64,000 nt of DNA from an uncultured Bacteroidia bacterium. GTDB lineage: Bacteria > Bacteroidota > Bacteroidia > Palsa-948. Under the pieces are notes generated by a model. That model had not been told where the DNA came from. It saw only the letters and a program-made list of their open reading frames with translations, and searched no databases. The stretch is from contig CAYZTB010000002.1 of assembly GCA_964481195.1 (NCBI GenBank), forward strand, positions 66,214 through 130,213. Reading direction: 5' to 3'. The translations under genes were made by a program, and so were the position numbers. This document shows, one piece after another, positions 1 to 64,000 of this stretch. How positions within the stretch are numbered: position 1 is the stretch's first letter; the number at the start of each line of letters is the position of its first letter.

Positions 1-839
1 GCGTAGTCAATAATTTTCATTACAGCAATCATATTAGGGTGGTACTCTTTTTTTCCATCAAGATTTACTGTAGCAGTAAACGTTCTGTTTAGCGGACTTA
101 TCACCTTTGCAGCGTATGAAATTTTTGTGCGAATCGTATCCATCATATCCGGAAAAATTATAATTACATCATTACCAGTTTTTACTTTAGCTAAATACGA
201 TTCACCCACTTCTCCTTTTACTTTCAAGCTCTTCATATTTACAACCCGAACTGCTGGTAGCCCAGGCATGGTAGATTGTCCAAGTTTAATGTCCACTGCA
301 TCTACTACGCCATTTATTGGAGAAATAATTTTCGACATGCGTAGCTGCTCTTGGAGCGAAGCAAGTTTATTCTCCAACGACTCCTTTTGATTTTTAGCCC
401 CTAAAAACTGTACTTCAGTGCCAATTTGTTGATCCCAAAGATTTTTTTGCTTTTCAAAAAGTGTGTTTGCCAGTTCCAATGCATTCTGTAGCTCAGCCAT
501 TCCTTGTTGTAAAACCTTCGAATCTAATTCCGCCAACACTTGTCCAGCTTTAACTTCATCCCCAAGTCGAACGTTCACTTTGGATACGCTACCCGGTATT
601 TCAGCATTTACCGAAACATTTTCATCGGCATCTACTTTTCCTTGCACTTCTACATAATTATTGAATAGCTGTGGTTGCATGGATATTATTTCAACAGTTC
701 TAACTTTTTTGTTTGTACTGGTCAAAGAATCCGCATTTGCAGCTTCCGTATTGGTAGTCTCGCCACTTCCGCAAGAACTAATTAGAGCCATTAAACTAAA
801 AAACCCCAGAGTCAAAATTTGATATTTAATTGTTTTCAT
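1..839 (-). CDS. Efflux RND transporter periplasmic adaptor subunit (HlyD/MFP family). The N-terminal ~280 aa are in the window; the C-terminus runs off the window start.
   Basis: Hand translation of the minus strand from ATG (rc of cat at 837–839) gives MKTIKYQILTLGFFSLMALISSCGSG… (lipoprotein-like signal). The reading frame stays open to position 1. It sits immediately downstream of a TolC-like gene and a TetR gene on the same strand. The ORF track omitted it because it is partial. Confidence 0.65.
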   Translation of the reverse strand, partial: MKTIKYQILTLGFFSLMALISSCGSGETTNTEAANADSLTSTNKKVRTVEIISMQPQLFNNYVEVQGKVDADENVSVNAEIPGSVSKVNVRLGDEVKAGQVLAELDSKVLQQGMAELQNALELANTLFEKQKNLWDQQIGTEVQFLGAKNQKESLENKLASLQEQLRMSKIISPINGVVDAVDIKLGQSTMPGLPAVRVVNMKSLKVKGEVGESYLAKVKTGNDVIIIFPDMMDTIRTKISYAAKVISPLNRTFTATVNLDGKKEYHPNMIAVMKIIDY

Positions 840-871
840 AAGAGTGATTTAACTTTATTCTTTGTATATAA

Positions 872-2257
872 TTATTTTATGTTCCCGTTTGCTTTGTCGT
901 AATCTATTTTTGCAATTAATGCATCGTATAAGGCGCTGACGTAATTAGTTTGCGCTTCTTTTAACCCTGTTTCTGCACTCATTACTTCTAAGCTAGATCC
1001 TACGCCTTGCTCGTATTTCAGTTTTGCAGATTTGTAAATATTTTCCGCTAGCTCAATGTTTTTCTTTTGGATTTCCAATGCCGAGGAGGAGTTTAATAAG
1101 TTGGCTTTGGTGCTTGCAACCTCTAAGTCTATACTTTGTTGGATCATCTTCAAATTGTTTTCCGATTTGAGCATATCCAGTTTGGCTTGTTGAATGCGAT
1201 GTTGATTTTGCAGTCCATCAAAAAGAGTTACGCCAATGCGTGCGCCAACCACCACCATGGGGTACCATCCTAATTTAGTATCGAAAATGTCAAACTTGCT
1301 TCTGAATGCATTTGCGTTTGCACTTCCATATAGTACCATGTTGGGTAGGTATCCCATTTTATATCGCTTGAGTTGAAGTTGGGAGATATTTTTTTGAGAT
1401 TGCATAAGAGAATATTCAACCCGTTTCCCATAATCAAATTTATCAGCACTTGCCTGCGGTGTTATTTTCACTTCGGTAATTTTATCTGTCAGAACAAGTG
1501 AAGCAGATTGGTCCATACCAATTTGGAATTTCAATAAACTATTTCCCAATTCCATTAAACGACTAATTTTTTCTTTTTCAACCAGCAAATTATTGTATGC
1601 AACTGTTACTCTGTCCAAATCAATTTTTTCTACAAAGCCGTTAGTGTTTAAGGATTTGGTATCGTCCATCAATTTTTTTAATCGAACAACATTGGCATCA
1701 ATCAGCTTCATGCGCTCATCGTTGAGCAAAACCGTATAATAGGCTTTGGAAACTGAAACAGATAAGTCAATTTTTGTTCGTTGCGTAGCTTTTCGAGTAA
1801 GCTCCAGATACGTTTTAGTAGCTTGTAGCCCAATCAAATATTCACTGCTGAATACTAACTGTGAAGCCTCCACTCCTGCCGTGGCATTATACTGCATACC
1901 AAACTGCACGGCCGTAAACGCATCTGGTGGTGCAAGTGGGTTAAAGGCTTGAGCAGGAATCACACTGGTTGGAATTTCCAAAAAATCTTTTACGTCAAAG
2001 CTGGCGGAGATTTGCGGAAGACCTATTCCTACTGTCTCTTTTACTTTTTGTCTTGCTATTTGCTCGTCAATACCTGCATTTACAAATTGTGCTTGATTTT
2101 TTACAGCAAAATCTATGGATTGCTGTAGCGAAAAGGAATATTTTCCTGTATCTCTTGGAGTTTGGCACAAACCCGCTGTTCCAATCATAGAAGCCATTGC
2201 AATGCAAATGGTAGTTAACCCTTTTGCCCTTTGCCTTTTTGCCTTTGCTTTATTCAT
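872..2257 (-). CDS. TolC-family outer membrane efflux protein.
   Basis: 461 aa with an N-terminal signal peptide. The two-repeat coiled-coil/beta-barrel composition is typical of OEP/TolC. Operon context places it between a TetR regulator and an MFP adaptor. Confidence 0.7.
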   Translation of the reverse strand: MNKAKAKRQRAKGLTTICIAMASMIGTAGLCQTPRDTGKYSFSLQQSIDFAVKNQAQFVNAGIDEQIARQKVKETVGIGLPQISASFDVKDFLEIPTSVIPAQAFNPLAPPDAFTAVQFGMQYNATAGVEASQLVFSSEYLIGLQATKTYLELTRKATQRTKIDLSVSVSKAYYTVLLNDERMKLIDANVVRLKKLMDDTKSLNTNGFVEKIDLDRVTVAYNNLLVEKEKISRLMELGNSLLKFQIGMDQSASLVLTDKITEVKITPQASADKFDYGKRVEYSLMQSQKNISQLQLKRYKMGYLPNMVLYGSANANAFRSKFDIFDTKLGWYPMVVVGARIGVTLFDGLQNQHRIQQAKLDMLKSENNLKMIQQSIDLEVASTKANLLNSSSALEIQKKNIELAENIYKSAKLKYEQGVGSSLEVMSAETGLKEAQTNYVSALYDALIAKIDYDKANGNIK

Positions 2258-2258
2258 A

Positions 2259-2873
2259 TTATTCTTCTTCGGTTATTTGTTTGTACTTGTTTATTAATTT
2301 ATGACCCTTTAAAGAGCAAACGCCATACAGGAAATGCTCTAATATGGATAATTGAACTTCCAGCATTTTAAATTTATCCAATGGAAATACGGCAGGGTTA
2401 AACCCAATTTCTATTTCTTCCATGCGAAGACGAGCCAATATCTTCACATTTATTTCTGGTCGAATCAACCCTTGTTTAATGCCGCGCACCAAAACGTCTT
2501 CCACCATTTTTAAAATAAACTGTACTTTAAAGTCAATAAAAATATCCCAGGCTTTTGGGTGATATTTCTGTATGTCGTAGAAAAAGTTTGGGTTCACTTC
2601 GCCAACCAATTTTCCTACATGTTTCATAAGCTTAATGGTTTCTTCCACCACATTATCAGATTCTTCTTCCAGTTCCTTGAATTTTTTTTGATCTTCTTTT
2701 ATTTTTATTTTCATTAACTCAATTACGAGCTCATCTTTTTCATTATAAAATTTATAAATTGTTTTTTTGGAAATTGAAAGATGTTTGGCAATGTCATCCA
2801 TCGAAACACTGCGAATGCCGTATTTATAATATAACTCTTGAGCTGCTAATAATATTCTTTCTTTAGTATCCAT
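2259..2873 (-). CDS. TetR/AcrR family transcriptional regulator.
   Basis: N-terminal HTH MDTKERILLAAQELYYKYGIRSVSMDDIAKHLSISKKTIYKFY is the canonical TetR_N. It is the first gene of the efflux operon. Confidence 0.85.
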   Translation of the reverse strand: MDTKERILLAAQELYYKYGIRSVSMDDIAKHLSISKKTIYKFYNEKDELVIELMKIKIKEDQKKFKELEEESDNVVEETIKLMKHVGKLVGEVNPNFFYDIQKYHPKAWDIFIDFKVQFILKMVEDVLVRGIKQGLIRPEINVKILARLRMEEIEIGFNPAVFPLDKFKMLEVQLSILEHFLYGVCSLKGHKLINKYKQITEEE

Positions 2874-3017
2874 TGCAATAATATCTCGGCAAAACTAAGG
2901 AAACTTTTAACATTCCTATAGTTTCCTTAAGCTTTTTTCTGCCTTTAAATCAATTAGATAGCACTTAGGTATTTGAGTCAAAAAGATTATTTTTGTGTGG
3001 ATTATACTTTATTATAT

Positions 3018-4400
3018 ATGAAACAAATGAAAATCGCAGATTTACTTAAATCCACAGATTATAATAAAGAAGTTACCGTAAATGGCTGGGTCCGTTCCCG
3101 AAGAGGGGCGAAAAGCGTAGCTTTTATCGCATTAAATGATGGCAGCACCATCCACACCATTCAGGTTGTAGCGGAAATTGCAAAATTTGGAGAAGAAGTA
3201 TTAAAAGAAATTACAACGGGAGCATGTATTTCCGTAAAAGGTATACTAGTTCAATCTCAAGGAAAAGGACAAGCAGTAGAAATTCAAGCCGAGCAAGTTT
3301 CCATATTGGGTGCAGCAGATTCAGAAACATATCCCCTACAAAAAAAGGGACATACGCTGGAATTTCTAAGAGAGATTGCACATTTACGCCCGCGCACCAA
3401 TACATTTGGAGCTATACTCCGTTTGCGTCATCATATTTCGTTTGCTATTCATAAATATTTTAATGACAATGGATTTTTTTATTTACACACTCCAATTGTT
3501 ACTGGGTCGGATGCAGAAGGAGCAGGAGAGATGTTTCGTGTTACAACACTTGACTTAAATAAACTTCCTCAAAAAGATGGGAAAATAGATTTTGAAAAAG
3601 ATTTTTTTGGTAAGGAGACTAACCTAACAGTTTCCGGACAATTAGAGGGGGAACTTGGAGCGATGGGTGTTGGACAGGTATATACGTTTGGCCCAACCTT
3701 TAGAGCCGAGAATTCAAACACCCCACGTCATCTTGCTGAATTTTGGATGATAGAACCTGAAATGGCTTTTTGTGAGATTGAAGGCAACATGGATACGGCA
3801 GAGAACTTACTTAAATATGTTATTGCTTACGTTCTTGAAAGTAGTGCCGATGACCTGGCTTTCTTAAATGAACATTACGATAAAGAATTACTTAACAGAT
3901 TGAATACAGTAAAGAATTCCACCTTTAAAAGGATAACCTATACAGAAGGAATTGAAATACTAGAAAAGTCAGAAAATAAATTTGAATTCCCTGTTTCCTG
4001 GGGAATAGATATGCAACGCGAACACGAAAACTTTTTAGTAGAACACTTTATGGTGCCTGTAATCGTTACTAATTATCCAAAGGATATTAAGGCGTTTTAC
4101 ATGAAGCAAAATGAAGATGGCAAAACAGTACGCGGCATGGATGTTCTCTTTCCGTATGTAGGCGAAATTATTGGCGGCTCTCAAAGGGAAGAAGATCATG
4201 GAAAGCTTTTGCAGCGCATGAAAGAAATGAATATTCCTGAAAAAGAGCTTTGGTGGTACCTTGAAACTCGCAAATTTGGCACTTGTCCACACTCCGGCTT
4301 TGGCCTTGGTTTGGAACGATTAGTGCTATTCATTACTGGGATGACTAATGTTAGAGATGTTATTCCATTCCCAAGAACTCCTAAAAATGCAGAGTTTTAA
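3018..4400 (+). CDS. asnS: Asparagine--tRNA ligase.
   Basis: [40 protein letters not shown]… shows the OB-fold N-terminus and class II aaRS motifs (FRAE, GGSQRE, GLERL). The ORF-track start at 2973 is probably an upstream extension; the likely start is ATG 3018 or 3027. Confidence 0.9.
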
Positions 4401-4450
4401 GGTTGTGTTTTTTCAATTAGTTAATTCGTAATTATTCGTTATTCGTATAT

Positions 4451-5935
4451 ATGTTAAGGCAAACGTTCCAACAAAAGCTACTGCAGAAGTTATCTCCTGC
4501 ACAGATTCAGCTCATGAAGCTGCTGCAGTTGCCTATTACTTCGTTGGAGCAGCGCATTAAAGAGGAAATGGAAATTAACCCTGCTTTAGAGGATAATACG
4601 GAAGAGGATTTTGAAGAAAAAGAAGAGAACGAAACCAATGATGAGCAATTGGAAGAACGCGAGGAGAAATTAGAAGGAGCCGATAACGAAGACGCAGCAA
4701 AAGAAGAGTTTTCGCCTGAAGATTATTTTGATGATGATGATGACATTGCAAGTTATAAGCTACAGGTAAATAACAAAGGCAAAGACAATGACGACCGAGA
4801 TATGCCGATGGTATCTTCAGTAAGTTTTCAGGAAAATCTATCAGGTCAGCTTCAAAACCTTGAGCTTACAGACCATGAAAAAGTTTTGGCCGAATATATA
4901 TTAGGAAGCTTTGATGAAGATGGATACATCCGCAGAGAGCTTTCATCTATAGTAGATGATATAGCTTTTTCTCAAAACGTAACTACCACACAAGTGGAAA
5001 TAGAAAACGTATTAAAACTTATACAGGACGAATTTGACCCAGCAGGTATAGGCGCAAAAGATCTTCAGGAATGTTTACGACTTCAGTTGGATAGAAAAAA
5101 ATGGACAGAAGCCAGAGGATTAGCTCTTCAAATAGTGAACGATCAAATGGAGGAGTTTTCTAAAAAGCACTATAGTAAAATAGCCAAGCACTTTAATATG
5201 TCCGAAGAGCAGCTCAAGCCTGCCATTGATGAAATTCTAAAATTAAATCCTCGTCCGGGGGGGTCAACAAAAGACAATCAACGTTCCATGTTGGTTATTA
5301 CGCCTGATTTTATTATTAATAACAACAGTGGTGTATTGGAATTATCCTTGAACTCGAGAAATGCCCCAGACCTACATGTAAGCAGAGTATACCAGCAAAT
5401 GCTTAATGAATACGCTCAACGAAAAGATAAAACAGGGCAGGAAGCAGTGCAGTTTGTTCGCCAGAAAATAGAAGGCGCTAAATCCTTTATTAATAACATA
5501 AAGGAAAGGCAGAATACACTCTACGGAATAATGCATAATATAATGGAATACCAAAAAGAATATTTCCTTACTGGAGACGAACTTTTATTAAAGCCAATGA
5601 TTCTAAAAGACATTTCCGACAGAGTAAAGCTGGATATATCTACTGTTTCTAGAGTAACAAGCACTAAATACGTACAAACAAATTTTGGAACTATACTTCT
5701 AAAGTCGCTTTTCAATGAGGCATTAACTAACGATGAAGGAGAAGATGTTTCCTCTAAAATGGTTAAGAAAATTATCTCCGATAGCATTGAAGCCGAGAAT
5801 AAGAAGAAACCGCTTACAGACGATGCACTTACCAAAATCCTAAACACCCAAGGTTATAATATTGCCCGCAGAACAGTAGCTAAATACAGAGAGATGCTCG
5901 ATATCCCTGTTGCTCGTATGAGGAAAAAGCTTTAA
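4451..5935 (+). CDS. rpoN: RNA polymerase sigma-54 factor.
   Basis: N-terminal region I Q/L-rich MLRQTFQQKLLQKLSPAQIQLMKLLQLP, an acidic linker, and the C-terminal RpoN box ARRTVAKYREMLDIPVARMRKK. Confidence 0.9.
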   Translation: MLRQTFQQKLLQKLSPAQIQLMKLLQLPITSLEQRIKEEMEINPALEDNTEEDFEEKEENETNDEQLEEREEKLEGADNEDAAKEEFSPEDYFDDDDDIASYKLQVNNKGKDNDDRDMPMVSSVSFQENLSGQLQNLELTDHEKVLAEYILGSFDEDGYIRRELSSIVDDIAFSQNVTTTQVEIENVLKLIQDEFDPAGIGAKDLQECLRLQLDRKKWTEARGLALQIVNDQMEEFSKKHYSKIAKHFNMSEEQLKPAIDEILKLNPRPGGSTKDNQRSMLVITPDFIINNNSGVLELSLNSRNAPDLHVSRVYQQMLNEYAQRKDKTGQEAVQFVRQKIEGAKSFINNIKERQNTLYGIMHNIMEYQKEYFLTGDELLLKPMILKDISDRVKLDISTVSRVTSTKYVQTNFGTILLKSLFNEALTNDEGEDVSSKMVKKIISDSIEAENKKKPLTDDALTKILNTQGYNIARRTVAKYREMLDIPVARMRKKL

Positions 5936-5996
5936 ATCTTTATTTGCATAGCGTTATTAGATTAATACCTTTATTATAAAATATAACACCCCATTT

Positions 5997-6434
5997 ATGA
6001 CAAAAAATATTACATATTCCTTGATGTTATTCTTGGCTATCAGTATTTTTACTTTTTCAGGTTGTAAAAAGAAAGATGATAAAAATAATAGCAGTTCTTA
6101 CACTAATGCAGATTATGCAGGGACTTGGACGGTTACCGATGGATGTTGTAGCGGGAGTTTTCAAATTACAATTACAGCTACTGGCAGCAATGGAGTAAGT
6201 ATCACTAATTATAGAAAATGCACAGCGGCTTCAGGCTGGAACCTTACTGGAACAGTTTCGGGGAATAAATTAACCATCCCTACCCAAAATGTTGTTAGCG
6301 GGACTCAAGGTGGACCTTATCAATTTTCAGGAACTGGCACTCTAAACAGCACAAGTTCGTTAACCATACCTTATGTTATGGCAGATGGGTCAGGTGGGTT
6401 TCCTCAAAACTGTACTGCTACTTGTACTAAATAA
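5997..6434 (+). CDS. Hypothetical lipoprotein.
   Basis: Signal peptide plus lipobox (…FTFSGC KKKDD). Cys/Thr/Gly-rich mature part with no recognisable catalytic motif. Confidence 0.45.
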   Translation: MTKNITYSLMLFLAISIFTFSGCKKKDDKNNSSSYTNADYAGTWTVTDGCCSGSFQITITATGSNGVSITNYRKCTAASGWNLTGTVSGNKLTIPTQNVVSGTQGGPYQFSGTGTLNSTSSLTIPYVMADGSGGFPQNCTATCTK

Positions 6435-6436
6435 AA

Positions 6437-7060
6437 TTGAGTTTGGAGAAGGGTACATTATTTGCAAAGACAGTTTCTTATTTATTTCACCCATTGTTGT
6501 TGCCAACACTGGGTTTGTTTTTAATTTTTAATATAAACGAAGCAGGATTATGGATTCCTACTATGGAAATGCAAAGTTTCCTTTATTCCATTACTCTCCT
6601 AGCTACTTTATTTCTACCCTTAACTACGGTACTTGTATTAGTTAGATTGAACATAGTGAATTCGCTAGAAATGACTTCAAAGGAGGAAAGAAAAATTCCT
6701 TATCTCGCATCTGCAGCTTTTTATTTTTCCGAATCATACTTCTTGCTAAAAGTAGATGTACCAGTATTGGTGCAGGCCATGATGCTAGGAGCCACATTGC
6801 TAATTCTCATTACTTTAATAATTAATCTCTACTGGTTAGTTAGCGCCCACATGGTTGGTATTGGCGGGTTGTGTGGGATGATGGTAGCAATATCTGCTCG
6901 ATTACAAATAAATATTCATCCTGTACTTATTGTATTATTTATCATAGCCGGATTAGTAGCTTTTTCGCGCTTAAGGCTTGGAGCGCATTCGCCAGCTCAA
7001 GTGTATGCAGGTTTCTTGCTAGGAGCCACAGTCCAATCTATTTTTCTTTTGACGCTTTAA
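6437..7060 (+). CDS. PAP2-like (phosphatidic acid phosphatase type 2 superfamily) integral membrane protein.
   Basis: Multi-pass membrane protein with a C-terminal SRLRLGAHSPAQV resembling the PAP2 SRx5Hx3(D/Q) motif. Confidence 0.4.
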   Translation: MSLEKGTLFAKTVSYLFHPLLLPTLGLFLIFNINEAGLWIPTMEMQSFLYSITLLATLFLPLTTVLVLVRLNIVNSLEMTSKEERKIPYLASAAFYFSESYFLLKVDVPVLVQAMMLGATLLILITLIINLYWLVSAHMVGIGGLCGMMVAISARLQINIHPVLIVLFIIAGLVAFSRLRLGAHSPAQVYAGFLLGATVQSIFLLTL

Positions 7061-7159
7061 CCTAGCTTGATATCCAGGTTGTTTCTCCTATGAAATTTCT
7101 CTTCATTTATTTTCATCCAATGAATTTTATATTGATATTTGCCAGCATAAAAAATAGGA

Positions 7160-7849
7160 ATGTTATCCATGACTCAAAGTAAGACAACAAATTCTGAATT
7201 TATAATTCAGCAAGCAAACTCTTCGCATTTTCAATATGCAGATGAGATTTGTGTTATGTATTCAGAAAGTGCAAAGCAAAGAGGAACAGGTATTGCAACT
7301 CGCACCCCCGAATATGTTGTTGAAAAAATGCGCGAAGGAAAAGCAATCATTGCGCTTCATCGCGATGGACGCTTTGGAGGATTTAGTTACATCGAAACTT
7401 GGTCGCATGGAAATTATGTTGCAAACTCAGGACTAATCATTAATCCGGAATTCAGAAAAAATGGATTGGGTGCAAAAGTAAAAGGTGCCATTTTTGAATT
7501 GTCTAGGAAAAAATATCCCTTGGCTAAAATTTTTGGTATCACTACCAGCATGGCGGTTTTAAAAATGAACTCTGACTTAGGGTATCGTCCAGTTACATTT
7601 TCAGAGCTATCGCAGGACGATGATTTTTGGAAGGGTTGTAACAGCTGTCCAAATGTAGATATACTTACTCGCAACAGTCGCAAGATGTGTTTATGTACCG
7701 GCATGCTCTACGATCCTAAACAAAATCATCAAAAGAAATTTGACATCAGGAAACAAATAGGAAGAGTAGAACGATGGATCAGATTAAAGAACTATAAGCT
7801 TTTTAAAAAATTTAGAGGAGATGGTTCAGGAAATGCTTCTTCAAAATAG
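7160..7849 (+). CDS. GNAT-family N-acyltransferase associated with the arg cluster (putative N-acyl-glutamate synthase).
   Basis: ~229 aa. It is the first gene of the arginine cluster, directly upstream of argG. It carries a GNAT-like acyl-CoA binding region (RKNGLGAKVKGAIFE). Confidence 0.55.
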   Translation: MLSMTQSKTTNSEFIIQQANSSHFQYADEICVMYSESAKQRGTGIATRTPEYVVEKMREGKAIIALHRDGRFGGFSYIETWSHGNYVANSGLIINPEFRKNGLGAKVKGAIFELSRKKYPLAKIFGITTSMAVLKMNSDLGYRPVTFSELSQDDDFWKGCNSCPNVDILTRNSRKMCLCTGMLYDPKQNHQKKFDIRKQIGRVERWIRLKNYKLFKKFRGDGSGNASSK

Positions 7850-7859
7850 ATAAAGTAAA

Positions 7860-9050
7860 ATGAAAAAGAAAGTATTACTTGCATTCAGCGGTGGATTAGA
7901 TACAACGTACTGTGCTATTTATTTGGCAAAAGAAAAAGGACTTGAGGTTCACAGCGCCATTGTTAATACAGGAGGTTTTACCCCAACAGAATTAAAAAAG
8001 ATTGAGAGCCACGCCTATGCACTTGGCGTAAAAAAGCATTATACACTGGATGAGACTTCCTCTTATTACAAAGAGTGTGTTCGGTTTTTAATTTACGGCA
8101 ATGTATTACGTGGGGGAGTTTATCCATTATCGGTTAGCGCTGAACGTGTATTTCAATCTAAAGCCATAGCGCATCAAGCAAAAAAAATTAATGCTGAGTA
8201 CATAGCGCATGGAAGCACGGGAGCGGGAAATGACCAAGTTCGCTTTGATGTGATTTTTAATATCCTTATTCCCAAAATTAAAATACTTACTCCTATTCGT
8301 GAAATGAAACTCTCTCGCGAAGATGAAATCTCTTACCTGAAGGCTCATGGAGTAAAAATGAATTTTGAAAAGGCACAATATTCCATCAACAAAGGATTGT
8401 GGGGCACCAGCGTAGGCGGCAAAGAAACGTTAACTTCTGATTTAGCATTGCCTGAGTCAGCTTACCCAACGCAGCTCAGTAAGAAAAAGGAAGAAAATAT
8501 AGAGCTTGGATTTGTAAAAGGCGAACTAATTTCTGTGAATGGGAAAAAATTCTCTAGCTCAGTTTTAGCAATTCAGAAAGTGCAGGAGCTAGCAGCTCCT
8601 TTCGCTATTGGCAGAGATATTCATATTGGCGATACGATCATAGGAATAAAAGGTCGTGTTGGTTTTGAAGCTGCCGCACCTGTTGTTATTTTAAAAGCAC
8701 ATGCCACTCTTGAGAAACACGTTTTAACCAAATGGCAGGCTTCTTGGAAAGAGCAGTTGGGCAACTGGTATGGAATGATGTTGCACGAAGGACAGTTCTT
8801 TGAGCCTGTTATGCGAAATGTAGAAACATTTATGGAGGCCACTCAAAAAAATGTTACCGGTAGCGTAAAAATTTCTTTAGCTCCTTATCGATTTAGCATT
8901 ATTGGAATAACATCCAAGCATGATTTAATGTCTTCCAAGTTTGGGAAATACGGAGAGATGAACAACGCTTGGAGTGGGGATGATGTAAAAGGCTTTTCGA
9001 AAATTATTTCTAATCAAACTATGATTTACCACCGAGTTAATGAAGAGTAA
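7860..9050 (+). CDS. argG: Argininosuccinate synthase.
   Basis: N-terminal PP-loop AFSGGLDTTYC. Length 396 aa. Confidence 0.9.
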   Translation: MKKKVLLAFSGGLDTTYCAIYLAKEKGLEVHSAIVNTGGFTPTELKKIESHAYALGVKKHYTLDETSSYYKECVRFLIYGNVLRGGVYPLSVSAERVFQSKAIAHQAKKINAEYIAHGSTGAGNDQVRFDVIFNILIPKIKILTPIREMKLSREDEISYLKAHGVKMNFEKAQYSINKGLWGTSVGGKETLTSDLALPESAYPTQLSKKKEENIELGFVKGELISVNGKKFSSSVLAIQKVQELAAPFAIGRDIHIGDTIIGIKGRVGFEAAAPVVILKAHATLEKHVLTKWQASWKEQLGNWYGMMLHEGQFFEPVMRNVETFMEATQKNVTGSVKISLAPYRFSIIGITSKHDLMSSKFGKYGEMNNAWSGDDVKGFSKIISNQTMIYHRVNEE

Positions 9051-10026
9051 AATAAAAATTGGAATTGCAGGAGGTGCTGGCTACACAGGTGGTGAGCTTG
9101 TTAGAATTCTATTGAATCATCCGGAAGCTGAAATTGTATTTGTGCATAGCAAAAGCAATGCAGGAAATCCATTAAGCGATGTTCATACTGATTTGCTGGG
9201 AGAGACAGAAATGAAATTTTCATCCACCTTTTCTGATGCTATCGATGTGTTGTTTTTATGCATGGGTCATGGGGAGTCTAAAAAATTCTTAGCAGAAAAC
9301 GATATTTCGGAAAAAACAAAGATGATTGATCTTAGTCAAGATTTTCGATTAGACAGTAAGCAGTCGGCAATAGGCAGGAAGTTCATTTACGGATTGCCGG
9401 AACTTAACCGCAATGCAATAAAAAATGCAAGCAACATTGCCAACCCGGGATGTTTTGCTTCTGCCATTCAGTTTGCATTACTTCCATTGGCTGAAAAAAA
9501 ACTATTAAACGATGAGGTACATGTGAGTGCAGTAACCGGCTCCTCCGGAGCAGGGCAAGCATTATCTGCAACTGGGCATTTCACTTGGAGGAACAACAAT
9601 ATTTCTATCTATAAAGCATTTCAGCACCAGCATCTAGCAGAAATCACTCAAAGCGTTACGCAATTACAAAATAACTTCGCTTCAGAAATAAATTTTATTC
9701 CTTACAGAGGAAATTTTACCAGAGGCATTTTGGCAGCGGTATACGTTAAATCTGAATTATCGCTAGAGGAGGCAAAGCAATTATTTAAGAACTACTACAA
9801 ATCTCATCCTTTTGTTACTGTATCTGAAAAAAATCCTGATATCAAGCAAGTTGTGAATACCAACAAATGTATATTGAGTATTGAAAAACATGGAAACAAA
9901 TTGCTAATTCAAAGTGTTATTGATAATCTTACTAAAGGTGCTTCCGGGCAAGCAGTTCAAAATATGAATTTACTTTTTGGCTTGGATGAAACTACTGGGC
10001 TAAAACTTAAACCATCAGCTTTTTAA
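9040..10026 (+). CDS. argC: N-acetyl-gamma-glutamyl-phosphate reductase.
   Basis: IGIAGGAGYTGGELVRILLNHPEAEIV Rossmann N-terminus and NPGCF active-site Cys region. Confidence 0.9.
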   Translation: MKSKIKIGIAGGAGYTGGELVRILLNHPEAEIVFVHSKSNAGNPLSDVHTDLLGETEMKFSSTFSDAIDVLFLCMGHGESKKFLAENDISEKTKMIDLSQDFRLDSKQSAIGRKFIYGLPELNRNAIKNASNIANPGCFASAIQFALLPLAEKKLLNDEVHVSAVTGSSGAGQALSATGHFTWRNNNISIYKAFQHQHLAEITQSVTQLQNNFASEINFIPYRGNFTRGILAAVYVKSELSLEEAKQLFKNYYKSHPFVTVSEKNPDIKQVVNTNKCILSIEKHGNKLLIQSVIDNLTKGASGQAVQNMNLLFGLDETTGLKLKPSAF

Positions 10027-11163
10027 ATGAAACCATTTGATGTTTACCCACTTCTGAATGTTGAACCTGTAAAGGCGCAAGGCTGCTGGTTGTGGGATAA
10101 AGACGGGAACAAGTATTTGGATTTGTATGGAGGTCATGCTGTAATTTCTATTGGTCACACGCACCCGCACTATGTAAAAAAGATTGAAGAGCAATTAGGT
10201 AAGATTGGCTTTTATTCTAACTCTGTTAAAATACCTATTCAAGAAGAGCTTGCTAAAAAACTAGGAGAGTTGTCGGGCTATTCTGATTACGATTTATTTT
10301 TATGTAACAGCGGAGCAGAGGCAAACGAAAATGCATTGAAGCTCGCCTCTTTTCACACCAAGCGCAAAAAAATTATAGCCTTCAGCAAAGCCTTTCATGG
10401 GCGCACTTCGCTAGCTGTGGCTGCAACAGACAATAAGTCAATCATTGCGCCAATAAATGAAACCGATAACATAGCTTTCCTTCCTTTTAATGATGAAGCA
10501 GCACTTGAAAGCGCAATGGATGATGCCCTTTGTGCGGTTATTATAGAAGGAATGCAGGGAGTAGGAGGGGTGCAAGTCCCAACAGATTCTTTTCTAAATA
10601 AAATAAGATCACTTTGTGATAAAGTAGGTGCTATATTTATTATGGATGAAGTGCAATCTGGTTATGGACGCAGTGGAAAATTTTTTGCACATCAGTTTTC
10701 GGGAGTAAAGCCAGATATTATTACCACTGCTAAAGGAATGGGAAATGGATTTCCAATTGGCGGAGTTTTGATTAGTCCCAAGTTTGAGCAAACACATTTG
10801 ATGCTGGGCGCCACATTTGGTGGCAATCATTTGGCTTGTGCTGCTGCCATTGCAGTTTTGGATGTTATCAAAAATGAAAAAATGATGATGAATGCAAAGG
10901 CAATTGGTGATTATATGATTTCGGTGCTTAAAAAAATTACAGGAGTTAAAGAAGTAAGAGGAAAAGGTTTGATGATAGGCGTTGAGTTAGAGTTCCCATA
11001 CGAAACTGTTCGAAACGAATTAATTTTTACACATCGCATTTTTACTGGCACATCTGGAAAAAACACCATTCGTTTACTTCCCCCACTTTCCTTGTCTAAA
11101 GAGGAAGCAGAAATATTCCTACATGCTTTTGCTGCTGTAATGAAAAAATCTCTTGTAAAATAA
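10027..11163 (+). CDS. argD: Acetyl/succinyl-ornithine aminotransferase (class III PLP aminotransferase).
   Basis: Class-III aminotransferase signature, Lys in the TTAKGMGNGFPIGG region, and arg-cluster context. Confidence 0.85.
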   Translation: MKPFDVYPLLNVEPVKAQGCWLWDKDGNKYLDLYGGHAVISIGHTHPHYVKKIEEQLGKIGFYSNSVKIPIQEELAKKLGELSGYSDYDLFLCNSGAEANENALKLASFHTKRKKIIAFSKAFHGRTSLAVAATDNKSIIAPINETDNIAFLPFNDEAALESAMDDALCAVIIEGMQGVGGVQVPTDSFLNKIRSLCDKVGAIFIMDEVQSGYGRSGKFFAHQFSGVKPDIITTAKGMGNGFPIGGVLISPKFEQTHLMLGATFGGNHLACAAAIAVLDVIKNEKMMMNAKAIGDYMISVLKKITGVKEVRGKGLMIGVELEFPYETVRNELIFTHRIFTGTSGKNTIRLLPPLSLSKEEAEIFLHAFAAVMKKSLVK

Positions 11164-11166
11164 TCC

Positions 11167-12132
11167 ATGAAGAAATTCACTTCGGTTCAGGATGTAGAAA
11201 ACATCGATCAATTGGTGCTGGAGGCATTGATTGAAAAGAAGTTTCCTTTTGCTAACAAGGAGTTAGGCAGAAACAAAACACTAGGATTACTTTTTCTAAA
11301 TCCTAGCTTGCGTACGCGCTTAAGTACACAACGCGCAGCGCAAAACTTAGGAATGGATGTAATAGTAATGAATTTAGATAAAGAAGCTTGGAGCATTGAA
11401 ACTCAAGATGGTGTTGTTATGGATGGAGGCGCAGCTGAACATATTAAAGAAGCTGCTGCTGTGATAGGGCAGTATTGCGATATATTAGGAGTGCGCTCAT
11501 TTCCAAAACTTCAGAATAGAGAAGAAGATTACAAGGATGAAATGCTAAACAGTTTTATCAAGTACGCAAAGGTCCCAGTTATTAGCTTAGAATCTTCTAT
11601 ACTTCATCCTTTTCAGTCGTTGGCAGACTTAATTACAATTACCGAAACTTGGAATTCAAATCCTACTGCTAAAATTTCTAAACCAAAAGTTGTACTTACT
11701 TGGGCGCCACATGTAAAAAGTTTACCACAAGCAGTGCCAAATTCTTTTTCCGAGTGGATGCTACGTTCCAATGTAGAGTTTGTAATTACACATCCCAAAG
11801 GCTATGAGCTTGCAGATAAGTTTACCAAAGGAGCTTCGGTAGAATATAATCAAGACACAGCTTTCAAAGGAGCGGATTTTATTTATGCAAAAAACTGGTC
11901 ATCTTATACTGATTACGGAAAAATTATTTCTCAGGATAAAAATTGGATGTTAACGAATAAAAAAATGTCACTAACAAACAATGCTAAGTTTATGCATTGC
12001 CTTCCTGTAAGAAGAAATGTAGTGGTTGCAGATGAAGTGTTAGACGGACCCAATTCAATGGTGCTTCAGCAAGCGCAAAACCGAATTTATGCTGCGCAGG
12101 TAATTTTGAAAAAGATTTTGCACGCTCTATGA
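11167..12132 (+). CDS. argF': N-succinyl/N-acetyl-ornithine carbamoyltransferase (ArgF′-type).
   Basis: Carbamoyltransferase motifs SLRTR and HCLP. The overall sequence strongly resembles Bacteroides ArgF′ (MKKFT.VQD…ELGRNKTL…). Confidence 0.8.
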   Translation: MKKFTSVQDVENIDQLVLEALIEKKFPFANKELGRNKTLGLLFLNPSLRTRLSTQRAAQNLGMDVIVMNLDKEAWSIETQDGVVMDGGAAEHIKEAAAVIGQYCDILGVRSFPKLQNREEDYKDEMLNSFIKYAKVPVISLESSILHPFQSLADLITITETWNSNPTAKISKPKVVLTWAPHVKSLPQAVPNSFSEWMLRSNVEFVITHPKGYELADKFTKGASVEYNQDTAFKGADFIYAKNWSSYTDYGKIISQDKNWMLTNKKMSLTNNAKFMHCLPVRRNVVVADEVLDGPNSMVLQQAQNRIYAAQVILKKILHAL

Positions 12133-12911
12133 AAAAATTATTCATTGTAAAGATTGGAGGGAATATTATTGATGATGAGAAACAACTTGCTTCATTCCTA
12201 AATGATTTTGCTTTTTTTACAGATTACAAATTACTTATTCATGGCGGTGGTAAAATTGCTACCGATATCAGCAAGCAATTGGGCATTGAAGCTAACATGG
12301 TAGATGGAAGAAGAATTACAGATGCGGATACACTAAAAGTGGTTCAGATGGTATATGGGGGTCTGATAAACAAAAACATTGTTGCTCAACTCCAAACCAG
12401 AAAATGCAATGCTATTGGATTGACAGGCGCGGATGCGAATATTATTACAGCAAACAAACGTCCCGTAAAAGAAGTTGATTACGGATTTGTTGGAGATGTG
12501 GAAGAAGTAAATGCTAAAAATATTTCAGCACTTCTTGATTCAGAGTTTACTCCTGTGATTGCTCCGCTTACACACGATGGATTGGGGCAAATATTGAATA
12601 CCAATGCAGATACTATGGCTTCGGCAATTTCCGTTGCCATGGCAAAATTGAATGAAGTTCATCTTGTTTATTGTTTTGAAAAAAATGGGGTGTTAAAAAA
12701 TATTGAAGATGAAAACTCAGTTATTTCAACCATGAATTATTCAGAGTACGAAAAATATAAAACCGAAAATATTATTTCCAAAGGCATGATTCCGAAATTG
12801 GATAATGCTTTTGATGCAATTAAGAGTGGAGTAAAATCAGTTTCAATTTGTCATGCAAAAGATTTGGAATACATATTTAAAGAAGAGAAAGCGGGAACTA
12901 AATTATTATGA
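12129..12911 (+). CDS. argB: Acetylglutamate kinase.
   Basis: Amino-acid kinase fold starting VKIGGNII. Overlaps argF′ by 4 nt. Confidence 0.85.
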   Translation: MKKLFIVKIGGNIIDDEKQLASFLNDFAFFTDYKLLIHGGGKIATDISKQLGIEANMVDGRRITDADTLKVVQMVYGGLINKNIVAQLQTRKCNAIGLTGADANIITANKRPVKEVDYGFVGDVEEVNAKNISALLDSEFTPVIAPLTHDGLGQILNTNADTMASAISVAMAKLNEVHLVYCFEKNGVLKNIEDENSVISTMNYSEYEKYKTENIISKGMIPKLDNAFDAIKSGVKSVSICHAKDLEYIFKEEKAGTKLL

Positions 12912-13969
12912 ATTCCAACAATTTATCTATCACAGCAATTGATTTGTTAAAGCAACTAATCGCTATTGAGTCATACAGCGCTCAGGAAGATAAAACAGCA
13001 AATGCCATCGCAGCTTTTTTCGCAAAACACAATATAAAAACACAGCGAAAAGGAAATAATGTGTGGGCAAAAAATACTGACTTCAGTCCTGAAAAACCAA
13101 CCATTTTACTTAACTCACATCACGATACGGTAAAATCTAATGCAGGCTGGACACTAGATCCTTTTCAACCTATTATAAAAGATGAAAAATTATTTGGTCT
13201 CGGGAGCAACGATGCCGGAGGAGCTTTGGTTTCGCTTATTGCAACCTTCCTTAATTATTCAAATAAAAACAATCTCAAGTATAATTTTATTCTTGCAGCA
13301 ACTGCCGAAGAAGAAAATTCAGGAAAGGGAGGCGTAGTATCAATCTTAGAAGAAATTGGGAAAGTAGATTTCGCTATCATTGGGGAGCCAACTGAAATGA
13401 AAATGGCAATAGCCGAAAAAGGATTGATGGTGTTGGATTGTACTGCAAAAGGCAAGGCAGGACATGCTGCACGCGATGTAGGTGAAAATGCAATAACCAA
13501 TGCTATAAAAGATATAGAGTGGTTTCATAGCTATAAATTTCTAAAAGTTTCAAAGTCTCTCGGACCTGTAAAAATGTCAATTACAATTATAAATGCTGGT
13601 AGCCAGCACAATGTAATACCCGACACCTGCAAGTTTACAGTGGATGTTCGCTCCACAGATTCTTATACGAATGAAGAAATTGTTGAAATAATTCGTCAGC
13701 ATGTGAAATGTGAGGTATTGCCTCGTTCAACTAAATTAAATGCATCCGGACTTTCAAAAGATCATTTTGCAATTCAAGCAGCACAAAAATTAGGAATCGA
13801 GACCTTTGGTTCTGCTACTTCTTCCGATATGCCGCTTTGGAATGTTCCTGCCATTAAAATGGGCCCAGGTAAATCAGAGCGCTCTCATACTGCCGATGAG
13901 TTTATCTATTTAAAAGAAATTGAAGAAGGAATTAACATATATATAAAAGTATTGAATCAATTAGTTTAA
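12908..13969 (+). CDS. argE: Acetyl/succinyl-ornithine deacylase (M20 metallopeptidase family).
   Basis: M20 motifs (HHDTV, GSNDAGG, EEENSG). Overlaps argB by 4 nt. Confidence 0.75.
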   Translation: MNSNNLSITAIDLLKQLIAIESYSAQEDKTANAIAAFFAKHNIKTQRKGNNVWAKNTDFSPEKPTILLNSHHDTVKSNAGWTLDPFQPIIKDEKLFGLGSNDAGGALVSLIATFLNYSNKNNLKYNFILAATAEEENSGKGGVVSILEEIGKVDFAIIGEPTEMKMAIAEKGLMVLDCTAKGKAGHAARDVGENAITNAIKDIEWFHSYKFLKVSKSLGPVKMSITIINAGSQHNVIPDTCKFTVDVRSTDSYTNEEIVEIIRQHVKCEVLPRSTKLNASGLSKDHFAIQAAQKLGIETFGSATSSDMPLWNVPAIKMGPGKSERSHTADEFIYLKEIEEGINIYIKVLNQLV

Positions 13970-13989
13970 GAATATTTGTAGTCAATCGA

Positions 13990-14150
13990 TTTTTGAGATT
14001 AATATCTCTTTGTGGATTCTTCGTGGGTTGCACCTTTGTGTTCTTTGTGGTTATGGCTTCGTTCTTCGCAATGTTTCCGAGCATGACTGTGAATAATACA
14101 GAAACCACAGAGTACACGAAGTAAATTTGACGCAAAGAAACGCAAAGAAT
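13990..14150. promoter_or_regulatory. Dyad cluster of CTTTGTG / CGCAAAG heptamer repeats in the argE–argH spacer.
   Basis: Direct repeats ctttgtgg ×3 (14011–14055) are followed by inverted copies (ccacagag, cgcaaagaaacgcaaagaa at 14110–14145). A 230-nt spacer is unusual inside an otherwise overlapping arg operon. Confidence 0.3.
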
Positions 14151-14199
14151 AACAAAAAGAACTACGTTACTAATATTTCATTCGTAAATTCGTATTCCA

Positions 14200-15537
14200 A
14201 TGAAGCTATGGCAAAAGAAAATATCGGTCAACAAGCAAGTTGAAAAATTTACAATAGGTAAAGACCGTGAATTAGATTTGCTGTTAGCCGAGCACGATGT
14301 GTTGGGCTCCATGGCACATGCAAAAATGTTGGTGGAAGCAGGGCTATTAAAAAAAGCTGCACAACAAAAATTGCACAAGGAACTAAAAAGTATTTATCAA
14401 AAAGCCAAATCCGGTAATTTCAAAATTGAAAAAGGCACCGAGGATGTACATTCTCAGGTGGAGTTTATGCTTACCCAAAAACTAGGTGATGTAGGTAAGC
14501 AAATACATTCTGCACGTTCACGTAATGATCAAGTGCTATTAGATGTAGTGTTATTTTCTCGTGCCGAAATAAGCACCCTAGCTCTTCAGGTAAATGAATT
14601 ATTTTCTTTATTAATTAGCCTAAGCGAAAAGCACAAGAAAAAATTATTGCCCGGCTATACGCATTTGCAAGTGGCTATGCCTTCTTCATTTGGACTTTGG
14701 TTTGGTGCTTATGCCGAAAGCTTGAAAGACGATATGAAGTTGTTGCAGGCTACCTTCGATATCATTAACAAAAATCCATTAGGCTCTGCTGCAGGATACG
14801 GTTCATCACTTCCTATCAAACGAAAAGTTACTACAGCACTTTTAGGTTTTGATGGCATGCATCAAAATTCTGTTTATGCACAAATGACTAGAGGTCGAAC
14901 AGAAAAATTAGTAAGTACCGCCATGGCATCAGTAGCATCTACGTTAGGAAAAATGGCAATGGATATTTGTCTGTTCATGAATCAGAATTTTGGATTCGTT
15001 TCTTTTCCCGAAGATCTTACTACAGGCTCTAGCATCATGCCGCATAAAAAAAATCCTGATGTTTTTGAATTAGTACGAGGCAAGTGCAATCATTTGCAGA
15101 CTATTCCACAGCAGATAACTGCTGTTACAGGTAATTTACCATCTGGCTACCATCGGGAATTTCAGCTATTAAAAGAAATATATTTTCCTGCTGTTGGCGA
15201 ACTAAAAAATTGCCTGACGATGATGAGTTTTATGCTTCAGAAAATACAAGTAAAAGGCAACATTCTCCAAGACGATAAATACAAACATCTGTTTAGTGTA
15301 GATGCAGTGAATGAATTAGTAAAAAAAGGAACGCCTTTCCGCGATGCATATAAGCAAGTAGGGGATGATATTGCCGCTGGAAATTTTGTGGTGCCTCAAA
15401 ACATTACTTATACGCACGAAGGCAGCATCGGAAATCTGCAAAACAAAGAGATTAGAAAAGAGATGAGTGGGGTAATGAATAAATTTAATCAGAAATTCCG
15501 AAAAGTGGAGGCTGCGCTCAACAGACTAAGAAAATAA
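14200..15537 (+). CDS. argH: Argininosuccinate lyase.
   Basis: Fumarate-lyase family with the GSSIMPHKKNPD signature. Confidence 0.9.
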   Translation: MKLWQKKISVNKQVEKFTIGKDRELDLLLAEHDVLGSMAHAKMLVEAGLLKKAAQQKLHKELKSIYQKAKSGNFKIEKGTEDVHSQVEFMLTQKLGDVGKQIHSARSRNDQVLLDVVLFSRAEISTLALQVNELFSLLISLSEKHKKKLLPGYTHLQVAMPSSFGLWFGAYAESLKDDMKLLQATFDIINKNPLGSAAGYGSSLPIKRKVTTALLGFDGMHQNSVYAQMTRGRTEKLVSTAMASVASTLGKMAMDICLFMNQNFGFVSFPEDLTTGSSIMPHKKNPDVFELVRGKCNHLQTIPQQITAVTGNLPSGYHREFQLLKEIYFPAVGELKNCLTMMSFMLQKIQVKGNILQDDKYKHLFSVDAVNELVKKGTPFRDAYKQVGDDIAAGNFVVPQNITYTHEGSIGNLQNKEIRKEMSGVMNKFNQKFRKVEAALNRLRK

Positions 15538-16149
15538 TTCTACGATAGACTCTCCCTTTTTTAGAAAGCGGGTAGCAATCCCTAATTTATTTGCCCCCTC
15601 AATATGTTGAATAGAATCATCTATGAAAAGCGTCTCTTCTCTTTTTAGTTTATTTTCTGACAACACATATTCAAAAATTTCAGCATCTGGCTTACGCATT
15701 TTTATTTCATGCGATAGGTAGGTTTTTTCAAACACATCTGAAAACACATCGCGCTTAAATTTATTTTTCATGTATCCCGAAAAAGAATCGTAGTGAATTT
15801 TATTGGTATTGCTGAGTAAGAAAATACGATACTTATTTTTTAAGGCATCCAGTAAATTCACTCTTTCCTCTGGTAGATCCAATAACATAGCATTCCAGGC
15901 TTCGTCAATCTGCTCATCTGGCTTATCAGAGCCTATCACTCTCCTAATTTCAGCTCTAAATTGAGTGGGTGTTATCTGCCCCTTTTCCAGACCATTAAAC
16001 AGGTCATTTTGCATGGCCTGAGAATAGATTTTGCCAAAATCTGTCAACCCCAGCTTGGCAAAAGCCTTTTCGGTAAGGGTATAATCTATATTAAGGATTA
16101 CCCCTCCAAAATCAAAGATGATGTTCTTTATGTTTGTAGGTATACTCAA
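15526..16149 (-). CDS. HAD-superfamily hydrolase (subfamily IA).
   Basis: Motif I FDFGGVIL, motif II SNTN, motif IV FIDDS. Confidence 0.7.
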   Translation of the reverse strand: MSIPTNIKNIIFDFGGVILNIDYTLTEKAFAKLGLTDFGKIYSQAMQNDLFNGLEKGQITPTQFRAEIRRVIGSDKPDEQIDEAWNAMLLDLPEERVNLLDALKNKYRIFLLSNTNKIHYDSFSGYMKNKFKRDVFSDVFEKTYLSHEIKMRKPDAEIFEYVLSENKLKREETLFIDDSIQHIEGANKLGIATRFLKKGESIVELFS

Positions 16150-16285
16150 AGTATTAAATTTGCAGCCTTATTGTCCCTTTGTAATAACATCATTAAAGCA
16201 AAGATAATAATCAGGTCCTTAGTCCCGATAACTATCAGGACTGGTTAGAAGGGAAATATTAAAGAATAAATTGAAATAAATAATC

Positions 16286-16359
16286 GGGCCCTTAGCTCAT
16301 CTGGTTAGAGCAACAGACTCATAATCTGTGGGTGCTAGGTTCAAGTCCTAGAGGGCCCA
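16286..16359 (+). tRNA. tRNA with anticodon CAT (elongator tRNA-Met or lysidine tRNA-Ile2).
   Basis: Manual cloverleaf fold. Acceptor GGGCCCT/AGGGCCC, D-arm GCTC…GAGC, anticodon stem ACAGA/TCTGT with loop CTCATAA (anticodon CAT), T-arm CTAGG-TTCAAGT-CCTAG, discriminator A. The 1:72 G-C pair argues against an initiator tRNA. Confidence 0.8.
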
Positions 16360-16374
16360 CTTCTAAAAGTTAGA

Positions 16375-16407
16375 ACTTCGTGAGTATCACGGAGTTTTTT
16401 CTTTTTT
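16375..16407 (+). terminator. Rho-independent terminator downstream of the tRNA.
   Basis: 9-bp stem acttcgtga / tcacggagt with a GTA loop, followed by TTTTTTCTTTTTT. Confidence 0.7.
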
Positions 16408-16587
16408 ATATTAGAATAGTATAGGATTTGGTTGAACGAATTAGTTGATCCTTCTTTTATTTCAGAGTTAAAAATTTTAGAAGCGCTTTGTATCGGGATT
16501 TTCCGGATGTGTTTTAACTATACATAGGGCGTACAACAAAACGCATTTTCCAATCCGGCCTTCGAGAGCCTCAGGCCTCGGGTTTAG

Positions 16588-16612
16588 AGCTAAATTTGTG
16601 GGCTGAGCTTGT
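16588..16612 (-). terminator. Possible terminator hairpin downstream of the epimerase gene.
   Basis: 7-bp GC-rich stem gtgggct / agcccac with an 11-nt loop, ~46 nt after the stop of the minus-strand gene. The U-tract is weak. Confidence 0.3.
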
Positions 16613-16657
16613 CCAAGCCCACCATAGAATATTTTAAAGTGCATTTTGTCGTACACC

Positions 16658-17056
16658 CTACACAGACTGACACAGCTCCACCAGCACGCCATTGGTGCTT
16701 TTAGGATGTAAAAAGCAAATCAATTTATTGTCTGCTCCTTTCTGAGGCTCTTTGCTTAAGAGGGTAAAGCCTTCTTTTTCTAATCGTGTCATTTCCGCTT
16801 TTATATCCTCTACTTCAAAGGCAATGTGGTGTATGCCTTCGCCTTTTTTCTCAATGAACTTAGCAATGGCACTGTCCGGATTGGTTGCTTCTAATAGCTC
16901 TATTTTAGTTTCCCCCATCTGAAAAAAGGATGTGCTAACTCCTTCGCGCTCTACCGCTTCGGTTTTGTAGGGTTGCTTGCCAAATAACTTTGTGAATAAT
17001 GCATTGGCCGAAGCCATACTTTTTACCGCAATGCCTATGTGTTCAACTTTTTTCAT
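16658..17056 (-). CDS. Methylmalonyl-CoA epimerase (VOC/glyoxalase family).
   Basis: 132 aa. MKKVEHIGIAV… and …GEGIHHIAFEVEDI are typical of MCEE. Confidence 0.8.
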   Translation of the reverse strand: MKKVEHIGIAVKSMASANALFTKLFGKQPYKTEAVEREGVSTSFFQMGETKIELLEATNPDSAIAKFIEKKGEGIHHIAFEVEDIKAEMTRLEKEGFTLLSKEPQKGADNKLICFLHPKSTNGVLVELCQSV

Positions 17057-17118
17057 TCTTCAAAAAAAAACCCTAACGAAATCGTCAGGGGAAAAATTAA
17101 TATTGCTGAATTAAGAAA

Positions 17119-17910
17119 TTATTTCTTAATGAATTCTGCTGTTTTGTTATCGTAGTTTAAGTAGTAAACGCCTTTAGATAAGTTTCCGCAATCCACTACT
17201 TTTCCAAATCCTTTCTTCACTACGTTTCCGTATTGATCGTATATCTCGTATAGTGTTTCTTCAGAGAAGGTAATATCCTTAGACACTTTTACTGGGTTAT
17301 AAGTAATCTCGGCAGAAGTAGAGCGGTATTTTACCGGTCTTGAAATTCTTGGCTGGCTGGAATAGTCAACCTGCTTCACACGAATTTGGTTTTCGCCAGA
17401 GTGTAAAGTTGGTATTTTGAAAACATATTCGTTGTTATCGCCAATTCCTTTTCCTTCAATCTCACCTGCTTTTACCCACTTGTTCCAACGGTATTGCTCA
17501 ATAATGAACGCTAATTTTCCGGTTTCGTTTTTAGTATTCCACTTTAAAGTACCATCGCCTTCTAATTTCATAGATATAACGTCAAAAGTGCTCTTAGGCT
17601 TAAGCACCTCAGGATTAAGCACTTTAGGCTTACAATCATCCTTGTGGGTTATTTTAACGGTAATCTTATCTCCAATCTTAAATTGGTAGTTATTAAAATC
17701 TATTTCGAACGCACTAGAGTTAATCTCATCCGTAGTAACCTGTCCGTTTACTTCTACTTTTTGAACGCAAAAACCTACACCAGAACCCGCAAAAGGATTT
17801 TGAACATAAATGTTTTTGCCCTGATAATTGCCTTCAATAATAATGTTTCCTCCTGAAGCCAGGAAAGAAATACCTAGAAGAGCTTGAATAAGAATTATTG
17901 CTTTTTTCAT
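17119..17910 (-). CDS. Secreted protein with a T9SS type-A C-terminal sorting domain.
   Basis: Signal peptide. C-terminal ~80 aa …LYEIYDQYGNVVKKGFGKVV…GVYYLNYDNKTAEFIKK matches the Por_Secre_tail pattern. Confidence 0.5.
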   Translation of the reverse strand: MKKAIILIQALLGISFLASGGNIIIEGNYQGKNIYVQNPFAGSGVGFCVQKVEVNGQVTTDEINSSAFEIDFNNYQFKIGDKITVKITHKDDCKPKVLNPEVLKPKSTFDVISMKLEGDGTLKWNTKNETGKLAFIIEQYRWNKWVKAGEIEGKGIGDNNEYVFKIPTLHSGENQIRVKQVDYSSQPRISRPVKYRSTSAEITYNPVKVSKDITFSEETLYEIYDQYGNVVKKGFGKVVDCGNLSKGVYYLNYDNKTAEFIKK

Positions 17911-18038
17911 CCGCTTTTATGGGGTCATTATCGCTCCGCAAATATAATACTTTATTGAAATACCAACTTTTTTTCAAAGATATTATATAGTTTTTTCGAG
18001 CTAATAATTACTATTTTTGACCCTATTTTGTAGTCTAT

Positions 18039-19766
18039 GTGATGAAAAATTATATTTACTATCTATTTCTTATTCTGCTATTTGCCTCTTGTGGCATAGG
18101 AGAATCTGATAATTCGTACCGCGAAAATCCTAAAGGAGGACGTGTTTACGGTGGCACTCTCCATGTAAATGAATCCTATCAATATCTTTCTTTATATCCC
18201 TATAAAATTACGGATGCTGTTTCTCATAATATTGCAAATCAGATTTACGAAGGGTTGGTTAGGTTTGATAGAAGAAATATTACCGAGGTGCAACCCAGCA
18301 TAGCAAGTAGATGGGAGATTGATGCTACAGGCACTCAATATACTTTTTACTTAAAAAAGGATGTGTTTTTTCATGACGATCCTTGTTTCCCAAATGGTAA
18401 GGGCAGAGAGGTTAAGGCGCAGGATTTTAAATATTCTTTTCAATTACTTTGTACAAAGAGCGATGACAACCCTTTATTTGAATCAACCTTTAAAGGAAAG
18501 GTAAAAGGTGCCGATGCATTTTATAGTGGTGAAAAATCATCCCTAGATGGAGTTATCGTAATTGATGATTATACTTTACAAATAAATTTAATTACTCCAA
18601 CAAATTCTTTCTTATATATATTGGCTGGAGAAGGTGGTACCGTTTTAGCGCAGGAAGCAGTAAAGAAATATGGTCGAAATATTACTGTTGGAACAGGACC
18701 ATTTATTTTTAAAGGCAAAAACAGTTTGGATCAGCTAGTTTTGGTGAGCAACCCAGTTTATCACCGTACAGATTCTTTAGGGAACAAACTCCCATTCATA
18801 GATTCCTTAGTTTTTAATTTTATTGTAGACAAAAAAGAAGAGCTGGAAGCATTTAAACGTGGAGATATTCATATCATATTTGAACTTCCTTCTGAGTCAA
18901 TCAGTGAAATGGTGGAAGCGCAAATTGCGGACTTTGATAAGAAATCAGCAAAGTATCTTTTGTTTCGCACACCGGTTATGTCCACTCAGTATTATCAGTT
19001 TAATATTTTGAAAAAGCCATTTACCGATTTGAAAGTCAGACAAGCATTTTCGTATGCTATTAATAGAAAAAAAATTATTACCGATGTGTTACATTCAGAA
19101 GCCTTTGGGCCAGGCATTTGTGGGTTAACGCCTCCTGGAATTCCGGATTACGACATCACTCAAATCAAAGGCTATATGTTTAATAGCGATAAGGCAAAAA
19201 AACTATTGGCAGAAGCCGGATATCCGGATGGAAAAAATTTCCCCAAGATTACCATTGAGTTGAATAGTGGAGGAGGAAAGCACCTTGCGGTTGTTGAAGA
19301 GATAGAAAAGCAATTAAAAGAGGTGCTAAATATTGATGTAGATTTTATAGTAGTTCCATTTGCTCAAAAGCTTGAGGATGCAAAGTATGGTAAAATAGAT
19401 ATGTGTCGTGCCGGTTGGGTAGCGGACTATCCAACTCCAGAAAGTTTTCTGAGAATTTTTTCTGGAGAGAATGTGCCCGATAGCATGAATTTACCTTCTT
19501 TCCCAAACACAATCAAGTATAAAAATCATTCGTTTGATAGTTTGTTTCAATTAGGCGTTTCTGCTAAAACCCCCGAAAAAGCATATGAGGAGTTTTTGAA
19601 AGCAGAACAAATTATGATTGATGATGCACCGGTCATGGTGCTTTGGTATGATGAAAGTCTTAAAATGGCTCACTCATTTGTAAAAAACGTTTTTTTTAAT
19701 TCGATGAACTATAAAGAGTTTTCCGAAGTGTACCTTCAGCGTGAATCTGACAAAGCCGCACAATAA
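18039..19766 (+). CDS. ABC transporter substrate-binding lipoprotein (SBP family 5, peptide/nickel type).
   Basis: Lipoprotein signal (…LFASCG). 575 aa, the length and composition of SBP_bac_5. Confidence 0.65.
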   Translation: MMKNYIYYLFLILLFASCGIGESDNSYRENPKGGRVYGGTLHVNESYQYLSLYPYKITDAVSHNIANQIYEGLVRFDRRNITEVQPSIASRWEIDATGTQYTFYLKKDVFFHDDPCFPNGKGREVKAQDFKYSFQLLCTKSDDNPLFESTFKGKVKGADAFYSGEKSSLDGVIVIDDYTLQINLITPTNSFLYILAGEGGTVLAQEAVKKYGRNITVGTGPFIFKGKNSLDQLVLVSNPVYHRTDSLGNKLPFIDSLVFNFIVDKKEELEAFKRGDIHIIFELPSESISEMVEAQIADFDKKSAKYLLFRTPVMSTQYYQFNILKKPFTDLKVRQAFSYAINRKKIITDVLHSEAFGPGICGLTPPGIPDYDITQIKGYMFNSDKAKKLLAEAGYPDGKNFPKITIELNSGGGKHLAVVEEIEKQLKEVLNIDVDFIVVPFAQKLEDAKYGKIDMCRAGWVADYPTPESFLRIFSGENVPDSMNLPSFPNTIKYKNHSFDSLFQLGVSAKTPEKAYEEFLKAEQIMIDDAPVMVLWYDESLKMAHSFVKNVFFNSMNYKEFSEVYLQRESDKAAQ

Positions 19767-19772
19767 TATTTT

Positions 19773-20030
19773 ATGGAGCTTCGCTGTCTGGTTAAGCCCC
19801 AAAGTAAAATAGACAAGATACAAGTAGAGTTGGATGGAACTTTGAGAATTAAGATTCGCGCCTTGCCTGTAGCTGGTAAGGCTAATCAATATCTGATTAC
19901 TTACTTAGCCTCCGTGTTTGATGTTTACAAGGGAAGCATTCAGATTATTTCAGGTTTTACTAATTCACATAAAAGAATTAATATTGTGGCTGACGAAACA
20001 AAAATTATAAACAAGCTCAAAACTTTATAA
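19773..20030 (+). CDS. DUF167 (YggU-like) family protein.
   Basis: 85 aa. …LRIKIRALPVAGKANQYLITYLA is the characteristic DUF167 core. Confidence 0.7.
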   Translation: MELRCLVKPQSKIDKIQVELDGTLRIKIRALPVAGKANQYLITYLASVFDVYKGSIQIISGFTNSHKRINIVADETKIINKLKTL

Positions 20031-20040
20031 ACTCATTCCT

Positions 20041-21330
20041 ATGCGCTACGACCAAATCCCTTCCAGTCTATTTATAGAAAATAGAAAAAAATTTAGTAAA
20101 GAGATTCCGGCAGGATCATTGGCTATATTTCAGAGTAATGATATCATGCCTTCCAGTGCGGATGGCACCATGGCATTTAAGCAGGCTACGGATATCTTGT
20201 GGCTTTCAGGCGCAGATCAAGAAGAAAGCATCTTATTAATATTTCCGGATTCCAAATTGCCGGAGCACCGTGAAGTATTATTTCTGAAAGAAACTAACGA
20301 ACACATTGCAATATGGGAGGGCGCTAAGTTCACCAAAAAACAGGCTGCCGAAGTTTCTGGCATTCAAACTGTTTATTGGCTTTCGCAATTTAAAACGGTG
20401 TTGCATACGCTTATGTGCGAATGCAAGCAAGTGTATCTAAATACCAACGAACATCTACGAGCAGTTATCGAAGTGGAAACACGCGATGCTCGTTTTGTAA
20501 AATGGTGCAAAGAGCAATACCCACTACATACTTATAATCGCGTGCAACCTATCATGCATAAGTTGCGAGCAATAAAATCAAAAGAAGAAGTTGTTTTAAT
20601 TCAAAAGGCTTGTGACATAACAGAAAAAGGATTTAGAAGATTGTTAGGATTTATTAAACCCGGAGTTTGGGAATATGAAATTGAAGCGGAGTTGATTCAT
20701 GAGTTTGTGCGAAATCGTTCCAAAGGATTTGCCTACGGACCTATTATAGCTTCCGGATTTAATGCTTGCGTATTACATTACGTAGATAATAATAAGGAAT
20801 GTAAGGCTGGCGATGTAATATTAATGGATGTAGCTGCCGAATATGCAAACTATGCATCGGATTTAACTCGCTGCGTTCCTGTATCCGGAAAATTTACTAA
20901 GCGACAAAAAAATGTGTACGATGCAGTGCTGCGTGTCATGAATTCTTCCATTGCCATGTTAAAGCCAGGCAACAACATCATTGACTATCACGAAGCCGTT
21001 GGCGAATTAATGGAAGCGGAACTGGTTAAGCTAAAATTATTAAATGCATCGGCAATAAAAAAACAAGACCCTAAGAATCCACTTTACAAAAAATATTTTA
21101 TGCACGGCACTTCTCATTATTTGGGACTTGACGTACATGATTATGGCGATAGATACCGAAAGTTTGAAGCTGGTATGGTTTTTACTTGCGAGCCAGGCAT
21201 ATATATCAGGGAGGAAAATTTAGGCATACGCTTGGAGAATGATATTTTGCTTACAAAAAATGGAAATGTGGACCTTATGAAAAACATTCCTGTTGAAGCA
21301 GAGGAGATTGAAGACCTAATGAATGCCTAA
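20041..21330 (+). CDS. pepP: Xaa-Pro aminopeptidase (M24B).
   Basis: Creatinase-like N-domain plus M24 metal ligands (HGTSHYLGLDVHD, EPGIY). Confidence 0.8.
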   Translation: MRYDQIPSSLFIENRKKFSKEIPAGSLAIFQSNDIMPSSADGTMAFKQATDILWLSGADQEESILLIFPDSKLPEHREVLFLKETNEHIAIWEGAKFTKKQAAEVSGIQTVYWLSQFKTVLHTLMCECKQVYLNTNEHLRAVIEVETRDARFVKWCKEQYPLHTYNRVQPIMHKLRAIKSKEEVVLIQKACDITEKGFRRLLGFIKPGVWEYEIEAELIHEFVRNRSKGFAYGPIIASGFNACVLHYVDNNKECKAGDVILMDVAAEYANYASDLTRCVPVSGKFTKRQKNVYDAVLRVMNSSIAMLKPGNNIIDYHEAVGELMEAELVKLKLLNASAIKKQDPKNPLYKKYFMHGTSHYLGLDVHDYGDRYRKFEAGMVFTCEPGIYIREENLGIRLENDILLTKNGNVDLMKNIPVEAEEIEDLMNA

Positions 21331-22136
21331 TGATACGTTACGCAGATTTTCGAAATGTAAAAGTCCGGTACGCTGACATTGGCAAGGGCAGAGTAGTGGT
21401 ACTGCTTCATGGTTTTTTAGAAAGCCTGGAAGTGCTCGAAGAACTTGCCCTCAAGCTATCAAAATCTTTTCGTGTTATTTCTATTGATCTACCCGGGCAC
21501 GGAAAAACTCCGGTTGTAGGTTATATGCACTCTATGGATTTGATGGCACAGTGTGTGAAGTCTGTGTTAGACTCCTTGCATTTGAAAAAATATGTTTTGG
21601 TTGGACACTCCATGGGAGGTTATGCAACTCTGGCATTTGCAAATCTGTTCCCAGTTCCACTAGCAGGTTTTTGCTTGTTAGATTCTACGGCATTGCCAGA
21701 TTCGGAAGAAAAAAAAATGGACCGGGATCGTATGATTGAAATAGTAAAAAAAGAGCACAAAAATTTTGTAGCAGATTTAATCCCAAAACTATTTGCGCCC
21801 GAAAATAGTTCATTGTTTAAAAAGGAAATTGCTGTTGCAAAGCGTGTAGCCATGGAAACATCTGTTGAAGGTACAGCTTCTGCTTTGTTGGGAATGAAAA
21901 CTCGTCCCTCTTTTGAACACACGCTTAAAAATTCAAAAGTGCCCGTATTATTTGTAATAGGGAAAAAGGACGTTCTTTTAGCTTGGGAAAATATTTTGTT
22001 GCTAACCAGCTTGCCTAAAAAATCTTATCATATTATTCTTGAACATGCAGGGCACATGGGTTTTTATGAAGCTCCTGAAGAAACGCACAAGGCTATTCGT
22101 AAGTTTTGCAGGATGTGTTTCGCATCAGCTAAGTAA
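21330..22136 (+). CDS. Alpha/beta-fold hydrolase.
   Basis: HGF oxyanion motif and GHSMGG nucleophile elbow. Confidence 0.75.
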   Translation: MIRYADFRNVKVRYADIGKGRVVVLLHGFLESLEVLEELALKLSKSFRVISIDLPGHGKTPVVGYMHSMDLMAQCVKSVLDSLHLKKYVLVGHSMGGYATLAFANLFPVPLAGFCLLDSTALPDSEEKKMDRDRMIEIVKKEHKNFVADLIPKLFAPENSSLFKKEIAVAKRVAMETSVEGTASALLGMKTRPSFEHTLKNSKVPVLFVIGKKDVLLAWENILLLTSLPKKSYHIILEHAGHMGFYEAPEETHKAIRKFCRMCFASAK

Positions 22137-23123
22137 TTATTTCTGCGGCATTCCAAGCCCATACTCTTTTTTATTTTTTTGTTTGCGCATTGTTTTCCGT
22201 TCTTTTTTCGAAGGGCTAAATTTTCCGGTCTCATCTCCGCTTGACTGACTCATTTGCTTTTCCTCTTTTGAGCTGCGCTTGAAAAACTTCTTTTTTCCTT
22301 TGGTTTTATGTTTTTTTGTTTTGCCCTTTGCAGCGTTAGAAGAAGCATTCTTTTTTAATTTAACACGTGTTGCAAATGCATCATTTCCTCCAGCCTTAGA
22401 TTTTTTTAGTTTTCGCTCAGATCTTTTTTTAACTTTTTTCCCCTGTGCTTTATCGCCATAATCCATCGTGTAATCGTTACTAACTGTAAAGCCACCATCG
22501 CTTACATCTTTCCCTTTTACTCTTTTGTTTTTCTTTCCTTTTACTCTTTTTCCTTTTGCTCGATCACCATATTGTTTTGATTTTGAATTGGTAGCAAAAG
22601 CATCCGATGAGCCATCACTTTTAGTTTTATTTTTTACACGCTTGCTTCTTTTGCCTCTTGCTTTATCACCGTATTGTTTAGATTTTGAGTTGGTAGCAAA
22701 TGCATCCGATGAATTATCTCCTTTATCCTTGTTTTTTACACGCTTTGTTCTTTTCCCTTTGGATTTTTCTCCATACTGTTTGGATTTTCTTTTTGAAGCA
22801 AATGCATCGGAAGAGTTATCGCTTTGTATTTTATTCTTCTCCTTTTTTACTCTTTTGCCTTTTGATTTATCTCCGTAACTTTTAGATTTAGTTTTTGCAG
22901 AGAAGCCATCACTCGTCTTGCCTGATTTTTTTTGACGTGGTGCTTTAAAACTTTCTTTTTGCTTAGCCTCCTTACGCTTACTTTTCTTTCTTCCAAAAAA
23001 ACCACCTTCTGTATTAGTTTTATGTTTAGCAGGTTTATCGGCAGCAGGCTCCTGACCCCAAACATTTATGGAGGAGAGAATAAATAGAAATAATATAAAT
23101 AGAGACTGTATCCTTACCGGCAT
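22137..23123 (-). CDS. Secreted Lys-rich tandem-repeat protein of unknown function.
   Basis: Signal peptide MPVRIQSLFILFLFILSSINVWG. It has 4–5 tandem ~34-aa repeats SDAFATNSKSKQYGDKAKGKRVKRVKNKTKSDGS (~102-nt period at the DNA level) and very high K/R content. Confidence 0.55.
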   Translation of the reverse strand: MPVRIQSLFILFLFILSSINVWGQEPAADKPAKHKTNTEGGFFGRKKSKRKEAKQKESFKAPRQKKSGKTSDGFSAKTKSKSYGDKSKGKRVKKEKNKIQSDNSSDAFASKRKSKQYGEKSKGKRTKRVKNKDKGDNSSDAFATNSKSKQYGDKARGKRSKRVKNKTKSDGSSDAFATNSKSKQYGDRAKGKRVKGKKNKRVKGKDVSDGGFTVSNDYTMDYGDKAQGKKVKKRSERKLKKSKAGGNDAFATRVKLKKNASSNAAKGKTKKHKTKGKKKFFKRSSKEEKQMSQSSGDETGKFSPSKKERKTMRKQKNKKEYGLGMPQK

Positions 23124-23159
23124 ATCTGTAAAGATACAAAAAATGAAAAAAAGATAAAA

Positions 23160-23405
23160 TTAGTCGAGCGGCTCGGCTAAAACAATATCCTCCAATTCTA
23201 CAGGAGTTTTTAGTCGTTCGCAGGTGGTTCTATCATTTGCCTGCTCGGCCATTTTGTAACGCATGCGCTCCGAGGCTGTGGAGAAGAAATGTATCAATTC
23301 ATTTCCAAGGCTGTTTTCCCAAATAACGCCAAAGACTTCTTTGCCGCCTTTTAGTTTAAACTTACACAAGGTGTCGTTGTATTGTAGAAAATCGTTACGT
23401 TTCAT
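23160..23405 (-). CDS. Hypothetical small protein.
   Basis: 81-aa ORF with no recognisable motif. Confidence 0.35.
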   Translation of the reverse strand: MKRNDFLQYNDTLCKFKLKGGKEVFGVIWENSLGNELIHFFSTASERMRYKMAEQANDRTTCERLKTPVELEDIVLAEPLD

Positions 23406-23529
23406 AGGTTTGGTTTTACATTATAAATATTGTTAAGTGAAACGTAAAGCCCAAATTAATAGTTACATATAATTCTTCACAATAAAGATAGGATTGTTAA
23501 TATCCTTAAGGAAGGTGTAAATTCTTACA

Positions 23530-23967
23530 CTATTTAGCCCACATAAAAACTCTAGGGTTGTTTTCAAACTGCTTAAACGCCTCTTCGTCTGCAGAGAGAA
23601 TGGCAATGAAGTCTACAATGGGAAGCACTAAAAAGCAACCTCCCAGCGTACCAATGTAAACAAAAGGAATGTAAGGCTTTGTGCCTAGGGCAATTCGATG
23701 TAAGCCAAGTAATCCAAAAGGAAAAGGGAAGGAAAGTATCGCAGCCATCAACTTTTTCTTTTTATAATTTGAAACTTTTAAAGAGTCGTATGCAGCAATA
23801 AGCGGTATTTCGTTGTTGATTAATGGAATAGCTAGGCTATCAGATAAAAACGATTGTTCAGTTTCTGCTGTATGTAAAGTATCTGGTATGAATAGTGTAT
23901 TGTGATTTGCCTGAACAGCAGTTATTGAAAAAAGAAAAATATAAAATACGTACACCAACCTGTTCAT
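23530..23967 (-). CDS. Signal-peptide membrane protein with a TM2-like C-terminal domain.
   Basis: N-terminal signal plus a hydrophobic hairpin PFPFGLLGLHRIALGTKPYIPFVYIGTLGGCFLVLPIVDFIAI. Confidence 0.45.
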   Translation of the reverse strand: MNRLVYVFYIFLFSITAVQANHNTLFIPDTLHTAETEQSFLSDSLAIPLINNEIPLIAAYDSLKVSNYKKKKLMAAILSFPFPFGLLGLHRIALGTKPYIPFVYIGTLGGCFLVLPIVDFIAILSADEEAFKQFENNPRVFMWAK

Positions 23968-24058
23968 AAAATCAAAAATACAATTTGCTACTTGATACCA
24001 TTCCTAATAAAATATATTTATTTTTGTACATATCAACAAATCTATAAACCAAATCAAC

Positions 24059-24754
24059 ATGAAAAAAATCATTACTTATACTTTCTCAATGATTGTATTG
24101 ATTTCTGCAGGGAGTGCTTTTGCAGGAAACGGATTTATTGAGAATCCTTTGCAGCTAAAAAAGAACAAAAAATCAAATATTTTAAATTCAAGCTACAAGC
24201 TTGAAGATGAAGGCGCTAAGGCTTTTGGAGAAGGGAAACTGACTTTATCTTTAGGGTATGGCGCTGGTTCTGGCGGAATATTAAAAGCAATACTTAAAAC
24301 TTATGAATCTGAAGCCGGCTATAATTTTACAAGTTTAGGCCCTATTCATTTTAGAGGCGAGTATGGATTAACAGATAAAATGGGATTGGTGCTTAGTGTA
24401 AACCATAATAGCTGGCAGGCAAACTGGACACATACAGATTCTTCTGCAGTTGGAGTCATCTACCAAGATGAGTTTAAGCGTTCTGTAACCAGTATTTTGG
24501 CAAGATTTAATTTTCACTTTGGAATTACTGATCATGTGGATCCTTATTTTGGAGTTGGAGCGGGATATAGATTAGTAAATTATGCGTTTAAGTCTACAGA
24601 TCCTGCTTATAATATCTCCTGGACTAGCCCTCTAAATTTAGGCTTTGAAACAACGGTTGGCGTACGCTACTTTTTTACTGAAAGCTTTGGTATTTATGGA
24701 GAAATTGGACTTGCACAATCTTTTGTGCAGGGAGGATTGGCATTTACTTTTTAA
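24059..24754 (+). CDS. Outer-membrane beta-barrel protein (OmpA/OmpW-like).
   Basis: Signal peptide, alternating amphipathic strands, and a C-terminal aromatic …GGLAFTF. Confidence 0.55.
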   Translation: MKKIITYTFSMIVLISAGSAFAGNGFIENPLQLKKNKKSNILNSSYKLEDEGAKAFGEGKLTLSLGYGAGSGGILKAILKTYESEAGYNFTSLGPIHFRGEYGLTDKMGLVLSVNHNSWQANWTHTDSSAVGVIYQDEFKRSVTSILARFNFHFGITDHVDPYFGVGAGYRLVNYAFKSTDPAYNISWTSPLNLGFETTVGVRYFFTESFGIYGEIGLAQSFVQGGLAFTF

Positions 24755-24801
24755 GAGCATAACAAATTACATCAATAGCTCTGGCAAATGTCAGGGCTAT
24801 T

Positions 24802-25329
24802 TTATTTTATGGAGGTAAAGCTTTCTAGAATAATATTGAAGTCAGCATCGTAACTACTTTGCTCCTCGTTTGTAATCCCTAAAACGATTTTATAGTATGT
24901 TGATCGGCTTTCTATTACTGCAACTCTATAGTAAATGTTAGTTTTGCCAACCAGTCCCCTGATGTTGCCTATGTAGGAATTAAGATTGTTTATTTTTTTC
25001 GGGTAATATTTCAATAAACTTCCGCTATTCATTTTAGAAATATATTCTTGAGCGGAATTGTTGAATGTAAATTTTAATGTATTGCTTGAATCAATAGGGA
25101 TTTCGTAGACCAGCATAAAAATATTTTCTTTTGAACCAAAAAGTTGAAGTAATGCGCTTGAGTCTGCCTGGTTGGATGCTGATAAATAGGAGGGTATTGA
25201 TAAAGAAAATTTATCCGGCACTACAACCTTTCTGTATTCTATATTCTCAGTATGGAAAAAATGCCAAAAGGAAAAAAGTGTAATAGGGGTAATCAATAAA
25301 ATGATAAAGACAAACTTTCTTAAATTCAA
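24802..25329 (-). CDS. Hypothetical membrane-anchored protein, last gene of the nusA–infB operon.
   Basis: 175 aa with an N-terminal TM segment. It starts 4 nt after the infB stop. Confidence 0.45.
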   Translation of the reverse strand: MNLRKFVFIILLITPITLFSFWHFFHTENIEYRKVVVPDKFSLSIPSYLSASNQADSSALLQLFGSKENIFMLVYEIPIDSSNTLKFTFNNSAQEYISKMNSGSLLKYYPKKINNLNSYIGNIRGLVGKTNIYYRVAVIESRSTYYKIVLGITNEEQSSYDADFNIILESFTSIK

Positions 25330-25333
25330 GAAA

Positions 25334-28033
25334 TTACAGTTTAGCTTTTACCTCTACCTGCTCGTATCCTTCAATGATGTCGGCTGCTTGAATATCGTTA
25401 AAGTCGGAAATGCTTAATCCGCATTCCTGACCAGATACTACTTCTTTAACATCATCTTTAAAGCGCTTTAGCGATGAAAGTGTGCCAGAGTGTATTACTA
25501 CACCATTGCGGATAACACGAATTTTTGTGTTTCGGTTAATCTTTCCATCCAACATAATACATCCTGCAATGGTACCCACTTTGGTGATGTTAAACACTTC
25601 TTTGATTTCGATGTTGCAGGTAATTTTTTCTTGAAACTCAGGAGCCAACATACCTTCCATCGCATCCTTCACTTCATTAATTGCATTGTAAATAATGGAG
25701 TATAAGCGAATATCTATCTGTTCTTGTTCGGCTAATTTTCTTGCTGAAGCAGAAGGGCGTACGTTAAAGCAAACAATGATGGCATTGGATGCAGAGGCAA
25801 GAAGAACGTCTGAATCGCTAATCTGTCCAACTCCCTTGTGTATAATACGAACCTGAATTTTTGGAGTCGAAAGTTTCAATAAAGAGTCTGATAACGCTTC
25901 TACGGATCCATCTACGTCTCCTTTAACAATAATATTTAATTCTTGGAAATCACCAATGGCAATACGTCTGCCAATCTCATCCAGTGTAATATGTTTTTTA
26001 GTTCGAAGCGATTGCTCGCGCTGTAATTGCATTCTCTTGTTTGCAATTGCTTTTGCCTGACGTTCGTCATCCAGAGCATGAAACTTATCTCCCGCTTGAG
26101 GAGCACCATCCAATCCAAGAATTTGTACCGGAGAAGATGGACCTGCTTCGCTGATAGGCGTTCCACGTTCGTTATATAATGCTTTGATTCTTCCACTGAA
26201 GGGACCAGCAATTAATACATCACCCATTTTTATTGTTCCAGCACTCACCAAAAGAGTAGCTACATATCCTCGGCCTTTATCTAGCGATGATTCCACCACA
26301 GTACCAACAGCATGTTTATTTGGATTTGCAGTAAGTTCTTTTACTTCGGCTTCCAGCAATACTTTTTCTAATAGTAAATCTACATTTAGTCCAGTTTTTG
26401 CTGCCACTTCCTGACATTGATATTTTCCTCCCCAATCTTCAACGAGCATATTCATTTGAGATAATTGCTCTTTGATTTTTTCAGGATTGGCGCCAGGCTT
26501 ATCAATTTTATTTATGGCAATTACAATAGGCACCCCTGCTGCTTGAGCGTGATTGATGGCTTCTGTTGTTTGAGGCTTTATGCCATCATCAGCAGCTATT
26601 ACAATAATTGCCACATCCGTTACCTGTGCTCCACGGGCACGCATGGCTGTAAAGGCTTCGTGACCAGGAGTATCAAGGAAAGTAATTTTTTTGTCATTAT
26701 CTAAAACTACACTGTAAGCGCCTATGTGCTGAGTAATACCTCCTGCTTCACCGGCAATAACGTTAGCTTTTCTAATATGATCGAGTAGGGAAGTTTTTCC
26801 ATGGTCTACGTGACCCATTACCGTTACGATAGGAGGACGAGGCAACAAATCTTCGGGCTTATCTTCAACTTCCTGTACATCTTCAAGCGCTTCAACACTA
26901 ATAAATTGTACTTGATAGCCAAATTCTTCGGCTAGTAATGAAATTGTTTCAGCATCCAATCGTTGGTTGATGGAAACAAATATTCCAAGACCCATGCAAA
27001 AAGAAATAATATTGGTGGGCTGCAACTCCATCATAGTTGCCAGCTGACTAACCGAGATAAACTCTGTAACTTTTAGAATTTTCTTTTCTGCTTCACTCTG
27101 CTGATCTTGCTGATCTTTTTTCTCTGTAAATGCTTCGCGCTTTAATTTTCTATACTTCGCAGCTCTTGATTTTCCAGAACCTCCAATTTTAGATAGCGTT
27201 TGTTTTATTTGAGATTGAATTTCTCCCTGAGTAAGTTCAGTGCGTGGGGCAGAAGTTCTTCCTCGCCCAGCGCTTTGTCCGCCACCAGGACCACCTCTTC
27301 TTCGTTGTTGATTTTGTAGTGGTTTAGCGTTAGTGTCCGATGGTTTCCCTGCATCTTTCGCAAAACGTGCAAACTCATCCGTTTGGACTTTTTGTTTTTT
27401 TATCCTTTTCTTTTTCTTTCTAGTATCAAAGCTGGATCCTTTGCTTCCTTCTTTTTCTACAGGAAGAACAATCTTTCCAACCACTGTAGGACCTTCTAGT
27501 TTAGAGAAAGTAGTTTTGTGTTTCTCAGGTTCAGGTTCTCGAGCAACTATTTTTTGAACAGGCTTAGGAATTTCTTTTTCTACTGGCTTTACTTCTTCCT
27601 TTTCTTTTGCTTTTGGCTCAGCTTTCTTTTTGTTGGAAACAGCGTCAAGATCTATCTTACCAACTTCTTTAATATTAAATTGAGTTTTTTCTTTGGGAGC
27701 GCGAATTATTTCTTGTTCACTTACATTTCGAATTACTAATTCGTCTTCTTCGTGTTTTTTAGTGGTAATTTCAGATACAGAAGGAGCAGCCTCTTCAGAA
27801 ATAATCGCTTTCTTTTTTTCTTTCAGCTCCGTAATGCGCATACTCTCCTCCTTGTCCTTCTTTTCAGAAAGGAAGCCATCGGAAAGCAAATCATATTGCT
27901 CCTCAGAGATTTTTGTATTAGGATTACTAACAACATCATGTCCTTTCTCCTTGAGAAAATCAACAATCGTAGCAGTGCTGATGTTTAGCTCCTTGGCGAC
28001 TTTACTTAGGCGATGTACTGTAGCTTTTGACAT
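25334..28033 (-). CDS. infB: Translation initiation factor IF-2.
   Basis: 899 aa. GTP-binding G1–G4 motifs ([17 protein letters not shown]) and a Gly/Arg-rich N-terminal linker. Confidence 0.95.
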
Positions 28034-28116
28034 ATCTGTTTTCTTATTTCTCCAAAAGATTTTTAATCAAGTTTTTAAAGGAAGGCATCAGTATTTTGCC
28101 AATGCCCCTAAAGTCC

Positions 28117-29397
28117 TTATTCAAACTCTTCGCTTAAAATCCTTTTAACTTCATTAATTGTTTCTTCTTCTAACTCAGTTCTCTTTACAAGATCATCGTT
28201 TGGCAATTCTAAAACTGCTTTTGCAGTATCACAACCAATACGCTTTAGTTCATCAATAATCCATCCTTCAATATCTTCTGAGAATTCATCTAATTCCACG
28301 TCTTCAATTTCTTCTTCCACATCGCGGTACACATCAATTTCGTAGCCGGTAAGTTTACCTGCTAAGCGAATGTTGTGTCCTCCTTTTCCGATTGCCAATG
28401 AAATCTGATCAGGCTTCAAATACACCTCAGCACGCATTTTTTCATCATCCAGTTTAATGGAAGTTACTTTAGCGGGGCTAAGAGCACGCTGAATAAATAA
28501 TGTTGAGTTAGAAGTATAGTTAATTACATCAATATTTTCATTTTTCAATTCGCGAACAATACCGTGAATACGCGAACCTTTCATTCCCACACAGGCACCA
28601 ACTGGATCGATACGGTCATCGTAACTCTCTACAGCCACTTTAGCGCGCTCGCCTGGTTCACGAACAATTTTTTTGATGGTGATAAGGCCGTCAAAAATTT
28701 CTGGAACTTCCAATTCGAATAAACGCTCCAAGAAGAAAGGAGAGGTTCTTGATAAAACAATAACGGGGTTGTTGTTTTTCATTTCTACACGTCCTATAAC
28801 GGCACGAATGGTATCGCCTTTTTTGAAAAAATCGCTTGGGATTTGCTCCATCTTAGGCATGATAAGCTCGTTGCCTTCATCATCTAATACAAGCATTTCA
28901 CGTTTCCAAATCTGATATACTTCGCCAGTAATAATTTCGCCAATTCTATCTTTATATTTGTTGTAAACAGCATCTTTTTCAAGATCTAATACACGACCAA
29001 TTAAGTTCTGACGGATTGTTAATATGGCTCTTCTTCCAAAGTCGTCCAGTTTTACTTCCTGTGCAACATCTTCGCCAAGTTCGAAGTCCTCATCAATTTT
29101 ATGAGCTGCAGTAAGAGATATATGTTTATTTGGATCGTAGTCAAAACTATCATCGGCAAACTCCTCATCCACTACCTGACGGTTATGCCAGATTTCGGGT
29201 TTTCCTTTGTCGTTAACGATAACGTCAAAGTTTTCGTCTGAGCCGAACTTTTTGCGGATAATTCCACGAAATACATCTTCTAGAATACTAATGAGGGTAA
29301 CGCGGTCAATGCTTTTTACCTCTTTAAATTCCGAGAACGACTCAATCAAATTTGAAACGTCAATCTCTTTTTGCTTAGTTGCTGCTTTAGTAGCCAT
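28117..29397 (-). CDS. nusA: Transcription termination/antitermination factor NusA.
   Basis: S1 and KH domains (…GERAKVAV…GACVGMKGSRI…). Located directly upstream of infB. Confidence 0.95.
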   Translation of the reverse strand: MATKAATKQKEIDVSNLIESFSEFKEVKSIDRVTLISILEDVFRGIIRKKFGSDENFDVIVNDKGKPEIWHNRQVVDEEFADDSFDYDPNKHISLTAAHKIDEDFELGEDVAQEVKLDDFGRRAILTIRQNLIGRVLDLEKDAVYNKYKDRIGEIITGEVYQIWKREMLVLDDEGNELIMPKMEQIPSDFFKKGDTIRAVIGRVEMKNNNPVIVLSRTSPFFLERLFELEVPEIFDGLITIKKIVREPGERAKVAVESYDDRIDPVGACVGMKGSRIHGIVRELKNENIDVINYTSNSTLFIQRALSPAKVTSIKLDDEKMRAEVYLKPDQISLAIGKGGHNIRLAGKLTGYEIDVYRDVEEEIEDVELDEFSEDIEGWIIDELKRIGCDTAKAVLELPNDDLVKRTELEEETINEVKRILSEEFE

Positions 29398-29423
29398 TTG
29401 TTTTATTGTTATTGTTCGTTTTT

Positions 29424-29458
29424 AGAAACAAAAAGGGGGACTTTGTCAATCCCCCTTT
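29424..29458 (-). promoter_or_regulatory. GC-rich leader hairpin plus U-tract (putative attenuator) upstream of nusA.
   Basis: On the minus strand: AAGGGGGA-TTGACAAAG-TCCCCCTT followed by TTGTTTCT. It lies ~35 nt before the nusA start and has no upstream gene to terminate. Confidence 0.4.
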
Positions 29459-29571
29459 CCACCATCATATCTATGCGCAAAGTTAAAAAAATATTCGTAC
29501 ACGCATAAACATCTAAACCTCAAAAAAGTAGTTATTTTATTGTCCTTCACCGCTAAATAGAACTCGGTGAT

Positions 29572-30240
29572 GTGCTTTTGTTACTTTTGTATTCAATGAA
29601 TTTTAAGCATTTTTTCTTCTTTTTTGCAATGTTTAGCCCATTTTTTATGTTTGGGCAAATTTCTACCACTTCGGACACTTCTAAAATGGATACTTTATTT
29701 TTTCTTAATGGAGAAACTAGAGCAGTTAAAATTGTTGATACTGTTGCTCATTTAGTGCGTTTTTTACCGCAAAAAATAAATGGAAAAGCTAAAGTGCAGG
29801 ACATTGAAAAGGCAAAAATATTTTCATTAAAGTTTTCTAATGGGCAAGAACGAATTATGTATTTCCACGATTCTATATTAGGCAATGTGTTTTCTGTAAT
29901 GGAAGCCAAGATGTTTATGCTGGGAGAGCAGGAGGCGGAAAGAAATTATAAAAATAAATGGCCATTCATTATAGGTTTTGCTAGTGGTATTATTTATCCT
30001 ATAGTACTTTCAAATGCTGTTTTGCTGTCTCCTATACCGGCAGCAATAACTCCGTTGCACACTATTATCCCTGTAATTAGAGTCAACACTAAAAAAATAA
30101 TTAACAAAAATTATTTACAGTACGATACTTATTTGATGGGCTACGAACGCGTTGCCCGAAAAAAGAATTTTTTTCATTCCATGGTTGGCGCGGGCATAGG
30201 GTTAGCTGCCGGCTTTGGAATATGGGCAGTATTAAAATAA
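29572..30240 (+). CDS. Hypothetical membrane protein.
   Basis: ORF with an N-terminal hydrophobic segment and C-terminal TM segments. The start is possibly at MNFKHFF (29596). Confidence 0.4.
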   Translation: MLLLLLYSMNFKHFFFFFAMFSPFFMFGQISTTSDTSKMDTLFFLNGETRAVKIVDTVAHLVRFLPQKINGKAKVQDIEKAKIFSLKFSNGQERIMYFHDSILGNVFSVMEAKMFMLGEQEAERNYKNKWPFIIGFASGIIYPIVLSNAVLLSPIPAAITPLHTIIPVIRVNTKKIINKNYLQYDTYLMGYERVARKKNFFHSMVGAGIGLAAGFGIWAVLK

Positions 30241-30250
30241 TACATGCATC

Positions 30251-31081
30251 ATGAAAAGAGGGTTCAACTTTATTCTTTACAGTAACCTATTTATTTCTTT
30301 TTGTGCTGCTGCCATTACAGCCGAAACTTTTTTGCTAATTGGTGTAGCCATAAACTTTCATTATGTGCTATTTGTTTTTTTTGCAACGTTGGCGCAGTAC
30401 GCTTTTCCGGTTTTAATAGAAAAAAACTACTCGCTAGCAAATTCAGAGCGACATCAATGGGTATTTAAACATAAGAAGTTTGTGCTGGCAGGATTTGTAA
30501 TTTCATTAGTAGTGACAGGAGGATTACTGCTTTTTTTTCCTCATATGTTCATCGTTTGGTTTTTACCTATTGGAGTTATTTCGTTTGCTTATTATATCCC
30601 TCAATCCGGATTAAGAAGTACGGCAGGTGTTAACGCAGGATCGGTAGCTATTGTGTGGACGGGCGTAACGGCTTTGTTTCCTATTTTATTTGCAGAAGAT
30701 TTTTTATTGCTTGGCCCCGGGAATTATAAATATGCAACCATTATGTTTTTAAACTTCTTGTATATTTTTCCTCTATGCTTAATTTATAATGTACGCGATA
30801 TGGAGGCTGATAGAAAAGCAGGCATAACTACTTTTGCATTAGTGCATGGTGTAAAAAAATCAATTGCGCTAAGTGTGATAACACTTGCTTTGTTTGTAGT
30901 ATTTGTAATTGTAGCAACATTTAGTTTAGAAATAAAAATTGCACTTGCATTAAGCGCAATAATCTCAACCATCGTTATTTATTTTGCTTCCGAAAAAAAG
31001 ACCGATTATTATTACTCCTTTTGGATTGATGGAATGATACTACTGCAAGCAGTGCTGGTGTGGGGTTGGAGTTTTTACTAA
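30251..31081 (+). CDS. Divergent UbiA-like prenyltransferase-family membrane protein.
   Basis: 8–9 TM segments and a second Asp-rich motif NVRDMEADRKAGITT. The canonical first NDxxDxxxD motif is not evident. Confidence 0.35.
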   Translation: MKRGFNFILYSNLFISFCAAAITAETFLLIGVAINFHYVLFVFFATLAQYAFPVLIEKNYSLANSERHQWVFKHKKFVLAGFVISLVVTGGLLLFFPHMFIVWFLPIGVISFAYYIPQSGLRSTAGVNAGSVAIVWTGVTALFPILFAEDFLLLGPGNYKYATIMFLNFLYIFPLCLIYNVRDMEADRKAGITTFALVHGVKKSIALSVITLALFVVFVIVATFSLEIKIALALSAIISTIVIYFASEKKTDYYYSFWIDGMILLQAVLVWGWSFY

Positions 31082-31107
31082 CGAAAGAACAATTACAGTT
31101 TTTGCAC

Positions 31108-32376
31108 TTACCTTAATGCATTTCCAATCACCGCAGATGCCTTTTTTAAGTCCTCCTCACTGTGTGCTTCGCTTACAAACCCAACTTCGTAACCGGATGG
31201 GCCAAGGTAAACCCCATTCTCTAAAAGTGTGTGATATATTTTTTGAAATTGTTTCATGGAATCAGGATTTATCTCTTCGGCAGATTGTATTTTCTCTTGA
31301 TCAGTAAATGCAAGCCAAAATATACTGCCAATCGAAAAAATTTGGCAATTGGTAGTTGGCAATTGGCAAAAAGAAATAAATAATTTTGTTTTACGTTCAA
31401 GCTCAGAATAAAAATTAGGTTTTAAGCATTCCGTAAGTTGTGCAATTCCAGCAGCCATAGCAACAGGATTTCCGGAAAGTGTTCCGGCCTGATATACATT
31501 TCCATCGGGCGAAATATGACTCATGATTTCTGCACTTGCTCCATAAGCACCAACGGGTAAACCTCCTCCAATAATTTTTCCGTAGGTAATTATATCGGGC
31601 TTAATGTTGTAATAACCTGCAGCTCCTGTAAACCCAATCCTGAATCCTGAGATTACTTCATCAAATATTAAAAGCGATTTATTTTCTGTGCAAATGTCGC
31701 GAAGAAATTGCAAGTATTCTTTATCTTGTAAAAGCAAACCGTTGTTGGCTGGAATAGGTTCAATGATGATGCAGGCAATTTCATTTTTAAATTTTGAAAA
31801 CGCTTCTTTTACAGCCTCTTTATTATTAAGTGGACAAACAATGGTTTCATTTACAAATGCTTCAGGTACTCCAGCTGAAGAAGTATTTCCAAAGGTTACT
31901 AAACCAGATCCTGCTTTTACTAAAAGTGAATCACTATGGCCGTGGTAACATCCTTCAAACTTTAATATTTTATTTCGCTTGGCAAAACCTCTGGCTAATC
32001 GTATGGCGCTCATCACCGCTTCGGTGCCCGAACTTACAAAGCGAATTTTTCCAATGAATTTATTATTGGATAAAATTAAGTCAGCTAATTTATTTTCCAG
32101 TTCTGTGGGTGCACCAAAGGAGCTGCCTTTTTCTACAGTAGTCTTTATTGCTTCTACTACTTTAGGGTGTGCATGTCCTAAAATAAGTGGCCCCCACGAA
32201 CAACAAAAATCAATAAACTCGTTTCCATCTGCATCCCATATGTGAGAGCCTTTTCCTCGCTCAATAAACAAAGGTGTGCCACCTACTGAGCGGAATGCTC
32301 TAACAGGAGAATTTACTCCACCCGGAAAATAGGTTTCTGCTTTCTCAAAAAGTGCTTCGGATTTTTGTTTTTTCAT
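31108..32376 (-). CDS. hemL: Glutamate-1-semialdehyde 2,1-aminomutase.
   Basis: From [28 protein letters not shown]…: GSA-aminomutase signature and PLP Lys region. The ORF track's 542-aa version is an upstream read-through. Confidence 0.9.
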
Positions 32377-32424
32377 ATACAAGTTATGAGGTGCAAATAT
32401 ATATCTTTGAGCGAAGAAAAACCT

Positions 32425-33693
32425 ATGAAATACGAAAACACACTTCCCTTCGCACAAGCACAAGATGCTGCGGACCCACTTAAAAAATATAGAGAACAAT
32501 TTTACTTTCCTCAGATGCATGGCAGGGAAGTAGTGTACTTTACCGGCAACTCTTTGGGACTGCAACCCAAGAGCACACAAGATCATGTTATAAAAGAACT
32601 TGAGGATTGGGCTTCGTTTGGTGTTGAAGGTCATTTTCATGCCCGCAATCCTTGGTTCTCGTATCACGAACAATTTGCAGAGCCAGTTTCTAAAATAGTT
32701 GGAGCAAAACCTACGGAAGTGGTGGTTATGAATCACCTCACCAGCAACTTACATCTGTTAATGGCCTCGTTTTACCGCCCTACTAAAAAGAGGTTCAAAA
32801 TAATTTGCGAGTACAAAGCATTTCCTTCCGATCAGTATGCCATAGAAACACAAGTGCAACATCACGGTTTTGATCCAGCCGATGCAATTGTAGAGGTGAA
32901 ACCCAGAGAAGGAGAATATGTGATTCGTACCGAAGATATTTTAGCTGCGATTGAAAAAAATAAAAATGAGCTGGAGTTGGTATTATTCGGAGGTGTAAAT
33001 TATTTTACCGGTCAGGTTTTTGAAATGGAAGAAATTACCAAAGCAGCACATGCTGCAGGTGCCATGGCTGGTTTTGATTTAGCACACGCAGCCGGAAATA
33101 TAAAAATGAACTTGCACGATTGGAATGTGGATTTTGCTTGCTGGTGTACCTACAAATACATGAACTCCGGACCGGGCTGTGTAGGTGGAGCTTTTATACA
33201 CGAGAAACATCATAAACTTCAAACACCCAGACTTGGTGGTTGGTGGGGGCACGATAAAGCTTCGCGCTTTAAGATGGAAAAAGGGTTTAAACCTATGTTA
33301 ACTGCTGAAGCATGGCAGCTTAGTAACGCACCTGTTATTGCTATGGCTTGTCACAAAGCAGCCATTGAAATGTTTAGCGAAGCGGGCATGGATGCATTAA
33401 CTCAAAAAAGCGAAAAACTTACAGGCTATTTAGAATTTATAATTCAGGAAATAAATTCTAAAAAGCAAAGTCCAAATTCAAAAGGGCTGGAAATAATTAC
33501 TCCAAAGGAAAGAGGGTGTCAGCTTTCAATTGTAGCTCACGGAATGGGAAAATCTTTGCATGAAAAACTTACTGCAGCAGGAGTAATTGCAGACTGGAGA
33601 GAGCCCAATGTAATACGATGCGCACCAGTGCCGCTTTATAATTCGTACGAAGATGTTTGGAGGTTTGGAGATATTCTGACAAACGCTTTATAA
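32425..33693 (+). CDS. kynU: Kynureninase.
   Basis: [30 protein letters not shown]… matches the kynureninase N-terminus. PLP fold type I aminotransferase class V. Confidence 0.85.
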
Positions 33694-33694
33694 A

Positions 33695-33835
33695 CTAAGC
33701 GTTTTGATTGATAGGGCAAGAACCGCAACCGGTTTCTTTCTTTTTGAAAAACGCTAGATATACTCGGTGACCAAGGTATAAAATTGCAGAGCCGAATACG
33801 ATATAAACTAAAATTGATTGGGTAGCCATATTCAT
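33695..33835 (-). CDS. FeoB-associated Cys-rich small membrane protein family (46 aa).
   Basis: Hand translation of the minus strand: MNMATQSILVYIVFGSAILYLGHRVYLAFFKKKETGCGSCPINQNA*. It has one TM helix, a KKK stop-transfer and a GCGSC motif. It is below the ORF-track length cut-off. Confidence 0.5.
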   Translation of the reverse strand: MNMATQSILVYIVFGSAILYLGHRVYLAFFKKKETGCGSCPINQNA

Positions 33836-33902
33836 CATTTATTACTCCTCAAAGTTACTACTTTTGTTACTTAATTAATACTCTCTTTTAGGTATTTAGC
33901 AC

Positions 33903-35945
33903 ATGATTAACGCAGATTCTCTCATAAAATTCAATAAGAAAAAATATTCTGATGATATTTTACTTGGGCTTTACAAAGCGCTATTAAAACCTCGACTGAT
34001 AGAGGAAAAGATGCTGATTTTGCTTAGGCAGGGAAGGATTACTAAATGGTTTTCCGGCATTGGACAAGAAGCTAGTTCAGTAGGTGCAGCCATGGCGCTG
34101 GATAAGGACGAATATATTTTGCCTATGCACCGTAACCTGGGCACGTTTACAGTTCGAGGAATTCCACTTGAAAAACTATTTGCTCAGTTTCAAGGAAAAA
34201 AATCCGGATTTACAAAAGGGCGTGACCGCAGTTTCCATTTTGGAACGCAGGACTATAAGATTGTCGGCATGATTTCTCACCTAGGTCCACAAATGGGTGT
34301 TGCTGACGGGATTGCTTTAAGTCATTTATTGAAGAAAGAAAAAAAAGTTACGCTTGTTTATACCGGAGATGGAGGAGCATCGGAAGGAGATTTCCATGAG
34401 AGTATAAACGTAGCAGCAGTATGGAATTTGCCGGTGATTTTTGCCATTGAAAATAATGGATACGGGTTATCAACCCCATCTTCAGAACAATTTAAGTGTA
34501 AACAATTTATTGATAAAGCTATTGGTTATGGAATAGAGGCGCATCAGATAGACGGAAACAATGTGTTGGAAGTGTATGACACAATTCGCATTCTTTCAGA
34601 CTCCATCAGAAAAAATCCTAGACCTATTCTATTGGAGTGCATCACTTTCCGTATGCGTGGACACGAAGAGGCAAGCGGCACAAAATACATTGACCCAAAA
34701 CTTTTTGAAGAATGGGGAAAGAAAGACCCAATACTGAATTACGAGAAATTTTTGTTGGAAGAAAATATCCTTACTGAAGAAATAATTTCAGAATACAAAG
34801 CGGAAATAAAAAAAGAAATTGAAAAAGGAATTGAAGTTGCATTTGGTGAGGAGAATATTGTTGCTAATACAGAAGAAGAAGTTAGGGATTTGTATGCAAG
34901 CCCCTCTTCCGTCTCCCCCAAAGGGGGAAAAACCAACACCACGCTACACTCTCCCCTTGAGGGCGAGAAGGAGAGGGGTAGTAAGTCAATGCGCCTTATC
35001 GATTCCATCTCTGATGGACTACGTTTAGCAATGAGAAAACATGAAAATTTAGTTTTAATGGGACAGGACATTGCAGATTATGGAGGAGTATTTAAAATTA
35101 CGGATGGCTTTGTAAAAGAATTTGGAAAAGAAAGAGTGCGTAACACTCCACTTTGCGAGAGCGCAATTTTAGGCGCAGGGTTAGGTCTTTCAATCAACGG
35201 TATGAAGGCCATGGTGGAAATGCAGTTTGCCGATTTTGTGAGCGAAGGCATGACGCAGATTTGTAATAACCTAGCAAAATCACATTGGCGCTGGGGTCAA
35301 AATGCCGATGTGGTGGTGCGCATGCCAACGGGTGCAGGATCAGCAGCCGGACCTTTTCATTCGCAGAGTAACGAAGCATGGTTTTTTCATATTCCCGGAT
35401 TAAAAATTGTGTATCCCGCATTTCCGTTGGATGCTAAGGGATTGTTGCTCTCAGCCTTTGAAGATCCCAATCCTGTGATGTTTTTTGAGCATAAAATGTT
35501 GTACCGAGGAATGAGCCAAGAAGTGCCGGAGGATTATTTTACCATTCCGATTGGCAAAGCAAAAATTTTAAAAGAGGGAAACAATTGCACCATTATTACC
35601 TATGGAATGGGCGTGCATTGGGCTTTGGAAATAATAGAAAGAAATAAACTAACTGATGTAGAGCTGGTTGATTTACGCTCGCTAGCACCGTTGGATACTG
35701 AAACTATTTTTGAAAGTGCAAAGAAGACCGGTAAAGTAATTATTCTGCACGAAGATACTTTGACTGGCGGAATAGGAGGAGAAATATCGGCTTTAATTAC
35801 TGAAAACTGTTTTAACAGCCTAGATGCTCCTGTGATGCGTGAAGGCTCTTTAGATACTCCTGTTCCATTTACGGAAACTTTAGAAAAAAACTTTTTACCT
35901 AAAGAAAGGTTTGAGAAAAAACTTTTGCAATTGCTGGAGTACTAA
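33903..35945 (+). CDS. Fused alpha-ketoacid dehydrogenase E1 component alpha/beta (BCKDH/PDH-type).
   Basis: The N-terminal half is E1-alpha (TPP-binding GDG…N). The C-terminal half starts MRLIDSISDGLRLAMRKHENLVLMGQDIADYGGVF (E1-beta). A single 680-aa polypeptide. Confidence 0.85.
   Translation: MINADSLIKFNKKKYSDDILLGLYKALLKPRLIEEKMLILLRQGRITKWFSGIGQEASSVGAAMALDKDEYILPMHRNLGTFTVRGIPLEKLFAQFQGKKSGFTKGRDRSFHFGTQDYKIVGMISHLGPQMGVADGIALSHLLKKEKKVTLVYTGDGGASEGDFHESINVAAVWNLPVIFAIENNGYGLSTPSSEQFKCKQFIDKAIGYGIEAHQIDGNNVLEVYDTIRILSDSIRKNPRPILLECITFRMRGHEEASGTKYIDPKLFEEWGKKDPILNYEKFLLEENILTEEIISEYKAEIKKEIEKGIEVAFGEENIVANTEEEVRDLYASPSSVSPKGGKTNTTLHSPLEGEKERGSKSMRLIDSISDGLRLAMRKHENLVLMGQDIADYGGVFKITDGFVKEFGKERVRNTPLCESAILGAGLGLSINGMKAMVEMQFADFVSEGMTQICNNLAKSHWRWGQNADVVVRMPTGAGSAAGPFHSQSNEAWFFHIPGLKIVYPAFPLDAKGLLLSAFEDPNPVMFFEHKMLYRGMSQEVPEDYFTIPIGKAKILKEGNNCTIITYGMGVHWALEIIERNKLTDVELVDLRSLAPLDTETIFESAKKTGKVIILHEDTLTGGIGGEISALITENCFNSLDAPVMREGSLDTPVPFTETLEKNFLPKERFEKKLLQLLEY
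34899..34980. repeat. GC-rich palindromic mini-element (copy A), in frame in the E1 alpha–beta linker.
   Basis: cccctcttccgtctcccccaaagggggaaaaaccaacaccacgctacactctccccttgagggcgagaaggagagggg forms two hairpins (TCCCCC/GGGGGA and CTCTCC/GGAGAG). It is a sharp GC spike in AT-rich surroundings. It encodes SPSSVSPKGGKTNTTLHSPLEGEKERG. Confidence 0.6.
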
Positions 35946-35995
35946 CAAAAAAAAGCGAAGAATATTCTTCGCTTTTTTTTGTCATTGAAAATTAT

Positions 35996-37822
35996 TTATT
36001 TCAAAATAACTTTCCCTTTCCAAACTTCGTCACCTGCTTTTAAAATGATGTAGTACATTCCTGCAGGCTGAGAAGAAATATCAATTCTTTTTTCATAATT
36101 GCCAGACGTGTTTTCGGCTAATTCAAAAACAGACTGACCTAGACTATTTACGATTTCAAGTGTGCTGTTATGTGTTTCGGTCAGAGGGATATTAATGTTT
36201 AATATTCCGTTACTGGGATTTGGAAACACGTTTATATTATGTGTTAAGATCTGATCATGAATTCCGTTACTTGTTCCGCCAGGAATTGTGCCAGAAATAA
36301 AATATTGTCCCAGTGAACCAAAATCGGAATAACCTGTATTTAATGGAGAGCCATATCCAACGCCATCAATTTCTAAAAAGTAATTTCCAGCAGAGAGGCT
36401 TTGAGAAATTGTAACAGCAGTTGACAATACACCGGTAGGATCTACTTTTATTATTTCTGTTCCATTTACATCCAGTATTCTTGCCTGGATATCTAAATCA
36501 GGAACGCTGGCACTTCCAGGTTCGGTTTTTGCATTGATGGTTAAACTTACGGTGCCTCCGGTTGTTGTAAAAGAAAAAATATCTAAATCTGTTCTTCTTC
36601 CAATCACACCAAAATTAGAAGAGGAAGAAACCGTTCCTGTTCCCCCAATCACTAATGCAGTTGCTGTTGCTATAGTGCTGCCATGATCATCTACGCGGTA
36701 TGGTAGACGGTTACTAATGATAGTAAGATCATCTTGCTGATTATTTGCGCCTGTGTATTCGCCTTTGCTCCAATGTACAATAGGTCGGGAATATACTGCG
36801 CCCATGATTGGCCCCCAGCTTGCATGCCCGGCATAGTACTCTTGCGAAGCTGTTCCATCGTGGCTTAGGCCAAGTGTATGTCCGCATTCATGTGCGGCAG
36901 CTTCTTCGGCACTTTTAACACTACTGTTAAATACCCAACAAGGCTCTCCGCTTCCCCAAGAATTTAAATAAGCAACACCACCAGCACCGGGAGCAGCTGT
37001 ATTTGTTGGAGTAAATATAATTTTCATTCTTTGAGAGGTAGGTGCGCTATTAAATACTGCAACGTCCGTTGTAACATTTACATTAAAAGGACTGTAGTCC
37101 TCAGACATGCAAGTCCAGATAGTTGTGATGTTTGCATTTGAAAAGCTCGAAGGGGCAGCATTAATGTTACCCCAATTACTGTTGGTTACATTCTCCCCAT
37201 CAAAATCAAGGTAAATGGTACGTGCAGCACTGGGCAAACTGTTGAGTAAAGGGGCAGCAGTAGTTTCATTATTTTTTTGTGCAGATGCATTGTCAGGTAC
37301 TTCGTCTAAGTTAGTTTCTTTAGCTTGGTATTGGTTATAATCAAAACACATAACCTGATGAATATCAATTGGAGTAACAAAAACATCTCCTTTATAATTC
37401 GTAGAAATATCGAAAGCTTCTTTAGATTTTCTGAAAATCACTTTTCCTGACAAAGTGTTTCCTTCTTCATTTAGAAAAAAAGTAGCTTGCTCGTACCCAA
37501 CTACATTACCAAATACGTGCATCTTACCATCTCTATTGGAGTTATTACTAACGATAATCCACGCAGTTTTATCGGCAGCTAATTTAATGGAGTGCTGTTG
37601 TTTGTTGCTTGGATTTATTTTAGAAAAACTTTTGATGAGCTCTTTAGCTGAGCCTAGATATACAGCATCAGATTTTTCATTTCCAAAGGAAAGGTTAAAC
37701 GCCAAGCAAAAGGAAAGCGACACTAAAATTCCTCGGAAAATTTTTGTAGTGTAAAATGTAACCATAGAAAAAAAGTTTAGTGTTGGTTTGAAAGAAGGGT
37801 AAAGGTACATATACGATTTCAA
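35996..37822 (-). CDS. Metzincin-type zinc metalloprotease (M43/pappalysin-like) with a T9SS type-A CTD.
   Basis: HECGHTLGLSHDG matches HExxHxxGxxH(D). The C-terminal …TLEIVNSLGQSVFEL…GMYYIILKAGDEVWKGKVILK is a Por secretion tail. Confidence 0.7.
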   Translation of the reverse strand: MKSYMYLYPSFKPTLNFFSMVTFYTTKIFRGILVSLSFCLAFNLSFGNEKSDAVYLGSAKELIKSFSKINPSNKQQHSIKLAADKTAWIIVSNNSNRDGKMHVFGNVVGYEQATFFLNEEGNTLSGKVIFRKSKEAFDISTNYKGDVFVTPIDIHQVMCFDYNQYQAKETNLDEVPDNASAQKNNETTAAPLLNSLPSAARTIYLDFDGENVTNSNWGNINAAPSSFSNANITTIWTCMSEDYSPFNVNVTTDVAVFNSAPTSQRMKIIFTPTNTAAPGAGGVAYLNSWGSGEPCWVFNSSVKSAEEAAAHECGHTLGLSHDGTASQEYYAGHASWGPIMGAVYSRPIVHWSKGEYTGANNQQDDLTIISNRLPYRVDDHGSTIATATALVIGGTGTVSSSSNFGVIGRRTDLDIFSFTTTGGTVSLTINAKTEPGSASVPDLDIQARILDVNGTEIIKVDPTGVLSTAVTISQSLSAGNYFLEIDGVGYGSPLNTGYSDFGSLGQYFISGTIPGGTSNGIHDQILTHNINVFPNPSNGILNINIPLTETHNSTLEIVNSLGQSVFELAENTSGNYEKRIDISSQPAGMYYIILKAGDEVWKGKVILK

Positions 37823-37876
37823 AATGCCAAATTAATCGGCAATAATTAATGAAAGAATAAGAAAAAAAGGGAAATG

Positions 37877-38815
37877 CTATTCTGTTTCAGGCACAGGAAC
37901 TGGGTCTGTAGGGGCTTTAAACCGTAAACCTATCATTAGCTCATGTGTTCCGTTATTATAATTTTTTAAGTTAGAAGTAGTTACATCGTAAGAATAACCA
38001 AATGTCAGGTTTTCTTTATAGGTATATCCAACCAGAATTGCCATAGCATCTTTCGTACGGAATGTAGTGCCCGCCCATGCTTTATTTTTATAAATAACCC
38101 GTGCACCTAAATCAACTTGAGCCGGAGTAGGTGCAACCATTTTGAAAAGCAGGGATGGTTCAAGAGCAAACTCATCTGTTAAAAATAATTTGTAGCCTGC
38201 CATTCCATAAAAATGCGTTGCAAGTTTACCTGTGGGTTTAGGGTTATCAAAAAGATTTAGCTTAGCAGGAAATATTTGAGGAACATAGCCCCCCACCCAC
38301 CAATTTCCTGTTCCATTTGATTTAGGTAAATTATATAAGTAGAAAGAGGTGCCTAAGTCTGCAACAACTTTTGATTGATAACCATTTGCAAAGACATAAT
38401 CGCCTGTATTATCCAGCGTTAGTTTTGTAGCATCCACAGCAAATTGCACCGCACCTGCAGAAAGGGAAAGGGATAACTTTATTTCTTCATTAATTTTTAC
38501 ATGGTATGCATAGGATCCACTGAATCCCATTCTTCGTGTTGGCCCTGTAACATCGGTAAATAAATACCCGCCAACTCCCATGTTTTTATTCTTAATGGGC
38601 CCTTGCATGCTTAAAGCATAGGTGCGTGGGGCGTCTATAATACCAATCCACTGAAGTCGATTTGCAGACACAGCGTCAAAAAATGGTCTGCTGCCTGCTA
38701 CGGCTGGATTTTGAAAATAATCGTTCAGCATATATTGCGAGAACAGCGGTAGCTGCTGAGCAAACATACCGATAGACAAAAGTCCCAAGCAAGTAGCTGA
38801 GATTATTTTTTTCAT
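37877..38815 (-). CDS. sprF: Type IX secretion system membrane protein, PorP/SprF family.
   Basis: Signal peptide followed by QQLPLFSQYMLNDYFQNPAVAG, the hallmark PorP/SprF N-terminus. ~312-aa beta-barrel. Lies immediately downstream of a type-B-CTD giant protein. Confidence 0.8.
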   Translation of the reverse strand: MKKIISATCLGLLSIGMFAQQLPLFSQYMLNDYFQNPAVAGSRPFFDAVSANRLQWIGIIDAPRTYALSMQGPIKNKNMGVGGYLFTDVTGPTRRMGFSGSYAYHVKINEEIKLSLSLSAGAVQFAVDATKLTLDNTGDYVFANGYQSKVVADLGTSFYLYNLPKSNGTGNWWVGGYVPQIFPAKLNLFDNPKPTGKLATHFYGMAGYKLFLTDEFALEPSLLFKMVAPTPAQVDLGARVIYKNKAWAGTTFRTKDAMAILVGYTYKENLTFGYSYDVTTSNLKNYNNGTHELMIGLRFKAPTDPVPVPETE

Positions 38816-38880
38816 ATTCTATTTTATTTTTAACTAACGCTTCACTTGTGATTAACAATAAATCAAAAGTCAAACTAATA

Positions 38881-41800
38881 TTATCTAAGTATCGTAATAG
38901 GACCCGTTATTGGATCGGGCTGCATTACAGACTTCAAATTAATAACGTAATAATATGTTCCTACTGGCAACTCCTTGCCATTGTACTTAGCATTCCATTT
39001 ATTGTTGGGGTAATCGGTAGTGCTAAACAATACTTCGCCCCATCTGTTGTAAACTTCTACTAATGCTCCAGGAAAAGCTTCAATATTTGGAATTTCCCAT
39101 ATATCATTTATTCCATCACCGTTTGGCGAAAGTCCATCATTTGGTTTTACAATTCGGACAATAGTAATCGTTACAAAATCGACCGAGGTACATCCGTTTA
39201 CATCTGTAACTAATAGTGTGTAAGTTGTGGTAGTGGTTGGATTAGCTGCTGGGTTTGCAATTGTAGTAGAGCTAAGTCCAGCTGAAGGAGACCATAAATA
39301 ATTACCACTTCCGCTACCATTAAGTACTACAGTACCTGTGGTCAGTATTGTTACATCTGAACCTGCATTAGCAACTGGACCTGTATTCACTGTCACAAAT
39401 ACTGAATCAGTATCAGAACAAATTCCGTTAGAAACAATTAATGCATACGTTGATGAAACGGCAGGTGAAACGGAAGTGCAAATGACTGTATTTGTTAATG
39501 TCCACGTAGGCAGTAAATACCAGTTATATGTTGCGCCATTTAAACTATTTGTACCACAAAGTAGAACGCTGCTTCCTGCACAAAGTGCGGTATCGTTACC
39601 AGCAGCTGAAACAGGCGGAGGCAACACAGTTACTGAAACGGAATCAGTATCCGTACAAGTGCCATTGAATCCAATAATGCCATATGAAGTAGTTCCTACA
39701 GGAGGTGATACGGAAATACATGAGCCGGTAGAAATAGGAGACCAAGCGGGTAATTGATACCACATATATCCATTGGCTCCAGCAGCGCAAATAGACGCGC
39801 TTGTGCCGGCACAAATTGTTGTATTGCTCACAACCAATATAGGGTAGTTGTTTACTATTACAGCTACCGTATCAGTATCAGAACAAATGCCGTTAGTAGC
39901 AATTAAAGCATAATTGTTTATCCCAGCAAAAGGAGATACAGAAATAGACCCCGTTGCTCCTAGCGATGTCCAAGCAGGAAGCTGGTACCAACCTAAGGTG
40001 ATTGCATTTACGCTAGAGCTGGTAAGAGTTGCTGTTCCACCTAAACAGAAAGTAGTGTCAGCACCTGCATTTGCAATAACAGTTGTTATCACTCCAATCG
40101 ACATGGAGTATGTTGCAGTACAAGCATTAGCATCTGTAATTGTAACAGAATATATTCCTGCACAAAGCCCAGACACATCTTGTGTTGTTTGCCCGCCTGG
40201 AACCCATGTGTATGAATATGGAGTAGTACCACCAGTTGGAGTAATGTCAATTAATCCATTGCAAGTATTGTTGCAACTAGCATTTGTACTTACAAAAGTT
40301 GAAGTTAATATTGCAGGATTTGTAAGCGTAATTGTATTTGAACCCAAACAATTATTTGCATCACTTAATTGTAAGGAGTATGTGCCAGAACATAAGCCAG
40401 TAACGGAAGTGGTTGTTTGTCCACCTGGCATCCACAAATAGGTGTAAGGTGCTGTGCCGCCCGTAGGTGCTGCAGAAATAATTCCATTACATGCGTTGTT
40501 GCAAAGTGGGTTTGTTCCGGTAATATTTAACGCTAAAGCTGCAGGTTGTGAAATTGAAATTGTATTTGTATGCGTACACCCTACTGCATCTATAACCGAT
40601 ATGGTATAATTACCAGCACATAAACCCGTTGCAGTTGAAGTTGATTGTCCACCTGTCCATGTGTAAGTGTATGGTGATGAGCCGCCTATCATTGACACCG
40701 ATGCTGTTCCATCGCATGCAGCATTACAAGAGTTATTTGTAGAGGTTATTGTAGAAGTAAGTACTGTATTTTGACCTATGGAAATTGTAGTTGTTAAAGA
40801 GCAGTTATTTGCGTCAGAAAGAGTTAAAGTATAGTTGCCTGCACATTGTGCGGAAATAGACGAAGTTGTAGCGCCTCCCGGTAACCAGCTGTAAGTATAT
40901 GCTCCAGTTCCGCCAGTAGCAGCAGTTGTTATACCGCCATCGCAAATTCCAAAGCAAGTTGCATTAGTTGCTACTGCATTGGGTACCAGTTGGGCGGGGC
41001 CAATTATGTTTATGCTTTTAATTGTAGTGCAACCGTTAATATCAGTCACATGCGCAAAATATTGGTTAGGACATAAACCCGAAACACTTTGCGTAGTTTG
41101 TGAACCTGCAGGGAACGTCCAAGCATAAACCCAAGGAGGACCATTGCCAGTCGAAGAGACTATAGTTCCAGTTCCGTCACATGCACCAAAACATGTTACG
41201 CTAGTGCTGCTAACGGTTACAAATGGTCCTGTACTGTTGCTAACGGCATTCGTGTCAAGGCTAATACAACCATTGGCATCCATCACAGTGTCAATATAAA
41301 CTCCAGCACATAATCCGGTTATAGCAGCAGTAGTAGCTCCTGTTCCCCAAAAGAAAGAGTATGGACTAGTACCACCATTTCCCGCAACCGTAATACTGCC
41401 GTTACATACTAAACAAGTTGCAGCAGATATAGAAGAAGATTGTGTAAGTATTGGTGGTGAAGTAATGGTTATTGCTTGAGACGCGGAACAATTATTTGCA
41501 TCTGTAACTACCAATGTGTAAGTGCCAGCACATAGACCAGTTGTTATTGCCGAAGTGCCTCCATTACTCCACTGAAATGTATAGGTGCCCGTTCCTCCTA
41601 ACGGAGAAGAAGTGGCAGTACCATCACAAGTATAATTACATGTAGTTTGAGTAAATGTGATATTTGCTTGTATTAAACTTTGGGAAGAAATTGTAAATGG
41701 AGTTGGAGAAGTACAAGCATTGGCATCCGATACGGTTAGTGTATAGTTGCCAGCACAAAGTCCAGTAACTGCAGAAGTTGTGTATCCGCCCGGATTCCAC

Positions 41801-44800
41801 AAGTAGGTGTAACTACCAGTACCGCCACTTAAATTTACGGAAGCCGATCCATCACATCCACCAAAACAGCTTGCGTTGGTTGTTGTAAGTGTAGGAGAAA
41901 TTGCAGTAGGCTGAGTGATGGAAACTGTTTGAGAAGAAGTACATCCATTAGCATCTGTAACAGTTCCAAAATAATTACCTACGCATAATGCAGATATTGT
42001 AGAAGTGGTTTGTCCACCTGCCAACCAAGAATAACTATAAGCGGTTGAACCGCCTGATGCAGATAATGTTGCAGTTCCATTACATATGGAGTTACAAGTA
42101 ATGTTTGATGATGCTACAGTAGTAGTTAAAGCAACAGGTTGAGTAATTGATACAGTAGAAGTAGCAGTACACCCTTTTTGATCTGTTACAGTCAATGAGT
42201 AGTTTCCTGGAGATAATCCAACGATAGTAGGGAATGAAGATCCATTACTCCATGAATAAGTATATGGTGTAGTGCCGCCCGATACTGTTGCGTTGGCACT
42301 GCCATTTCCAGACCCGTTACAAGTTACGTTTGTTGCAGTTATAGAAACACTTAAGAGCGCAGGTTGGGTTACAGTTAAAGCTAAAGTATCATCACACCCA
42401 GAAGCGTCTGCTAAAATAACGGAGTATGTTCCGGCAGTAAGTCCGCTAATACAAGAAGTAGACTGACCACTAGACCAAGTAAATGTGTAAGGAGTGTTGC
42501 CGCCAGCAGGCGATAAACATATGCTGCCATTATTCCCTGAATTACATGAAACATTTGAAATAGTGGGGTTAGCGACTAACTGTGGTGGATTAGAAAGTAC
42601 AACAGTTGTGAAAGTTGGACAAGGCACATTGTCATCTACTTGAAGAATGTATGTTCCAGCGCACAGACCAGTAGCAGCAGATGTAGTTTGTCCACTAGGA
42701 GTCCATAAATAAGTGAAAGGTGAATTACCTGCAGCAGAAACTGCAATTGCTCCATCACAACCCGCGTTACAAAGTGGATCTAATGCTGAAATAACTGTAA
42801 GTGTTGGACCAGTAAGTGAGCCTAATGCTATAGGGAAAACAGCTGTACATCCCGATGCATCAGCAATGGTAACTGTATAGATTCCTGCAACAAGTCCAGT
42901 AATACAAGAAGTAGTTTCTAGACCTGGAGCCCAAGAATATGTGTAAGGCGATACGCCACCGGATGCACTAGCACATATTGCACCATTATTGCTACCGCAA
43001 GTTGTAAGTGTTGTAGAAGGATTATTGCTGATGGTTGGAATTATTCCAACAAGAACAGTATTGGTAGAGGTGCAATTATTTGCATCGGTTATTAATACAG
43101 AATAATTTCCAGCACAAAGGCCTGTTGCTGTAGTTGTATTTTGAGAAGGGAATCCAGACCAGGCATAGGTTAAGGTTCCTGTTCCTCCAGATGTAGCCAC
43201 GGTTGCTGTACCATTACAAATGCCGCATGATGCAGCAGTACTGCTAATTGTGTTTGTAAGAGGAGTTGGCGAGGAAAATGAAACCGTTTTAGTAGCTGTG
43301 CATCCCGAATTATCAGTAACCGTTACAGAATAAACGCCTGCACATAATCCAGTTGCAGTAGCGTTTGTTTGTCCGCCTGTCCAAGAATATGTATACGGAT
43401 TTGCTCCACCTGACGGTGTAGCTGTTGCGGATGCATCACATGAGCCAGCGCAAGAAACAGAGGGGCCAGAGGATGACAGGGTAACATTTATTTTAGAAGT
43501 AACATTTACAGTAAGTGAGTTTGTGCAATTATTTGCATCAGTAATTGTTACAGAATAAACACCAACGCATAGTCCAGTTGCAGTAGAAGTTGTTTGTCCG
43601 CCCGGAGACCAAGAGTAACTATAGGGTGTAGTCCCACCTGTTGAAATAATACTTGCGCTACCTGTGCAAAGATTACAACTGGAAGTTGAAGTAGAGATAA
43701 AAGATAAAAGAGCACTTGGCTGAGTGATATTTAAATTATTTATATTGGAACAACCTTTAGAATCAGTAACCATTACACCAATAGCCCCTTGACACAATCC
43801 AGTAATTGTTTGTGTTGTAATACCACCACCCCATAAGTAAGTATAAGGTGGAGTGCCTCCTGTAGGCGCAGAAGTAGCAGAACCATCGCATGCACCGGAG
43901 CAGGATACATTATTAATTACAGAAGCATTTGCTGCTACAGCTGAAGGCTGAGTAAGCGTAACAGTTTTTACTACAAAGCATCCTTTGCTATCTGTTACAG
44001 TTATTGTATAAAATCCTGCACATTGTGAAGTAATTGCAGATGTAGTTTGTCCGCCAGGTAACCAAGCATAGGTGTAAGCTCCTGTTCCTCCAGAAGCAGT
44101 TATTGTAACAGAACCAGTACAACTTCCAAAACAAGGTGGGTTAGTAGAAGAAAGAGTAGACGTTAAAACAGTGGGTGCAGTAAATGTAACAGATGTAGTT
44201 GCGGTGCATCCGTTTGCATCAGTAGCTGTTAAAGAATACGCTCCTGCACAAAGTCCAGTTATTGAAGCAGTAGTAGCGCCAGTAGACCAAGCATACGAAT
44301 AGGTTGGAGTTCCGCCATTAAGATTTATAAGTATTGACCCGTCACAATCGCCATTACATTTTAATGGATTGGGTGTGGCTGATCCGATGGAAGCAGTAAA
44401 TAAATTTGGTTGCGTAACATTGATAGTTCCAGTAGCGGTACATCCTGCGGAACCGGTTATAAGAACCGAATAACTTCCAGCACTTAATCCCGTAGCAGTA
44501 GAAGTAGTTTGTCCGCCAGGAGTCCATAAATAAGTGTACGGAGATACTCCTCCTGTTGGCGATGATGTAGCGCTGCCATTAGATAAGCCATTACAAGTAA
44601 CTGATGTGCTACTTAAGTTTGGAAGAATTGGAATTGGAGGAGATACTGTAATAGTTGCGGTAGCTAAACAGTTTTTTGAATCTCTAACGGTAATTGTGTA
44701 ATTGTTAGGACATAATCCAGTAGCTGTTGATGTTGTTTTTCCTCCTGGCGCCCATAAATAGGTGTATGGAGCAGTACCTCCAGATACTGTTGCAGTTGCA

Positions 44801-46209
44801 GTACCATCACAAGAGCCAGCACAAGTTTCATTAGTTTTTGTAGGAGTAATTGCAAGAACTGCTGGTTGAGTGAGAGTTATGGAACTTACTTTAGTACAAC
44901 CGTTTTGATCTGAAATAGTTACAGAATACGTATTGTTACAAAGATTAGAAACCGATGAAGAAGTAGCACCTCCTGGAGTCCACAAATAAGTGTAAGGAGA
45001 AACACCTCCGGCAGCATTTGCATTTGCTGTTCCATCGCATTGATTAAAACAATTAATATTATTTCCAGTTGGAATGGATGTTATAGCAGAAGGTTGAGTT
45101 AAGGTAACCGTAGCAGTGGTAACACAATTATTAGCATCTCTAAGAGTAAGGGTATAGCTTCCCGCACACATTCCTGTAACTGCAGATGAAGTATATCCTC
45201 CAGGTGCCCAAGCATAGGTATATGCACCCATTCCTCCAGATGCAGTAGCGGTTACCGATCCGGTGCAAACACTATTGCAAAGTAAATTAGATCCTGTAAC
45301 CGTTACCGTTAACAAAGCTGGTTGAGAAATAGTAGTTATATAGGTGGTGATACAAATTTTTGTATCGCGAATCGTACATGTATAACTCCCCGGACATAAA
45401 TTAGATATTGAAGAAGTCGTAGCTCCGCCAGGACTCCAAGAGTAAGTATATGGAACATTGCCGCCTGTAGGTGCTACAGATGCAGTGCCGTTACATAACC
45501 CAAAGCAAGTAATTGAAGTAGTTGTCCCATTCGATACAAGTGGAGCAGGTTGCCCAATGTTTACATTTCTAACAGCCGTACATCCATTGGCATCTGTTAT
45601 TGTAACAACATAAAGTTGAGCGCAAAGTCCGGTAGCTAATGTTGTTGTTTGAATAGGAGCAGTATTCCATGAATAAGTGTAGGGCGAAGTTCCTCCAGTG
45701 GGAGTTGCAGTTGCTGAACCATCACATAATCCAAAACAAGAACTTACAGGGGCGGGCGGTGTAATATTTACAATAAGTGAGGCAGGATTTACAAGAGCAA
45801 TAGAGCCACTGCAATAACCACCAATAGTAGCATCCCAAACCTGAATTAGGTAAGTATTGCCTACTAAACCAGTTATAGATGCAGTTGTTGCAGAGCCACC
45901 TGGCGGAGACCATAAATAAGTGTAGGGTGTGGTCCCACCACTTACTGAAACTGAGGCAGATCCATTTGCAGCCCCATTACATAAAGGATCTGTGCCACTA
46001 ATAACTAGAGTTAATGTTCCACAAGTAACTGTTGTAGTAGCAGCAAGTGGAGTTGGATCTGCAACAAATTCTTTTTGAGCAAAGACACCTACTACACTAC
46101 AAGAAAAAAACAGTAAGAGTAAAAATCTTTTCAAACTGGAAATTTTATTTTGTATCATCTGTTTACGAACAGAATGCAAAGATGTTACATTTTTTATAAA
46201 AAAACGCAT
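38881..46209 (-). CDS. SprB-repeat giant cell-surface adhesin with a gliding-motility-associated (T9SS type B) C-terminal domain.
   Basis: ~26 SprB repeats (C.G.CDGSA…GGT.PYTY.W.PGG), then 4 repeats of a second type (…TFCLGGTATL…YQLPAW…), then a C-terminal …PNDGLSPNGDGINDIWEIPNIEAFPGALVEVYNRWGEVLF… (CHU_C / type-B CTD). The likely start is MIQNK at 46158. Confidence 0.85.
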   Translation of the reverse strand: MRFFIKNVTSLHSVRKQMIQNKISSLKRFLLLLFFSCSVVGVFAQKEFVADPTPLAATTTVTCGTLTLVISGTDPLCNGAANGSASVSVSGGTTPYTYLWSPPGGSATTASITGLVGNTYLIQVWDATIGGYCSGSIALVNPASLIVNITPPAPVSSCFGLCDGSATATPTGGTSPYTYSWNTAPIQTTTLATGLCAQLYVVTITDANGCTAVRNVNIGQPAPLVSNGTTTSITCFGLCNGTASVAPTGGNVPYTYSWSPGGATTSSISNLCPGSYTCTIRDTKICITTYITTISQPALLTVTVTGSNLLCNSVCTGSVTATASGGMGAYTYAWAPGGYTSSAVTGMCAGSYTLTLRDANNCVTTATVTLTQPSAITSIPTGNNINCFNQCDGTANANAAGGVSPYTYLWTPGGATSSSVSNLCNNTYSVTISDQNGCTKVSSITLTQPAVLAITPTKTNETCAGSCDGTATATVSGGTAPYTYLWAPGGKTTSTATGLCPNNYTITVRDSKNCLATATITVSPPIPILPNLSSTSVTCNGLSNGSATSSPTGGVSPYTYLWTPGGQTTSTATGLSAGSYSVLITGSAGCTATGTINVTQPNLFTASIGSATPNPLKCNGDCDGSILINLNGGTPTYSYAWSTGATTASITGLCAGAYSLTATDANGCTATTSVTFTAPTVLTSTLSSTNPPCFGSCTGSVTITASGGTGAYTYAWLPGGQTTSAITSQCAGFYTITVTDSKGCFVVKTVTLTQPSAVAANASVINNVSCSGACDGSATSAPTGGTPPYTYLWGGGITTQTITGLCQGAIGVMVTDSKGCSNINNLNITQPSALLSFISTSTSSCNLCTGSASIISTGGTTPYSYSWSPGGQTTSTATGLCVGVYSVTITDANNCTNSLTVNVTSKINVTLSSSGPSVSCAGSCDASATATPSGGANPYTYSWTGGQTNATATGLCAGVYSVTVTDNSGCTATKTVSFSSPTPLTNTISSTAASCGICNGTATVATSGGTGTLTYAWSGFPSQNTTTATGLCAGNYSVLITDANNCTSTNTVLVGIIPTISNNPSTTLTTCGSNNGAICASASGGVSPYTYSWAPGLETTSCITGLVAGIYTVTIADASGCTAVFPIALGSLTGPTLTVISALDPLCNAGCDGAIAVSAAGNSPFTYLWTPSGQTTSAATGLCAGTYILQVDDNVPCPTFTTVVLSNPPQLVANPTISNVSCNSGNNGSICLSPAGGNTPYTFTWSSGQSTSCISGLTAGTYSVILADASGCDDTLALTVTQPALLSVSITATNVTCNGSGNGSANATVSGGTTPYTYSWSNGSSFPTIVGLSPGNYSLTVTDQKGCTATSTVSITQPVALTTTVASSNITCNSICNGTATLSASGGSTAYSYSWLAGGQTTSTISALCVGNYFGTVTDANGCTSSQTVSITQPTAISPTLTTTNASCFGGCDGSASVNLSGGTGSYTYLWNPGGYTTSAVTGLCAGNYTLTVSDANACTSPTPFTISSQSLIQANITFTQTTCNYTCDGTATSSPLGGTGTYTFQWSNGGTSAITTGLCAGTYTLVVTDANNCSASQAITITSPPILTQSSSISAATCLVCNGSITVAGNGGTSPYSFFWGTGATTAAITGLCAGVYIDTVMDANGCISLDTNAVSNSTGPFVTVSSTSVTCFGACDGTGTIVSSTGNGPPWVYAWTFPAGSQTTQSVSGLCPNQYFAHVTDINGCTTIKSINIIGPAQLVPNAVATNATCFGICDGGITTAATGGTGAYTYSWLPGGATTSSISAQCAGNYTLTLSDANNCSLTTTISIGQNTVLTSTITSTNNSCNAACDGTASVSMIGGSSPYTYTWTGGQSTSTATGLCAGNYTISVIDAVGCTHTNTISISQPAALALNITGTNPLCNNACNGIISAAPTGGTAPYTYLWMPGGQTTTSVTGLCSGTYSLQLSDANNCLGSNTITLTNPAILTSTFVSTNASCNNTCNGLIDITPTGGTTPYSYTWVPGGQTTQDVSGLCAGIYSVTITDANACTATYSMSIGVITTVIANAGADTTFCLGGTATLTSSSVNAITLGWYQLPAWTSLGATGSISVSPFAGINNYALIATNGICSDTDTVAVIVNNYPILVVSNTTICAGTSASICAAGANGYMWYQLPAWSPISTGSCISVSPPVGTTSYGIIGFNGTCTDTDSVSVTVLPPPVSAAGNDTALCAGSSVLLCGTNSLNGATYNWYLLPTWTLTNTVICTSVSPAVSSTYALIVSNGICSDTDSVFVTVNTGPVANAGSDVTILTTGTVVLNGSGSGNYLWSPSAGLSSTTIANPAANPTTTTTYTLLVTDVNGCTSVDFVTITIVRIVKPNDGLSPNGDGINDIWEIPNIEAFPGALVEVYNRWGEVLFSTTDYPNNKWNAKYNGKELPVGTYYYVINLKSVMQPDPITGPITILR

Positions 46210-46291
46210 AAAATTGCGGCTTTTTATAAACTATACGATGTGTAAAGCTAATTTGGAAGTTCGGTTTTTTAATACAAAAAAACTAAAAGCT

Positions 46292-46543
46292 CTATCTATA
46301 AGGATTTTGGCTCTTTTTTTCACCAGGATGCATTTTTTTCCATCTTTTAGCCATGTCTTTTCTGTACTGCTTTTTAACCCTCTTAGAGCTAGAGCCAAAT
46401 TCTTTAGCTAGCTCGTGGGGCTTTTTACCGGAGTGCAAACCATTTTTCTCAATGTATTCTTTTGGAGCGCGCGCTTTGCATGAGAACAGCAACACGCAAA
46501 TGCCGACAAAAAAAAGTATGATGTATTTTTTAACCATTATCAT
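46292..46543 (-). CDS. Small Lys-rich lipoprotein, hypothetical.
   Basis: Signal plus lipobox (…LLFSCKA), 83 aa. Confidence 0.35.
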   Translation of the reverse strand: MIMVKKYIILFFVGICVLLFSCKARAPKEYIEKNGLHSGKKPHELAKEFGSSSKRVKKQYRKDMAKRWKKMHPGEKKSQNPYR

Positions 46544-46608
46544 GCTAAGGAAATAGAAAATTCATGCAAAAAAATCTTTCAGAAAAACGAATTCGAAAGA
46601 AAAATATT

Positions 46609-47631
46609 TTACCAGCCAAGTATGTATGCAAACATTAACGGTGCAACAATACTTGCATCTGATTCAATTACAAATTTAGGAGTGGTAGTATTTAATTTTC
46701 CCCATGTAATTTTTTCATTGGGTACTGCTCCAGAATAAGAACCATAACTTGTTGTTGAATCTGATATTTGACAGAAGTAAGACCAGAAAGGCGTGTCTTT
46801 GCGTTTTAAATCTTGAATCAGCATCGGCACAACACAAATTGGGAAGTCTCCCGCAATGCCTCCTCCAATCTGGTAGAATCCAATTCCTTTTCCTTTGCAA
46901 TTATTAGTATACCAATCGGCAAGAAAAGTCATGTACTCAATTCCTGATCTTACAGTAGTTGCTTTTAAATTTCCAGTAAGGCAATACGAAGCAAATACGT
47001 TTCCAAGCGTAGAATCTTCCCAGCCTGGGACAATAAGAGGAATATTTTTTTCTGCAGCAGCTAACACCCAAGAATCTTTGGGGTCGATTTGATAATATTT
47101 TTTTAATTCACCATCCAAAAGTAGTTTATAGAAAAACTCATGAGGTAAATAACGTTCGCCTTTATTGTCTGCTTCTTTCCACAATTTAAATATATGTTTT
47201 TCGATTCTGCGCATCGCTTCTTCTTCGGGTATACAGGTATCTGTTACTCTATTGAAGCCTTCTTCAAAAAGTGTCCATTCTTCAGCAGGACTTAAATCTC
47301 GGTAATTGGGAATTCTTTTATAATGGTCATGCGCAACAAGGTTAAAAACATCTTCTTCTAAGTTTGCACCAGTACAGGAGATGATCTGAACTTTATTATT
47401 ACGTATCATTTCTGCTAAGGAAACACCCAGCTCGGCAGTACTCATTGCTCCAGCAAGTGTAATCATCATTTTACCGCCTTCTGCTAAATGCGTGTTGTAA
47501 GCTTTAGAAGCATCCACAACCGTTGCAGCATTAAAATGCCTATAATGTTTTTCAATGAAAGCGGAGATTGCATTTTTGGTTTCACCTTGCTTTACAGCAA
47601 CAGCATCTCCGGATTTAGTTATTGTGCTCAT
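46609..47631 (-). CDS. Deoxyhypusine synthase-family protein (homospermidine-synthase-like).
   Basis: From MSTITKSG…: a DHS-like NAD-binding fold (…ITLAGAMSTAELG…ISCTGANLEEDVFN…). The first 21 codons of the ORF track are an upstream extension. Confidence 0.75.
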   Translation of the reverse strand: MSTITKSGDAVAVKQGETKNAISAFIEKHYRHFNAATVVDASKAYNTHLAEGGKMMITLAGAMSTAELGVSLAEMIRNNKVQIISCTGANLEEDVFNLVAHDHYKRIPNYRDLSPAEEWTLFEEGFNRVTDTCIPEEEAMRRIEKHIFKLWKEADNKGERYLPHEFFYKLLLDGELKKYYQIDPKDSWVLAAAEKNIPLIVPGWEDSTLGNVFASYCLTGNLKATTVRSGIEYMTFLADWYTNNCKGKGIGFYQIGGGIAGDFPICVVPMLIQDLKRKDTPFWSYFCQISDSTTSYGSYSGAVPNEKITWGKLNTTTPKFVIESDASIVAPLMFAYILGW

Positions 47632-47752
47632 AGTTGGTATTTTTAGGTATCTAAAAAAGAGCACAAAAATATTTATTCTTTCTGAAACAAGCAAAAAAAT
47701 ATGAAAAACCTTTCAAGTTTTTTTCAAGATAAAAAGCAGAAGTAATAGGATG

Positions 47753-49294
47753 TTATCCGGCTACGCGGATTTTTATTTTCTGTCCAGGAATAATTTTCCC
47801 CCCATCGAGTTTGTTCCACTGTTTTATATCTTCAATAGTTACTCCGTTTGATTGTGCAATGCCCCAAAGTGAATCTCCTTTTTGCACTACGTGCAATTTT
47901 ACTTTTACGTTATCCTCTGTAATAATATTTTCAGCAGAAGATTTAGCAGCAGCAGAAGTCGAAGTTTTTGTAGTATCCGCTACAGCTGTTGCTTTAACAG
48001 TTTCAGATTTAATGGGAGCTTTTACATTAATATAAACCGTAAGCTTTTGACCAATATTTAGTTTGGAGCTGCGTAAATGGTTCCAAGCTTTAAGGTCTTC
48101 GGGAGTACAATCATAGCGAGCCGCTACTCTGCTAAGCACTTCTCCTTTCCTTACAATGTGTACTTTGGTGATTTGCTTAATCGCCAAGGTTTGCATGGTA
48201 GAATCTTTTTTTGCATACTCATAAATCTGAGCCTCATTCGTAATGAAACTTCCTATTTTAGCTGTAGGCAAACATAGCGAGTAGCAATTTTCTTCTGAGT
48301 GTGGAATGATTTGTCTTTTGTACGAGGGATTTAAATATTGAACTTCTTCAACAGTCATATCCATGGCTTTAGCAATTTGATGAAAAGAAAGCTCCTGTCT
48401 TAGATTTACGGTGTCAATATCTGCAAACGTAAGTCGTGGAGTTACTGGATAAAGATTATGTTCTTCTGCATGTGTCATCACATAATTAACGGCAATAAAC
48501 GCAGGAACATACCCTTGTGTTTCTCTAGGTAAATAGGGGCGAATTTCCCAATATGTATTTTTTCCTCCAGATCTTCTAATGGCTTTGCTTACAGTGCCGG
48601 GCCCTCCGTTATAGGCTGCAAGAACCATTTGCCAATCCCCAAACATGTTGTACAAAAACTGTATGTAGTCGCAGGCAGCTTCTGTGGATCTGTATAAATC
48701 GCAACGCTCATCCACATAGGATGTAGTTTTAAGCCCCATCATTTTCCCAGTGCCATACATAAATTGCCACATACCCATTGCCCCAACTCTGGAGCGAGCT
48801 TTTGGGTTTAATGCAGATTCTACAATAGCTAAATATTTAAGTTCTAGTGGAATTTTTTTACGATCAAGTATTTCTTCTATTAATGGGAAATACAATTGAG
48901 ATAAGCCAAGCATGCGCTGAACTGTAGCTCGTTTTCTCACAGCATACATCTCTATGTAATTTCGTACTGCGTTATTGTAAACCAACTCAAATGGAGATTC
49001 TTCATCTAGTTTATTCAAGCGAAGAGCGTAAATTGAATCAGAATAGTTTGGTATAGAATCCCCAGCAAATCCATATTTATTTGCTTCAGTTCGTATCGAG
49101 GGGCTATCAAAAAATTGTAAGCGCGAAAGGCTATCTAACATAGCAGCAATTGGGTCGTCAGCAAAAATGCCAGTTGAATCTTTTGATAATATATCTGTTT
49201 TTTGAATTTGAGAATATGCTGTATTTAACCCAATCGTAGTGATTAAAAAATTTAAAAAAAATACACTAGCAGGTATAAGGTTTTTTTTCTGCAT
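47753..49294 (-). CDS. Membrane-bound lytic murein transglycosylase (MltD-like) with 2 C-terminal LysM domains.
   Basis: SLT catalytic region …LAIVESALNPKARSRVGAMGMWQFMYGTG…. Two LysM repeats (HIVRKGEVLSRVAARYD…, HVVQKGDSLWGIAQSNG…). Confidence 0.8.
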   Translation of the reverse strand: MQKKNLIPASVFFLNFLITTIGLNTAYSQIQKTDILSKDSTGIFADDPIAAMLDSLSRLQFFDSPSIRTEANKYGFAGDSIPNYSDSIYALRLNKLDEESPFELVYNNAVRNYIEMYAVRKRATVQRMLGLSQLYFPLIEEILDRKKIPLELKYLAIVESALNPKARSRVGAMGMWQFMYGTGKMMGLKTTSYVDERCDLYRSTEAACDYIQFLYNMFGDWQMVLAAYNGGPGTVSKAIRRSGGKNTYWEIRPYLPRETQGYVPAFIAVNYVMTHAEEHNLYPVTPRLTFADIDTVNLRQELSFHQIAKAMDMTVEEVQYLNPSYKRQIIPHSEENCYSLCLPTAKIGSFITNEAQIYEYAKKDSTMQTLAIKQITKVHIVRKGEVLSRVAARYDCTPEDLKAWNHLRSSKLNIGQKLTVYINVKAPIKSETVKATAVADTTKTSTSAAAKSSAENIITEDNVKVKLHVVQKGDSLWGIAQSNGVTIEDIKQWNKLDGGKIIPGQKIKIRVAG

Positions 49295-49412
49295 ACTATG
49301 TTAAACGATAAAAAAGCCCAAAAGGTTTACCAGAAGGGCGAATTTTTACAATAGTAGTGGAAAATCTCCGTGTTTTTAAATAAAACACCTTCCACTTATT
49401 AACGAAGCAATG

Positions 49413-49694
49413 TTAATGCCAATTTAAACATAAACTATAGTAGGGTTTTTGCTTGTAGCAGTAAGGAAACGCCTGCATCATTCGCATACGTAATTTACCA
49501 GCTATTATTTTTATTTTCTTTGATTTCCTTTTTCTTTGTTTAGAATTGGAATGCATTTTTTTAATTTCTTTTTTTACTGCTTCGCAATCTTTACACGCTG
49601 TTTTCTCTGTATTCTTTATTTCTTGCTTCAGCTCATTTTGCCCCATTAATCGTAAGGGCAGCAAGAAAATTAATATGATTGCAAATATTTTCAT
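49413..49694 (-). CDS. Hypothetical small secreted protein.
   Basis: 93 aa with a signal peptide. Lys-rich. Confidence 0.3.
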   Translation of the reverse strand: MKIFAIILIFLLPLRLMGQNELKQEIKNTEKTACKDCEAVKKEIKKMHSNSKQRKRKSKKIKIIAGKLRMRMMQAFPYCYKQKPYYSLCLNWH

Positions 49695-49747
49695 AGTTAA
49701 TAATAAATCCCCTCTTTGATTTAAAGAGGGGATTTTGGTTTAGCTAA

Positions 49748-52700
49748 TTATACCGGCTTCTTGATGCTGATTTTACTACCCGCATTCCAGGTTTTAAATT
49801 CATTGGTGTAGTATAAGTAAGCAGATGATGCTTCCGATTCATATTCGCCAGGGATATCAGCCTTAAGATCTAAGTTTATGATTTTTGACTCATTAGGTCC
49901 CATGCCCCTGTAATACAATACCAAGTTACTTCCAATCACTTCATAGAAGTCAAACATGTTTTTTTCTTGCAATTCTTTTAGCTGCCAAGGCTGTAAAGAA
50001 AGACCGGCAGGAATTCCAATGATAGCAATTGGACTAGAGATACCATCGTTACTTTTGTTTTTTATTTCAGCAGTTAATCGAATGGTTTCTCCTTGAAAAA
50101 TAACTTTGTTGCTTAGCCTAGTTTTTAAATCAAGCTGACATTCAGCTTCATTAGATGGAAGCGAAGTGTTCCAGCTTACTGCAACTGCATGAGGAAGTGG
50201 ATTTTTTGTTCCAACATATTTTACCTTGAGTGTATGCTTACCTTCTTTTACAAATTGCTCTAGGCTATCAAGTACAATCGCTTCCTTTTCTCCCGCCTTA
50301 TAGGATTGCTCAGCAACTTTTTTTCCATCTACAAAAAATTCTACTTTGCCATCTTCCGGTGTAGCTTTATTTGCTTTTGCATATTCTGTCATGGCTTTTA
50401 AAGCAAGTACCGTTCCTTGTGTGTTTCCAAAAGAGCCATACCCATTTCTGTTTTTTACCAAGTACGCTATCGCTTTATTAGTTGCTATGCTGTTTTTATT
50501 TGGAGATTTTAACATAGCCATAATAGCTAAAGAAGTAGTTTCGATTTTTAATGAGTTACCTGTAGAATGGGTAATTGAATGTGTAGTGCCGTCAAAGCTT
50601 CCATCGTTATTTTGTTTGGATAATAGTTCACCCAACGCTTTCTCGGCATTTTTATCCTGCATAACATATAGCGCATTAACGCTCATTGCTAGTTGATAAG
50701 GATCTTTGTTTTTCATAGCAGTTAAATAAGATTCTTCAGCCTCTTTTTTTAACTGGCTACCATAACCAGCTTCGGCAAGTGCATACACAATATATCCGTT
50801 CATCACCTCATCACTAATGCTCCCAAAGTCATGAAGCGCATACGAGTTTCTGTTAAACTTGCCTTTGCCATCTCTTTGAGATAAGATCCAAGTTGCAGTA
50901 CGGTCAATCATTTTTTGATCAACCCCTTCGTAAACTTTTTTCAAATCATTGAATTGCATTAACCCATAGGCTGTTAGTCCTTGGTGACCAGGCGCTTTGC
51001 CAAACCACTCGTATCCTTTTTGAGAAGTCTCAAAAGTTACTAAGCGTTTGTAGCCTCTGTCTAACATATCTCCAGCATAAGCCAATAGCTTTTCATCTTT
51101 AGATTCGGAAGTTTTTAAATAATCCATCACCATGGCATTCGGATAGCTGCTCATGGATGTTTGCTCAAAGCATCCTCCCGGCTCTCGCAATATTCCATCT
51201 GCTCCGGTTAGTAAATCGCTAACTACGGATGGGAATGCTGTTAGTTTTACTTTGATTGAACCTTTAACTACGTTACGCATATCCACTTCATAAACCGATT
51301 CTCCTTTATCGCCAGAGAAAGAAGCAGTAATAGGAAACCCTTTTGAAACAACTTTTATGTTTTGAGAAAAAGCATCTTTCATTCCACAAGCTTTGAAAGA
51401 AACTTCAAGGTTGCCTTCCGTTATTTCATTTTTCACTTTGTAGTCTAGAAATAGTGTTGTTGCTTTTCCGGGAGCTAGCGTATGTAGTTTTGCAATGGTT
51501 GAAACTAATTCCAATCCAGCCGGAGCAGTAACTGTTAACAAACCGCTTACGGATGCAGAGGTATTATTTTTTAAAGTAAGTGGAATAGAAACCAAGTCTT
51601 CAGTTACAACTTCTGAAGGAAATTTTGTGGTTAGAGAAAAAGGCATTTGAGTGAAAAAAGTTTTTTCAGTACGACCAATACTTCCATCATTGCCAATACC
51701 TTCTGCAGTAGCTCTGAAAGAAGTAATATCGTCCGAATTGTAAAAGGAAACTTCTGCCTTTCCGGAGTTGTTCACCTGAACACTAGGATTCCAATATACG
51801 GTTGATCTAAAATCTGTTCTTTGCTCCGGATATTCATCTTTTTTATATACAGGTGCAGCAAACTGTTTGGCTCTGTAATAAACTACTGCCTTTGCCTGTT
51901 TATTTACTTCTGCAGCTTGAAACTCGTCTCTAAATTCTTTTCTAGCCATTCGATCATCGGCCATGGATATTTTTCCTTTGTTTTTAGATTCGTCTTGATT
52001 CAATTTTGCTACTTCATCTTCTTTTTTTTCATTTGATTTTTTTACTGCTTTATTATCCGAGGAAGGCACTTTGTCTTTTTTCAATGCTACTAACTCTGCA
52101 ACTTGTATTTCATTTCTCACAAGCTTTTCCATTGGAGCATCAAAGTCCACTTCAGCATCATTTTGTACTCTATTGCCAGCAGCTGCTTGAGGAAAATTCC
52201 CATTCCCCCATGCACTAGACTTGGTGCTCATAGTATTGTATCGATTGTTGTTTAATGGATATAAGTAGTACGACAGATTTTGGCCGTAGTCGTTAACATT
52301 ATATTGTTGTTGATTATAGTTTGATGCATTTACCAATATATGAGTAGGGTCTGACAGATCAATTTTTTTCAAAGAGAATGCTCCTTTATCATCAGTCTCA
52401 ATGGTTGCGCCATCGGTACTCACTTTTAATTTAGCATTTGGAATTGGCTTTCCAGTGTATGCATCTAATACTATTCCGGATACAATCGATTTTTCTGCCG
52501 CATAGGTAATTTTTGGAAGATCGTCAGACATTATTTTTTCCCACGAAAATTTCCTCCATCCGCTCGTAAGCATTAGGTAGTCTAACGCTTGATTTGATTT
52601 AGGCTCCTTGCTGTCAAAATAAAAATTTGGCTCTTCAATTTTTTCTTTGATATCATATTCTAACAACATTTTAGAAAGTATATTCCCTTGTTTATCATCA

Positions 52701-54184
52701 GCAAATGCTAGCAGTTGATCATTTACTACACTCAGAGAAAGATTAGCAGGCATAGGCATTCCACGTTCATCCATTACTTTGATAATCATATTCACCTTTT
52801 CTCTTGGCAAATATTTTTCTTTATCTGTTTCAATGGATACACTCAGCTGTTGATCTCGGTGAGCAAAGGCAAGTCGTTCTGCACGTTCAATGCCTTTCGA
52901 ATCAAATAAGGTAAATTGCACCACGCCTTTTGGAAATTTATTAGCCGGCACAATCAACTTGTTTTGTCCGGCAGTAACCTGAAGTGCGGTTGCATAACAT
53001 ACTTTTCCTCTAACTTGACCAATTAATGAAAGCTCTTCGGTTTCGGTGGTGCTTATGTTTATAGAAATTTCTTTTTCGTTATTATCTTGTACCGAAAGTA
53101 CATAGCCACGTTGCAGCGATTCTGGCAAATCAAAACTTTCATTTATACCTGAGGGATTAGTGATTTTGGCCACATATTTTTCACCTAAGGCAGGAGTAAT
53201 ATCAAACGCACCCATGCCGTTATGGTAGCTACTGAAATCAGCAACTTTTTTTCCTGTGCTGTTAAGTACAATCCCTTTTACATCGGCAGGTTTTCCAAAT
53301 TCATTCAAGGCTTTAAATGCTACCCTGCTTTCAACACCTCTAATAAGGTCTCCACCTTCTGGAAATAATGCAAATTGTATTTTATTCAGGACTAAAGGAA
53401 TAGATCTGGAAATAGATTCCGTCTGTCCCTGATACTCAATCATTATATTTAGAATTCCATCATTCGACTTTAATTTTTCTGGCAACTTAAATTTGATAGA
53501 CTTGTTTCCTATTGCATCTGTAATGGCATACTCTTCAATTAATTTTTCTCCATTAAGTTGAGCAACGTATTTTATTTTGTAGGAAGCCAATGGTTTGTTC
53601 TCATTGGTTTCTATTTTAATTTTTGCTGCTACTTCATCGCCTGCACCAAATGCTTTGCGATCAAAATCCAATTTCATCTTTAATGCCGGCAACACTACAT
53701 CCTGAACCGTAATAGTTTTTTCAAAAAAAGAGGAATCGTTTTTTTGCCAATTTGTATACGCCTTCACTTTGTATAAACCACCAGCAACTTCTTTATCTAA
53801 TAAGAAATCTCCCGAAGCTTTCCCGTTTTTAGAAATAAGTCGAATTGTTTTTTCAACATTTCCGCGCGGATTAATAAATTCAACATTCAGCATGTCGCTT
53901 TGGTCGCTTGGCTTTAAGTTGCTTCCGTTTCTCACATAGGCCGAGAACCAAATGGTTTCTCCAGGATTATAAAACGATTTGTCAAATTGTACATAAACTC
54001 GGTCTTCAGGAAATCGTTCCGACACTTCAGTGGTTTTCTTTTTTAATGTTCTTATAAATTCATTTTCAATGGTCGGTATTAAATTGCTTGGAGCCATCCA
54101 GCTCATTAAACCAATAAAAGAGGCGGAAGCAAAAAGAGCTATGGCCCCTTTTCCTATTTTTCTGTTTGTGGTTACTTTTTTCAT
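49748..54184 (-). CDS. Bacterial alpha-2-macroglobulin family protein (MG domains plus thioester region).
   Basis: 1,478 aa with an N-terminal membrane anchor. Thioester-type motif GCFEQT (a variant of CGEQ) within …REPGGCFEQTSMSSYPNAMV…. Confidence 0.8.
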   Translation of the reverse strand: MKKVTTNRKIGKGAIALFASASFIGLMSWMAPSNLIPTIENEFIRTLKKKTTEVSERFPEDRVYVQFDKSFYNPGETIWFSAYVRNGSNLKPSDQSDMLNVEFINPRGNVEKTIRLISKNGKASGDFLLDKEVAGGLYKVKAYTNWQKNDSSFFEKTITVQDVVLPALKMKLDFDRKAFGAGDEVAAKIKIETNENKPLASYKIKYVAQLNGEKLIEEYAITDAIGNKSIKFKLPEKLKSNDGILNIMIEYQGQTESISRSIPLVLNKIQFALFPEGGDLIRGVESRVAFKALNEFGKPADVKGIVLNSTGKKVADFSSYHNGMGAFDITPALGEKYVAKITNPSGINESFDLPESLQRGYVLSVQDNNEKEISINISTTETEELSLIGQVRGKVCYATALQVTAGQNKLIVPANKFPKGVVQFTLFDSKGIERAERLAFAHRDQQLSVSIETDKEKYLPREKVNMIIKVMDERGMPMPANLSLSVVNDQLLAFADDKQGNILSKMLLEYDIKEKIEEPNFYFDSKEPKSNQALDYLMLTSGWRKFSWEKIMSDDLPKITYAAEKSIVSGIVLDAYTGKPIPNAKLKVSTDGATIETDDKGAFSLKKIDLSDPTHILVNASNYNQQQYNVNDYGQNLSYYLYPLNNNRYNTMSTKSSAWGNGNFPQAAAGNRVQNDAEVDFDAPMEKLVRNEIQVAELVALKKDKVPSSDNKAVKKSNEKKEDEVAKLNQDESKNKGKISMADDRMARKEFRDEFQAAEVNKQAKAVVYYRAKQFAAPVYKKDEYPEQRTDFRSTVYWNPSVQVNNSGKAEVSFYNSDDITSFRATAEGIGNDGSIGRTEKTFFTQMPFSLTTKFPSEVVTEDLVSIPLTLKNNTSASVSGLLTVTAPAGLELVSTIAKLHTLAPGKATTLFLDYKVKNEITEGNLEVSFKACGMKDAFSQNIKVVSKGFPITASFSGDKGESVYEVDMRNVVKGSIKVKLTAFPSVVSDLLTGADGILREPGGCFEQTSMSSYPNAMVMDYLKTSESKDEKLLAYAGDMLDRGYKRLVTFETSQKGYEWFGKAPGHQGLTAYGLMQFNDLKKVYEGVDQKMIDRTATWILSQRDGKGKFNRNSYALHDFGSISDEVMNGYIVYALAEAGYGSQLKKEAEESYLTAMKNKDPYQLAMSVNALYVMQDKNAEKALGELLSKQNNDGSFDGTTHSITHSTGNSLKIETTSLAIMAMLKSPNKNSIATNKAIAYLVKNRNGYGSFGNTQGTVLALKAMTEYAKANKATPEDGKVEFFVDGKKVAEQSYKAGEKEAIVLDSLEQFVKEGKHTLKVKYVGTKNPLPHAVAVSWNTSLPSNEAECQLDLKTRLSNKVIFQGETIRLTAEIKNKSNDGISSPIAIIGIPAGLSLQPWQLKELQEKNMFDFYEVIGSNLVLYYRGMGPNESKIINLDLKADIPGEYESEASSAYLYYTNEFKTWNAGSKISIKKPV

Positions 54185-54297
54185 TGTTATAGATTTTTAG
54201 TTTATTTCGGTTTGTTTATTAGAAGGATGCATGGTTTTTGTTCTTTCCATAAACAAAAGAGTTATTTTTTTTAGCTTTACTACTTATTACAAATTGA

Positions 54298-54918
54298 TTG
54301 GCTAGCAACACCGACATAAAATCCTATTCCGATTCAGAGCTTGTACTAAAGTTTAAGGAAACTCGCGACAATGCCTTGGTGGGTGAGCTTTATCAGCGCT
54401 ATACTCATTTGGTATTTGGTGTGTGCATGAAATATTTAAAAGATGAGGATGAAGCCAAAGATGGTGTTATGCAAGTTTTTGAGAAATTACTTACCGATCT
54501 GCACAGACATAAAGTAGAAAACTTCAAAGGCTGGCTTTACATGGTTTCAAAAAACCACTGTTTAATGTATTTTCGAACTAAAAAACAACATGTTGAGTTG
54601 CCCAGAGAGTTATCCAGCGATGGGATGGAGGAGGAATCTACTTATTTGAGTAACGGAGTTGGAGGAACTATGGAATTGTCGTCCGATTTGCATCCTATTG
54701 GTGAAGATAAAGAGCGGCAGCTTACCTCCATGGAAGCAGCTATTCTAGAATTAAAGAAAGAACAAAAGATATGTATAGAACTCTTTTATTTGCAAGAAAA
54801 ATCATACGAAGACGTGGCCAAGCAAACAGGATTTAGTATGAATGAAGTAAAGAGTTATATACAAAATGGTAAACGAAACTTGAAAATATTAATGACTGCT
54901 AAATCTGTTCGCAGTTAA
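54298..54918 (+). CDS. ECF-type RNA polymerase sigma-70 family factor.
   Basis: Region 2 (…VGELYQRYTHLVFGVCMKYL…) and a region 4 HTH (…SYEDVAKQTGFSMNEVKSYIQNGKRNL). Confidence 0.8.
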   Translation: MASNTDIKSYSDSELVLKFKETRDNALVGELYQRYTHLVFGVCMKYLKDEDEAKDGVMQVFEKLLTDLHRHKVENFKGWLYMVSKNHCLMYFRTKKQHVELPRELSSDGMEEESTYLSNGVGGTMELSSDLHPIGEDKERQLTSMEAAILELKKEQKICIELFYLQEKSYEDVAKQTGFSMNEVKSYIQNGKRNLKILMTAKSVRS

Positions 54919-54931
54919 GTATTGCGCAAAA

Positions 54932-56275
54932 ATGAAGAACACAAATAATATATTTGAACATTCGGAATGCATATCAGAAGAAATGTTGTTAGGCTACATT
55001 TCCGAAAAACTTTCTCCTTCCGAAAAGCATGCTGTAGAAAAACATTTGCTTGATTGCGCGATGTGTTCCGATGCAGAAGAAGGCTTGAGGTTAATTGCTG
55101 ACAAAAACAAAATTTCTAAAATAACGGCTGATTTAAATAAACAGATACTTCAAAAAACAGGAAAGAAAGAAGCTAAAATTATTTTCCTGCAACAATACAG
55201 AACCCAACTTGCAATAGCGGCATCAATCGTTATTATTTTTGGACTCGTATTATTTTTCAGAAACAGCGTTTCCATGGACGAGATTGACTCCGCAACTGCC
55301 GAAAAAATATTTGCAGATAAATTTGAACCTATTCAAGAAGAACGCAAAGGAGAGACAAATCTCTCAGAACCAGAGCAAATTTCGCATAGCGCTAATGTTG
55401 AATCTGCAAGCACTCAAAAATATAACGTACAAGAACAAGAAGATGCTCCTGTAGAAAGCAGTGATTTAGAAGTTGCTGAAAACAAGCCTTCGGAGTCATT
55501 CTTAAAAAAAGCTGAGAGCAAGAACTCAGCAGCGGCAAAAGAAGTTGCTGTGGCACCTACACCTTCAACTCGGTCCGAAGTGGATGCTTTTGCAAGTGAC
55601 GAAGCGCTCGAAGAAGTTGCTGTGAAACAAACTGCAGTATCCAAGTCCATGAGTCCAACTAAATCTGCAGCAGGTGTAACTTCAGACGCTCGTAACGATG
55701 ACAACAAGGACAGAGATAATTATTCCAATGTTGAGATTTCGAAAAATGAAAACCAAACTCATCTTATGGCTTTGGAAACCAAGTCTAAATCAGAAAAGAA
55801 AAGAGCAAAAGGGAATAGAAGTGATAATCAGCCAGCACAGGCTGAACCAGCTACACCAGCAAATACATTATCAGTAGGAAATGTTATGAAGCAGGATAGT
55901 ACAGCGTCCAATAAAATGAAAGCTAGTGAAGGAGCACAGTCAACCACAAGTTCCGTGCAAGCGCCCCATGAAGATGCTATTGTTGAATTTGAAAGAGTTT
56001 TAAAAAATGACCCTAATAACTATCACGCACTTTTTTATACTGGAGTACATTATCTGGGAGGAGGGGAGACGGAAAGAGCAGTCAAAAATCTTAATAAAGT
56101 GTTTGCCGTTAAGGATGGTGAATTTTACGATGCTACAAAGTGGTATTTAGCACTGGCGTATATAAAAATGAAGGATGTTAAAAGTGCTAGAAAAAATCTT
56201 AGTGAACTTGAAAAAAATCCTGATAGCAAGTTTCAAAAACAAGCAGCCGAGACGTTGAAGGAGTTAGCTAAATAA
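54932..56275 (+). CDS. Putative anti-sigma factor (zinc-finger N-terminus, single TM, TPR-like C-terminus).
   Basis: HLLDCAMCSDAEEG (zf-HC2-like), TM LAIAASIVIIFGLVLFF, a long acidic/Ser-Ala low-complexity linker, and a C-terminal TPR-like segment. Lies 13 nt after the ECF sigma gene. Confidence 0.55.
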   Translation: MKNTNNIFEHSECISEEMLLGYISEKLSPSEKHAVEKHLLDCAMCSDAEEGLRLIADKNKISKITADLNKQILQKTGKKEAKIIFLQQYRTQLAIAASIVIIFGLVLFFRNSVSMDEIDSATAEKIFADKFEPIQEERKGETNLSEPEQISHSANVESASTQKYNVQEQEDAPVESSDLEVAENKPSESFLKKAESKNSAAAKEVAVAPTPSTRSEVDAFASDEALEEVAVKQTAVSKSMSPTKSAAGVTSDARNDDNKDRDNYSNVEISKNENQTHLMALETKSKSEKKRAKGNRSDNQPAQAEPATPANTLSVGNVMKQDSTASNKMKASEGAQSTTSSVQAPHEDAIVEFERVLKNDPNNYHALFYTGVHYLGGGETERAVKNLNKVFAVKDGEFYDATKWYLALAYIKMKDVKSARKNLSELEKNPDSKFQKQAAETLKELAK

Positions 56276-56306
56276 TGTTTTTGAAGGAGTATCGAACAGA
56301 AAATTA

Positions 56307-57131
56307 TTAGTGCTCAAACTGTATTTCGTAAATCTTAGGCCACATTTTCCCTGTAACATATATTTTATCTGTGATGGAATCAAAAGCTATTCCATTCATT
56401 TCAAAACTGCGCGGGTGTAATTTTCTAGCACTATCTGCTAAAGAGTTGAGATTTAATTTAGCAACTATTTTTCCGTTACTTGTGTCAATTTTTACAATGG
56501 TATTATTCCCCCATATATTCGCATAGATATAGCCGTTAATAAATTCAAGCTCATTTAAAAAATCCTTTGCATACCCATTTTCAGAAACTGCTTTTGTTTT
56601 AACTGGCTGAAGTGTATTTGGGTCCAAGTAGGTTAAGTTGTTAGTGCCATCGCTCATAATAATGTATTTACCATCTGTTGTTAATCCCCAACCCTCTTTA
56701 TTTGAGTAGGAAAAGCTTTTTATTTTTTTAAACGTAGTGGCATCGTACACAAAGCCAATTTGATTTTTATATGTTAGTTGATAAACCTTCCCATTCAAAA
56801 AAATAATTCCTTCCCCAAAATATTTATCCTTATCTATTTCAACTTTAACATCTATTTTTCCTGTTTTTAAATCCACAATTCCAAATAATGATTTGGTTTG
56901 TGGCAGGTCCCCAGTTGCGCCAGTACTTTCAAATAATTGCCCGTTGTGAAATACTAAGCCTTCGGTAAAAGAATTTATATCATGCTCGTAAGAATTTACA
57001 AGGGTAAAATTTATGTCTCTTACAGACTCTTTTACTGCAGTTTGATTTTTGTAAGTTGGCGGATTGCTTTCTTCATTACCACAGGAGAATAATAATGTAA
57101 GAGAAAGTAATACGGACAGTAATCGAATCAT
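56307..57131 (-). CDS. Glutaminyl-peptide cyclotransferase (plant/bacterial beta-propeller type).
   Basis: Lipoprotein signal, …GLVFHNGQLFESTGATG… and repeated propeller blades. Confidence 0.7.
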   Translation of the reverse strand: MIRLLSVLLSLTLLFSCGNEESNPPTYKNQTAVKESVRDINFTLVNSYEHDINSFTEGLVFHNGQLFESTGATGDLPQTKSLFGIVDLKTGKIDVKVEIDKDKYFGEGIIFLNGKVYQLTYKNQIGFVYDATTFKKIKSFSYSNKEGWGLTTDGKYIIMSDGTNNLTYLDPNTLQPVKTKAVSENGYAKDFLNELEFINGYIYANIWGNNTIVKIDTSNGKIVAKLNLNSLADSARKLHPRSFEMNGIAFDSITDKIYVTGKMWPKIYEIQFEH

Positions 57132-57143
57132 TGTATAAAAAAC

Positions 57144-58619
57144 TTATTTTTCTTTTTCCCAAAGAACACCATCTTTAGTGTCTTTAACAGAGATTTTTGT
57201 TTTTGCTAAGCCATCTCGAATTTTATCAGAAGTAGGGAAATCTTTTTTTTCTTTTGCTTCTTTTCTGATATCTAAAATTAAACCCATTAAGTTGTCAACC
57301 AACTCGCCATTATCAGCAGATGCGTTTTCTTCATTTAATCCAAGCACATCTACTATAAATCCGTGAAATAGTTTTTTTAGTATTTCAAGATCTGATTTAT
57401 TAATTGTTTCTTTTTTGTCATAGATGGAATTAATAGTTTTTACTCCATCAAACAAATGCGATAAAAGTACTGGGCTGTTAAAATCATCATTCATTGCCGC
57501 AAAGCATCTATCCTGAAGTGCATTTACATCAAAAGAAGATTTTTCAGAAGAAATTAATTTGTCTAACTTTTTTACAGCGCTCATCAAACGATCATACCCT
57601 TTTTCGGATGCTTGCAATGATTCATTCGAAAAATCCAAGGTGCTTCTATAATGTGTTTGAAGCATAAAAAATTTTACCCCCATTGGAGCGTATCCTTTGT
57701 CCAGTAACTTATGACTTCCTGAAAATAGTTCATGTGGTAAAAATCCGTTTCCGGCACTTTTTGACATGCGCACTCCATTTACAGTAAGCATGTTCGTATG
57801 CATCCAATATTTAACAGGCTCACATTTATTGCATGCTTGTGATTGAGCTATTTCATTGGTATGATGAGTGGCAATTAAATCCATTCCTCCACCGTGAATA
57901 TCAAATGTAGCGCCTAGGTATTTGGTGCTCATGGCCGAACATTCTAAGTGCCAACCAGGAAATCCCCATCCCCAAGGAGAAGGCCAGCGCATGATATGCT
58001 CCGGTTTTGCTTTTATCCAAAGAGCAAAATCTAAACGCCCCTTTTTTTCATCCTGGCCTCCAAGTTCACGAGTTCCTTCAAGTAACTCTTCCAGTTTTCG
58101 ATTGGATAAAATGCCATAATTTTTTTCGGATGAATATTTTTCTACATCAAAATATACGGTACCGTTAGATTCGTACGCTAAGCCGGCATCCATAATTTGT
58201 TTGGTCATTTCTATTTGCTCCGAAATATGACCGGTTGCAGTTGGCTCAATGCTTGGGGGCAGCGTATTAAATTGTGACATTACTTGACGAAAGCCTACAG
58301 TATACTTCTGTACAATTTCCATTGGTTCTACCTGTTCTAATTTTGCTTTCTTAACAAACTTATCTCCACCCTCGTCCCTGTCTCCTTCCAAATGTCCTGC
58401 ATCTGTAATATTACGTACGTAACGGACTTTATATCCTACAAATAACAGATACCTGTAAATTAAATCAAAGGAAATAAATGTTCTGCAGTTTCCTAGATGC
58501 ACATCATCGTAAACGGTTGGTCCGCACACATACATGCCTACAAGCGGGGAGTGTAGCGGGACAAATGCTTCCTTCTTCCTAGACAGTGTGTTATAAATAT
58601 TTATTTTTTGAGTGCTCAT
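57144..58619 (-). CDS. cysS: Cysteine--tRNA ligase.
   Basis: MYVCGPTVYDDVHLGNCRT (HIGH-type motif) and KMSKS. Confidence 0.95.
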   Translation of the reverse strand: MSTQKINIYNTLSRKKEAFVPLHSPLVGMYVCGPTVYDDVHLGNCRTFISFDLIYRYLLFVGYKVRYVRNITDAGHLEGDRDEGGDKFVKKAKLEQVEPMEIVQKYTVGFRQVMSQFNTLPPSIEPTATGHISEQIEMTKQIMDAGLAYESNGTVYFDVEKYSSEKNYGILSNRKLEELLEGTRELGGQDEKKGRLDFALWIKAKPEHIMRWPSPWGWGFPGWHLECSAMSTKYLGATFDIHGGGMDLIATHHTNEIAQSQACNKCEPVKYWMHTNMLTVNGVRMSKSAGNGFLPHELFSGSHKLLDKGYAPMGVKFFMLQTHYRSTLDFSNESLQASEKGYDRLMSAVKKLDKLISSEKSSFDVNALQDRCFAAMNDDFNSPVLLSHLFDGVKTINSIYDKKETINKSDLEILKKLFHGFIVDVLGLNEENASADNGELVDNLMGLILDIRKEAKEKKDFPTSDKIRDGLAKTKISVKDTKDGVLWEKEK

Positions 58620-58723
58620 AAAAACAAAAAACTCCTTGCCTGAAGTTTAGAGTATAAAAGTAGATAAAAAAAGTAGTCCCGATAATTTCTTATCAGGACT
58701 AAATAGAATATCTATGTTTAATA

Positions 58724-59653
58724 TTATCTGTCTTTATCTTCTATAGGAGCATCTCCAACGTATTTGCCCGCTTTGTACACAGCAATGCGTTCTAAAATAC
58801 CATCTGAATTATAAACGTAATCTTTTCCGTCAATCAATCGGAAGTTTTTAAACTCACCATCTTTAGAAACCCTAGCTCCTGCAACAAACAATTTAGCATA
58901 TCCATTTCCATCAAATGGCTTATGTGCTGCATTGGCTTTTTCTTTTGAAGCATCTACAATTTTAGGAGGTTCTTTTGAAGCAACTTCTTTTTTCTCAGGA
59001 AGTGGTTTTTTGGGAGCATACACCTCTGTGTTAGCTGCGTCTAAAGCACCATCGTTAAAAGCTTTTTTGGCGCGTAAATCTCCATTTTCGTATCGTTCTT
59101 CCCAAACTCCAGCTTCTTTTCCGTTATACATTTCGCCCTTCATCATTATTTGACCATTCTCGTAAAAATATTTTTGTTCACCTTCGCGTTTCCCAGTTGC
59201 AGTGTATTTAAAATCATAAAATGTTTGTCCATTTTCATAATATGACTTGTAATCTCCTACCCAGCGGTTATTCTCCCAATTTCCTTCTTCTTGAAGGTTT
59301 CCATTTTCGTAGTACATCTTGGCATATCCACTAGGGCGATTATTTGTGTAAGTAATTTCACTTTTAATGGTTCCATTTGGGAAAAACATTTTCCAAATTC
59401 CCATCTTTTTACTATCCGCAAATTTGCCCTCCTCAACTTTAGCTTCCATGGGATAGTTAGGTAGTTTTTTTACGCTATTTAGCACTATCCAATATCCTTG
59501 CTTTAAGCCAGAGGATGCGTCAACCTGATTCAATGTATCGCTATTGGTAGATTGCGCTACAGCAGTTTGACAAATAAGGATGAAGAGTAAGAGTTTCTTC
59601 ATAAAGTTTCTTTTTGAGTTATAAAGTAAATGTAGGGGAAATACAGAGTTCAT
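58724..59653 (-). CDS. MORN-repeat (YwqK-like) secreted protein.
   Basis: Signal peptide plus repeated …YYENG…G.W…YY.NGQ… units. Confidence 0.55.
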   Translation of the reverse strand: MNSVFPLHLLYNSKRNFMKKLLLFILICQTAVAQSTNSDTLNQVDASSGLKQGYWIVLNSVKKLPNYPMEAKVEEGKFADSKKMGIWKMFFPNGTIKSEITYTNNRPSGYAKMYYENGNLQEEGNWENNRWVGDYKSYYENGQTFYDFKYTATGKREGEQKYFYENGQIMMKGEMYNGKEAGVWEERYENGDLRAKKAFNDGALDAANTEVYAPKKPLPEKKEVASKEPPKIVDASKEKANAAHKPFDGNGYAKLFVAGARVSKDGEFKNFRLIDGKDYVYNSDGILERIAVYKAGKYVGDAPIEDKDR

Positions 59654-59755
59654 ACGCTTAATAAATTGACTTTTAGACGAGTGATAGGTTTTTAACGATG
59701 TGTGGCTTAGTTTCTTCGTCAGATTTTATGGTTTTTATAAAATAAAACTTCTGTT

Positions 59756-60697
59756 TTATTGTTTTCGTAGGTTTTTTAGCATATCGCTAACAAGTTCAGG
59801 CAAGGTATATTTAGCATTCCAACCCCAATCTTTTTTAGCTTCAGAGTCATTAATATTGTTTGGCCAAGAGTCTGCAATGGCTTGTCTAAAATCTGGCTTA
59901 TAGCTAATTCTAAAATCTGGTATATGCTTTTTAATTTCCTGTGCTATTTCTTTAGGAGTAAAGCTGACTGCGCCAACATTATAGGAAGAGCGAATCTTTA
60001 TTTTATTGATATCAGATTCCATCAGCCCCAAAGTAGCGTTAATAGCATCGGGCATATACATCATAGGCAGCGATGTGTTTTCAGAAAGGAAACATTCGTA
60101 GCTACCCTTTTCTAAAGCTTGGTAAAAAATATCAACTGCATAATCAGTGGTGCCACCTCCAGGAAGGGATTTATAACTTATTAATCCGGGATATCTTAAG
60201 CTGCGTACATCTACATTATATTTCAAATGGTAATATTCGCACCATCTTTCTCCAGCCAATTTGCTAATACCATATACTGTCGAAGGTTCCATAACTGTAA
60301 ATTGCGGCACATTTTCGCTAGGAGTAGTGGGGCCAAATACAGCAATAGAACTAGGCCAATAAACTTTTTTAATTTTTTTTTCTTTGGCAAGTTCTAAGAC
60401 GCTGAATAAGCTATTCATGTTTAGCTTCCAGGCAAAATGCGGATTTTTTTCAGCGGTAGCTGATAAAAGTGCTGCTAGTAAATAAACTTGTGTAATGTTA
60501 TGCTTGGCAATGATTTCGGAAAGTCTTTTCTCATCTAATACATCCAGCTCTTCAAAGACTCCTAAAAAGGTGGATGATTTTTTTAAATCCGATGCAATTA
60601 CGTTTTCCGTACCATATATTTCACCTAATTTCTCAGTGAGTTCAGTTCCAATTTGCCCGGACGAGCCAATAACAAGTATCTTTTCTTTTGCTTGCAT
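59756..60697 (-). CDS. tdh: NAD-dependent epimerase/dehydratase-fold L-threonine 3-dehydrogenase.
   Basis: N-terminal ILVIGSSGQIGTELTEKLGEIYGTENVIASDL resembles SDR-type TDH enzymes. YxxxK catalytic region. Confidence 0.65.
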   Translation of the reverse strand: MQAKEKILVIGSSGQIGTELTEKLGEIYGTENVIASDLKKSSTFLGVFEELDVLDEKRLSEIIAKHNITQVYLLAALLSATAEKNPHFAWKLNMNSLFSVLELAKEKKIKKVYWPSSIAVFGPTTPSENVPQFTVMEPSTVYGISKLAGERWCEYYHLKYNVDVRSLRYPGLISYKSLPGGGTTDYAVDIFYQALEKGSYECFLSENTSLPMMYMPDAINATLGLMESDINKIKIRSSYNVGAVSFTPKEIAQEIKKHIPDFRISYKPDFRQAIADSWPNNINDSEAKKDWGWNAKYTLPELVSDMLKNLRKQ

Positions 60698-60830
60698 ACA
60701 ATTAAGCTGCTAAAGTATAAAAATCCTAATTTTGGAGTGTTATTTAGACATTAATAATCAATTGCTTGTTTGTTCTAATGCACTCAGATGTAATATGATA
60801 AAGCCACAAAAGTTCCCAAGCAGGAAAGAA

Positions 60831-61826
60831 ATGATTAAGCGTTTGCATGAGGAGACTTTTAATCGAGTCACACTTTCTTTCTATAGGTATGTAATTATTG
60901 AGGATCCTCTGGTATTGAGGGACGAACTATTTAAAAGTTGGACATCGTTAAATATTTTTGGCAGAATATACTTGGCGCATGAAGGGATTAACGCACAAAT
61001 GAGTGTGCCTGAACATAATTTTGAAGAGTTTAAGGCAGCTTTATATCAGGATAAACATTTTAAAGAAGTCCCATTTAAAATTGCAGTAGAAGATAATGGC
61101 AAATCTTTTTACAAACTAATTGTTAGAACTAGAAATAAAATTGTAGCGGATGGGCTACCAGAGAACACTTTTGATGTAACCAATGTTGGCACTCATTTAA
61201 CTGCTGAAGAGTGGAATGAGGCCATGAAAAAAGAAGATACTATTGTAGTTGACATGCGTAACTTTTATGAAAGTGAAGTAGGGCATTTTGAAAAGGCCAT
61301 TTGCCCCCAGGCTCATAGTTTTCGACAGGAATTACCTATGGTAAAAGATATATTGAAAGGCAAGGAAGAAGAAAAGATATTATTGTATTGCACAGGTGGA
61401 ATCCGATGCGAAAAAGCTAGCGCATTTTTAAAGCATCATGGTTTTAAAGATGTAAACCAATTGCATGGAGGTATAATTGAGTATGCGCGCCAGATAAAAG
61501 CGAAAGGACTTAAATCAAAGTTTAAGGGAAAAAACTTTGTCTTTGACGAACGAATGGGAGAGCGTATTACGGACGATGTAATTGCAAATTGTTATCAATG
61601 TGGCAACTCTTCAGATCATCATTTAAATTGCGCTAACGATGCTTGCCACCTTCTTTTTATTCAATGCCAATCTTGTAAAGAAAAATACGAGGCTTGTTGC
61701 TCGGATGAATGTCAGCGTATTTATCATCTACCTAAAGAAGAGCGCTTGAAATACCAGCGCGAAACTGCTAAGAATGTTCCGGAATCTGTTTTCAAAAGCA
61801 GAATGAGGGCCCAAAAAATTACCTGA
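60831..61826 (+). CDS. trhO: Rhodanese-domain tRNA uridine(34) hydroxylase (TrhO/YceA family).
   Basis: …LSFYRY…, the rhodanese active-site [11 protein letters not shown], and a C-terminal Cys-rich tail. The upstream in-frame ATGs at 60732 and 60795 are alternative starts. Confidence 0.7.
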
Positions 61827-61963
61827 TGGAGCGTTATGTCTCAGGCCTCAATTCTTTTATTAAACTAAGCTGATTGTATAATCTCTTTGTGAGATACAAC
61901 CTGATCTTTATCATATCCCTTTTGACAATTCCATGACAGTTTAGCACTCTTCATTAATGAAAT

Positions 61964-63211
61964 TTGCATAGACCGAAATACTTGATAGTGAACAATTTCA
62001 AAAGCATAGCCGTTACGCATAAACATTTCGATATCAGCGATATTGGGAAATTCCATATTGATGAAAAAGAATGGAATGACCGTTTATCTACATTGAAAAA
62101 AAATAATGATATTGATGAGTTAATGTTTTTGTCTACCTGCAATCGTGTAGAGTTTCTACTGAACACCAACCGTACGTTAGACAAAGAGTTTTTAAATAAA
62201 TTTATTCAATCGGTTTACCCAGAACTAAAAACCGAAGATCTTGAAAAAACATCTGCAACAGCAAAAACTTTTGAAGGCGATGAGGCATTGAAGCACTTGT
62301 TTTGTGTTGCATCATCTCTTGATTCATTGGTTGTTGGGGAGCGTGAAATCATCACTCAAGTTCGAAACTCTTACGACTTATGCAAGAAGCTAACTCTTAC
62401 AGGTGATTTGCTTCGCTTAGTAATTCAAAAAACAATTGAATGCGCTAAGCAGGTGTACACGCATACTAATATTTCAAAAAATCCTGTTTCGGTCGTTTCC
62501 TTAGCATACAGAAAACTTAAAGAGCTAAATGTTCCAATTGATGCTAAAATATTAATTGTTGGTTCTGGCGTAACAAACTCAACCATGGCAAAATATTTAA
62601 AGAAGCACGGTTTTAAAAATTTTGCTGTCTTTAATAGAACGCTTTCTAATGCAGAAAAACTTGCAGTTGATTTAAAAGGTGCAGCGCATTCTCTTCCTGA
62701 ATTGATAAACTACAAAAATGGATTTGACGTCATAGTTACATGTACCGGCTCTTCAGAGCCCGTTATTACAAAAACTATTTATTCATCCCTAGTAGGAAAC
62801 GATACTTCTAAAAAAATAGTAATTGACTTAGCAGTGCCCAATGATTTAGATGATGAAATATTGAAGAACTACGATGTAAATCTTATTGCAGTAAATAATT
62901 TACAAGAGATCGCAAAAAAGAATCTTTCTGAAAGAGAAAAAGAACTATCGGCCTGTGAAAAAATTATTGATTTAAACATAGTAGAATTCAGAAAAGAACT
63001 AAAAGAAAGAAAAGTGGAGCTTGCAATGAGTGCCGTTCCAAAAAAAGTAAGAGAGATTCGAGAAATTGCCGTGAATGAAGTTTTTGCTCGCGACATAGAA
63101 AAACTAGACGCAGGCTCAAAAGAAACGCTAGACAAAATAATTAACTATCTAGAAAAAAAATACATAAGCGTGCCCATGAAAATGGCAAGGGAGATTATGA
63201 TGGAGAAGTAA
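61964..63211 (+). CDS. hemA: Glutamyl-tRNA reductase.
   Basis: LSTCNRVEF catalytic Cys motif and an NADPH Rossmann GSGVTNSTMAKYL. Confidence 0.9.
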   Translation: MHRPKYLIVNNFKSIAVTHKHFDISDIGKFHIDEKEWNDRLSTLKKNNDIDELMFLSTCNRVEFLLNTNRTLDKEFLNKFIQSVYPELKTEDLEKTSATAKTFEGDEALKHLFCVASSLDSLVVGEREIITQVRNSYDLCKKLTLTGDLLRLVIQKTIECAKQVYTHTNISKNPVSVVSLAYRKLKELNVPIDAKILIVGSGVTNSTMAKYLKKHGFKNFAVFNRTLSNAEKLAVDLKGAAHSLPELINYKNGFDVIVTCTGSSEPVITKTIYSSLVGNDTSKKIVIDLAVPNDLDDEILKNYDVNLIAVNNLQEIAKKNLSEREKELSACEKIIDLNIVEFRKELKERKVELAMSAVPKKVREIREIAVNEVFARDIEKLDAGSKETLDKIINYLEKKYISVPMKMAREIMMEK

Positions 63212-63262
63212 CACCCCCTCCCGAGCTTCGCTCCCTGCCTCCGGCAGTCCCGAAGGGGGAGA
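63212..63262. repeat. GC-rich palindromic mini-element (copy B) in the hemA–hemC spacer.
   Basis: caccccctcccgagcttcgctccctgcctccggcagtcccgaagggggagag shares the gcctccggca…agggg(g)agag core with copy C. Confidence 0.55.
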
Positions 63263-63272
63263 GATTATTCCA

Positions 63273-64000
63273 ATGGATTCAAAGAAAAAAAAATCAGTAA
63301 AGTTTTCGTCCTCCGCCTCCGGCACTCTCCCTTTAGGGGAGAGCGGGGAGAAGGGTGGTAAAATTACAATCGGAAGTAGAGGTAGCGACCTAGCCCTTTG
63401 GCAGGCAAATTTTGTTTTACGAGAACTAAAAAAAATAAATATTCGAGCAGAAATAAAAATTATTAAAACTCAGGGTGATATTGCTCAAAATTTAAGTTGG
63501 GACAAATTAGAGGGCAAAGGTTTCTTTACCAAAGAGATTGAAGATGCGTTATTGAAAAAGGAAATTGACTTAGCGGTACACTCCCACAAAGATTTGCCAA
63601 CAGATCCTGTGCCGGGATTAATTATTGCAGCAGTTTCGGAAAGAGAAGACCCAAGCGAACTTTTGCTAATCAATAAAAATGCAGTAGATAAAAATGAATT
63701 ATTCTCATTGAAGAAAGGAGCATTGGTTGGCACTTCTTCGGCTCGCAGAAAATCACAAATGTTGGCTTGGCGACCGGATGTTAAATTGCAGGATTTGCGT
63801 GGGAATGTGCCTACAAGAATAAAAAAACTAAGGGATACAAATTATGACGCCATATTACTTGCCAATGCAGGAGTAACTCGTTTAAAAATCAATTTGAGTG
63901 AATTTCATTCCGAAATATTAGACCCAAACGAATTTATCCCCGCACCGGCACAAGGAGTTTTGGCATTGCAAATAAGGAACCCCTCTCCAGCTCTCCCCAA
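63273..64000 (+). CDS. hemC: Hydroxymethylbilane synthase (porphobilinogen deaminase); partial, runs off the window end.
   Basis: …KITIGSRGSDLALWQANFV…AVHSHKDLPT… matches the HemC N-terminal domain. The only in-frame ATG gives a 29-aa GC-encoded N-terminal extension. Confidence 0.85.
   Translation, partial: MDSKKKKSVKFSSSASGTLPLGESGEKGGKITIGSRGSDLALWQANFVLRELKKINIRAEIKIIKTQGDIAQNLSWDKLEGKGFFTKEIEDALLKKEIDLAVHSHKDLPTDPVPGLIIAAVSEREDPSELLLINKNAVDKNELFSLKKGALVGTSSARRKSQMLAWRPDVKLQDLRGNVPTRIKKLRDTNYDAILLANAGVTRLKINLSEFHSEILDPNEFIPAPAQGVLALQIRNPSPALP
63308..63358. repeat. GC-rich palindromic mini-element (copy C), in frame in the 5′ end of hemC.
   Basis: cctccgcctccggcactctccctttaggggagagcggggagaagggtgg forms the hairpin CTCTCCC-TTTAG-GGGAGAG. 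It encodes SSASGTLPLGESGEKGG. Confidence 0.55.
63978..64000. repeat. Probable further copy (D) of the GC-rich element, in frame in hemC, truncated by the window edge.
   Basis: aacccctctccagctctcccc carries the cccctctcc / ctctcccc cores. It encodes NPSPALP within the HemC domain. Confidence 0.35.

Follow-up and report, generated by a model that had tools for sequence, protein, structure and literature searches.

An in-frame GC-rich insert of a fused E1 alpha/beta dehydrogenase gene as a probable inverted pair of a dispersed ~33-nt repeat in one Bacteroidota lineage

The fused 2-oxoacid dehydrogenase E1 alpha/beta gene of an uncultured Bacteroidia bacterium carries at its alpha/beta junction a short GC-rich palindromic segment, which raises the question whether this segment is an old linker of the protein or a repeat that has entered coding DNA. 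The gene lies in the window, i.e., the whole stretch of 64,000 nucleotides that was analysed, and its ORF is intact. Of its domains E1_dh, Transket_pyr and Transketolase_C (Pfam, recorded for the identical protein P0001), the first two are separated by the insert, which is in frame as the sequence-only reading had proposed. Its GC content likewise agrees with the 60-65% claimed for an island of about 80 nt (61.3% at 34900-34979), a value of 60% being reached by only 0.1% of 60-nt windows, while the ~35% GC given for the gene was slightly low (40.2% for the E1 gene and 37.6% for the entire window). The insert is translated as SPSSVSPKGGKTNTTLHSPLEGEKERGS and in an AF2 model of moderate quality is located in coil with pLDDT <50 (residues 325-357). 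GC-rich hairpins can cause local misassembly of metagenome contigs, but at least five contigs from independent samples and assemblers (JGI, Logan) encode one and the same 680-aa protein and, in the hemC overlap, the ENA contig L108 agrees with the window at 728/728 nt, and hence the chance of an assembly or sequencing artefact is negligible.

The insert had been regarded as a single 80-nt element with two hairpins. It is instead a head-to-head dimer of a ~33-nt unit with the tails outside, designated A1 and A2 (Table 1). The predicted hairpin TCCCCC-AAA-GGGGGA is present at 34914-34928, while the second one, proposed as CTCTCC…GGAGAG, is better drawn with CTCTCCC paired to GGGCGAG across the loop cttga (34949-34967); in the minimum-energy fold the GGAGAGGGG that had been assigned to CTCTCC pairs with CCCCTCTTCC (34901-10) to form an outer stem. 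This fold has an energy of -40.7 kcal/mol (z = -3.9), with none of 200 shuffles folding as well, and is strong on both strands. Read on the minus strand, A1 has the order TTTCCCCC-ttt-GGGGGAGA-cgg-AAGAGGGG, and A2 is laid out as CTCTCCC-cttga-GGGCGAG-aag-GAGAGGGG-TAGT. With a covariance model they score 39.5 and 44 bits, respectively, each having itself been a training sequence, and a scan for the triplex layout described below matches them at 34901-34930 and 34949-34977. The spacer between them may have been left over from the original linker, as judged by comparison with AAACCAAAGG in the relative L008. Searches of Rfam gave nothing near any gathering score in the E1 insert or on the hemC side, and a generic repeat finder run on the window missed the elements, with SprB-like repeats dominating its output.

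Table 1. Positions in the window of the two host genes and of the repeat units, with the evidence for each.
Feature	Positions	Strand	Evidence
Fused 2-oxoacid dehydrogenase E1 alpha/beta gene, 680 aa	33903..35945	+	ORF listing and translation
Whole GC-rich insert, 84 nt	34899..34982	+	GC profile, fold, translation, absence from distant orthologues
Unit A1, inverted	34899..34930	-	Covariance model, triplex-layout scan
Spacer between A1 and A2, 16 nt, AAACCAACACCACGCT	34931..34946	+	Codon-by-codon linker comparison
Unit A2, forward	34947..34982	+	Covariance model, triplex-layout scan, match to B
Unit C, longer variant, hemA-hemC intergenic spacer	63212..63267	-	Covariance model, weak match (13.7 bits)
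hemC (hydroxymethylbilane synthase), second host gene, runs off the window	63273..64000	+	Translation, homologues, Pfam Porphobil_deam
Unit B, hemC N-terminal extension (SSSASGTLPLGESGEKGG)	63305..63359	+	Covariance model, 42.3 bits (+) and 19 bits (-)
Unit D, inverted, mid-hemC, cut by the window end	63978..64000	-	L108 overlap

A core common to the E1 insert and to elements near hemC had been noticed, and this was indeed borne out, since CACTCTCCCCTTGAGGG with up to three mismatches has three matches in place of the 0.06 expected. The copy placed at 63212-63358 is real and resolves into two units, C and B, which flank the hemC start codon (ATG 63273; hemA ends with its stop codon at 63209-63211). 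The partial copy placed at 63978-64000 is likewise present and, as revealed by L108, which supplies the rest, is the start of a 33-nt unit D in the opposite orientation. Unit C carries a nested small hairpin, TGCC-tcc-GGCA. A nearly identical sequence is part of the E1 linker of L109, where it is in frame and has the inner hairpin altered on both sides to AACC/GGTT, and the frame-2 translation of C, SRASLPASGSPEGGE, matches the E1 linker SRALLPASGSPEGGE of P0003. Unit B scores on both strands because a C-rich 5' flank is also present. All hemC homologues begin ~26 residues later than the hemC of the window, in which ATG 63273 is the sole in-frame ATG/GTG/TTG before the conserved IGSRGS motif, and thus B must be translated. 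Complete D (AAC CCC TCT CCA GCT CTC CCC AAA AGG GAG AGA, encoding NPSPALPKRER; 41.4 bits in L108) is a clean 11-aa insertion as compared to 18 hemC homologues, and both hemC inserts are absent from the homologues (295-298 aa). Four of the five units in the window are translated. The claim of the same orientation and frame holds for A2 and B only (77% identity over 39 nt), with A1, C and D inverted, and even A2 and B share their codon phase only at the 3' ends because a 1-nt indel separates them; the encoded peptides SPLEGEKERGS and LPLGESGEKGG are similar in kind and not near-identical.

Units occur at five sites in the window and at more than ten in relatives (including the assemblies GCA_016213435.1, L110, and GCA_964545535.1, L006), among them two further sites of E1, AspRS and intergenic spacers. 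Over ~33 nt, the pyrimidine-only arm of each unit is followed by a loop of 3-5 nt, the complementary arm of purines only, a turn of 1-4 nt and lastly a G-rich tail of 7-10 nt that mirrors the purine arm. The alignment of seven units, drawn from five distinct sites, has a mean column identity of 75%. As the hairpin core is identical on both strands, only the tail defines orientation. In the close lineage, all ten tailed hairpins found carry the tail on the 3' side of the purine arm (or show the reverse complement of this arrangement), with none in the control arrangement. Tails match the mirror image of their own arm at 90 of 99 positions, as compared to 68.8 +/- 2.8 with shuffled tails and 76.7 +/- 2.8 with tails swapped among units, and the observed match was reached in 0/5000 trials; arms and tails hence covary. 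The A1 unit is ~85% identical to an insert at a different E1 site (site 2) of L007, which A2 also resembles, and B resembles the 3' unit of the L007 E1 linker. The inverted pair with tails outside recurs in the L007 linker, at the same position, and at site 2 of L110. Genomes with similar units at unrelated sites are only 74-80% identical in E1 DNA.

Judged from base order, the layout of the unit is that of a purine-motif intrastrand triplex, which is a layout and not a demonstrated structure. Class II ITxF motifs comprise a pyrimidine stem, a loop of 1-6 nt, a purine stem, a second loop of 1-6 nt and a third stem of G/A/T that runs antiparallel to the purine one, with stems of 6-15 nt and one mismatched triad allowed only above 7 nt (PMC4666352). 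Within these limits lie D (8 triads, one mismatch), unit 1 of the L007 linker (10 triads, none) and L006 (8 triads, none). A1, A2 and B, the three complete units with 7 triads and one mismatch, fall outside the strict published limits and fail a stricter scan that accepts 7 perfect triads or at least 8 with one mismatch; under the strict limits there were no matches in the 64-kb window. A relaxed scan for the layout gave 17 matches in 145 kb of the close lineage, a density inflated by the choice of several close loci for their insert-bearing E1, as compared to 0-1 in shuffled sequence and 6 across 1.04 Mb of distant loci. Triplexes may be formed by the units in vivo.

An ancestral flexible linker, made rich in GC and in Pro/Gly/Glu by peptide selection or compositional drift, would require no insertion at all. 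A ~20-aa unconserved linker does exist at this position in all E1 orthologues, and the linkers of L006 and L008 are at baseline length (60 nt), yet palindromic and of somewhat similar composition, from which it follows that replacement or in-situ change also occurs. However, no such element, palindrome or GC peak is found in the linker of ~60 distant Bacteroidota E1 genes among the matches listed (mostly 62-71% identical metagenome orthologues, used as an outgroup), and the distance between RGHEEASG and LMGQD measures 110-111 aa in almost all of these, 113 aa in insert-free clade members and 125 aa in the E1 of the window. The insert is missing in the equally close relatives L111, P0008, P0012 and P0017, the empty linker of L111 having 60 nt, 43% GC and no palindrome, and P0003, a sister sequence, has a different unit in its linker. 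Insert lengths at three E1 sites vary between sister sequences. The constant interval in distant orthologues and the differences between sisters therefore indicate lineage-specific, recurrent insertions. Complementary arms with a mirror tail are not accounted for by peptide selection, and the same DNA units in hemC, in AspRS (in L110 a clean insertion as compared to PDB 6wom) and above all in intergenic spacers largely refute the ancestral linker, which is highly improbable. In agreement with a restriction of the family to one lineage, the covariance model R1 scored no higher than 15.2 bits anywhere in 1.04 Mb of distant loci and had no match in L111. The exact pattern GCCTCCGGCASTCN{4,12}GGGGAGAG, common to B and C, was absent from Bacteroidota among 185,579 species genomes, its 12 matches all being in high-GC Actinobacteria, Proteobacteria and similar taxa, which fits chance, and it had no matches in viral contigs. 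The looser pattern CTCTCCC..GGGGAGAG..GAGAAGG occurs in seven viral contigs of 49-75% GC (six with at least 60%), and hence the type of motif as such is not lineage-specific.

The covariation of arms and tails, the fold on both strands and the same inverted pair at the same position in L007 might also reflect a positional function under selection, such as pausing of translation or an mRNA structure at the boundary of the alpha and beta domains, or a DNA or RNA site to which a protein binds. Nevertheless, the empty or different linkers of close relatives argue against its necessity, and copies in unrelated genes and spacers have no common context, which makes such a function quite improbable.

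The repeat family thus has a defined architecture and in-frame intragenic copies, is restricted to one lineage and is patchy among close relatives. With copies at non-homologous sites and their absence from distant orthologues, the view of a selfish palindromic element colonising ORFs is supported, and the E1 insert probably represents two inverted copies of a dispersed, selfish or neutral non-coding repeat of this lineage. The family would have dispersed within one lineage of uncultured Flavobacteriales-like Bacteroidota and would have entered the E1 linker after the split from relatives that keep the plain 60-nt linker. Behaving as selfish or neutral DNA, it would be transcribed and translated with the host gene into a disordered Pro/Ser/Gly/Glu/Lys stretch. 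Because all-pyrimidine and all-purine arms are stop-free in every frame on both strands (single units are open in 5-6 of six reading frames), and because clean single-unit inserts of 33 nt amount to 11 codons, copies can survive inside ORFs, with toleration presumably confined to linkers, surface loops and termini. Units would be copied to new sites in trans via a folded single-stranded form, for which either a REP/RAYT-like enzyme could be responsible or, where the structure stalls forks, repair or template switching; no transposase gene, RAYT and IS200/IS605-type included, is present among the ORFs of the 64-kb window.

An origin without true transposition, in which hairpins arise or are remodelled in place at purine-rich stretches coding for Glu/Lys/Gly by template switching, slippage or gene conversion from other copies during stalled-fork repair, is consistent with several observations. 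All three of the insertion sites that were examined lie in purine-rich sequence (E1 site 2, AAAGAGGGAAAC; hemC, AGG|GAGAAGGAC; AspRS flank, GGAGAAGGGAGCGAAAAC), L006 and L109 differ by the replacement of one arm beside a common CCCGAAGGGGAAGG block, host sequence is replaced by inserts and not simply added to, and published triplex motifs are tied to local instability without a known transposase (PMC4666352). However, template switching cannot produce mirror repeats, and 33-nt units that are 75-90% alike at unrelated loci of ~76%-identical genomes need a donor copying step, which renders this origin rather unlikely as compared to dispersal of the repeat in trans. A more far-reaching version of dispersal, that of a triplex-capable, structure-defined mobile repeat adapted to genes, preferring purine-rich loops and linkers coding for Glu/Lys/Gly and recurrently generating disordered segments in the housekeeping proteins of a Bacteroidota lineage, can be put forward tentatively as a possibility.

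Intragenic short palindromes are known outside Rickettsia (Di Nocera et al. 2013, PMC3733652). REPs, defined by a GTAG or CGTC tag and including RPE-4 and RPE-6 of Rickettsia, are mostly intergenic, although some lie in frame in conserved genes including those of tRNA synthetases, with dimers encoding 20-30 aa, and linkers and loops have been proposed as the places where such inserts are tolerated (PMC3733652). The present units share with REPs the short imperfect palindrome (20-40 bp for REPs) repeated at many sites, the occurrence as singles or head-to-head dimers with a short spacer (16 nt in A1/A2) and the mostly intergenic location with some in-frame copies in conserved genes. Unlike REPs, they have no consistent tag: in an alignment of 16 units, CGTC adjoins the stem of none but A1 and L007 site 2, and GTAG is found only in the tail of A2. 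CGTC REPs have stems of 8-9 bp starting with A-T pairs, a loop of 4-5 nt and a CCA tail (PMC3733652), whereas the stems here pair C/T with G/A, do not begin with A-T pairs and are followed by the G-rich mirror tail; moreover, the host is a low-GC Bacteroidota lineage and no RAYT was seen in the DNA examined. RPE-1-type elements are ~100-150 bp long and encode a conserved peptide in one frame (Ogata et al. 2000, summarised in PMC10969869). As with RPEs, selfish palindromes patchy among related species lie in frame in unrelated housekeeping genes, add peptides at folding-compatible positions and are absent from the orthologues of conserved ORFs (E1, two sites of hemC, AspRS). Unlike RPE-1, the unit has ~33 nt (84 nt as a dimer), is translated in both orientations and is GC-rich in an AT-rich genome of another phylum. 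BoxC/TMECO elements of E. coli are class II intrastrand triplex motifs (Hoyne and Maher 2000; Holder et al. 2015, PMC4666352) and are always intergenic there (PMC4666352). They share with the units the C/T stem, loop of 3-6 nt, G/A stem, loop of ~3 nt and second G-rich stem antiparallel to the first, the length of ~33-37 nt, frequent inverted pairs, numbers that vary greatly between close relatives and a tie to local rearrangement. The TMECO consensus CCCTCNCCC...GGGNGAGGG...GGGNGAGGG is, however, unmatched by the stems found here (CTCTCCC/GGGGAGAG/GAGAGGGG), and the units of the window are mostly translated and have shorter stems with a mismatch. Fungal mitochondrial GC clusters and double-hairpin elements are mobile palindromes too, likewise short and GC-rich within AT-rich genomes, and some of them are inserted in frame into protein-coding genes (e.g., yeast var1), but they belong to an organelle and an unrelated sequence family with no triplex-type tail, and may serve as an analogy only. 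As compared to a MITE (70-300 bp, IS-derived, with terminal inverted repeats and target-site duplication), the ends of the E1 dimer are inverted, but its flanks show no evident duplication, no parent IS was seen and single 33-nt units also stand alone.

In-frame selfish palindromes in essential genes are known chiefly from Rickettsia and a small number of other bacteria, and no description of such elements was found for Bacteroidota beyond an unspecified mention of CGTC REPs (PMC3733652), in agreement with the sequence-only reading. The present case would extend this colonisation to free-living, low-GC Bacteroidota, and would connect two separate literatures, on intragenic REPs/RPEs and on intrastrand-triplex repeats. 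The arm design offers a simple sequence-level reason for survival in ORFs. In practice, inserts of this kind inflate the length of proteins and produce low-complexity "domains" that are spurious, and metagenome-assembled genomes can be misannotated or misaligned as a result.

An intein, intron, bypass element, CRISPR repeat or terminator was dropped in view of the 3n length, the open frame and the lack of a T-run or associated genes. As for codon phase, the reverse intragenic units are all read ..CCC-TCT.. and the forward ones mostly GAG-ARG-GGT, but about three independent insertions per orientation are too few for a phase preference to be claimed.

A 680-aa fused E1 alpha/beta 2-oxoacid dehydrogenase is the product of the ORF at 33903-35945 (+). 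Its alpha/beta linker carries an 84-nt insert with a GC content of 61% (34900-34979) as compared to 40% in the E1 gene and 37.6% in the window; among 60-nt windows, a value of 60% is attained by no more than the top 0.1%. The remaining palindromic islands of the same kind in the window all lie within 63184-64000. The sequence-only reading had described a single selfish palindromic element of ~80 nt in this linker, and its GC-rich palindromic insert is indeed found, with the TCCCCC-AAA-GGGGGA hairpin at 34914-34928 and a 17-nt core shared with the hemC region (again at 63323-63339; three matches found vs 0.06 expected). Folding agrees with it as well (-40.7 kcal/mol vs -27.8 +/- 3.3 for shuffles; z = -3.9). 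However, the insert is not one element, since comparison with other copies resolves it into two units in opposite orientation, A1 and A2, with a 16-nt spacer between them. As the identical 680-aa protein is present on at least five contigs of different metagenomes, the insert is not an assembly artefact.

Hairpin repeat units of the window and their surroundings
Unit	Position	Strand	Sequence plan or location
A1	34899-34930	-	minus-strand reading TTTCCCCC-ttt-GGGGGAGA-cgg-AAGAGGGG
A2	34947-34982	+	plus-strand reading CTCTCCC-cttga-GGGCGAG-aag-GAGAGGGG
B	63305-63359	+	in the N-terminus of hemC
C	63212-63267	-	spacer from hemA stop codon to hemC start codon
D	63978 onward	-	mid-hemC insertion, 33 nt = 11 codons; runs over the window end

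In each unit, an arm of pyrimidines only is followed by a loop, the complementary arm of purines only, a short turn and finally a G-rich tail. Because the hairpin is identical when read on either strand, orientation is set by the tail only, which lies 3' of the purine arm (or as the reverse complement of this arrangement) in 10 of 12 such hairpins from the close lineage, with the control tail arrangement in none of the 12. In the A1/A2 dimer the tails are located at the outer ends and paired with each other, generating a long outer stem in the predicted fold. Using 12 arm types and counting an arm A as matched by tail A or T, the tail was found to mirror its own purine arm (a reversed, not a complementary match) at 90 of 99 positions, as compared to 68.8 +/- 2.8 for shuffled tails and 76.7 +/- 2.8 for tails exchanged among units; such a match was reached in 0 of 5000 trials, and direct-repeat matching was weaker (76/99). 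At the level of sequence, arm and mirror tail are arranged as in a purine-motif (G*G-C, A*A-T, T*A-T) intrastrand triplex, a type described for E. coli BoxC/TMECO, where it has been shown to form in vitro and is reported to be intergenic in all cases (PMC4666352). A relaxed scan for this layout gave 17 hits in 145 kb of the close lineage, 0-1 in shuffles and 6 in 1.04 Mb of distant loci. Under strict published-style criteria no window unit and no shuffle passed, and two relatives did, L007 (10 triads, 0 mismatch) and L006 (8 triads, 0 mismatch), and hence the triplex is a significant layout and not a proven structure.

Four of the five window units reside in coding sequence. Every stop codon contains T plus a purine, so all-pyrimidine and all-purine arms are stop-free in every frame on both strands; single units leave 5-6 of 6 frames open and the 84-nt dimer 4 of 6. 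In an AF2 model of E1 of moderate quality (mean pLDDT 70.8), the insert is in a coil with pLDDT <50, between the last alpha-domain helix and the first beta-domain strand. Unit B has to be translated, since the ATG at 63273 is the sole in-frame start upstream of the conserved IGSRGS motif. The full sequence of D is supplied by L108, an ENA contig identical to the window over 728/728 nt, and hemC homologues of 295-298 aa lack both B and D. Clean single-unit insertions of 33 nt are represented by D and by an AspRS gene of the relative L110, with an 11-aa insert TPNPSPKGEGS vs PDB 6wom. Separately, the hemC reading frame (window 63273-64000 and L108 869-2101) extends past the usual length of 295-298 aa into an N-terminal region resembling HemD (uroporphyrinogen-III synthase), and the related protein P0124 has a weak PF02602 match, which suggests that hemC and hemD are fused in this lineage; the copy in L108 has an aberrant end and may be truncated. 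In another hemC relative, P0133, a third site is occupied by an insertion of 45 aa rich in Pro/Gly/Ser/Arg (alignment columns 316-360: PPVRQTGGRPLPKGGESQRTGTPVLSDNEGVLSGGSPSSSGRAGVGL), probably several similar elements clustered together.

The compared relatives share 82-89% E1 protein identity and only 74-80% DNA identity. The insert at site 2 of the L007 E1 gene is ~85% identical to A1 and A2, yet located elsewhere in the gene, and in the linker of L007 the 3' unit matches B. A variant of C is present in the L109 linker, where both sides of the inner hairpin are altered (TGCC/GGCA to AACC/GGTT), and the frame-2 translation of intergenic C equals the linker peptide of P0003 (SRALLPASGSPEGGE). 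Units in intergenic spacers also occur in L008 and L110. Sampling of close relatives was biased toward insert-carrying E1 genes; counting outside these, about one third of units are in coding sequence. In the E1 gene of L110 (10001-12079), the linker holds TTCCCCGA three times in tandem, then a purine-rich stretch, which could represent the element after decay or slippage.

Arguing against an ancestral linker, the stretch between RGHEEASG and LMGQD measures 110-111 aa in almost all of ~60 distant Bacteroidota orthologues, 113 aa in insert-free clade members and 125 aa in the window E1; the empty linker of the close relative L111 is 60 nt with 43% GC and no palindrome. A covariance model trained on seven units (training copies scoring 39-44 bits) gave 18-25 bits for further copies in L006 and L110; in 1.04 Mb of distant loci no score exceeded 15.2 bits, and L111 had no significant match. 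On a neighbour-joining tree built without the linker columns, insert lengths at the linker and two other E1 sites vary between sister sequences, implying many gains or losses. Taken as sequence comparisons, these results show that the structured repeats form a dispersed family which has inserted in frame repeatedly and is confined to this lineage. Spacers of more distant Bacteroidota (L036 20584-20608, L081 884-986, L053 3833-3865) contain a hairpin of simpler build, CCCCC/GGGGG with a GGGGGA(T)GAGG tail behind it, which forms an inverted pair in L081 and is in frame in the E1 linker of L053 (SPLSSGEGPGLRS), and related families may thus be more widely present in the phylum. Same-layout hairpins, CCCTCTCCC-loop-GGGAGAGGG with a G/A-rich tail, on the viral or prophage contigs L021-L027 (49-75% GC, six of seven at 60% or above) indicate that the motif class is widespread outside Bacteroidota, and phages could be its carriers.

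Intragenic short palindromes, as single copies or head-to-head dimers encoding 20-30 aa, are known from Opitutus, Thauera, Xanthomonas and Rickettsia (RPE-4, RPE-6) (PMC3733652), and a Bacteroidota case is absent from a 2024 MITE review (PMC10969869). The units lack the GTAG or CGTC tags defining REPs, do not follow the stem rules of CGTC families, do not match TMECO in sequence and are far shorter than RPE-1. They are filed as a triplex-layout, REP-like family in Bacteroidota, often intragenic, the kinds themselves being already known. As 33-nt units at unrelated sites are 75-90% alike in genomes saturated at their unconstrained positions, copying in trans from a donor copy is favoured. This could proceed through an enzyme that works on folded single strands, in the manner proposed for RAYTs and REPs, or through repair or gene conversion where structure stalls forks. 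Insertion sites are rich in purines and host sequence is partly replaced, which is compatible with both routes; no transposase gene was found among the ORFs of the 64-kb window.

Among other genes of the window, a contiguous arginine-biosynthesis cluster (7860-15537, +) comprises argininosuccinate synthase, semialdehyde dehydrogenase, class III aminotransferase, carbamoyltransferase, amino-acid kinase, M20 deacylase and lyase genes, with no repeat elements detected in it. A secreted-looking 328-aa ORF (22137-23123, -), extremely Lys/Ser/Gly-rich and without Pfam match, contains four tandem 102-nt (34-aa) repeats ...SDAFATNSKSKQYGDKxKGKRxKRVKNK... at 22523-22930. Directly downstream of E1 is a gliding/T9SS cargo cluster, in which a giant 2442-aa cell-surface protein (38881-46209, -) with ~30 repeats of 225-228 nt (~76 aa), SprB repeats and a CHU_C C-terminal domain is adjoined by PorP/SprF (37877-38815) and a Por_Secre_tail metalloprotease-like gene (35996-37822). 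The same neighbourhood includes a deoxyhypusine-synthase-like gene (46609-47694, -; PF01916) as well as the gene for a bacterial alpha-2-macroglobulin-like protein of 1478 aa (49748-54184, -).

Follow-up and report, generated by a model that had tools for sequence, protein, structure and literature searches.

The GC-rich sequences found in the hemA-hemCD-hemB operon of an uncultured Bacteroidia bacterium are, with a probability that we put at about 0.75, small non-coding repeats of the BoxC/PIT/'intrastrand triplex motif' (TM) type—dispersed in this lineage and, judged by sequence pattern, far outside it as well, and read through where they fall inside genes. Most likely they form a REP-like repeat family. 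Six loci (A to F) were counted in 66.5 kb of source sequence, five of them clustered; the operon holds at least five copies (B, C, D, E and F), four of which lie in frame inside essential enzymes. The window is the whole stretch of DNA that was analysed (64,000 nt), and E and F were found just downstream of it via assemblies of the same organism (Table 1).

Table 1. Repeat elements and their host genes; positions are numbered from the first letter of the window.
Feature	Position	Strand or orientation	Description
Copy A	34897..34983		Inverted pair of triplex-type units (GC island and sequence)
A1	34899-34930	minus	Triplex finder match
A2	34948-34977	plus	Triplex finder match
hemA	61964..63211	+	Glutamyl-tRNA reductase (ORF list; Pfam GlutR_N and Shikimate_DH, L003-L006)
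Copy B	63212..63262		51-nt composite (B-type) element, hemA-hemC spacer
hemC-hemD fusion, 5' part	63273..64000	+	Product P0121, 567 aa; continues beyond the window
Copy C	63279..63359		In-frame insertion after codon 2-5 of hemC
Copy D	63975..64000 in window		Runs 7 nt past the window end, to 64007 extended
Copy E	downstream of window	minus	HemD half of the HemC-HemD fusion
Copy F	downstream of window	plus	In frame in HemB

Elements were located by custom GC-island, hairpin and triplex scans; the window also encodes a 2442-aa repeat protein, which swamped whole-window repeat finding. The original prediction had placed several copies of one GC-rich element around hemA and hemC, and B, C and D are indeed GC-rich (61-73%) hairpin elements in a genome of 37.6% GC. 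Across the family, element lengths run from 33 to 87 nt. Extending the window completed D and carried the cluster onward into hemD and hemB; this reach, together with the BoxC/PIT/TM layout described below, goes beyond what had been predicted.

Copy B begins directly 3' of the hemA stop, as had been claimed (TAA 63209-63211; the hemA start is uncertain among TTG 61964, TTG 61982 and GTG 61988), and occupies 51 of the 61 intergenic bases before ATG 63273. It is built of a C-block and a G-block around two small internal hairpins, is open in six of six frames, and is the only untranslated copy in the hem cluster. The motif that B and C were said to share is present in both, in the same orientation and 78 nt apart: TTCG..GCCTCCGGCA(G/C)TC(T)CCC-loop-GGGG(G)AGAG. 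Within the family, B is a longer, composite subtype.

Copy C sits in the hemC frame, which has a stop at 63198 and ATG 63273 as its sole ATG, GTG or TTG before the conserved KITIGSRGS; a start there gives HemC a 29-aa N-terminal extension, exactly as first described, and the gene callers in five independent assemblies chose the same start (P0001, P0121). The extent proposed for C held for its GC-rich core, which is in frame (63306-63359, with a plus-oriented triplex-type unit at 63324-63355), but the insertion is larger—75-81 nt, with ambiguous boundaries—and has an A-rich stretch (SKKKKSVKF) in front of the core. Translation might instead begin at a non-canonical codon after C, such as ATT 63363, with the purine-rich tail of C serving as a Shine-Dalgarno-like leader; C would then be untranslated. 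The sequence GGGGAGAAGGGTGG does lie 5-18 nt upstream of that ATT, and relatives' proteins begin 2-3 residues before it; however, no in-frame ATG, GTG or TTG occurs between 63276 and the GSRGS motif, and ATG 63273 looks ancestral because 'MD' plus K-I-T-I-G matches the MD-R-K-I-I-I-G start of the relative P0013. More generally, relatives' HemC begins M-x-x-K-I-I-I-G, matching MD...KITIG here. ATT start codons are very rare, and Bacteroidota in general do not depend on Shine-Dalgarno pairing. A downstream start, which the original prediction had itself raised, found no support and is very improbable; it would alter the status of C alone, not that of D, E, F or A.

Copy D, described from the outset as in frame within HemC, proves to be a 33-nt, 11-aa insert (NPSPALPKRER) after LQIR, its full length being read from L001 and L003-L006. 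Its assignment to the family stood, with D nearer in sequence to A1 than to B/C. The triplex finder scores D on either strand, the minus strand giving the better triplex-type unit: CTCTCTCC CTTTT GGGGAGAG CTG GAGAGGGG. In P0121, Pfam Porphobil_deam covers residues 31-237 and HEM4 residues 365-561; an AlphaFold2 model gives pLDDT below 50 for HemC residues 1-26 and forms the D insert into a loop between strand 229-235 and helix 243-257. Outside the operon, a fused E1 dehydrogenase (ORF 33903-35945) has copy A in frame in its alpha-beta linker, where it encodes ASPSSVSPKGGKTNTTLHSPLEGEKERG between Pfam E1_dh (residues 28-313) and Transket_pyr (367-535); this linker is ~16 aa longer than in P0122, the closest homolog, and copy A has a fold of -40.7 kcal/mol (z -3.9). 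The ORFs that contain A, C, D, E and F in frame have Pfam-supported domains on both sides of the copies.

Neither the HemC extension nor the D insert occurs in any of ~90 related HemC/HemCD proteins—the alignment of HemC N-termini that had been proposed as a check—and all 80 tblastn matches begin at query residues 25-36, bar one distant match at residue 3. At E, HemD gains 2 aa (42 to 48 nt) and at F, HemB gains 10 aa (12 to 42 nt), with native sequence replaced in both cases. A codon-level comparison against relatives at 54-81% amino-acid identity gave no clear target-site duplication at D, E or F, and at this divergence exact boundaries are out of reach; the best match to the source among species-representative genomes has 62-67% identity. 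Five assemblies of the organism itself are 99.97-100% identical and carry identical element sequences, so there is no insertion polymorphism to use.

What the copies have in common is a layout. Six of the seven units consist of a C-rich block, a loop, a complementary G-rich block, a loop of 1-5 nt and a mirror G-rich block. Our own ITxF-like finder called a pyrimidine block, a loop of 3-6, a complementary purine block, a short loop and a mirror third block (counted by G.G, A.A or T.A), with a stem of at least 7 and at most one mismatch per interaction. It returned seven matches in the 66.5 kb (A1, A2, C, D twice, E and F) against none in 30 shuffles; B does not fit this three-block model. Strict C/G hairpins numbered 5, compared with 0.02 in shuffles. 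Across 80 related metagenome-assembled genome (MAG) loci (1.33 Mb) the motif matched 29 times, against 0 times in shuffled sequence. The block GGGAGGGGNNGGGGGTGGG occurs in at least 120 IMG/VR stretches, with a complementary C-rich arm upstream in 116 of 133 matches and distal stems that co-vary. We read the BoxC/PIT/TM class from this layout, and the triplex form is a predicted one. The full A/C/D-subtype pattern had no matches in viral contigs. A looser G-block pattern matched an unrelated phage motif, which was used as a negative control; ORF-context statistics on viral contigs were uninformative, spurious long open frames being common at high GC.

Copies also recur in other genomes. For B, a different Bacteroidetes contig (L209) contains a 49/51-identical copy, which lies in frame within an M20 peptidase gene and is translated there on the opposite strand relative to B. 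That gene carries two B-type copies 530 nt apart, and the second, diverged copy shows a compensatory stem change (CTGCC/GGCAG to CTACC/GGTAG). An insert in the HemC of one relative has 23 nt in common with E, and further in-frame copies occur in the PolA linker of L135, in IspG and in HemB—the last in a distant MAG (L151), where an independent element occupies the site of F. A metagenome scan with the B/C-specific pattern, over a collection that lacks the source contigs, yielded six stretches, of which L209 is informative and the others are chance matches in high-GC contigs. A protein search with the six-frame translations of B gave 43 word candidates and no match at E <=10, so B-type in-frame peptides are rare or invisible to that protein index; Rfam gave no match at E <=1 in L005, which holds B to F, or in L002.

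These observations bear on whether there is a family at all. Some copies have low pairwise identity (B and F, for example) and the assemblies break at E and F, as might be expected of unrelated low-complexity GC-rich patches or assembly artefacts. Against this, repeats produce just such contig breaks, the sequence is the same in five independent assemblies, shuffles are empty of the triplex layout, and near-identical copies lie in different genomes. The low-complexity or artefact reading—to which we give next to no weight—is already refuted by the shuffles and the cross-genome copies, and the earlier view of a repeat family stands on the 49/51 copy of B, the shared 23 nt of E and the layout.

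Of the known systems, the BoxC/PIT/TM_ECO repeats of E. coli and other Proteobacteria, with the G/C-rich triplex motifs of cyanobacteria (Hoyne and Maher; Holder 2015, PMC4666352), are the nearest. The three blocks come in the same order over ~30-37 nt and are nearly equal in sequence, E. coli having CCCTCTCCC..GGGAGAGGG TTA GGGTGAGGG and the Bacteroidia CCCCTCTCC..GGAGAGGGG CTG GGGGTGAGG. In both groups the elements come in several copies, occur in either orientation and sometimes as inverted pairs (A1/A2 here), and have no known transposase. The exact TM_ECO consensus (CCCTCNCCC N3-6 GGGNGAGGG N3 GGGNGAGGG) has no matches in the 66.5-kb source or in 1.33 Mb of relatives, the blocks here (CCCCTCTCC / GGAGAGGGG / GGGGTGAGG) being shifted by one base; membership of the class therefore rests on layout plus close sequence resemblance. 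E. coli genomes hold a median of 18 places that match the BoxC-like consensus, and none of the 10 matches listed overlaps an annotated feature. In MG1655, TM_ECO reportedly always lies between genes (PMC4666352), whereas five of the six loci here (A, C, D, E and F) are in ORFs and B alone is intergenic. Two further differences are the host, here an AT-rich member of the Bacteroidota, and the composite subtype B with its internal hairpins. In vivo triplex or G4 folding is unsupported even for E. coli (PMC4666352).

Other families share single traits with the elements. Rickettsia palindromic elements (RPEs) are described (Ogata et al. 2000, as reviewed in PMC2229807) as palindromic repeats in frame in housekeeping proteins of an AT-rich genome; by the review's account they are tolerated because the extra peptide is on the surface, and they are also found in intergenic DNA (PMC2229807). 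The elements here, too, lie in frame in conserved proteins, at positions that are on the surface or otherwise permissive, but RPEs as described there are Rickettsia-specific and 105-146 bp long, which sets them apart from GC-rich elements of 33-87 nt of the triplex-motif type. REP/REPIN sequences are imperfect GC-rich palindromes of 20-40 nt that occur as singlets, dimers and clusters, and some GTAG- and CGTC-tagged REPs lie in ORF linkers or loops, including that of DNA polymerase I (PMC3733652; PMC3116915). The PolA-linker copy in L135 recalls these; the mirror third block, however, is no REP feature, and a consistent GTAG/CGTC end tag is absent, tags being present in three of seven oriented units at inconsistent positions (GTAG/CTAC in A2, CGTC in D(-), the complement GACG in A1(-)). 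Repeats of Methanomicrobiaceae combine a pair of G-rich blocks with a complementary C-rich one next to them, are interspersed, and switch in vitro between hairpin, triplex and G4; unlike the elements here, their C-block is 3' of the G-blocks (a mirror arrangement) and they are intergenic (PMC8044849).

A eukaryotic parallel is offered by the GC clusters of yeast mitochondria—short GC-rich palindromes spread in a very AT-rich genome and in frame in var1—which differ in belonging to an organelle, in their sequence classes and in having no mirror G-block. CRISPR, integron attC, group II intron and riboswitch readings were dropped for want of an array, R'/R'' sites or an Rfam match; they are also countered by the occurrence of both orientations inside ORFs.

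The position of the cluster invites a functional reading, in which it would be a selected cis-regulatory device of the heme operon that coordinates three enzymes, a hairpin, triplex or G-quadruplex pausing RNA polymerase or ribosomes, setting mRNA stability or sensing heme. Five of the six loci do fall within 2.28 kb of one operon (p ~4e-5 under uniform placement, a post hoc figure), B falls precisely in the gap from the hemA stop to the hemC start, E and F supply the sole two canonical G4 motifs of the 66.5 kb (F on the sense strand of hemB), and relatives carry hem-operon elements too (L151 in HemB, L129 in the hemCD-hemB spacer, L002 in HemC). Yet the relatives' loci are all hemCD-centred, and 2 of 18 elements in ~20% of the sequence is no enrichment; the family also occurs in E1 dehydrogenase, PolA, IspG, M20 peptidase and intergenic DNA. 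Since orientation is mixed (C and F plus, D and E minus), no single RNA structure is conserved, and since all ~90 relatives lack C and D, these two are recent rather than conserved regulators. Promoter and terminator scans gave no promoter-like or terminator-like site at B, and PIT elements have no promoter or terminator activity in E. coli (PMC4666352). Taken together, these points make a regulatory device improbable.

A related reading holds that the hemA-hemCD-hemB pile-up is non-neutral, in that structure switches on the mRNA or DNA respond to heme or pace transcription or translation—chiefly F, whose sense-strand G-quadruplex motif in hemB would compete with the hairpin. G-quadruplexes bind hemin. 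We regard this as quite unlikely; if true, it would amount to repeat-derived feedback control of tetrapyrrole synthesis, and the recurrent HemB-site insertion would reflect selection or targeting, not mere tolerance.

Selection could also act on the inserts as protein—flexible linkers rich in Gly/Pro/Ser, or new surface loops, that change enzyme properties, with the DNA likeness a by-product. The intragenic copies do all encode Pro/Ser/Leu plus Gly/Glu/Arg-rich peptides at a linker, a terminus or loops, and the HemB inserts of two distant MAGs fall at one site. The peptides, however, differ completely among copies and orientations (TLPLGESGEKGG, NPSPALPKRER, GPPPTPPKGRRAW, TPLSLRGGAGGGV, ASPPAPLQRRGEE), and what the copies share is the DNA layout; B is untranslated here while its near-identical L209 copy is translated on the other strand, and the relatives examined have no inserts at these sites save the independent HemB-site element. 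Protein-level selection is accordingly hard to credit. In the predicted products, peptides that span inserts would read MDSKKKK..., ...LQIRNPSPALPKRER... and ...HCGLLTPLSLRGGAGGGVEVHN....

Under the repeat reading, the family would have colonised hemA-hemCD-hemB at least five times, plus the E1 dehydrogenase linker, and the ribosome would read through the copies inside genes. Intragenic copies would persist because their pyrimidine-block and purine-block composition leaves four to six of six frames stop-free (vs 1.8-3.6 for random segments of equal length), because only net-3n events survive, and because the survivors lie at a terminus, an inter-domain linker or surface loops. We infer that the inserts are translated and near-neutral; the earlier suggestion that the element tolerates translation holds in this sense, as none of C, D, E, F and A interrupts the long conserved ORF in which it lies. 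Local proliferation, also proposed at the outset, is favoured by the same-subfamily neighbours B and C and by the two B-type copies of L209, which point to probable short-range copying; a preference for certain targets or permissive sites is consistent with the independent element at the HemB site. E and F replaced 42 and 12 nt of native sequence with no clear target-site duplication, so break repair or template switching from another copy fits better than cut-and-paste.

On this reading, the copies in the hem operon would be a new case of selfish repeat DNA that owes its survival to translation. Repeats of the BoxC/PIT/triplex-motif kind have been described as strictly intergenic in E. coli; their Bacteroidota relatives occur inside essential genes, much as RPEs do in Rickettsia. 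The filled and empty sites in HemC, HemD, HemB, PolA, IspG, E1 dehydrogenase and M20 peptidase form a data set on where proteins tolerate 10-27 extra residues and on how repeats that have no known transposase spread. In practice, the elements also matter to sequence analysis: they break metagenome assemblies (at E and F), inflate protein lengths, mimic 'N-terminal extensions' and, being open in most frames, seed spurious ORFs. Because the motif pattern is abundant in IMG/VR contigs over a wide GC range, the family may be far more widespread than the searched literature suggests.

Against the AT-rich background of the window (37.6% GC), a scan for at least 65% GC over 40 nt picked out nine places in 64 kb, including copies B and C and an element that we take to be copy A of the original prediction. 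Once oriented alike, the two units of copy A (A1, A2) and copies C, D, E and F have a common three-block layout—a C-rich block, a loop, a complementary G-rich block, a short loop, and a mirror G-rich block. A triplex finder modelled on published ITxF rules (minimum stem 7, up to one mismatch per interaction) made seven matches across the extended sequence of 66.5 kb, each at one of these elements, and 30 shuffles produced no match; strict C/G hairpins numbered 5 against 0.02 expected. With empty shuffles, identity across genomes and five concordant assemblies, chance or artefact is extremely improbable, and the motifs are not unrelated low-complexity sequence.

Elements in the source organism (A to F) and elsewhere. 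Bare positions are those of the window; L005 is a contig of the same organism from another assembly, L135, L151 and L201 are relatives' loci, and L209 is another Bacteroidetes contig.
Element (orientation)	Position	Location	Blocks and loops	Peptide
A	34939-34978 (taken to be A)	E1 dehydrogenase linker		
A1 (-)			TTTCCCCC TTT GGGGGAGA CGGA AGAGGGGC	
A2 (+)			CTCTCCC CTTGA GGGCGAG AAG GAGAGGG	
B	63202-63268 (GC-rich stretch)	hemA-hemC spacer		
C (+)	63305-63359 (GC-rich stretch)	hemC	CTCTCCCT TTA GGGGAGAG CGGG GAGAAGGG	
D (-)	63975-64007 (window portion 63975-64000)	hemC	CTCTCTCC CTTTT GGGGAGAG CTG GAGAGGGG	NPSPALPKRER
E (-)	L005 5082-5129	HemD half of fusion	CTCCTCCC TTT GGGAGGGG TCG GGGGTGGG	FGPPPTPPKGRRAWRVG
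F (+)	L005 6049-6090	hemB, directly after zinc-site motif DHGHCGLL	CCCCTCTCC CTTC GGGGAGGGG CAG GGGGTGGGG	TPLSLRGGAGGGVE
In-frame copy	L151 2116-2148	HemB, right after HGHCG	CCCCTCTCC TTT GGAGAGGGG CTG GGGGAGAGG	
In-frame copy	L135	PolA inter-domain linker		
In-frame copy	L201	IspG		
B-type, two in frame	L209 953-1010, 1485-1545	one M20 amidohydrolase gene, 530 nt apart		

The BoxC, PIT or TM_ECO repeats of E. coli have the same three-block layout, and from its sequence we infer that the Bacteroidota element belongs to this class of small repeats (BoxC/PIT/triplex-motif). TM_ECO (5'-CCCTCNCCC N3-6 GGGNGAGGG N3 GGGNGAGGG-3') occurs at 23 sites in MG1655, all of them intergenic and some forming inverted pairs; 3610 copies were counted in 262 proteobacterial genomes, none was found on phages or plasmids, and cyanobacteria are rich in related G/C-rich motifs (Holder et al. 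2015, PMC4666352). In the same work the E. coli elements were associated with local genome instability, and promoter or terminator activity was not found. A mirror-image variant of the motif is repeated in Methanomicrobiaceae (PMC8044849). The Bacteroidia blocks are identical words to those of TM_ECO with a one-base shift; the exact TM_ECO expression had no matches in the source sequence or in the relatives. Matches to our own BoxC-like consensus numbered 18 per E. coli genome (median), and the best 10 places listed overlap no annotated feature.

Copy B had been placed right at the hemA stop, and its first base does lie directly 3' of the TAA at 63209-63211; it makes up 51 of the 61 bases of spacer before the ATG at 63273. 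The 29-aa N-terminal extension attributed to copy C, MDSKKKKSVKFSSSASGTLPLGESGEKGG, is likewise upheld: this ATG is the sole ATG, GTG or TTG ahead of KITIGSRGS, and a stop lies upstream in the hemC frame at 63198. A hemC start downstream of copy C, which would leave the copy untranslated, is very unlikely, there being no canonical codon there. When HemC N-termini were aligned, the extension was missing from all 14 HemC relatives and 12 HemCD ORFs of related MAGs, which start M-x-x-(K/R)-I-I-I-G-S-R-G-S; in a tblastn search of GTDB species representatives, 79 of 80 matches begin at query residues 25-36. Since the window protein reads MD...KITIGSRGS and the relative P0013 starts MDRKIIIGSRGS, the ATG at 63273 looks like the ancestral start, and copy C like an in-frame insertion of 75-81 nt just behind it. 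Extending the window completed the probable copy D as a 33-nt element, AACCCCTCTCCAGCTCTCCCCAAAAGGGAGAGA, whose 11-aa insert after LQIR was found in none of the same 14 relatives and 12 ORFs. In the AlphaFold2 model of P0001, the matching HemC protein (mean pLDDT 74), residues 1-26 are disordered and the copy D insert falls in the loop that joins strand 229-235 to helix 243-257.

Copies B and C share TTCG..GCCTCCGGCA(G/C)TC(T)CCC-loop-GGGG(G)AGAG, as had been noticed, in the same orientation and with a spacing of 78 nt; because the inner part of B is shared by C, we regard the two as local paralogues. Copy B lacks the three-block layout. In metagenomes scanned for a pattern specific to B and C, L209 (43% GC) contained a B-type copy 49/51 identical to B, translated on the opposite strand in an M20 amidohydrolase as ...SSPPLGLPEAGSEAREGADS...; a second, diverged copy is its same-orientation neighbour in that gene, and has an inner stem altered on both sides (CTGCC/GGCAG to CTACC/GGTAG), a compensatory change. 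These copies and the double-sided stem change indicate that the B-type is a discrete ~51-nt element with conserved internal hairpins.

The partial HemC query retrieved the identical 410-aa P0001 and its cluster mate P0121, a 567-aa HemC-HemD fusion; P0121 is encoded by four contigs (two JGI metagenomes, two SRA runs) and P0001 by one ENA contig, all 99.97-100% identical to the window. These contigs brought in copies E and F, where native codons are replaced, not merely displaced: ~48 nt stand in place of ~42 native nt in HemD (net +2 aa), and 42 nt in place of 12 nt (HDDY in relatives) in HemB (+10 aa). Two contigs, L003 and L004, both stop at the first base of copy F (extended coordinate 65456), and the ENA contig is chimeric from position 2051, ~30 nt before copy E—typical assembler behaviour at repeats, which break short-read assemblies. 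The operon is arranged hemA-hemCD-hemB, and a single 567-aa protein (window 63273-64000; L005 3871-5574) combines HemC and HemD in the source organism and in all ~80 related Bacteroidia MAGs. Two further small lineage-specific inserts, SERH in the source HemC-HemD linker (L005 ~4885-4900) and AQRAPNG in HemD of L135, are not GC-rich elements.

Copy A occupies the linker that joins E1_dh to Transket_pyr in an E1 dehydrogenase with alpha and beta parts fused; the linker is ~16 aa longer than that of the closest homolog. The units of copy A form an inverted pair whose outer blocks pair (fold -40.7 kcal/mol, z -3.9). Elsewhere in the window, a perfect 13-bp hairpin at 49705-49735 (AAATCCCCTCTTT GATTT AAAGAGGGGATTT), downstream of convergent ORFs at ~49.3-49.7 kb, has a core, CCCCTCT/AGAGGGG, resembling the element's blocks, and is probably an ordinary bidirectional terminator. 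A 2442-aa ORF (38881-46209, minus strand) consists of ~228-nt (76-aa) repeats in many diverged copies, which swamp repeat searches, and within an ORF at 22137-23123 (minus strand) a 102-nt unit occurs four times in tandem (22523-22930; 61-100% identity to the first), where the sequence is T-rich and strongly AT-skewed.

The family extends beyond this genome. Across 1.33 Mb from related Bacteroidia MAGs, made up of 80 loci centred on hemCD, the triplex finder gave 29 matches against 0 in shuffled sequence, typically CCCCTCTCC TTT GGAGAGGGG CTG GGGGTGAGG; most are intergenic, and some sit in frame in real genes. The HemB copy of L151 (MAG LacPavin_0818_WC50_MAG_42_11, 54% HemCD identity) occupies the same site as copy F, but is inverted relative to it and differs in sequence; the shared site is either a recurrent target or a permissive loop. 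In the closer relative L002, a different HemC position carries a 45-aa insert that includes two hairpins of this type, one sharing 23 nt with copy E. The G-block pattern of E and F, GGGAGGGGNNGGGGGTGGG, occurs in at least 120 stretches in IMG/VR; among the listed matches, 116/133 have a complementary CCCCTC(C/T)CC arm upstream, and a longer distal stem with co-variation between its sides is often present as well. As a negative control, the other subtype's G-block pattern hit an unrelated motif without the C-arm (2/133). The hairpin with the motif GGGAGGGG NN GGGGGTGGG is very common in viral-labelled contigs (L007-L126; 42-74% GC), and a contig often has several. Unrelated to the element is another conserved motif, GGGGGGAGAGAGGGAGAGGGGGG, which recurs in a similar local context (..GTG(C/T)T..N..GGGGGG..) in many viral contigs of IMG/VR (L213-L292; 40-50% GC).

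Elements are stop-free in 4-6 of six frames against 1.8-3.6 for random same-length segments, and copy B is open in 6/6. No intragenic copy interrupts its host ORF, and each changes the length by a net multiple of three, in keeping with the original prediction that the element tolerates translation. Excision before translation would give no reason for copies that are all in frame and stop-free, so ribosomal read-through is the economical explanation. Like the RPEs of Rickettsia, the Bacteroidota element sits in frame in essential genes; experiments on one Rickettsia enzyme that carries an RPE showed such read-through (review: PMC2229807), and REPs in frame in repair and replication genes, PolA included, have been recorded (PMC3733652). 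The insert peptides are alike in composition only; selection for the inserts at the protein level is accordingly a poor candidate, with little probability, and the common DNA layout points to conservation at the nucleic-acid level.

The 66.5 kb has just two canonical G4 motifs, copies E and F (F on the sense strand), and G4s bind hemin; a selected regulatory role in the heme operon is nevertheless unlikely, given the mixed orientations, the unrelated host genes, the lack of C and D in relatives and of any terminator-like feature at copy B. Five of the six loci fall within 2.28 kb (p ~4e-5 if placement were uniform, calculated post hoc). This cluster and the same-subfamily neighbours (B/C; the two in L209) suggest short-range copying, as the proposal of local proliferation had it. 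No clear target-site duplication is visible at the elements, nor a consistent GTAG or CGTC tag, and no transposase was noticed; our best guess is that a nearby or homologous unit may be copied during repair or replication restart at structure-prone sites. The earlier observation and its interpretation hold. Four features merit attention: the pile-up of elements in one operon, the recurrence at the HemB site, junctions formed by replacement, and a motif that occurs very widely.
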